A stretch of 23,584 bases of DNA from an uncultured delta proteobacterium (GTDB lineage Bacteria; Myxococcota; Myxococcia; Myxococcales; Anaeromyxobacteraceae): positions 1-23,584 of the forward strand of contig CAWFDF010000006.1 in NCBI GenBank assembly GCA_963814585.1. The letters are read 5' to 3'. Below the pieces are notes generated by a model. The model worked only from the letters and a program-made list of their open reading frames with translations, had not been told where the DNA came from and ran no database searches. The translations under genes and the position numbers were made by a program. Shown in pieces: positions 1 through 23,584 of the stretch (positions are counted from its first letter, which is position 1; every line of letters starts with the position of its first letter).

Positions 1-780
1 GGACCGCCGCGAGAGCAGCCGGTACGCACCCACGATCGCCGCGCTCCGCAGCCGCTTGCGGAGGCGGAGCCACGCGGAGTCCGGCGCGTACCGCAGGAAG
101 ACCTGGTAGTCCTCGGCGAACTGGTGGTGGAAGCTGGCGCCGCTCTTGCTCGACGGGTACCAGCGGAACGCCGCCAGCGGGCGATCCAGGAAGAGCGGCT
201 CGGAGTCCCGGGCGAACCGCAGCCAGAGGTCGAAGTCGAAGGCGTAGCGGAGCGAGGCGTCGAGCGGGCCGACCCGGTCGGTGAGCTCGCGGCGCCAGAA
301 CACGGTCATCTGGCTGACGTAGTTCTCCAGCAGCAGCCGGTCGTAGCGGTGGGCCCGGCAGAGCCGCTCCTTGTAGGCGCTCACCCAGCGGCGGATGACC
401 CGCCCCTCCTCGTCCACGATCGGGCAGCGCCCCTGGAGCCACATCGCCTGCGGGTGCTCCCGGAAGGCCCTGGCCACGGCGTCGAGCGCGCCCGGGCAGA
501 GCAGGTCGTCGCTGTTGACCCAGCCGATCACGTCGCCGGTCGCCCGGCGCAGCCCCTTGTTGACGGCGTCGGCCTGGCCGGAATCGGGCTCGACGTGGAG
601 GGCCAGCCGGCCGGCGTACCGCCGCAGCACCTCCAGCGTGCCGTCGGTGGAGCCGCCGTCCATCACCAGGTACTCCAGCTCGAAGTCGCCGCGCTGGCCG
701 AGCACGCTCTCCACGGTCCGCTCCACGAACCGGACCTGGTCGAGCGAGGGCGTGACGATGCTGATGCGGACCGGGCTCAT
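1..780 (-). CDS. Glycosyltransferase family 2 (WcaE/WfgS-like), 3' end runs off the window
   Basis: Not in the ORF track because there is no stop in the window. Translation from ATG 780: MSPVRISIVTPSLDQVRFVERTVESVLGQRGDFELEYLVMDGGSTDGT...DSGQADAVNKGLRRATGDVIGWVNSDD...YAFDFDLWLRF, the standard GT2 motif series. Start overlaps the upstream stop (ATGA, 777-780). Confidence 0.93.
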   Translation of the reverse strand, partial: MSPVRISIVTPSLDQVRFVERTVESVLGQRGDFELEYLVMDGGSTDGTLEVLRRYAGRLALHVEPDSGQADAVNKGLRRATGDVIGWVNSDDLLCPGALDAVARAFREHPQAMWLQGRCPIVDEEGRVIRRWVSAYKERLCRAHRYDRLLLENYVSQMTVFWRRELTDRVGPLDASLRYAFDFDLWLRFARDSEPLFLDRPLAAFRWYPSSKSGASFHHQFAEDYQVFLRYAPDSAWLRLRKRLRSAAIVGAYRLLSRRS

Positions 781-1175
781 GCCGCCGGCGGTCCGGCCTG
801 GCGCTCGGCCAGGGCGCCGAGCCGCGCCACCTCCGCCCGCAGCAGGGCGCACTCCTGGGCCAGGCGGCGCGTGGTGGCCGCGGTGGACGAGCCGGCGATG
901 GTGATGGCCAGCACGTTGACGCCAAGGTAGAGGAGCCCGGCCCCGAAGACCGCGTTCGACGGGACGTGGATCCCCACCAGCTCCGCGGCCGCGGCCATCA
1001 GGGCCGGGAAGGCCGTGACCGCGATGGCCGCCAGGGTGGTGAGCAGCCAGGCCAGGCTGTCGCGCACCGAGAGCCGCTGCGTCCGGATGAGCTCGATCAC
1101 CCAGGCCAGGAACGAGACCAATACCGCCAGGGAGAGGAGCTGCAGCTCGAGGGGGAGGAAGGACGGTGCGTTCAT
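777..1175 (-). CDS. DUF2304-family small membrane protein (GacJ-like partner of a polyprenol-phosphate glycosyltransferase), 132 aa
   Basis: MNAPSFLPLELQLLSLAVLVSFLAWVIELIRTQRLSVRDSLAWLL...LVGIHVPSNAVF...RRLAQECALL: three hydrophobic segments plus the C-terminal LAQExALL helix typical of DUF2304. ATG at 1175 overlaps the TGA (1172-1174) of the corrected upstream GT2. Confidence 0.8.
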   Translation of the reverse strand: MNAPSFLPLELQLLSLAVLVSFLAWVIELIRTQRLSVRDSLAWLLTTLAAIAVTAFPALMAAAAELVGIHVPSNAVFGAGLLYLGVNVLAITIAGSSTAATTRRLAQECALLRAEVARLGALAERQAGPPAA

Positions 1176-1892
1176 GGCGACGCCTCGGGGGAGCGGACGG
1201 TCAGGCCCCGGACCGGGAGGAAGACCAGGGCCAGCGACACCTTGGCCAGGTAGTAGAGGGAGCGGAGCGCGGTGATCGAGGAGCGTGCCGTGGGCCCGCT
1301 CCCGCATCCGCACCGGCACCTCCACGACGCGCAGGCCGGCCCGGTGGGCCACCGCGATCGACTCGGGTTCCGGGTAGTCGGACGGGTAGGCGCGGGCGAA
1401 GAGCTGGATGGCGGCGCGGTTGGCGGCGCGGAACCCGCTGGTCGGATCGGTGACGCGCACGCCGCACCGCAGGCGCAGGAACCAGGAGAGGTAGCGGATC
1501 CCGACGCGGCGCGCGGCGGTCGAGCGGAAGCCGCCCGGCGCCAGGAAGCGCGAGCCGACGACCAGGTCGGCCTCCCCCCGCCGCAGCGGCCCGAGCAGCG
1601 CCTCGATCTCGGCCGGATCGTGCTGCCCGTCGCCGTCGAGCTGGACGGCGGCGTCCGCGGAGCGGTCCCGGGCCAGCAGGTAGCCGGCCTGGACGGCGCC
1701 GCCGATGCCCAGGTTCACGGGGAGGCGCAGCACCACCGCACCGGACCGGGCGGCCACGTCGGCGGTGGCGTCGCTGCTCCCGTCGTCGACCACGCAGGCG
1801 GTGGCGTCGGGCACCTCCCGGCCCAGCGCCGCCAGCAGGGCGGGGAGGGCGGTGGCCTCGTTGTAGGCGGGGATGACGACGACGGTCTTCAC
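1172..1892 (-). CDS. DPM1/GacI-like GT2 (polyprenol-phosphate sugar synthase), ~239 aa, with a +1 frameshift at 1283-1286
   Basis: GTG start; VIPAYNE, VVDDGSSD, NLGIGGAVQAG, QLDGDGQHDP, DLVVGSRF, DPTSGFRA, DYPEPE motifs. After RERAHG the family-typical tail (SSITALRSLYYLAKVSLALVFL...stop at 1172) lies in another frame; removing one base restores it. Confidence 0.85.
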
Positions 1893-1899
1893 CGGCCCG

Positions 1900-1908
1900 A
1901 GTGTAGCA
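1900..1908 (-). promoter_or_regulatory. Candidate extended -10 element (TGcTACACT) for a leaderless GT2 operon transcript
   Basis: TG-n-TACACT ends 7 nt before the GTG start at 1892; no Shine-Dalgarno is visible. Confidence 0.35.
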
Positions 1909-2038
1909 TCGGCGCCGTGACCCGGGCGTCGGGCGACCTGGGCGCACGCCGCGGTGGCGGCGGCGGCGCGGTGGTGGTATCTGGGTCGCCCGTCCGCGCC
2001 GGCCCTTCACACACACGCCGACGCGTCGCGCCGCTCAC

Positions 2039-4174
2039 ATGCACCTGCATCGCTCCGCCTTCGTCGTCCTCGTCGCCGTGCTCCTCGGTGCGCACCTGAG
2101 CGGCTGCGAGCGACCCAGGCAGCCGGCTGGCCCGCCGTCCCAGCCAGCACCGCAGGCCCAGGAGGCCCCGCCCGGCTCGCCGGCACCTGAGACGCCGGCG
2201 ACCCCTGCCGCTCCGCCCTCGCCCACCGCCCCGCCGGACCCGGGCCAGGCGATGGCGCCCGGCTCGTCACCTTCACCGGGGCAGGCCGCGCAGCCGCCCG
2301 CGACGCCGGCGGCCGAGGCCGGAGCGCCGGCGGGCGCGGTCCGCGAGGGCGCCGCTGCCACGGCAGGTGCTGCTTCGGGTGGTCCTCCGGTCGGTGCCGC
2401 GGGCGTGTCTGCAGGTGCTGCTCCGGTCGGCGCTACGGGTGTTGCCACGGTCGGCGCAGGCGGCGCTACCGCAGGGGCCGCCGCCGCGGTCGCCCCAGGC
2501 GAGCCGTCACCGACGGTCGTCCCACCCTCGCCAGCGCGGCCGGCGACCCCCGTGGCGCTGGCGGTGAAGGCCCTGGGCGAGACCCGGGCGAACGTCACCT
2601 GGGAGCCCGGATCCGGCGGGACCGAGGCGGCCCGCTTCGCGGTCTGGCGAGAGGCGGTGGTGCTGGGCACCACCTCCGAGCGCCAGCTCGTGGTCCAGGG
2701 CCTGGCCCCGACGGCCAGGTCCTGCTTCAGGGTGGTGGCCTTCGACGGCGCCGGTCGCCGGTCCGACCCCTCGGAGCCGGTGTGCATCACGCCGCCGGAC
2801 CTCACCCCTCCGAGCGCCCCGGTGGTGCGGGCCAGCGCCCCGCGGCCCGGCGCCATCCAGCTCAACTGGGACGCCTCGTCCGACAACCTGGGCGTGGCCG
2901 CCTACCAGGTCCACCGCGGCGAGGCGGTGGTGGGGAAGGCGGCCAGGCTGGAGCTCGTGGAGACGGGGCTGCTGCCTGGGCGCGAGCACTGCTACACCGT
3001 CCGCGCCGTGGACGGCGCGGGCAACCCGTCGCGGCCGTCGGAGCCCGCCTGCGCCGTCACCCTGGACGTCACGCCGCCCGCGCCACCACCCGCGGTCCGC
3101 GCCCAGCCCGTGAACGAGACGAGCATCACGCTGACCTGGGGGGTCCCCACCGACGACGTCGGCGTGGTGGGCTACGAGCTGTGGCGCGACGCCAACCTGG
3201 TGGCGAGGCCGGCCGGAACCACGGCCACCATCGACGGGTTCACCGCCGCCACCCGCGCCTGCTTCACCGTGGTCGCCCTGGACAAGGCCGGCAATCGCTC
3301 CGGGCCGAGCGAGCCGGCCTGCGCCACCACCCTCGACCTGACGCCGCCCACCTCACCGCTGCAGCTCACCGCCCGCGCCGCGAGCGACCGCCGCATCGAG
3401 CTGGGCTGGATGCCGGCCAGCGACAACGTCGGGGTCACGGCCTACCAGGTGGTGCGGGGCGGCAAGGCCCTCGCCACCGTCCCGGAGCTGCAGTGGGCCG
3501 ACGAGAAGGCCGCGCCCGCCGTCCGCGCCTGCTACGTGGTCCACGCCCTGGACGCCGCCGGCAACAGGTCGAAGCCGGGCAACGAGGCCTGCGCCACGCC
3601 CCCGGACCTGACGCCGCCCACCATCCCGGGCAGCCCGGCCGCCCGGGCGCTCTCCTTCGACACCGTCGTGCTCGGGTGGAACCCGTCCCGTGACGACGTG
3701 GGCGTGACCGCCTACGAGGTGGTGCTCAAGGGCCGCAAGCCCTTCCGCGTGGCCAAGCCGCCGGCGACCGCCGCGGGCCTGGCGCCAGTGACCGAGTACT
3801 GCCTCCAGGTCCGAGCGCTCGACGCCGCGGGAAACGCATCGGAGCTTACCGGCCCATCGTGCGCCACCACGGCGGTGGCCGGTGCCCCCCGGGCCATCGA
3901 GGACCTCCAGCCGATGGCCGACGGCGGGAAGCTGACCCTGCACTGGACCGCTTCGAGCACGCCCGGCGTGATCTACCTGATCACCGTCGACGGCGGCAGG
4001 TCGCTCGGAGCGAGCCATGAGCCGTCCTTCCGCGTGGTGGGGCTGAAGCCCGGGGAGCGCCGCTGCTTCCAGGTCACGGCCCAGGATCCCGCAGGACGCG
4101 AATCGCCCAGATCGCAGGAGATCTGCGTCGCTGGTCCCGGGGGCCCCTCCGCGGCTCCTGCCGGGAGTCGCTGA
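2039..4174 (+). CDS. Lipoprotein with Pro/Ala-rich linker and six tandem fibronectin type III domains, 711 aa
   Basis: Lipobox LSG-C23 (TGC at 2105). About 145 aa of P/A/G-rich linker, then repeats of DxTPP..P...W..S.D[ND]VGV..Y.V...A.D.AGN.S (bacterial chitinase-A1-type FN3). No catalytic domain seen. Confidence 0.9.
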   Translation: MHLHRSAFVVLVAVLLGAHLSGCERPRQPAGPPSQPAPQAQEAPPGSPAPETPATPAAPPSPTAPPDPGQAMAPGSSPSPGQAAQPPATPAAEAGAPAGAVREGAAATAGAASGGPPVGAAGVSAGAAPVGATGVATVGAGGATAGAAAAVAPGEPSPTVVPPSPARPATPVALAVKALGETRANVTWEPGSGGTEAARFAVWREAVVLGTTSERQLVVQGLAPTARSCFRVVAFDGAGRRSDPSEPVCITPPDLTPPSAPVVRASAPRPGAIQLNWDASSDNLGVAAYQVHRGEAVVGKAARLELVETGLLPGREHCYTVRAVDGAGNPSRPSEPACAVTLDVTPPAPPPAVRAQPVNETSITLTWGVPTDDVGVVGYELWRDANLVARPAGTTATIDGFTAATRACFTVVALDKAGNRSGPSEPACATTLDLTPPTSPLQLTARAASDRRIELGWMPASDNVGVTAYQVVRGGKALATVPELQWADEKAAPAVRACYVVHALDAAGNRSKPGNEACATPPDLTPPTIPGSPAARALSFDTVVLGWNPSRDDVGVTAYEVVLKGRKPFRVAKPPATAAGLAPVTEYCLQVRALDAAGNASELTGPSCATTAVAGAPRAIEDLQPMADGGKLTLHWTASSTPGVIYLITVDGGRSLGASHEPSFRVVGLKPGERRCFQVTAQDPAGRESPRSQEICVAGPGGPSAAPAGSR

Positions 4175-4202
4175 TGGAGCGGTCGTTCGTGCAGGAGAAT
4201 CT

Positions 4203-4238
4203 TGCGCCGGATTCGCGCACGTGCGCAGCTGTTGCGCC
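4203..4238 (+). promoter_or_regulatory. Two tandem TGCGC-N7-GCGC(A/C) palindromes, candidate enhancer-binding-protein sites
   Basis: 4203-4219 TGCGCcggattcGCGCA and 4222-4238 TGCGCagctgttGCGCC, about 100-115 bp upstream of the predicted sigma54 start; geometry resembles NtrC-type TGCAC-N7-GTGCA sites. Confidence 0.5.
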
Positions 4239-4299
4239 CTGGCTCGCGGACGTGGACGGGCAACCAGCCGTACCTCGGTCGGGTAGGCGACTGCTTCTC

Positions 4300-4316
4300 C
4301 CGGCATGTGTTGTGCA
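4300..4316 (+). promoter_or_regulatory. Sigma54 (-24/-12) promoter
   Basis: CCGGCATGTGTTGTGCA: GG 4302-4303 and GC 4314-4315 with the required 10-nt gap; lies just upstream of the RBS and ATG 4350. Confidence 0.6.
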
Positions 4317-4349
4317 CAGGCGGAGGCCTCAACTCTTGGAGAGTTCTCG

Positions 4350-5939
4350 ATGATTTCGACAGTCCTGATGCTGGTGCTCACCGCCACGCCCGCCAACGCC
4401 GTGATCGCCCGCGTGAACGGCGAGGCCATCACCGCGGCGGCCGTCACCGCCCGGGCCACCAGCACCCGCACCAGTCCCCAGGTGGCGGCCGATGACCTGA
4501 TCGCCGAGGTGCTCCTCGGCGCCGAGGGAGCCAAGCTGGGCGTGAAGGCGCCGGCGACGGCCGCCCCGGCCATCGAGCTCGCCCGCCGGAACGCCGCCGT
4601 CGAGCGCTACCTGGAGGTCGTGGTCTACCCGGGCGTGCAGGTCCCCGAGGCCGATCTCCGCGAGCGCTTCCACCAGCGCGGCGACCAGGTCCGGCTGCTC
4701 CTGGTGGCCCGCCCCGACGAGGCCCAGGCCAGGGCGACCCTGGCGCGGATCGCCGCGGGCGCCTCCTTCGCGGACGAGGCCGCCACCTCGGTCGACCCGA
4801 CCTCCAAGGCGAAGAAGGGAGATCTCGGCTGGCTGCCTCGCTCGGCGCTCTCCGCGGCCCTGGCCAAGGAGGCCTTCGTCGTGCCCATCGGCAAGGTGCA
4901 GGGCCCGGTCCTCGCCGAGGGCGCCTGGAGCGTCTACCTGGTGCAGGACCGGCGCCTGCCGGACGAGGCGGCCTACGCCCTGGTGAAGGACCGGCTGCGC
5001 GCAGACCTCGAGCCCCAGGCTCGCTCCGCCGCCGCGGAGAAGCACCGGGCGAAGCTCATCGCCGACCTCAAGGGGAAGGTGGACGAAAAGGCCATCGCCG
5101 CCACCGGCGACGGTCTCCAGGCCACGCCAGAGCAGTCCGCCAAGGTGGTGGCCAGCGCCGGCAGCGTCAAGATCACCTACGGCCAGGTGCTCAAGGAGCT
5201 GGGGGGCGGCCACGGCGGCGCCGGTGGACCCGGGCGCGCCTCGCCCGAGGTGAAGGCCACGCTGGCCCAGGACCTGCTCGGACGGGCCGTGCTGGAGCAG
5301 GCCGCCCTGAAGCGCTTCTCGAAGGACCCGGCGGTCCTCGCCGCGGTGGCCCGGGCCGAGCGCGCCGCCGTCGCCGCCACCTACGCCGAGAAGCTGCGGC
5401 GCGAGGCTCCCGGGCCCACCACGGCCGAGGTGGAGGGACGCTACGAGGCCCGCAAGCGCGACTTCATGACCCCCGGTGGACGGCGCTGCTTCCAGCTGGT
5501 CGCTCCGACCGAGGAGGGGGTGAAGAAGCTCGCGGCCCGGGTCGCCGCTGGAGAGGATTTCGCCAAGGTGGCCGCCGACAGCTCGGATCGCCGGAGCGCC
5601 GCCAACGGCGGCGAGGTCGGCTTCATCACCGACGAGGAGATCGGGCGGGTCGAGCGGCCGGATGGCGATCCGGCGCTGGCGGCCGCCGTGGTGGGCACCC
5701 CGCCAGGCCAGCTGAGCAAGCCCGTCAAGACCCGCGCCGGCGTCAGGGTGCTCCGCTGCGAGGCCTACGTCCCTGCCAAGGGGGCCACCCTGGACGAGAT
5801 GCGCCACCGGATCACCATGGAGCTGAAGGGGGAGCGCTCCGTCGCCGCGGTTCGCCAGAGGGCCGCTGCGCTGCGAGAGAAGGCGAGCGTCCAGGTCGAC
5901 GAGGCCGCGCTCACCGGGATGCTCCCACCGAAGAAGTGA
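4350..5939 (+). CDS. Exported PpiC/parvulin-type (SurA/PrsA-like) foldase with two rotamase domains, 529 aa
   Basis: GGAGAG RBS at 4338-4343 favours ATG 4350 over 4305. Short signal peptide, VIARVNGEAIT start, two parvulin cores (GASFADEAATSVDPTSKAKKGDLGW; GEDFAKVAADSSDRRSAANGGEVGF...SKPVKTRAG). Confidence 0.88.
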   Translation: MISTVLMLVLTATPANAVIARVNGEAITAAAVTARATSTRTSPQVAADDLIAEVLLGAEGAKLGVKAPATAAPAIELARRNAAVERYLEVVVYPGVQVPEADLRERFHQRGDQVRLLLVARPDEAQARATLARIAAGASFADEAATSVDPTSKAKKGDLGWLPRSALSAALAKEAFVVPIGKVQGPVLAEGAWSVYLVQDRRLPDEAAYALVKDRLRADLEPQARSAAAEKHRAKLIADLKGKVDEKAIAATGDGLQATPEQSAKVVASAGSVKITYGQVLKELGGGHGGAGGPGRASPEVKATLAQDLLGRAVLEQAALKRFSKDPAVLAAVARAERAAVAATYAEKLRREAPGPTTAEVEGRYEARKRDFMTPGGRRCFQLVAPTEEGVKKLAARVAAGEDFAKVAADSSDRRSAANGGEVGFITDEEIGRVERPDGDPALAAAVVGTPPGQLSKPVKTRAGVRVLRCEAYVPAKGATLDEMRHRITMELKGERSVAAVRQRAAALREKASVQVDEAALTGMLPPKK

Positions 5940-5942
5940 TGC

Positions 5943-5958
5943 TGGGTGATTTCACGCA
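5943..5958. promoter_or_regulatory. Candidate activator site (TGGGTGATTTCACGCA), same family as the 10445-10513 sites
   Basis: Imperfect palindrome. Its reverse complement TGCGTGAAATCACCCA matches TGGGCCAAAACACCCG at 11/16 positions. It starts 88 bp upstream of the -24 GG, exactly as the 10498 site does. Confidence 0.55.
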
Positions 5959-6028
5959 TGGCTGGGGGATATGCCATGATTCTCGATGATGATTCCCTGC
6001 TAAGCACCTGATCGGGCTAGCCCGCCAG

Positions 6029-6045
6029 GTGGCACCACCCATGCT
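6029..6045 (+). promoter_or_regulatory. Sigma54 (-24/-12) promoter
   Basis: GTGGCACCACCCATGCT: TGGCAC-N5-ATGCT, GG 6031-6032, GC 6043-6044, in the intergenic gap before the 42-heme gene. Confidence 0.75.
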
Positions 6046-6146
6046 GTGATCAGCACCGCTCCAGACCCTTCCGACCCCCGCCGGCGGCCTCTCCCCCCCC
6101 CCAGGAGCCGAGCCCGCCGCTGCGAGCAACGAGATCCGAGGCACGA

Positions 6147-9100
6147 ATGTTCGACCGCTCTCCCATGACGCTCCACGCAGGACCGAGGTCCGGCGCTCGC
6201 GGTCCTCACGGCGCCACGCTCCTCGCGCTGGCTGTCGTCGCGGCGGGAGTGCTGGCCCTGGGCGGGTGCTCCACCGGCGCCGGCGCCCGCGGTGGCAGCG
6301 CTGGCGGGTCCGGGCGGAAGGTCGCCGCCAAGGAGTGCGTGGCCTGCCACGCGGCGACGCTGAAGCAGCAGGCCCGCAAGCTCACCCACAAGCCCTTCGC
6401 GGACGACAAGGGGTGCGAGGCCTGCCACCGCCGCCACGGCATCGTCGGCGTCAACGTGCTCCAGAAGGAGGAGCCGGAGCTCTGCTTCGGCTGCCACGAC
6501 AAGCAGAAGAAGGAGTTCGGGCAGGGGGTGGTGCACGAGGCCATCCGCGGGACGGGCAAGGGCAAGTGCACCTCGTGCCACGCGGCCCACTCTTCCGACC
6601 TGCCGAACCTGATGCGGGTCTCGACCAACGAGGCCTGTGCCACCTGCCACAAGAAGGCGCAGCTTCAGGGGGCCAAGGTCCACGCGCCCGCCGCCAAGGA
6701 CTGCGGGACGTGCCACACGCCGCACGCCAGCTCCCAGAAGCTGCTCCTCGTCAAGGAGGAGAAGGCGCTCTGCGGCGGCTGCCACGACGCCGGCGACGCC
6801 AGGATGAAGAAGGCGCACGGTGGCCTCCCGATCTCCGGCGCGAGCTGCGTCCAGTGCCACTCCCCGCACTCCGCCGCCGCGGCCGGGGGGCTGCTCCCGA
6901 GCGTGCACGCGGTCGGGTCGGACTGCGCCGAGTGCCACACCGCCGGCTCGGACAAGGCCAAGCCCTTCGCCGTCAAGAAGGCGGCGCCGGAGCTCTGCTT
7001 CGGCTGCCACGACACCCAGCAAGCCGACCTCAAGAAGAAGGTGGTCCACCCGCCGGCCGAGGGCTGCACCGACTGCCACTCGCCTCACGCCGCCAAGGGG
7101 CCCAAGCTCCTGGTCCAGGGGGTCCGCGAGACCTGTGCCCAGTGCCACGAGCCCATCGCCGCGAAGCTGGCGACCAGGCCCCACGCGCCGGCCCGGGACG
7201 GGAAGTGCGCCGCGTGCCACGCGTCGCACGGCTCGGACAACAAGCGGCTCCTCGTCGCCACCGGCCCGGCGCTCTGCACCGGCTGCCACCAGGCCGCCGC
7301 CGACTGGCTCAAGGCCAAGGTGGTCCACGCCCCGGCCCGCTCCGGCGACTGCGGCGGCTGCCACGATCCGCACGGCTCGCCGAACGCCAAGCTGCTGGTC
7401 AAGGGCGCCGGCGAGCTGTGCTACGGCTGCCACCAGAAGCAGAAGGAGGCCTTCACCGGCGACAACGTCCACCGCCCGGTCCGCGAGGGCCAGTGCGCCG
7501 CCTGCCACCAGCCGCACGGCTCGGCGCAGGCCAAGCTCCTCAACGTCCCGGCCGCGAAGCTGTGCGACGGCTGCCACGCCTTCGACAAGCGCTACGAGAA
7601 GACCAAGCTCCACGCCCCGCTCGCCAGCGGAGGCTGCTCCGCCTGCCACGATCCCCACGTGGCCGGGCAGCCCAAGCTCCTCAAGTCCCCGGTCGCGAGC
7701 CTCTGCGCCGGGTGCCACGAGAAGGTGGCCAAGGGGCTCGACGCCAAGGGGATCGTCTCGACGCACCGGCCGGTCCGCAACGGCGAGTGCGCTGCCTGCC
7801 ACGAGCCACACGGCTCGAAGGACAAGGCCTTCCTGAGGAAGGGGCAGCTCGAGGTCTGCGGCGACTGCCACGGCGAGCTGGTGAAGCGGCTGGCGCGCAA
7901 GGACGCGCCCAGCCACGCCCCGGCCCGGGACGGCGACTGCGACGCCTGCCATGCCGGGCATGCCTCGGCCCAGCCGTCACTGCTCCTCAAGGCCGGGAAG
8001 CAGCTCTGCCTCGAGTGCCACGACGCCAAGGACGCGGCGCTGGTCAAGAGCCACTCCGGCTACAGCATCGAGGGGAGCTCCTGCCTCGGCTGCCATGATC
8101 CGCACTACGGCGACCGGAAGGGACTGGTTCGCCGCGTCGGCCACTCGCCCTTCGTCAACCGGGACTGCGGCTCCTGCCACGTGCCTGCCAAGCCGGGGGG
8201 CAGCGAGCCGAAGACCGTGGCCTCCGGGCGGGCGCTCTGCGAGGTCTGTCACGGCGACACCCGGACCAGCTTCGCCAAGAAGTTCGTCCACACTGCCGTG
8301 AAGCAGGAGCGCTGCGGCGGCTGTCACGCCCCGCACGCTTCCACCTCCGACAAGCTCCTCTCCAGGACCGGCGGGGCCCTCTGCTTCTCGTGCCACGACC
8401 CCAAGGCCTTCCAGAAGAAGGAGATGCACGCCCCGGTCAAGGCCGGCGAGTGCCTCAAGTGCCACGATCCGCACGCCTCCGACGCCAGGGGCGTGCTGGT
8501 CCGGACCGGCAACGAGCTCTGCCTGGGCTGCCACGCCGAGCAGAAGCGTGAGCTGGCGTCGAAGCACGTCCACGCCGCCGTCACCGGCGGGGCCTGCACC
8601 GACTGCCACGATCCGCACGGCTCGCCCTACCCGGCCATGCTGGTCTCGTCGCGCGAGAAGCTCTGCCTCAAGTGCCACGACACCAGGAAGCCGGCCATCC
8701 AGGCTGCACACCAGCGCTTCCCCCTGGCCGGGGTGGACTGCGCCTCCTGCCACAACCCGCACGGCTCCAGCCAGGCCGGGCTGATCCGCTCCAACTCCCA
8801 CCAGGTGTTCAGCGCGTGCGCCCGCTGCCACGCCACCACCGGCGCCAAGCCGCAGGCCCTCCTGGCCCAGAGCCCCGCGCTCTGCTTCCGCTGCCACGGC
8901 GACAAGAAGACCGAGGTCTCCGCCAAGACCGGCGTGCACGCCGCCGCCCAGGGCGACTGCACCGACTGCCACACGCCCCACGCCTCCAACGAGAAGGGGC
9001 TGGTCAAGGGCAACAAGGAGCGAGCCGTCTGCCTCGGCTGCCACGACGGGATCAAGGGCGACCTGGAGCGGTCCAGGTCGATCCACCCGGTCAAGGCCGC

Positions 9101-9419
9101 CGGCGGTCGCTGCACCGCCTGCCACCGCCCGCACTCCTCGAGCCAGGTCCGCCTGCTCAGCCAGCCGGCCGGCGAGCTCTGCCAGACCTGCCACAAGACC
9201 CACGCCCAGTTTACCCACCCCATCGGCAAGGGCGTGACCGACCCCAACACCGGCAAGGACATGAACTGCCTCTCCTGCCACGGTCCCCACGGGACCAGCC
9301 AGGATCACATCCTGCTCGGCAACCCGGCCCGCGGGCTCTGCATCCGGTGCCACGACTCCGACTCCGAGGACATGAAGCAGATGCGCAAGCCGAAGCCCGC
9401 AGGGCCCGCGGGAAGCTAG
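6147..9419 (+). CDS. Giant multiheme c-type cytochrome lipoprotein, 42 CXXCH motifs (paired-CXXCH / MtrA-DmsE-like repeats), 1090 aa
   Basis: Manual count of 42 CXXCH from CVACH to CIRCH. Repeating H-x-P-x4-5-CxxCHxPH-x-S...LL...LCxxCH unit. Lipobox LGG-C41 (TGC at 6267). GAGG RBS before ATG 6147 (ATG 6165 is an alternative start). Confidence 0.95.
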   Translation: MFDRSPMTLHAGPRSGARGPHGATLLALAVVAAGVLALGGCSTGAGARGGSAGGSGRKVAAKECVACHAATLKQQARKLTHKPFADDKGCEACHRRHGIVGVNVLQKEEPELCFGCHDKQKKEFGQGVVHEAIRGTGKGKCTSCHAAHSSDLPNLMRVSTNEACATCHKKAQLQGAKVHAPAAKDCGTCHTPHASSQKLLLVKEEKALCGGCHDAGDARMKKAHGGLPISGASCVQCHSPHSAAAAGGLLPSVHAVGSDCAECHTAGSDKAKPFAVKKAAPELCFGCHDTQQADLKKKVVHPPAEGCTDCHSPHAAKGPKLLVQGVRETCAQCHEPIAAKLATRPHAPARDGKCAACHASHGSDNKRLLVATGPALCTGCHQAAADWLKAKVVHAPARSGDCGGCHDPHGSPNAKLLVKGAGELCYGCHQKQKEAFTGDNVHRPVREGQCAACHQPHGSAQAKLLNVPAAKLCDGCHAFDKRYEKTKLHAPLASGGCSACHDPHVAGQPKLLKSPVASLCAGCHEKVAKGLDAKGIVSTHRPVRNGECAACHEPHGSKDKAFLRKGQLEVCGDCHGELVKRLARKDAPSHAPARDGDCDACHAGHASAQPSLLLKAGKQLCLECHDAKDAALVKSHSGYSIEGSSCLGCHDPHYGDRKGLVRRVGHSPFVNRDCGSCHVPAKPGGSEPKTVASGRALCEVCHGDTRTSFAKKFVHTAVKQERCGGCHAPHASTSDKLLSRTGGALCFSCHDPKAFQKKEMHAPVKAGECLKCHDPHASDARGVLVRTGNELCLGCHAEQKRELASKHVHAAVTGGACTDCHDPHGSPYPAMLVSSREKLCLKCHDTRKPAIQAAHQRFPLAGVDCASCHNPHGSSQAGLIRSNSHQVFSACARCHATTGAKPQALLAQSPALCFRCHGDKKTEVSAKTGVHAAAQGDCTDCHTPHASNEKGLVKGNKERAVCLGCHDGIKGDLERSRSIHPVKAAGGRCTACHRPHSSSQVRLLSQPAGELCQTCHKTHAQFTHPIGKGVTDPNTGKDMNCLSCHGPHGTSQDHILLGNPARGLCIRCHDSDSEDMKQMRKPKPAGPAGS

Positions 9420-9421
9420 GC

Positions 9422-10399
9422 GTGCGCCCGGGCGCGGCCATCTCCGTCGGCCTCCTCCTGGCGGTGCTGGCGGCGCCTGGTCGCGCCGGCGAGGAGGAGA
9501 CCACCTCACCGCTGGCGGTGGAGGACCTGGCCCCCGTCGCCATCACCTACGGCCACTTCTACGAGGGCGCCTTCCAGGGGCCGACCGGGGTGACCTGCGA
9601 CGCCCGCACCGGCGAGATGTACGTGGCCGACTCGGGCCGCGGACTGGTCGGCATCTTCGACCGGCGAGGCGCTCCGCTCTTCACGTTCGGAGACCCTGGC
9701 CGGCTCTCCAGCCCCGTCAAGGCCCTCGTCGATCGGGAAGGGAAGATCCTGGTCCTCGACGGCGTCGACCGGCGTCGGATCAGGCGTTACAGCTACCGCG
9801 GCGAGTTCCTGTCCTTCCTGGAGCTCGAGGGCATGGAGGCCAAGCCCAAGCTGGCCATCACCGCCATCGGGCTCGACGGCCAGGGGAACCTCTTCGTCGG
9901 CGACTCGGGCCACGGCGAGGTGCTGGCGTTCGACCCGAAGGGGCGGCTCCTGTTCCGCTTCGGCAACAAGGGCAAGGGCGCGAACGAGTTCGAGGCGATC
10001 ATGGGGATCGCCGTCACCGCCGAGCGCATCTACGTCTCGGACAGCGCGGGGCTCGGCGTCCAGGTCTTCGACCGGCGCGGCCGCTACCTGCGAGGCTGGG
10101 GGCGCCACGAGGCCGGGCGCGAGAACGTCTCCTTCCCGCACGGCATCAGCGTGGACGGGAAGGGCCGGATCGCCCTGGTCGACTCCCTGCGTCACGAGAT
10201 CAAGCTCTACGCTCCGGATGGCAAGCTGATCGGGCAATACGGTGGGGCGGGGAAGCGTCCGGGCGACGTCCTCTACCCGGCCGACGCCTCCTTCGACGGC
10301 ACGGGGAGGCTCTGCGTGGCCGATCGCGGCAACAACCGAGTGCAGGTCCTCGAGCCGCGCGAGCCGGCCCCGAAGCAGGCCCCGAAGCCGGCGCCGTGA
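9422..10399 (+). CDS. Exported NHL-repeat six-bladed beta-propeller, 325 aa
   Basis: GTG 2 nt after the upstream stop, in the frame of ORF 8672..10399. Signal peptide (VRPGAAISVGLLLAVLAAPGRA) then NHL repeats: FQGPTGV...MYVADSG, LSSPVKALVD, LFVGDSG, IYVSDS, FPHGISVD...LVDS, YPADASFD...VADRGNNRVQV. Confidence 0.9.
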   Translation: MRPGAAISVGLLLAVLAAPGRAGEEETTSPLAVEDLAPVAITYGHFYEGAFQGPTGVTCDARTGEMYVADSGRGLVGIFDRRGAPLFTFGDPGRLSSPVKALVDREGKILVLDGVDRRRIRRYSYRGEFLSFLELEGMEAKPKLAITAIGLDGQGNLFVGDSGHGEVLAFDPKGRLLFRFGNKGKGANEFEAIMGIAVTAERIYVSDSAGLGVQVFDRRGRYLRGWGRHEAGRENVSFPHGISVDGKGRIALVDSLRHEIKLYAPDGKLIGQYGGAGKRPGDVLYPADASFDGTGRLCVADRGNNRVQVLEPREPAPKQAPKPAP

Positions 10400-10444
10400 T
10401 CCGCGCCGGGGCCGAGGTCCCGGAACCCAAGTCAAATTTCTCGC

Positions 10445-10513
10445 TGGGCCAAAACACCCGGTGCTGGGGCACAAGACCCGCCCCTGGCCTGGCCCGATGG
10501 GCCAAAGCACCCG
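10445..10513 (+). promoter_or_regulatory. Three 16-bp TGGG-N8-CCCG repeats, candidate upstream activating sequences
   Basis: 10445 TGGGCCAAAACACCCG, 10465 TGGGGCACAAGACCCG, 10498 TGGGCCAAAGCACCCG; centred about -158, -138 and -105 from the predicted sigma54 start (~10611). Confidence 0.65.
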
Positions 10514-10583
10514 AAGTCGAACCGGTGTGCGGATCTGTCGTTCAGTTTCTCCAGCGATTCCTAGTAGGTCCGAGTCGGTCCGG

Positions 10584-10600
10584 TTGGCACTCCCGATGCT
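10584..10600 (+). promoter_or_regulatory. Sigma54 (-24/-12) promoter of the OmcS-like gene
   Basis: TTGGCACTCCCGATGCT: near-consensus YTGGCAC-N5-(T)TGCW; GG 10586-10587, GC 10598-10599. Confidence 0.8.
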
Positions 10601-10731
10601 AAGCACCCACATCACGAACTCACCAGATGGTCGACGTGGGACCGGCGGTGCTCGCCGGGAAAGCAGCAGGCAGGGAAGTCCGCCGCAGCCAATCGCGCAG
10701 TGAACCAGACGCCAACCGGAGTCCAACCACC

Positions 10732-11847
10732 ATGAAGAAGCTCGCCTTCATCGCCCTCGCGGCCTTCGCCTTCACGGCGACCGCTGCCGAGTACCATACC
10801 TACACGACGTTGATCTGCAGCGACTGCCACACCATGCACGCCCAGCGGACGCACAGCTTCGGGTCAGAGACCCTCAACGCCAACGACACCGTCGTCTTCG
10901 GCGCTGGCGACACCGGTGGCCACGAGGCCCTGCTGCTCGGCGCCGACGCCAACCGGACCTGCCTGGTCTGCCACAACGGCGCCCGCGGCCCGGACGTCTT
11001 CGGCACGAACTCCAGCTCGTACGCCCTCCAGACCCGCTCCGCCGGCGCCCTGAACGCCGCCACCGGCTACGCCGTCGCCAACGAGGACGGCTACCTCCCC
11101 TACATGGGTCACTCGCTCGGCTCGATGGACATGCCCCCGGGCCGCAACCCCGCCATCTACGCCTACCCCGGCGACATGCAGTGCGTCCGCTGCCACACCG
11201 CCCACGGCCGGCCCAGCTACCGCAACCTGCGTGACCGCGGCAGCGACGCCGTGGTCCGCGAGCCGAGCTACGTGGTCCTGCCGAGCGCCCAGCTGACCAT
11301 GAACTTCGGCTACGACGTCAACCTGTTCGGCAACGACTACAGCGCCGACAGCGTCGTCTACACCTCGGCCGTCGGCTCCACGAACGGCCAGAACAAGATG
11401 ACCGCCTTCTGCGGCATGTGCCACGGCAACTACCACGACGACATCGTCGGCGGCACGGCCCCGAACGACTACTTCCGCCGGCACCCGACCGACCAGATCA
11501 CCCTCACCGCGCGGCAGATCTTCACGGCCGAGACCGCGAACGCCACCAACGTGTCGGTCAAGCTGACCTACATCCAGGGCGCGGCCCTCAACCGCGGCGC
11601 CGAGGGCGGCGTCAACTTCGCCTCCGACCCGACCGCGACGGCGACCGTCGGCTGCCTCACCTGCCACAAGGCCCACGGCAACCTGAACTCCTTCGGCCTC
11701 TTCTTCCCGGGCAACTCGGTCGGGCCGACCGGCGCGAACGTCCACCAGGGTGATGCCAACAAGGAGCAGGGTGGCGGCACGTCGATCCGCAACCTCTGCA
11801 ACACCTGCCACAGCCAGGGCCGTACGCCCGTGGCGGCTTTCCAGTAA
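10732..11847 (+). CDS. omcS: OmcS-family hexaheme c-type cytochrome, probable major nanowire subunit, 371 aa
   Basis: GGAG RBS and Sec signal MKKLAFIALAAFAFTATAA. Six CXXCH. The motif chain follows Geobacter OmcS as I recall it: YHx6CSDCHTMH, LLLG..CLVCH, GH, PPG, CVRCHTAHG..YRNL, M..FCGMCH...H, RHP, V.CLTCHKAH, R.LCNTCH. The symbol denotes family membership, not proven orthology. Confidence 0.85.
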   Translation: MKKLAFIALAAFAFTATAAEYHTYTTLICSDCHTMHAQRTHSFGSETLNANDTVVFGAGDTGGHEALLLGADANRTCLVCHNGARGPDVFGTNSSSYALQTRSAGALNAATGYAVANEDGYLPYMGHSLGSMDMPPGRNPAIYAYPGDMQCVRCHTAHGRPSYRNLRDRGSDAVVREPSYVVLPSAQLTMNFGYDVNLFGNDYSADSVVYTSAVGSTNGQNKMTAFCGMCHGNYHDDIVGGTAPNDYFRRHPTDQITLTARQIFTAETANATNVSVKLTYIQGAALNRGAEGGVNFASDPTATATVGCLTCHKAHGNLNSFGLFFPGNSVGPTGANVHQGDANKEQGGGTSIRNLCNTCHSQGRTPVAAFQ

Positions 11848-11864
11848 CGAGTTCGAGTAGTCCG

Positions 11865-11901
11865 GCGTGGGGAGGGCGAGAGCCCTCCCCACGCTCCTTT
11901 T
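11865..11901 (+). terminator. Intrinsic terminator or mRNA-stabilising hairpin
   Basis: Perfect 13-bp stem GCGTGGGGAGGGC / GCCCTCCCCACGC with a GAGA (GNRA) loop, followed by TCCTTTT, 17 nt after the TAA stop. Confidence 0.8.
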
Positions 11902-11922
11902 CGTGGCATACTGCGAGGCGCC

Positions 11923-12849
11923 GTGTCGACCAGGAAGCCATCAAGGCCCGGGGGAGCGCACCAAGCGGGCTGGCCGCACGCCGCACTGATCCTCATCGCG
12001 CCGCTCCTCCTCGGGGGCTCCTGGCACCAGTACGACAAGCTCGTTTGCAGCGACTGCCACACCATGCACAACAGCGCCGCCGGACAGGCGATGCGCTACG
12101 ACCTCGACGACACCCCGGCCCAGTACCTGCTCCGCAGCAGCAGCCCCGACACGCTCTGCCTGCACTGCCACGGCGCGATGCCGGTGCAGGGCGCGCCCGG
12201 TGTCACGCTCCAGGAGGGCGGGATGCCGCCCTTCGACTCGGCCGCCGGGTTCTTCTCCACCTCCGGCAGCGGGGGACAGCCGGTCATCGGGCTGGGCCAC
12301 GTCATCGGCGTGGCGCCCACCGAGGACCCCGCGACCTACTTCTCCAGCACGGCCATGACGCTCGGCTGCCTGAGCTGCCACGACCAGCACGGCAGCGCCC
12401 TCTACCGCAACCTCCGCCCCGGCCCCTCGGGGCGCGGCGGCAGCGCCTCGCCGCTGGTCACCGAGCGGGTGCTGGCCGGCCAGGGGGCGGGGAGCACCGT
12501 CTACGGCGCCGCCAACGTCCGCTACCAGTCGGGCTTCACCGAGTGGTGCCTCGACTGCCACGACCAGTACAGCCATTACCACTTGGACGTCACCTTCGAG
12601 GCCCGTCCGGATCTCTTCTCCTACTACTCCGCCAACGCCCTCTCGACGACCGGGGCGCAGCTGCCTCGGCCGCGCGTCCAGACGCCCATCCTGGAGGCAG
12701 TGCCGGACCCGACCAACCAGCTCTTCTGCCTCTCCTGCCACAAGGCCCACGGCAGCGGGGCCCCCCGCGGCGTCGTCTACCCCGACCCCGCCGACTCCAG
12801 CTCGCTCTGCGCCCGCTGCCACGTGCCGCCGGCGGCGGTGGCGCCATGA
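11923..12849 (+). CDS. Second OmcS-family hexaheme cytochrome (shorter paralogue), 308 aa
   Basis: GTG start with GAGG RBS and hydrophobic signal. WHx6CSDCHTMHNS, YLLR..CLHCH, GH, CLSCHDQHG..YRNL, FTEWCLDCH, CLSCHKAHGS, LCARCH: six CXXCH in the same order as the upstream gene. Confidence 0.85.
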   Translation: MSTRKPSRPGGAHQAGWPHAALILIAPLLLGGSWHQYDKLVCSDCHTMHNSAAGQAMRYDLDDTPAQYLLRSSSPDTLCLHCHGAMPVQGAPGVTLQEGGMPPFDSAAGFFSTSGSGGQPVIGLGHVIGVAPTEDPATYFSSTAMTLGCLSCHDQHGSALYRNLRPGPSGRGGSASPLVTERVLAGQGAGSTVYGAANVRYQSGFTEWCLDCHDQYSHYHLDVTFEARPDLFSYYSANALSTTGAQLPRPRVQTPILEAVPDPTNQLFCLSCHKAHGSGAPRGVVYPDPADSSSLCARCHVPPAAVAP

Positions 12850-14290
12850 GTTGGATCCCGCCTGGAAGGCGCCGCCTGCTCCGCGGCGCCGTCGCCGCGG
12901 TCCTGCTGACGGCGCTGCCGAATGCCGCCTCCGCCGGTCTCGAGGCCTTCCGCACCTCCCGCCACGGCGACCCGGTCAGCGGGCCGCTGCGCGATCGCAA
13001 GTACCGGCCAGGGACCTGCCTGCAGTGCCACGGCAGCTCCCGGGACTCCTCCGTCGGTGGCTCGGCCAACCGGATGGCGCTCTTCGCGGCCAACGACGAC
13101 CAGCTCTGCCTCACCTGCCACAAGGCAGCCCGCGGCTCCTTCCCGGGTCCGTCGCTGGTGACCCGCTCGACGCACAGCCGGTCGTCGCTGGTGGTCTGGC
13201 CCGGGCCGGTTCCGAAGCAGCGCCCCCGGGGCGACGGAGGACTCTGCCTCAACTGCCATGATCCGCACGGGCGGACCGACGCGCTCGGCCCATCCCGGCC
13301 ATGCTGGTCGCGCGCGGCGACGACCTGTGCCTCGCCTGCCACCGCGGTGGCGGGGGTGGTTCCGACATCTCCTCCGAGCTGAACGAGATCAGCCGGCACC
13401 CGCGCCTCGGCGGCGGTGCCGGGATGGGCGCCACGCTCCAGGGGACGGTCTGCGTCGATTGCCACAATCCGCACCTGGCACGGCGCGACTCCACCGGCAC
13501 CCAAGTCGGCACCGCCGGCCTGATGGACGGAGTCCGCCGGGTCAGGCCGGTCAACGGCGCGCCCGGCTCCCTGCCGCGGCTCGTCCCGGTGGGGCCGGAG
13601 GACCGCTCCCCGACCCAGGAGTACGAGGTCTGCTTCCGCTGCCACGCCGGCGCGACGGGCGCCGCCGCCGGGCTAGCGGCGCCGACGGGCGCCGGGCTGC
13701 TGCCGCCCACGGGCGCCGGGCTGGTGCCGGCGACGGGCGCGAGCGCCGCGGTGGCCCGCGGCGAGGTCGCCTCGGTCCTCAACCCGGCCAACGCCTCCTA
13801 CCACCCGGTCGAGGCCCCGGGGCGGGACGGCGCCATCGACCAGGCCGCCTTCGTCAGCGGCTGGCGCTCCGGCCAGATGGTCACCTGCAGCGACTGCCAC
13901 GGCTCCGGCAGTGGCCGCGTCAGGGGGCCGCACGGCTCGAGCTTCCCGAAACTGTTGAAGAAGCGATACCCGGTCGCGGCGCCAACCGCCCAGCCGGAAC
14001 CCTCCGACCTCTGCCTCGACTGCCACGCCTGGGGCGCCTATGCCGCCGCCGGTGCGGGGAGGGTCGCCACCGCGAGCCGCTACGGCGGCCACGCCTCGCA
14101 CGCCGGCCAGGGCCTCTCCTGCCACGCCTGCCACGAGCCCCACGGCAGCCCGAAGCTCCCCTCGCTCCTGGCGATTCGCTCGCCGGGCCTGGTCACCTAC
14201 CAGCGCGACGCTTCGGGCGGCACCTGCACCGTGAGCTGCCACGCCAAGACCCCGCCCACCGCCAGCTACCGGCTGGCCTACCCGCGGTAG
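12846..14290 (+). CDS. Multiheme cytochrome c (9 CXXCH + 1 CX3CH), ~481 aa, frameshifted at 13289-13291
   Basis: ATG 12846 overlaps the upstream TGA. Signal peptide, CLQCH, CLTCH, CLNCHDPHG in the first frame; CLACH, CVDCH, CFRCH, CSDCH, CLDCH, CHACH, CTVSCH in the frame of ORF 13301..14290. Adding one C gives continuous ...DALGPIPAMLVARGDDLCLACH. Confidence 0.85.
13655..13741 (+). repeat. In-frame tandem repeat (ACGGGCGC... at 13655, 13685, 13709, 13733; ~24-bp unit, TGAGLxxx)
   Basis: Peptide TGAAAGLAAP-TGAGLLPP-TGAGLVPA-TGA between CFRCH and NPANASYHPV. Confidence 0.7.
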
Positions 14291-14305
14291 GCCAGCTCCG
14301 AACCG

Positions 14306-16465
14306 ATGGGATCCCAGGCTACCCACCGCCAGCGCGCCGCCCTGATCGCCTGCCTGCTCGCGCTCGCCCCGGGCGCGGCGGAGGCCGCCGTGGACGGCCT
14401 GGGGGCCACCGCCCAGCTGCAGTACAACTGGTTCGAGACCGGAGACAACTCCTCCGACGCGATCAACCAGCGCTACTACCTGTTCTTCGACAAGCCGCTC
14501 TCAGGCCTCCTCCAGTACCGGGCCAAGCTCGGCTACATCGAGGATCACGCCAACATCTACACGGAGGGCATGCGCCCGGGGCAGCGGGCGGTCCAGCCGG
14601 GGCTGCAGCTCGACTACAAGCTCGGCTGGCTGACGGTGAACGGGCTCTACGAGTACCAATGGATCCAGCGGTTCTCCAGGGACGTGGAGGCGGTGACCGC
14701 CACCAACCACCGGGGCGACACCACGGCGAACATCCAGGCCACCGAGAACCTCCGCTTCATCGGCCATTTCGAGTGGCTGGGCCAGCGGCAGGCGAGCACC
14801 GGCGTGCGGCTCGACCGGTACCGGGCCGAGGCCAACGCCACCTGGCAGCGCGGGGTCAACTCCGTCTCGCTCGGCCCGGTCCTCGACGTCTACGACAACT
14901 CGGCCACCGGCTACCACCGGACCACGCTCTCCCCGACCCTCAAGGCGACCTACGGCGGCACCTGGCTCGGCGGGACGCTCAGCGTCTCGCTGAACGCCGC
15001 CGGGGCCTACAGCCAGATCGACGAATCGGCCCGCGGGACCAGCCCGGTCAACGAGCCGCGCGAGATCGAGCCGCTCGCCGCGCTCTACGTGGTGAGCGGC
15101 ACGCCCGCCGACACCACCGCCACGCCCTCCTCCTCCATCCCCGCGCTGATCGACGGAAACTACGTCGCCAGCACGGGGATCTCGCTGGGGCCAGACGGCG
15201 TCTCGTCGCAGAACCTGGCGCTCGACATGGGCCGGGTGATCACCCTCGACGAGTTCCGCATCTACGTCCGTGACCCCGCCGGCAACCCGCTCCAGGAGGG
15301 CGGCCCGGTGACCTGGACGGTCTACACCAGCCTCGATGGGCTGCGCTGGGTCCCCACCGCCTCCGCCGGGGCCTCCTTCGACCTGGGGCTGAGCGCCTGG
15401 ACCATCGCCTTCACGCCGACCGAGGCGCGCTACTTCAAGGTGGTCAACTTCGGGGTCAACCAGCTCCCGACCGTGGTGACCGAGATGGAGATCTACGAGC
15501 ACCGGGTCTTCCTCCCCGACGAGCACCGGACCTCCTGGACCGCGACCCAGCTGGTGGGGGGAGGCCTGACGCTCCAGCTCGCGAGCAAGCTCTCGGCCAC
15601 CGTGTCCGGCAGCCTCGGCGCCAACCAGCAGCGGCCAGCCGGGCGCGCGCCCTACGACTCCCTCACCGACGTGATCATCCTCGGGCTGACCGCGGGCCCC
15701 TGGGCGGACCTCACCTTCTCGGGCTCTTACAGCCACAACGACTTCGCCAGGACCGCCTCCCCCACGCTGGCCGGCGACATCGGCTCGCTCGGCGTGACCT
15801 TCGCGCCGAGCCCGCTCCTGTCCACCGGCCTGACGGCCTCGGCCCAGCGGCAGGACTACGGCGACTTCCGGCTCGAGTCACAGGGGCTGTCACTCACCGT
15901 CGGCCTGAACCCCATGAGGAAGCTCAACCTCGGCGGCTACGCCACGGTGAACCGGTCGGTGAACTACCCGTACAGGCTGGAGCAGACCGTCATGTCGTAT
16001 GGCGGCAGCGCCCTCCTCCTCCTGCACCGGGCCTTCGACGTCACGCTGGCCGCCTCGGTGCAGCAGATCCTCTCGGGAGAGCAGAACCTGATCCCGGTCG
16101 GGGTTCCGATCGTCCCCATGGCCATCCAGCGCAGCTACGCCGCGACGCTGCGCTACCACCCGAACGCCCAGCTCGATCTGAGCGCCCAGTTCGGGTATAC
16201 CGAGACCGGAGTGGCCGATGGCCCCGTCCAGAACTACCGCGTCTACTGGATCCCCTTCCCGAGCGGCGCCTTCAGCCTCGTCATCAACTACCAGCAGAAC
16301 ATCGAGCCGATCTCGGGCTCGAGCCTGAGCCGACTCTCCCTCATGCCGGGGTGGAACATCAGCAAGCACGTGGCCCTCACCGGGACGGCCTTCCGCCAGT
16401 GGGGCACGGGCCCGTTCACGGTCCCGCTCGAGACCTACTACCTGGCACTGACCTTCTTCCTATGA
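14306..16465 (+). CDS. Outer-membrane beta-barrel protein with an inserted F5/8 type C (discoidin-like) domain, 719 aa
   Basis: Signal peptide ending AEA. Long runs of alternating amphipathic, Tyr/Gly/Ser-rich strands; C-terminal beta-signal-like YYLALTFFL. Central LIDGN...LALDMG...FRIY...WTVYTSLDGLRW...ARYFKVV...VTEMEIY segment (~15146-15499). Confidence 0.8.
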   Translation: MGSQATHRQRAALIACLLALAPGAAEAAVDGLGATAQLQYNWFETGDNSSDAINQRYYLFFDKPLSGLLQYRAKLGYIEDHANIYTEGMRPGQRAVQPGLQLDYKLGWLTVNGLYEYQWIQRFSRDVEAVTATNHRGDTTANIQATENLRFIGHFEWLGQRQASTGVRLDRYRAEANATWQRGVNSVSLGPVLDVYDNSATGYHRTTLSPTLKATYGGTWLGGTLSVSLNAAGAYSQIDESARGTSPVNEPREIEPLAALYVVSGTPADTTATPSSSIPALIDGNYVASTGISLGPDGVSSQNLALDMGRVITLDEFRIYVRDPAGNPLQEGGPVTWTVYTSLDGLRWVPTASAGASFDLGLSAWTIAFTPTEARYFKVVNFGVNQLPTVVTEMEIYEHRVFLPDEHRTSWTATQLVGGGLTLQLASKLSATVSGSLGANQQRPAGRAPYDSLTDVIILGLTAGPWADLTFSGSYSHNDFARTASPTLAGDIGSLGVTFAPSPLLSTGLTASAQRQDYGDFRLESQGLSLTVGLNPMRKLNLGGYATVNRSVNYPYRLEQTVMSYGGSALLLLHRAFDVTLAASVQQILSGEQNLIPVGVPIVPMAIQRSYAATLRYHPNAQLDLSAQFGYTETGVADGPVQNYRVYWIPFPSGAFSLVINYQQNIEPISGSSLSRLSLMPGWNISKHVALTGTAFRQWGTGPFTVPLETYYLALTFFL

Positions 16466-17046
16466 TCTACCCCGCGCAGCGCCGGTCTCGACTCCCCTGC
16501 GGCCGAGCCGCCTGGCCCCTCGCCCTGGTGCTCGCCCTGGGGTGCGCGGCGCAGCAGCCGTACGTCAGCGAGCGCGTCGACTTCTCGCTGATCCGGTCGG
16601 TCGCCATCCTCCCCTTCGACGACGCGGCGGGCGAGAAGCTGGGATCGGAGCGGGTCCAGCGGATCTTCATGACCGAGCTGCTGGCCCTCGGCGTCTTCGA
16701 TCCGGTCGAGCCCGGGCAGGTGGTCCGGGCGGTCCGCACCGAGCGGATCGATCCCGCCGCGTTCACGCCGGACGACATCAAGAAGCTGGGGAAGCTGCTG
16801 GGCGTCCAGGGCGTCTTCGTCGGCTCGATCATCGAGTTCTCCGAGGGGAGGTCCGCCTCGCAGTCGGCGCAGGTGACGCTGCAGATCCGGCTGCTCGACG
16901 TGGAGTCGGGGAAGACGGTCTGGTCCACCAGCCGGAGCGGGACCGGCGCGACGGTGACCGGGCGGCTCTTCGGGATGGGGTCGCTCACCGCCTCCGAGGT
17001 CGCGCGGCAGCTGATCCGCGAGGAGCTCGAGCGCCTCGTCCGGTGA
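16462..17046 (+). CDS. CsgG/PelC/GNA1162-like outer-membrane lipoprotein, 194 aa
   Basis: ATG 16462 overlaps the barrel stop (ATGA). Lipobox LALG-C; VAILPF, LGKLLGVQGVFVGSI, VTLQIRLLDVESGKTVWS motifs of the CsgG/TolB-N/PelC fold. Confidence 0.8.
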   Translation: MIYPAQRRSRLPCGRAAWPLALVLALGCAAQQPYVSERVDFSLIRSVAILPFDDAAGEKLGSERVQRIFMTELLALGVFDPVEPGQVVRAVRTERIDPAAFTPDDIKKLGKLLGVQGVFVGSIIEFSEGRSASQSAQVTLQIRLLDVESGKTVWSTSRSGTGATVTGRLFGMGSLTASEVARQLIREELERLVR

Positions 17047-17049
17047 CCC

Positions 17050-18111
17050 ATGAGCCTCCGGGCGGTCGTCTCCCTCCTGCTCCTCGCCGCGCCCCTGGCC
17101 GCCCCTGCCGCCGAGGGGCGCCTGGTGCTGCTCCCGTTCGACGGCCAGGTCGGCCCCACCTTCCGCGGGGCGGTCCTGCAGACCGTCATGACGGCCCTGG
17201 CCAGGCGGGGCTACGTGGTGGTGGGAGGGGAGGTGGCGGAGCGCTTCCTGGAGGAGCGCCGCATCCGCTACCTCGACTCCCTGATCCCCGAGGACATCCG
17301 CGAGCTCGCCGAGGAGTTCCAGGCCGATGGCGTGGTGGTGGGGGCCTTCCTCGCCATCCCGGATGGGCCGGAGCCGGAGGCCGCCCTCGCCGCCCGGCTG
17401 ATCCGGGCGGACGGTCGGATGGCCTGGACCGCCACCGTTGGACTGTCGTCGCTCGGGGAGCCAGGCGTCGGCGCGGTCGGCGAAATCAAGCGCACTCTGC
17501 GTCCGGCCGAGCAGCTCACCGCGGCCGCCTCGCAGCTGTTCCAGGGCTTCCCAGAGAAGGGTGCGCCGCTCCCCGTCCGGATTGCCGGGACCACGGCCGG
17601 GCCGGCCCCCAGGACCTACCGGGCGCCCGGCTTCTTCCGAGAACGCCGGCGGGTCTGCCTGCTCCCGTTCGCCAACGCCACCGCCTCCCAGGCCGCGCCT
17701 CGCGCGGTGGAGGCGATCCTGGCCCGGGCGCTCGGGGAGCGGAACCAGTTCTACGTGGTGGAGCCGGCCGAGCTGCGCCGCGCCTTCGTGACCGAGGGGA
17801 TCTGGAGCCCGCGCTGGCTGACCCTGGACCACTTCCGCCGGCTCAGCGCCCGCGTTGGCGGTTGCGCCTTCCTGAGCGGGGACATCCTGACGTACGGTAG
17901 GACCACTGACGCGGCCGGCGGGAGCACCCCCGCCGTGGAGATCTACGTCAGCCTGGTCGAGCCGCCGGCCGGGCGGACCGTCTGGTCGGCGCTCCACGTG
18001 CGGCGGGGCCATGAGTACGAGCACCTGCTCGGCCTGGGCGCGCTCCAGACCAGGTTCGAGGTGGGCGAGCAGGTCGTGCAGGAGCTGGTCAAGGGGCTCT
18101 TCGCCCCGTGA
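17050..18111 (+). CDS. Exported protein with two tandem CsgG/PelC-like domains, 353 aa
   Basis: Signal peptide. Domain 1: LVLLPFD...ADGVVVG...ARLIRADGRMAW. Domain 2: VCLLPFAN...FLSGDILTY...SLVEPPAGRTVWS. Confidence 0.75.
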   Translation: MSLRAVVSLLLLAAPLAAPAAEGRLVLLPFDGQVGPTFRGAVLQTVMTALARRGYVVVGGEVAERFLEERRIRYLDSLIPEDIRELAEEFQADGVVVGAFLAIPDGPEPEAALAARLIRADGRMAWTATVGLSSLGEPGVGAVGEIKRTLRPAEQLTAAASQLFQGFPEKGAPLPVRIAGTTAGPAPRTYRAPGFFRERRRVCLLPFANATASQAAPRAVEAILARALGERNQFYVVEPAELRRAFVTEGIWSPRWLTLDHFRRLSARVGGCAFLSGDILTYGRTTDAAGGSTPAVEIYVSLVEPPAGRTVWSALHVRRGHEYEHLLGLGALQTRFEVGEQVVQELVKGLFAP

Positions 18112-18139
18112 GAAGGTCATGAGACCGAAGGGAAGCCAC

Positions 18140-20008
18140 ATGAAGAAGCTGCTCCTCATCGCCGCGGCGGCCGGGCTCTGCTCCGGCTGCGCCGCGCCGC
18201 GCTACCTCGCCAAGGTCAACGGTGAGGAGATCACCGGCGCCGACATGCGCCGCGAGTTCGGCAAGCGCCACCGGTCCATGGAGAGGTACCTGGCCACCGA
18301 GCCCGAGGTGCGCAAGGTCCTCAGCTCGGTCATCGACCGGAAGCTCTTCCTCCAGGAGGCCCGCCGCGCCGGCCTCCAGGACGACCCGGCCCTCCTCGAG
18401 GTGATCCAGGGTGAGCGCGAGCGCAAGCTCGTCGAGACCCTGGTCCGGCGCGAGGTCGACGACCCGGCCCAGCCGACCGAGGCGGAGGTGGCCGCGGCCT
18501 ACAAGCTGATGGAGCAAGGGGGCCTGGCGAGGGAGGTGGTCACGGCCACCCGCGCCGAGGCGGAGGAGGTGCGGACCCGGGCCCTCGCCGGCGACGACTT
18601 CGAGGCGCTGGCGCGGGAGCGCTCCATCGCCCGGAGCCGCCTCAACGGCGGGCTGCTGGCGCTCCGCTTCGGCGATGCGGAGGTGGCGCGCGAGGAGGCC
18701 GGGCGCGCCCTGCGCGAGGGGGACATCTCCCCGGTCTTCGAGATGAGGCAAGGCTGGGCGGTCCTCAAGCTGGAGGAGCGGAAGATCGTGGTCCCGCCGG
18801 ACCTGGCGGTCGTGCAGGCGAAGATCTCGGCCATCCTCAAGCGGCGCAAGGTGGAGGTGCTCGATCGGCAGCTCATCGCGGCCCTGCGGGCCAAGTACTC
18901 CGCACAGGTGGCGCCCTGCGACTTCTCGCTGGCCTCGCTGGAGAAGGCGCGCACCACCACGGTCGAGACCGTCTGCGCCACCTGGACCGGCGGCTCGTAC
19001 ACGCTGTCGCAGCTGGCGGCCCGGCTGCCGCTGGACCGGCTCCGCGCTGCCCCACCGGAACGGTACGACGCCGAGGTCGAGCTGAGGGTCGGCGACGCGG
19101 TGGCGGAGCGGCTGCTCCTGGCCGAGGCCATCGCCCGCGGCCTCGAGAAGGATCCGGAGGTGGTCGAGCCGGTCCAGGCGCTCGAGGAGAAGCTCCTGGT
19201 CGAGCTCTACCTGGAGCGCTACGTCACGCTCGAGGTGACGGTCAGCGACGCCGAGGTGGAGGCCGCCTACAAGGCGCAGAAGGCCGAGCTGGTCGTGCCT
19301 GAGTCGCGCCTCATCGCGCAGATCGAGGTGGCCAGCGCCGAGGCCGCCGCCGCCGCGCAGCAGCGCCTCGGGGAGGGGGAGCGCTTCGATGCGGTCGCCG
19401 GGGAGCTCTCAACCAACGTCGAGCAGGCCCAGCGTGGTGGGGTGGTCGGGTGGAAGACGCGAAAGGAGGTGTCCGACACGTTCGCCTCCGTGTTCGCCGC
19501 GAGGCAAGGTGCGGTGGTGGGCCCGATCGCGGCCGGGGGCCGCTTCTACCTCGTCAAGGTCATGGAGATCCGGCCGGAGACGCCGCTCGAGCGGACCGAG
19601 GCGGAGGCCAAGGTCCGGGAGACGCTGCTGACCGCCCGCCGCTTCGAGCGCTTCGAGCGCTTCCTCGACCAGCTCAGGAGGGAGTCCGAGATCGAGGTGA
19701 GCGACGCAGGCATCAAGCGCTACCTGGAGGAGAACCCGGCCCCGGCGGTGACGCCACCGCCCGCGCCAAGCGCCGGCCAAGGTGGTCATGCCGGCATGGG
19801 CTCGATGCCCGGCGACCTGCCGCCGGTCGGCATGCCCGGGGGGATGCCTGGTGGCCACGGTGGGCCACCGCCGGGCGGAATGCCGGGAGGGCACGGGGGT
19901 CCTCCACCGGGCGCGAAGTCGCCCACGCCGGGCGCCACGCCGCCGGCTGCGACGTCGCCAGGTGCTGCGCCGCCGGGCCCGGCGACGCCCAGGCCAAGCA
20001 CGCCCTGA
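18140..20008 (+). CDS. PpiC/parvulin-type foldase lipoprotein with two rotamase domains and a Gly/Pro/Met/His tail, 622 aa
   Basis: MKKLLLIAAAAGLCSG-C lipobox (ATG 18119 is an alternative start). LAKVNGEEIT; GDDFEALARERS...NGG; GERFDAVAGELS...GGVVGW...GPI...FYLVKV. Confidence 0.87.
   Translation: MKKLLLIAAAAGLCSGCAAPRYLAKVNGEEITGADMRREFGKRHRSMERYLATEPEVRKVLSSVIDRKLFLQEARRAGLQDDPALLEVIQGERERKLVETLVRREVDDPAQPTEAEVAAAYKLMEQGGLAREVVTATRAEAEEVRTRALAGDDFEALARERSIARSRLNGGLLALRFGDAEVAREEAGRALREGDISPVFEMRQGWAVLKLEERKIVVPPDLAVVQAKISAILKRRKVEVLDRQLIAALRAKYSAQVAPCDFSLASLEKARTTTVETVCATWTGGSYTLSQLAARLPLDRLRAAPPERYDAEVELRVGDAVAERLLLAEAIARGLEKDPEVVEPVQALEEKLLVELYLERYVTLEVTVSDAEVEAAYKAQKAELVVPESRLIAQIEVASAEAAAAAQQRLGEGERFDAVAGELSTNVEQAQRGGVVGWKTRKEVSDTFASVFAARQGAVVGPIAAGGRFYLVKVMEIRPETPLERTEAEAKVRETLLTARRFERFERFLDQLRRESEIEVSDAGIKRYLEENPAPAVTPPPAPSAGQGGHAGMGSMPGDLPPVGMPGGMPGGHGGPPPGGMPGGHGGPPPGAKSPTPGATPPAATSPGAAPPGPATPRPSTP
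19838..19909 (+). repeat. 2 x 36-bp in-frame repeat encoding GGMPGGHGGPPP
   Basis: Identical 12-aa units; 9 of 12 codons differ only at the third position. Confidence 0.8.
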
Positions 20009-20014
20009 TCGAAG

Positions 20015-21895
20015 ATGAAGCAGGGCGCGAAGGCCAGGCCGCTGCTCCTGCTGGCGGGGCTCCTGCTCGCCACCGGCCTGGCCTACTCTGCCTCGCTGGA
20101 CGGCGGGCTGCTGTTCGATGACGCGTTGCAGATCGAGCAGAACGCCTCCGTCCGGGACCTGGCCCATTACTCGGTACGGGTCCTTTGGGATCGGCTGGGC
20201 ACCGGCACCCGGGTCCTCCCCGACCTGACGTTCGCCCTCGACTACGCCCGCTCGGGGCTGGCGCCCCGCGCCTATCACGTGACCAGCCTGGCGCTGCACC
20301 TCTTGGCCGTGGTGCTCGCCTTCCTCCTCGGGCGGCGGCTCCTGGCCGGGCTTGGCTGGCCCGATCCCGCCGGTCCGGCGCTGGCGGCCGCGGGGCTCTG
20401 GGCGCTCCACCCGCTCAACAGCCAGGCCGTCAACTACGTGGTGCAGCGCTCGGAGGTGATGGCCTCCCTCTTCTACCTGCTGGCGCTCTGGCTGGTGATG
20501 GTGGCGGTGGAGCGGGGCCGCACCTGGGCCGGCGCGGCCGCCTACCTGGGCGCGCTGGCGGCGGCGCTGGCCGGGCTCGACTCGAAGCAGATCGTGGTGA
20601 CCGTTCCCGCCGTCGTCCTGCTGGTGCTGGTGACCACCGGCGCGCCGGCCGGGCCTCCCGCCCGCCGCTGGCTCGTCCGCCTCGGGCTGGCGGCCCCCTT
20701 CGCGCTGCTGGCCCTGTGGGTCGCCACCCGCACCATCAGCTCGCTCGCCGGGAGTCCCCACGCCGGCTTCGACGTCCCCGGCCTCTCTCCGGCGAGCTAC
20801 CTGCTGAGCCAGACCCGGGTCCTGGTCCAGTACCTCGGGCTGCTGGCCTGGCCGGCCGGGCTCAACCTGGATCACGGCCTCACCCCGAGCCACTCGCTGC
20901 TGGAGCCGGCGGTCCTGGCCTCGACGGCGCTCCTGCTGGTGCTCAGTGCCGGCGCGCTCGCGCTCGCCCGGTGGGGCTCGCGGCCGGGCCGCGACCAGCG
21001 GGTGGTCGCGGCCACCCGCCTGGCGCCGTTCGGCCTGGCCTGGTTCTTCGTGGTCCTCTCGCCCACCTCCAGCGTGGTGCCGCTGGTGGACCTCATGTTC
21101 GAGCACCGGGTCTACCTGGCCTCCTGGGGAATCATCCTGGGGGTGGTGGTGCTCGTGTCCGCTGCCCTGTCGAGGCTGGTCCAGCCGCCGGAGCGCGCGG
21201 CGACCGGCGGGCTGGTGCTGGCCCTGGTGACCTGCGCGGCGCTCGGCTTCGCGCTCCACCAGCGCAACCGGGTGTGGGCCAATCCGGCCAGCCTCTGGGC
21301 CGACGTGGTCGCCAAGGCCCCCGGCAACTGGCGCGGCTACCAGAACCTGGCCCAGGTGCTCGCCAGCCGCGGCCAGTACCGCCCGGCCGTCGAGCTGCGG
21401 GTGCGGGCCCTGGCAGTCGCCAGCCAGCCCCAGGACCGCGCCGAGGTGCTGCGGAACCTGGGAGCCAACCTCATCGAGCTGGGGCAGGTCGATCGGGCCG
21501 CCGCCACGCTGCTCGAGGCGGAGCGGCTCATCCCGCGGGACGCCGGCGTGCAGAACAACCTGGCCATCTGCGCCGAGGAGCTGAGACGGCTCGACGAGGC
21601 GGAGCGGCGCGCCCGGCGGGCCATCGAGCTGGACCCGGAGCAGCCCAACGCCCACGGCACACTGGGGCGGATCCTGGCGCGCCGCGGGGACCTGGGTGGC
21701 GCGCTGGACGCCTTCCGGCAGGCGGTCGCCCTGAGCCCCGACGACCTGATCCCGCTCCACAACCTGGCCCGGGCCGAGGAGCTGGTCGGCCGCCAGGCCG
21801 AGGCCTGCGCGACCTGGCGGCGCTACGGCGGGGTCCGCGGCGGCGTGGGCCGTCCAGATGCCGAGGCGGCGCGCGCCCGGCTCCGCTGTCCCTGA
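20015..21895 (+). CDS. TMTC-like (GT-C fold) membrane protein glycosyltransferase with C-terminal TPRs, 626 aa
   Basis: FDD loop after TM1 (20114-20122), TFALDY, YHVTSLALH, LHPLNSQAVNYVVQRSE, SKQ, FEHRVYL, RNRVW...SLW, then TPR helices (NLGANL, NNLAI, AHGTLGRIL, HNLARA). Confidence 0.82.
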   Translation: MKQGAKARPLLLLAGLLLATGLAYSASLDGGLLFDDALQIEQNASVRDLAHYSVRVLWDRLGTGTRVLPDLTFALDYARSGLAPRAYHVTSLALHLLAVVLAFLLGRRLLAGLGWPDPAGPALAAAGLWALHPLNSQAVNYVVQRSEVMASLFYLLALWLVMVAVERGRTWAGAAAYLGALAAALAGLDSKQIVVTVPAVVLLVLVTTGAPAGPPARRWLVRLGLAAPFALLALWVATRTISSLAGSPHAGFDVPGLSPASYLLSQTRVLVQYLGLLAWPAGLNLDHGLTPSHSLLEPAVLASTALLLVLSAGALALARWGSRPGRDQRVVAATRLAPFGLAWFFVVLSPTSSVVPLVDLMFEHRVYLASWGIILGVVVLVSAALSRLVQPPERAATGGLVLALVTCAALGFALHQRNRVWANPASLWADVVAKAPGNWRGYQNLAQVLASRGQYRPAVELRVRALAVASQPQDRAEVLRNLGANLIELGQVDRAAATLLEAERLIPRDAGVQNNLAICAEELRRLDEAERRARRAIELDPEQPNAHGTLGRILARRGDLGGALDAFRQAVALSPDDLIPLHNLARAEELVGRQAEACATWRRYGGVRGGVGRPDAEAARARLRCP

Positions 21896-21959
21896 AGGCA
21901 CTCCCGGGCTCCTTCCGGGCTGAAGGGCGGCGACGCCTGGGCTATCCTCGCGACCCGCC

Positions 21960-23582
21960 ATGGCACCCGCACTCCTCGCCTGCCTCACCTGGGCGCCCGC
22001 CCTGGTGGGGCTGGGAGCCGTCGTCCCCCACCGCGCCGATCCGGCGCTGAGGCTCGCCATCGCCGGGCTGCTCGGCCTCGGCGCCACCGGGGTGGCCGTG
22101 ACGGTGGTCCACTTCGTGGCGCCGGTCACGCCCTGGGTGGCCCTGGCCATCTGGCTGGCCGGCCTGGCGCTGGCCGTCGTCCGCCGGCGCTGGCTGCTCG
22201 AGGCGGCCGACCGGCGCCAGCTCCTCCCGCTCGCCGCGCTGCTCGTGGTCGCGGCCTTCCTGGCCCGCTCCCCGGACTTCCAGTACGACACCGGCTACTA
22301 CCACCTGCAGCAGGTCGCCTGGCTGCAGCGCGCCTCGACCTACCTGGGGACCGCCAACGTCCACTACCGGCTCGGCTTCAACACCCTCTGGTCGCCCGTG
22401 GCGGCGGCGGTCGAGCTCCCCTGGCTCGAGGGCAAGAGCGCCTTCTTCCTCAACCTGCTGCCCATGCTCTTCGCCGGGCAGGCGGTCGTGGTCGGGATCG
22501 CCGGCCTGCTCCGGGGCCGCTGGTCCTTCGCCGCCTGGCTCCTGGCCGGAGGCGCGCTCCCGCTGGCCAGCGCCACCTTCGGCGTGGGCGGGCTCTTCGT
22601 CGACTACTCGCTGGCGCTGGTGACCTTCCTGGCCTGGGCGCTCTGGGCGGCGGCGCTGGAGCACCGAGAGGGCGGGCTCGGTCCCGAGGCCCTCCCGGCG
22701 GCGCTGCTCTCGATCCTGGCACTCCTGCTCAAGGCCTCGGCCGCCCCGCTCCTCGCCTTCGGCGTCGTCCTGCTCCTGGTCCGCCGCGGCTCGGTCGACC
22801 GCTCGACCTGGAGGACGCTGGCCATCGCCGTCCCGGCCGCGCTCCTGCCCTGGCTGGCGCGCGGCGTAGCGCAGTCGGGGTGCCTGGTCTTCCCTGCGGC
22901 GTCCACCTGCCTTTCGATCCTCCCCTGGGCGGTCCCACGTGACCGCGTGGCCGAGATTGCCCGGGCGATCATCGACTGGGCCAGGGCACCAGGGCTCACC
23001 GCTCCACCCCTCGACACCTGGGTCCCGCTCTGGCTCCCGAGAGTCCTCGCCGACTACCCGGAGGCGAAGCTGCTGCCGGTCCTCTTCCTGCTCGGCCTCG
23101 CGCTCCTGACGGTGGTCCGGCCTCGCCTGACCGCGGCCTTCGCCTGGGTGGCCGGCGGCGCGGCGCTCTCCAGCGCCTTCTGGTTCCTCACGGCCCCCGA
23201 CATGCGGTTCGGCCTCGGCGCCCTCCACGCGCTGGCCCTGGCCCCGGCGGCGCTGGCGCTCGGCGGGCTCGCGTGGGCGAAGGTCCCGCCCCAGGCTCGG
23301 GTCGCGGCGGCCCTGGCTCCGGCGGTGCTGGCGGCGGGCCTGATGCTGGCCCTCGACGGCCAGGAGCGGAGCGGCACCACCTTCAACCTGCCGCCCTGGC
23401 GCCCACCGGTGCTGGAGTGGCCGGTCATGCCGGAGGAGCGCATGGTCCGGGTGAGGACCAGGGCGGGCGTCATGCTCTTCGCGCCCGAGCGAGGCGAGCG
23501 CTGCTGGTCGGCACCGCTGCCGTGCACGCCCGAGCCGGACGAGGCGCTGCGCTTCGACGGCTACTACCACGTGGGGCGCTAG
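21960..23582 (+). CDS. Multi-pass membrane protein, LIC_10190-like (probable GT-C fold), 540 aa
   Basis: More than 10 hydrophobic segments; YDTGYYHLQQVAW...G.AN.H.RLGFN, LKAS, SGCLVFP, WAR, WFLTAPDMRFG, CWSAPLPCTP motifs. Confidence 0.65.
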   Translation: MAPALLACLTWAPALVGLGAVVPHRADPALRLAIAGLLGLGATGVAVTVVHFVAPVTPWVALAIWLAGLALAVVRRRWLLEAADRRQLLPLAALLVVAAFLARSPDFQYDTGYYHLQQVAWLQRASTYLGTANVHYRLGFNTLWSPVAAAVELPWLEGKSAFFLNLLPMLFAGQAVVVGIAGLLRGRWSFAAWLLAGGALPLASATFGVGGLFVDYSLALVTFLAWALWAAALEHREGGLGPEALPAALLSILALLLKASAAPLLAFGVVLLLVRRGSVDRSTWRTLAIAVPAALLPWLARGVAQSGCLVFPAASTCLSILPWAVPRDRVAEIARAIIDWARAPGLTAPPLDTWVPLWLPRVLADYPEAKLLPVLFLLGLALLTVVRPRLTAAFAWVAGGAALSSAFWFLTAPDMRFGLGALHALALAPAALALGGLAWAKVPPQARVAAALAPAVLAAGLMLALDGQERSGTTFNLPPWRPPVLEWPVMPEERMVRVRTRAGVMLFAPERGERCWSAPLPCTPEPDEALRFDGYYHVGR

Positions 23583-23584
23583 CG

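Follow-up and report, generated by a model that had tools for sequence, protein, structure and literature searches.

Sequence analysis of a divergent, rearranged osc-type cytochrome cluster in a high-GC myxobacterium

Genes and candidate regulatory elements of the locus

The window analysed here is the whole of contig C6 (23,584 nucleotides) of assembly G000 (73% GC, 18 contigs, 91.7% complete), from a member of the Anaeromyxobacter family. Inspection of its open reading frames and motifs places ten genes on the + strand at 4350-20008, the same ten that an earlier note had described as co-oriented. The tight spacing described with them is also present: two junctions are ATGA overlaps, four have gaps of 2-15 nt, and the other three are broad (207, 332 and 75 nt). 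The co-oriented run goes on past these ten genes into a membrane protein with C-terminal TPRs (20015..21895, +) that begins 6 nt 3' of the last foldase gene. Pfam matched only the TPRs of this protein, and a PDB search with its membrane part gave no matches; by resemblance, we take it to be possibly a protein glycosyltransferase. Comparisons between genomes refer to 77 loci, each reaching 10 kb or to the contig end, that surround the best 80 of 304 S1 relatives found in a scan of GTDB genomes, and a homologue of the TPR protein occurs in 7 of them. Upstream of the run lies a gene for an fn3 lipoprotein; it was excluded from the system because its version on a second contig, C1, is without the 5' half and none was seen in the 77 loci.

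The run opens with PpiC/SurA-type foldase 1 (4350..5939, +), which carries two rotamase domains (Pfam Rotamase_2, E 1e-22) and appears to be a distant OscH-like paralogue, with a weak blastp match (E 4e-4) to the 578-aa PPIase of the Geobacter reference locus G057. It is followed by a cytochrome with 42 CxxCH motifs (6147..9419, +) and by an NHL β-propeller with a GTG start (9422..10399, +; Pfam NHL, E 3e-21), with blastp matches at E 1e-17 and 9e-15 to the two NHL genes on either side of the Geobacter cluster. Next come two OmcS-like hexahemes, S1 (10732..11847, +), of 371 aa with its signal peptide and predicted to be the likely major filament subunit, and S2 (~11923..12849, +), a short protein of ~308 aa with an uncertain start, predicted to be a likely minor subunit. 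The gene for the decaheme D (12846..14290, +) had been read in the earlier note as encoding a cytochrome of about ten hemes, which is borne out by nine CxxCH motifs and one CxxxCH, but not as one open frame in C6, where it splits at ~13288 into parts with three and six CxxCH. C6 is one base short here in a C-run compared to C16, a third contig, on which D forms a single 481-aa frame with nine CxxCH and a terminal CxxxCH. This motif set recurs in 113 of 117 aligned homologues. The break in C6 probably stems from an assembly error; among the short-read contigs searched, none spans 13288.

The 719-aa product of the following gene (14306..16465, +) is an OscE-like predicted outer-membrane β-barrel with an inserted F5/8 type C domain (Pfam F5_F8), similar to a 729-aa protein of G057 (blastp E 2e-9). 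Its earlier assignment as a barrel has no Pfam barrel match behind it but gains lead-level support from the ESM Atlas, where the closest clusters that have a Pfam assignment are outer-membrane barrels (scores of 0.76-0.77); an iterated profile seeded on Geobacter-type barrels recovers its closest relative, L001, at E 1e-176. Two genes encode proteins that had both been called CsgG-like. The first, an OscF-like lipoprotein (16462..17046, +), matches Pfam CsgG (E 1.7e-7) and LpoB, as well as the 199-aa lipoprotein of G057 (blastp E 8e-28), and gave no matches in the PDB. The OscG-like second (17050..18111, +) reaches only a GNA1162-like family at E 4e-5, below the cut-off, but is related to CsgG/LpoB-fold lipoproteins through a 392-aa protein and the 199-aa lipoprotein of G057 (blastp E 1e-10 and 3e-11). 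The run closes with the OscH-like PpiC/SurA-type foldase 2 (18119..20008, +), which has a lipoprotein-type N-terminus, matches Pfam Rotamase and SurA_N, and aligns with the 578-aa PPIase of G057 over 535 columns (E 4e-15).

The sigma-54 consensus TGGCAC-N5-WTGC has two matches in the window, compared with 0.05 expected and none of 100 shuffles with two, and both are intergenic and on the coding strand. One sigma-54-like -24/-12 element lies 5' of the 42-heme gene (6030..6044, +), kept in C16 and C1 with a differing spacer, and the other 5' of S1 (10585..10599, +), identical in C16 and C1 and with a variant at a like place in L001. Three 19-nt direct repeats at 10442..10513 (+), conserved in the three contig versions, are candidate upstream activator sequences for S1, and two boxes 20 nt apart at 5941..5979 (+), with a loose, reverse-oriented likeness to these repeats (at most 4 mismatches of 14), are candidate activator sites. 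Downstream of S1, a 14-pair hairpin with a short T tail (11864..11895, +) is terminator-like or possibly mRNA-stabilising; its stem is kept in C16 and has one mismatch in C1, and its tail is weaker in both. The terminator count in the window, five compared with 4.0 expected, is by itself not enriched, no sigma-70 promoters were found in the window, and an Rfam search gave no matches. No sigma-54-like site was seen before the 42-heme gene of L001, and of 75 loci only 4 have the strict motif 5' of the S1 relative; thus the arrangement appears local to the lineage. The regulation, put forward earlier as possibly new, remains distinct.

Relationship to OmcS and to the Geobacter osc cluster

The two hexahemes had been described as OmcS-type, and both prove OmcS-like by profile and by predicted fold. 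They share with OmcS (PDB 6EF8/6NEF) six CxxCH motifs in identical order and six aligned non-motif His residues, the conserved distal His pattern by which an OmcS-type polymerising cytochrome is recognised, and the modelled hexaheme is predicted to take the OmcS fold. Reaching OmcS from S1 required a profile, as a direct phmmer search of the PDB gave no match at E 0.01; the two are ~23% identical, and Foldseek returned E 3.4e-3 with a TM score of 0.38. S2 finds 6EF8 directly (phmmer E 4.7e-7). In a 61-row quick tree, S1 and S2 both fall outside the 13-row OmcS/OmcT/OscC clade (SH-aLRT 100) and S2 forms a clade of its own with nine rows (SH-aLRT 99), by which neither is an OmcS orthologue in the strict sense. 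OmcS has 407 mature residues, whereas S1 and S2 are shorter, with shorter loops. This shortness had been suggested as a novelty, which it is not, since in this branch such lengths are usual, 79 of 92 homologues having fewer than 400 aa. A spare His as the mark of a terminator in S2 or D was considered and rejected: the two His that follow heme 4 in S2 are there in OmcS as well, and an additional His at the first motif, which 55 of 117 D homologues carry, is absent from D here. Homologues of OmcS in A. dehalogenans were reported previously (PMC10954620).

The osc (omcS-companion) cluster of Geobacter sulfurreducens is given as GSU2505-GSU2493 (PMC13194489, PMC12977616, PMC13712944). According to PMC13194489, which refers to Shen et al. 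(2025, Cell Chem Biol 32:239), oscI and oscJ encode 26- and 16-heme cytochromes, OscH acts in folding, OscE/F/G in secretion, and OscD in morphology, where it is proposed to shape the wire. Reference locus G057 encodes a hexaheme identical to the 6EF8 chain beside a gene named G. sulfurreducens, and Osc letter names were given to the window genes by gene order. Accessory genes similar to those of the omcS-companion cluster had been proposed for the locus, and the comparison confirms this gene for gene, with co-occurrence with OmcS-like genes across phyla. The marks of an osc cluster found here are the OmcS-like hexahemes, the OscE-OscF-OscG series in the same order, the OscH PPIase behind it, the NHL propeller, and OscI and OscJ in fused form.

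Residues 15-682 of the 42-heme protein match the 26-heme protein of G069 at 37% identity and residues 692-1070 its 16-heme protein at 38%; against G057, the first 682 residues likewise correspond to the 26-heme protein and the remainder to the 16-heme protein that follows it. By this alignment, the protein is a colinear fusion of the OscI and OscJ pair, 26 + 16 making 42. Its suggested novelty is therefore withdrawn, and with 35 of the 77 loci around the best S1 relatives carrying the fused gene, fusion is the common form in this branch. The earlier designation as a lipoprotein has in its favour a putative LGGC lipobox, seen by eye here and in L121, but none was seen by eye in the other 36 of 37 listed homologues. 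Two points argue against an essential feeder role of the 42-heme chain: the 16-heme gene appears frameshifted in G057, with 10 + 5 motifs, and PpcA-E reportedly charge OmcS directly (PMC10954620).

Geobacter osc differs from the window in having the 26- and 16-heme genes split, whereas the window pair is fused and moved upstream; in having two NHL genes, where the window has one NHL gene and two PPIases; and in a sigma-54 activator gene just upstream in G057, which Pfam scans did not find among the window proteins. In the window, S2 and D precede the barrel, and D is without a counterpart in Geobacter osc. Conversely, tblastn found no match in G000 (91.7% complete) at E 1e-4 to OscD, which belongs to the eight-gene block as a YVTN/YNCE-like propeller and by gene order is the 498-aa propeller of G057, nor to OscB or the 1035-aa spermine-synthase-domain protein of G057. 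A profile of OscD finds it in 11 of the 77 loci, making it optional in this branch, and its absence from G000 makes the window cluster a variant rather than a plain member of osc. The osc clusters of A. dehalogenans (G019) and others of the host family contain the same gene classes but keep the Geobacter order, the split 26/16 genes and OscD. By gene content and order, then, the locus is a divergent, rearranged osc cluster in a high-GC myxobacterium. Its barrel falls in a group with those of L001 and G023; the sister of this group is a set of 13 Acidobacteriota barrels, and the Geobacter/A. dehalogenans type stands apart. A single clade for the host family's seven barrels was rejected (AU p 1.7e-67) in a 20-row quick tree with the group named after viewing a first tree. 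Such a grouping would fit horizontal exchange or old paralogy.

The position of D invites comparison with the MtrAB porin-cytochrome (PDB 6R2Q), in which a decaheme gene likewise adjoins that of a large barrel. On such a rival reading the locus would be a conduit rather than a secretion machine: D would thread the barrel as MtrA threads MtrB, be fed by the 42-heme protein, and hand electrons on to S1 and S2, present as monomers or short oligomers at the surface. MtrA is the top, though weak, fold match of D. The window barrel is OscE-like, and this barrel type is found without D elsewhere. To our knowledge, MtrAB loci are without lipoproteins, foldases and OmcS-like genes. Such a conduit is unlikely. 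A reading of D as an OmcS hexaheme lengthened by four C-terminal hemes was not supported: in profile and structure alignments, the part of D that resembles OmcS covers its middle and C-terminal hemes, and a search of the PDB with the D profile did not match OmcS. Strict replacement of OscD by D was rejected, both being present together in 6 of the 77 loci.

Distribution and strain variation

The 77 loci around the best 80 of 304 S1 relatives belong mostly to Acidobacteriota, Eisenbacteria, Krumholzibacteria, Latescibacterota, Armatimonadota and Planctomycetota. Most contain an NHL gene (63 loci, in 60 directly 5' of the OmcS-like gene), the lipoprotein (62), any 26-, 16- or 42-heme gene (59) and the barrel (55); D is present in 30, a PPIase in 21 and S2 in 8, with D alongside S2 in 7 of those 8. 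Among 92 genomes of the family, at least 8 have D at E <1e-100, on a scoring of no more than 17 candidates in each, and the S1 type is patchy, reaching E <1e-50 in 3 of 41 sampled relatives, G000 included. OmcS-type filament machinery here reaches a second lineage within the Anaeromyxobacter family, and it is common to Acidobacteriota, Eisenbacteria, Krumholzibacteria, Latescibacterota and Armatimonadota, which are not usually counted as nanowire makers.

Within G000 the locus is present also on C16 (91.0%) and C1 (87.7%). C6 and C16 are 77% identical at the amino-acid level for S1, 79% for the barrel, 80% for D and 82% for the second lipoprotein, as against 93-97% for the 42-heme protein, and dN/dS is 0.71 for S1 compared to ~0.2 for the 42-heme protein. 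Positive selection on S1 was rejected at this value, which is below 1 and carries the caveats of high GC3 and of errors in long reads. That surface cytochromes and the omcS region diverge strongly has been described before (10.1101/2025.11.06.686851, PMC3495685). Since C6 and C1 lie wholly within the C16 span, with almost no unique flank, and other contig ends of the assembly overlap at 86-99%, the three versions are probably strain alleles. It is distinctly improbable that they are instead true paralogues in one cell, encoding antigenically different filaments, a reading that concerns copy number only. It draws on the C6-C16 core identity of 83-90%, which is low for one population, on a marker contamination of merely 2.06%, and on G018, of the same family, which has two osc clusters; but the left end of C6 converges to 98% with C16, and the overlaps, with many single-base indels, give the picture of long-read haplotype bubbles.

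Proposed function

The cluster probably produces an extracellular heme filament, from folding through export to assembly, with S1 as predicted main subunit, S2 and D as minor components and the 42-heme protein as a relay. The putative sigma-54 promoters would drive the 42-heme/NHL unit and, apart from it, S1, and the hairpin would lower read-through, leaving S1 abundant and S2, D, the barrel, the lipoproteins and the foldase minor. Sec-exported apoproteins would be held by the two PpiC/SurA foldases, and their hemes would come from a maturation system whose genes lie outside the locus. S1 may then exit via the barrel and the two CsgG/LpoB-fold proteins that partner it, and polymerise head to tail. 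In OmcS, which forms such a polymer, each subunit ligates one heme of its neighbour (PMC6584659), and a conserved His of S1 could similarly complete a heme of the next subunit. The two weakest steps would place S2 and D, as minor cytochromes, at the barrel or an end of the filament and would have the 42-heme chain move electrons across the periplasm towards the barrel site.

Several observations count against this explanation. The empty phmmer search and low TM score weigh against it, as does the rarity of the strict sigma-54 motif among the loci. So does the lack of matches in G000 to OscB and to OscD, the latter being proposed as wire-shaping. Moreover, PMC13194489 presents the need for OmcS wires in Fe(III) reduction as disputed. 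Export of S1 as a non-filamentous surface or matrix cytochrome, with osc an older hexaheme export system that became a wire factory only in the Geobacter OmcS lineage, is raised for GSU2501-type clusters (PMC12977616) and agrees with the low identity and separate clade of S1, but is very unlikely.

The filament reading may be extended, though doubtfully, to the whole of this wide non-Geobacter branch, where osc could be an all-heme, hard-wired conduit in which the 42-heme chain spans the periplasm, D and S2 form an adaptor at the barrel or filament end, and strains of a population swap divergent surface alleles. How such filaments start, end and become charged is stated as open in PMC13712944, and D and S2 are concrete candidates for this question; were the extension true, they would supply the anchor or tip for which nanowire research has so far looked in vain. 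No paper describing this osc variant was found in the open-licence literature (further papers cited are PMC12307469, PMC11492766, PMC12545173, PMC12954529 and PMC9473688). The kind of system is already published and the gain is incremental; what remains distinct is the S2 and decaheme module, the missing OscD and OscB, the regulation and the allelic diversity. In one RNA library, contigs that give no ranking of the genes and may have originated from DNA cover 10632-11004 and 11181-11809 at ~92-95% identity and would fit transcription of the S1 region in a relative.

Versions of the locus in the host bin

The host bin (G000) carries three diverged versions of the locus, on the present contig (C6), on contig C16 (9939-33488) and on contig C1, which share 83-90% identity in the core and 98% in the left flank. 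They probably represent a variable island whose alleles differ between strains.

Flanking genes and possible glycosylation

A gene 5' of the first foldase (window 2039-4174) encodes a lipoprotein of 711 aa that contains fibronectin type III repeats; the C1 version of this gene is without its 5' half, and no match to the lipoprotein was found in the 77 related loci, those around the best 80 of 304 relatives of the OmcS-like hexaheme S1. On its flanks (window 1-1892, reverse strand, and stretch L134:3064-11832) the locus has genes for glycosyltransferases (family 2/4), PMT-like proteins and a DegT-type aminotransferase, resembling the glycosylation clusters described adjoining omcE (PMC13712944); S1 may be glycosylated. 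Downstream, a LIC_10190 family membrane protein (window 21960-23582; NCBIfam, above cut-off) is encoded 3' of the TPR membrane protein. On C16, genes for a molybdopterin oxidoreductase, a 4Fe-4S subunit and an ethylbenzene-dehydrogenase-like cytochrome (L135:12197-15674) lie approximately 9 kb 3' of the locus.

Relatives of the decaheme and other multiheme genes

Many genomes in the host's family encode a more remote domain resembling the decaheme D, embedded in open frames 480-2400 aa long (E 1e-42 to 1e-64; for example, G003:C478 and G133:C7). In loci L008-L071, from Krumholzibacteria, Latescibacterota and some Eisenbacteria, a six-motif cytochrome of approximately 400 aa occupies the position that D has elsewhere, between the OmcS-like and barrel genes, and the adjacent barrel is shorter (approximately 560 aa). 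In the G. sulfurreducens reference (G057), the 16-heme gene 3' of the 26-heme gene appears frameshifted, with 10 + 5 motifs (L132:2192-3529). Genome-wide, G000 holds 55 frames with at least three CxxCH motifs, including very large ones with 58 (C14:170276-179632), 29 (C14:232122-235967) and 28 (C8:540103-544569).

Follow-up and report, generated by a model that had tools for sequence, protein, structure and literature searches.

The window, i.e., the whole stretch of 23,584 nucleotides analysed here, contains a large multiheme cytochrome gene surrounded by genes of an OmcS-type filament cluster:

4305..5939, plus strand: SurA/parvulin-type PPIase, first OscH-like copy
6147..9419, plus strand: 42-heme c-type cytochrome of 1090 aa, very probable single-chain equivalent of OscI and OscJ
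9422..10399, plus strand: NHL beta-propeller, GSU2493-like by position, beginning 2 bases past the cytochrome stop
10732..11847, plus strand: OmcS-family hexaheme 1, candidate filament subunit, the most variable gene between the three copies of the cluster
11923..12849, plus strand: OmcS-family hexaheme 2
12846..14290, plus strand: nine-heme cytochrome, with a one-base frameshift near 13290 (a single frame in the copy on contig C16)
14306..16465, plus strand: large predicted outer-membrane barrel with an F5/8 insert, OscE-like by position and by homology to locus L023
16465..17046, plus strand: CsgG/LpoB-like lipoprotein, OscF-like
17050..18111, plus strand: tandem CsgG/GNA1162-like protein, OscG-like
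18011..20008, plus strand: SurA/parvulin-type PPIase, second OscH-like copy, with the true start probably near 18119-18140

The frame at 6147-9419 encodes 42 CXXCH motifs (residues 64-1069), spaced 22-29 aa from motif to motif; the preliminary description had given the same count. Shuffled sequences (n = 2000) contained 0.53 motifs on average and five at most. Among the 88 His residues, 42 lie within the motifs, two precede Cys41, and 44 free ones follow it, in agreement with the number previously reported past the lipobox. Apart from Cys41, every Cys belongs to a motif. The protein was also described as Lys-rich, which is correct for this sequence (8.3% Lys, net charge +41) but not for its relatives: the medians among 74 family proteins were 6.2% and -32, respectively. 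Lys-richness is lineage-specific and was rejected as a family feature. The mass per heme is 2.6 kDa. It should be noted that 42 hemes are not a record, as another gene of the same genome has 58 motifs and related repeat proteins reach 131. A relative with 28 hemes, frequent in this genus, spans residues ~100-780.

The cytochrome can be divided into the following parts:

6147..6269, plus strand: signal peptide closing in the lipobox LALGG/C41, with Ser at +2 (pattern-based)
6336..6938, plus strand: module 1, hemes 1-9, nine conserved distal His
6996..8180, plus strand: module 2, hemes 10-26, 17 conserved distal His
8181..8237, plus strand: 19-aa linker between heme 26 and heme 27
8238..8831, plus strand: module 3, hemes 27-35, nine conserved distal His
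8883..9353, plus strand: module 4, hemes 36-42, seven distal His

Conserved non-ligand motifs are present at both protein ends: CExCHxRHG..LxL at heme 2 in module 1, which closes with a three-heme hinge, and HPxG....DPR in module 4, where this protein reads DPN. The conserved His residues number 42, about one per heme, and their running total stays within one of the heme index throughout. This local balance is consistent with an all-bis-His chain and bears out the earlier expectation that the His supply suffices for bis-His ligation throughout; the second ligand of each heme is predicted to be a neighbouring His. Met or other axial ligands were rejected, as no Met column was conserved at ≥50% in the mature protein.

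Mis-assembly of the repeat array had been named as a risk. No exact DNA repeat inside the gene exceeds 29 bp, and its long repeats agree at only ~65-71%, on which ground a recent repeat expansion was also rejected. A second copy, on contig C1, aligns without gaps at 94.5% nucleotide identity and retains 42 motifs, while a third, on contig C16, is split by a one-base frameshift into 12 + 30 motifs. The junction between hemes 26 and 27 lies in one open frame in all three copies (C6, the contig of the window, C1 and C16). An assembly artefact, whether from collapse or expansion of the repeats or from a fusion falsely created by long-read error, can therefore be practically dismissed: the region does carry many indel errors of assembly, but the repeats are too diverged for collapse, the junction is intact in each copy, and the same motif count recurs in 72 of the 120 homologs listed. 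In four DNA runs of one study, in which the organism had a small share, we found short contig pieces and none across the whole gene; no RNA run was listed as containing it.

Both C6 and C1 are short and match one stretch of C16 with their entire length. Three true paralogous clusters were rejected, since this relation is more like that of strain haplotypes. The dN/dS between the C6 and C1 copies was 0.19. Conservation of the 42-heme gene among the three copies (94%) was among the highest, and that of hexaheme 1 (81-83%) was the lowest, which is expected if only hexaheme 1 is exposed.

Based on comparison with split systems, the 42-heme protein is very probably a fused OscI+OscJ. The GSU2500-2493 block has been reported in G. 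luticola (L023) and Geobacter H2geo (L025) (bioRxiv 2025.11.06.686851). These two and Geomonas oryzae served in the comparison as proxy genomes for G. sulfurreducens. We take GSU2494 (OscJ/PccJ) to have 16 hemes, in agreement with the proxy loci. All 42 hemes aligned one to one with the 26+16 pair in 5/5 loci tested, and 39-40 of the 42 distal His were matched, at 37-40% identity in the three proxy genomes. Modules 1 and 2 together correspond to the 26-heme OscI-type protein (37% over 657 aa with the L023 gene, E 4e-122), modules 3 and 4 correspond to the 16-heme OscJ-type protein (37% over 392 aa with the block's gene, E 4e-69), and the linker coincides with the gene break point of the 26+16 systems. 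In both loci where other registers were tried (2/2), hemes 1 and 27 scored best. Thus, the choice between fusion and expansion, posed in the preliminary description, falls on fusion. The fused form is widespread, with exactly 42 motifs in 72 of the 120 best homologs listed, and the sum of 42 is retained in both fused and split forms. Probably, the fused form is the ancestral state; rooting via internal modules was resolved for module 1 and mixed for modules 2b and 3.

The neighbourhood recurs as well. Among 14 fused loci with long flanks, NHL genes were found in 13, barrel and CsgG-like genes in 12 each, and OmcS-like genes in 11; a PPIase was close by in just two. A first hexaheme profile contained Geobacteraceae rows and was rerun without them; the resulting profile matched OmcS (6ef8, E 6.9e-20), while hexaheme 1 alone as a direct query did not match OmcS at E up to 1. 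The suggested link with an OmcS-type filament cluster is thus supported by both gene neighbourhood and profile. Among the genes that recur around the cluster, none was recognised as an inner-membrane partner, and a membrane TPR gene at 20015 showed patchy recurrence only. In G. soli grown on ferrihydrite, pccJ and the adjacent cytochrome gene were up ~30-fold, alongside omcS/omcT (PMC6013743). A summary of Shen 2025 gives roles for OscD-H and lists none for OscI/J.

The resemblance to the MtrA/DmsE repeat proposed earlier is supported by stretches matching PF09699/TIGR01905 and by a TIGR03508 score of 480.8 bits (cut-off 192.2), summed over seven stretches. The best solved-structure match was 6r2q_A, presumably MtrA, to residues 855-1074 (E 2.6e-18). 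This match, together with a large barrel in 74/82 loci, would suit a porin-cytochrome conduit, one end threading the OscE-like barrel as MtrA does in MtrB, or alternatively a lipoprotein exported to the surface. The latter could also draw on the Ala at +7, a matrix signal in M. xanthus (PMC3222651), but this residue differs in homolog P0003. Against both, the DmsE-like similarity peaks at residues 60-239 and makes no one end special, published work gives the barrel a role in secreting OmcS, and the low variability of the gene among the three copies speaks against exposure. Moreover, an MtrB-type porin was rejected: the Pfam matches of 37 barrel sequences included no MtrB-type family, and their PDB matches included no barrel structure, although a distant similarity of fold may exist. 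We consider such a conduit or surface role quite unlikely.

In peptide-minimised cytochromes, length scales with heme number (PMC7096707). By this scaling, the chain would be about 31 nm long if straight, in line with the "tens of nm" previously estimated. The same description placed the protein at the inner membrane, as a lipoprotein reaching the filament base without diffusible shuttles. The lipobox is real in pattern and follows a hydrophobic stretch, 31 nm exceeds a periplasm of 20-30 nm, and a trans-periplasmic route independent of PpcA-E has been noted in a review (PMC12307469). However, a lipobox was called in just 11/90 fused forms and not in the other 79, and it is missing from the 73% identical P0002. 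Asp or Lys at +2 is an inner-membrane signal in E. coli and M. xanthus, albeit under a loose rule (8/12 cases; PMC3222651); here +2 is Ser, and neither residue occurs at +2 in any of 45 family lipobox calls. An inner-membrane anchor is therefore unsupported, since the lipobox is optional and Ser at +2 points to the outer membrane. LolA is also encoded in the genome, as are small, shuttle-type c7 trihemes, which leave the proposed independence of shuttles unsupported. Of the earlier proposal, the lipobox at Cys41 stands and the inner-membrane side lacks support; the reading as a whole appears unlikely.

Based on the above results, we suggest, with a probability of roughly 55%, that the protein is an elongated periplasmic 42-heme chain docked on the filament-export complex and feeding the base of an OmcS-type filament. 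It would fold within the periplasm as an extended heme chain, 31 nm being the maximum, which may bend at three hinges, with the lipidated N-terminus on the outer-membrane side. With c7 shuttles or dehydrogenases of the inner membrane as donors, electrons would come in at its distal end or at points along its length, and docking on the outer-membrane complex would let them be passed or buffered into the filament base. In split systems, the tail of one protein may dock on the head of the other, which would restore this chain. In Geobacter, however, PpcA-E charge OmcS directly, so no fixed wire is required there, and the periplasm of G. sulfurreducens, at >40 nm, exceeds 31 nm (PMC10954620). In addition, oscJ is listed as frameshifted in an electrode-adapted lineage for which OmcS is described as not needed (PMC13194489). 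The missing recognised inner-membrane partner and the silence of the Shen 2025 summary on OscI/J also count against this reading.

Alternatively, the protein may help in filament assembly or act as a capacitor. As a reservoir densely packed with hemes, which may double back at the three hinges, it would keep the filament subunits in the right redox state while they fold and are exported, or store electrons outside the main respiratory path. Its gene sits amid folding and export genes, homolog P0100 is a PPIase fused to a 26-heme protein, the hinges break the register and could permit fold-back, and a GSU2494 mutant is tabulated as wild-type-like (PMC9248073, citing Aklujkar 2013), a point that also weighs against the filament-feeding chain. 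On the other hand, a reservoir has no obvious need for exactly 42 hemes in a fixed register across distant phyla, and the PPIase is rarely nearby in fused loci. This role seems rather improbable to us.

A review names as open questions by what route electrons get across the periplasm to cytochrome nanowires and what anchors the filaments (PMC12307469). From the fusion, one would expect OscI and OscJ to work as a single chain with a known junction. It is possible, though doubtful, that one hard-wired periplasmic lead of 42 hemes and ~30 nm stood at the origin of the OmcS-type nanowire machine; OscI and OscJ would then be the split halves of this lead, still docking tail to head as a shuttle-independent filament input, and 42 would be a ruler set by envelope geometry. 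The source labels of the 42-heme homologs extend OmcS-type filament clusters to Zixibacteria, Latescibacterota, Krumholzibacteria and Gemmatimonadaceae. The periplasm-spanning idea and larger heme counts have already been published.

Compared with OscI (GSU2495, 26 hemes) and OscJ (GSU2494), the heme order and distal His are the same, and the osc neighbours are shared (OmcS-like hexahemes, barrel, two CsgG-like proteins, PPIase and NHL). The locus differs in having one polypeptide in place of two separate secreted proteins; its single open frame in all three copies makes it a variant of the osc pair rather than a plain member. In addition, the gene order is rearranged, two PPIases are present, the protein falls on another branch than the Geobacter-type pairs, and a nine-heme cytochrome occupies the place of OscD (three OscD-like propeller queries had no tblastn match at E 1e-3 in the genome, which is 91.7% complete).

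The MtrA/DmsE decahemes share the paired-CXXCH repeat (20 stretches), a His-only supply of axial ligands and a low mass per heme. In contrast to them, the present protein has fourfold the hemes, 42 and not ten, in four modules with three-heme hinges, its gene is linked to a filament cluster, and no adjacent MtrB-type porin was detected. The PCC3 periplasmic cytochromes of iron oxidisers (21-27 hemes), for which spanning of the periplasm was already proposed (PMC10734462, PMC7096707), were compared by description. With 42 hemes at 2.6 kDa each, our protein lies within the PCC3-like range (at least ~27 hemes, <5 kDa per heme) and is likewise a long peptide-minimised cytochrome adjoining a barrel gene. 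It differs from them in its gene set, with OmcS-like filament genes, CsgG-like proteins and PPIase, and in a heme count fixed at 42.

Based on the ORF analysis, the cytochrome gene and the features around it in the window are as follows.

777–1892, minus strand: glycosyltransferase family 2 and DUF2304 in one reading frame, probably two genes merged by a frameshift
2039–4174 and 20015–23582: cluster flanks, with a membrane TPR protein, an LIC_10190-family membrane protein and a multi-FN3 protein
6147–9419, plus strand: 42-heme cytochrome
10732–11847: hexaheme 1
12846–14290: nine-heme cytochrome

The 42-heme cytochrome (1090 aa) contains 42 CXXCH motifs at a spacing of 22–29 aa and 44 free His downstream of Cys41, the sole Cys outside these motifs, which lies in a lipobox-like LALGG/C. 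Shuffling the protein gave no more than five CXXCH motifs in 2000 trials. The preliminary description had given the same heme and His counts and the lipobox-like start, and they are confirmed. Its proposed resemblance to the MtrA/DmsE repeat also holds: Pfam and NCBIfam annotations gave 20 paired-CXXCH stretches with a DmsE-family score summed over seven of them, and the best match among solved structures was chain 6r2q_A (E 2.6e-18), which we take to be MtrA, although the PDB label shown names something unrelated.

The window is an entire contig, and two other contigs of the source genome (C1 and part of C16) duplicate it at 88–94% identity and look like strain haplotypes. The C1 copy of the gene encodes 42 hemes without gaps, while the C16 copy encodes 12 and 30 hemes with a one-base shift between them. 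With the ungapped C1 copy and a longest exact internal repeat of 29 bp, mis-assembly, raised earlier as a possible refutation, is dismissed; the array is genuine, and a dN/dS of 0.19 indicates purifying selection. Indel errors do occur elsewhere in the assembly, e.g., near 13290, where a one-base frameshift, probably a read error, interrupts the nine-heme gene.

In Geobacter sulfurreducens, GSU2495 has 26 hemes (bioRxiv 2025.11.06.686851), and PMC13194489 gives GSU2495 and GSU2494 the names oscI and oscJ. When the window protein was aligned with joined 26- and 16-heme pairs from proxy genomes other than G. sulfurreducens, all 42 hemes were collinear in five of five loci at 38–40% identity, and pairwise BLASTP against the separate proteins gave 37%. 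In the two loci where the register itself was tested, heme 1 and heme 27 gave the best starts. Of fusion and expansion, the two options to be compared, this points to fusion with respect to the Geobacter pair.

A homologue search returned 473 matches among 8000 scored candidates. Of the 120 listed, the majority (72) carry exactly 42 motifs; the source labels of these, where present, include Zixibacteria, FCB group, Latescibacterota, Krumholzibacteria and Gemmatimonadaceae. Another 23 have 26 motifs, all except one aligning from the N-terminal end. The C-terminal 394 aa as a query recovered 109 new proteins, 51 of them with 16 motifs, and nearly all of the 43 16-motif proteins displayed have their own signal-like start. 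Ten regions from same-family genomes comprised six adjacent 26+16 pairs, one fused gene, one 28-heme relative and two contig-cut pieces of one genome. In the tree, same-family loci cluster with named Anaeromyxobacteraceae, and the host therefore probably belongs to that family. A further scan, of named genomes, confirmed 246 loci; the 80 returned comprise 66 split, one fused and 13 that are cut, frameshifted or a few hemes off, frequencies that are biased by the split-type alignment used as its seed.

Other arrangements were also observed. P0100 (1217 aa) is a SurA/parvulin PPIase fused to a 26-heme OscI-type protein, and two loci (L152 and L156) have the order 23-heme gene, NHL, 8-heme gene, NHL. 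A 53-heme gene (L016:1277–7804) lies near a split cluster in a same-family genome. The 28-heme relative (L019:4715–6940, also in several same-genus genomes) spans query residues ~100–780, and no osc neighbours were recognised at that locus.

A FastTree tree of 180 non-identical rows (94 fused, 86 split) requires at least four state changes. Split forms stand at three places amid long fused branches, and a 42-heme gene labelled Archangiaceae (L088:807–4058) is a re-fusion within the main split clade. In an internal-module tree of 30 proteins, the module 1 root separates an all-fused group from a mixed one (SH-aLRT 91–94; 29/30 rows), while the other two modules gave no resolved root. These trees, which contain long branches, make it likely but do not prove that the fused form came first.

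In an alignment of 72 proteins of the 42-heme type, conserved columns take in 41 of the query's free His (39 at 99–100%, His224 at 88%, His931 at 64%); the 42nd is at position 1019 here and 1022 in 90% of relatives. They are divided 9, 17, 9 and 7 over hemes 1–9, 10–26, 27–35 and 36–42, and their running tally stays within one of the heme tally, so that each heme can use a neighbouring His and both halves of the split form are self-sufficient. This fits, but does not prove, a string-like, all-bis-His chain. Modules 1–3 each end in a three-heme hinge, the gene splitting at the second. Non-ligand conservation (180 sequences) peaks after heme 2, with a separate conserved motif before heme 41, both likely docking sites. 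At 2.6 kDa per heme and ~27 hemes per 200 Å (PMC7096707), 42 hemes would extend about 31 nm if straight, longer than most periplasms (<30 nm) but not that of G. sulfurreducens (>40 nm; PMC10954620).

By pattern test, a lipobox was present in 11/90 fused proteins, a count that includes one probable false positive and two sequences of the window locus, in 8/85 and 23/50 26-heme proteins (two sets) and in 3/86 16-heme proteins. Asp and Lys at +2, which mark inner-membrane retention in E. coli and, loosely, in M. xanthus (PMC3222651), are absent from all 45 of these lipobox calls, and LolA is encoded in the source genome. On this evidence the anchor is an optional feature that more probably sits in the outer than in the inner membrane, which reverses the polarity proposed earlier. 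An inner-membrane-anchored wire reaching the filament base is thus rather unlikely, and the claim that it would dispense with diffusible shuttles also lacks support, since small c7 trihemes encoded on contig C8 make shuttles probably available. The basic charge of the protein is an outlier within its family.

We suggest, at a probability of roughly 55%, that the protein is a periplasmic heme chain that would dock at the outer-membrane export complex and pass or buffer electrons into the filament base. This reading is favoured by the fixed heme number and register, the local His balance and the finding that in G. soli pccJ and the gene next to it are induced together with omcS (PMC6013743). It is also favoured by how little the gene varies between the three copies; hexaheme 1, by comparison, is the most diverged gene (81–83% nt), which suits an exposed filament subunit. 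A wire threading the barrel or lying on the surface we consider unlikely. Against the periplasmic chain, the GSU2494 mutant is tabulated second-hand as wild-type-like (PMC9248073), a frameshift in oscJ is reported for an electrode-adapted lineage (PMC13194489), PpcA–E charge OmcS directly (PMC10954620), and no inner-membrane partner was recognised for the cytochrome. An assembly aid or capacitor is a tentative alternative.

The OscI/OscJ pair, the osc cluster and the periplasm-spanning idea (the last also in PMC10734462) are already in print, and filament anchoring and electron entry are named as open questions (PMC12307469). The open-access literature, searched at listing level, gave no description of the fused form. 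Larger cytochromes exist, with 86 hemes (PMC7096707), up to 131 motifs in related proteins and 58 in the source genome, the last in a 3078-aa lipoprotein-like cytochrome (C14:170279–179632, minus strand; 53 aa per heme); 28- and 29-heme genes lie at C8:540103–544566 and C14:232125–235967.

The block of eight genes GSU2500–GSU2493, linked to OmcS maturation, has counterparts in G. luticola and Geobacter H2geo (bioRxiv 2025.11.06.686851). The G. luticola locus reads hexaheme (cut), propeller, barrel, two CsgG-like genes, PPIase, 26-heme, 16-heme, NHL. Neighbours were counted in loci whose flanks reached 9 kb or more (14 fused and 68 split; shorter ones were omitted), using profiles built from the same loci.

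Neighbouring genes in fused and split loci
OmcS-like: 11/14 fused, 44/68 split
Barrel: 12/14 fused, 62/68 split
CsgG-like: 12/14 fused, 64/68 split
NHL: 13/14 fused, 68/68 split
PPIase: 2/14 fused, 67/68 split

The barrel of fused loci is often shorter yet homologous (hhalign probability 99.3). A profile of the window's two hexahemes and five non-Geobacter relatives matches OmcS (E 6.9e-20). TPR genes, which also stand next to many split loci, might modify the filament. Three queries found no OscD-like gene in the source genome; the nine-heme gene occupies OscD's Geobacter place, where fused-type loci often carry a 6–12-heme gene. Compared with the osc cluster, the window carries the same gene set in a rearranged order and differs in having the nine-heme cytochrome immediately before the barrel.
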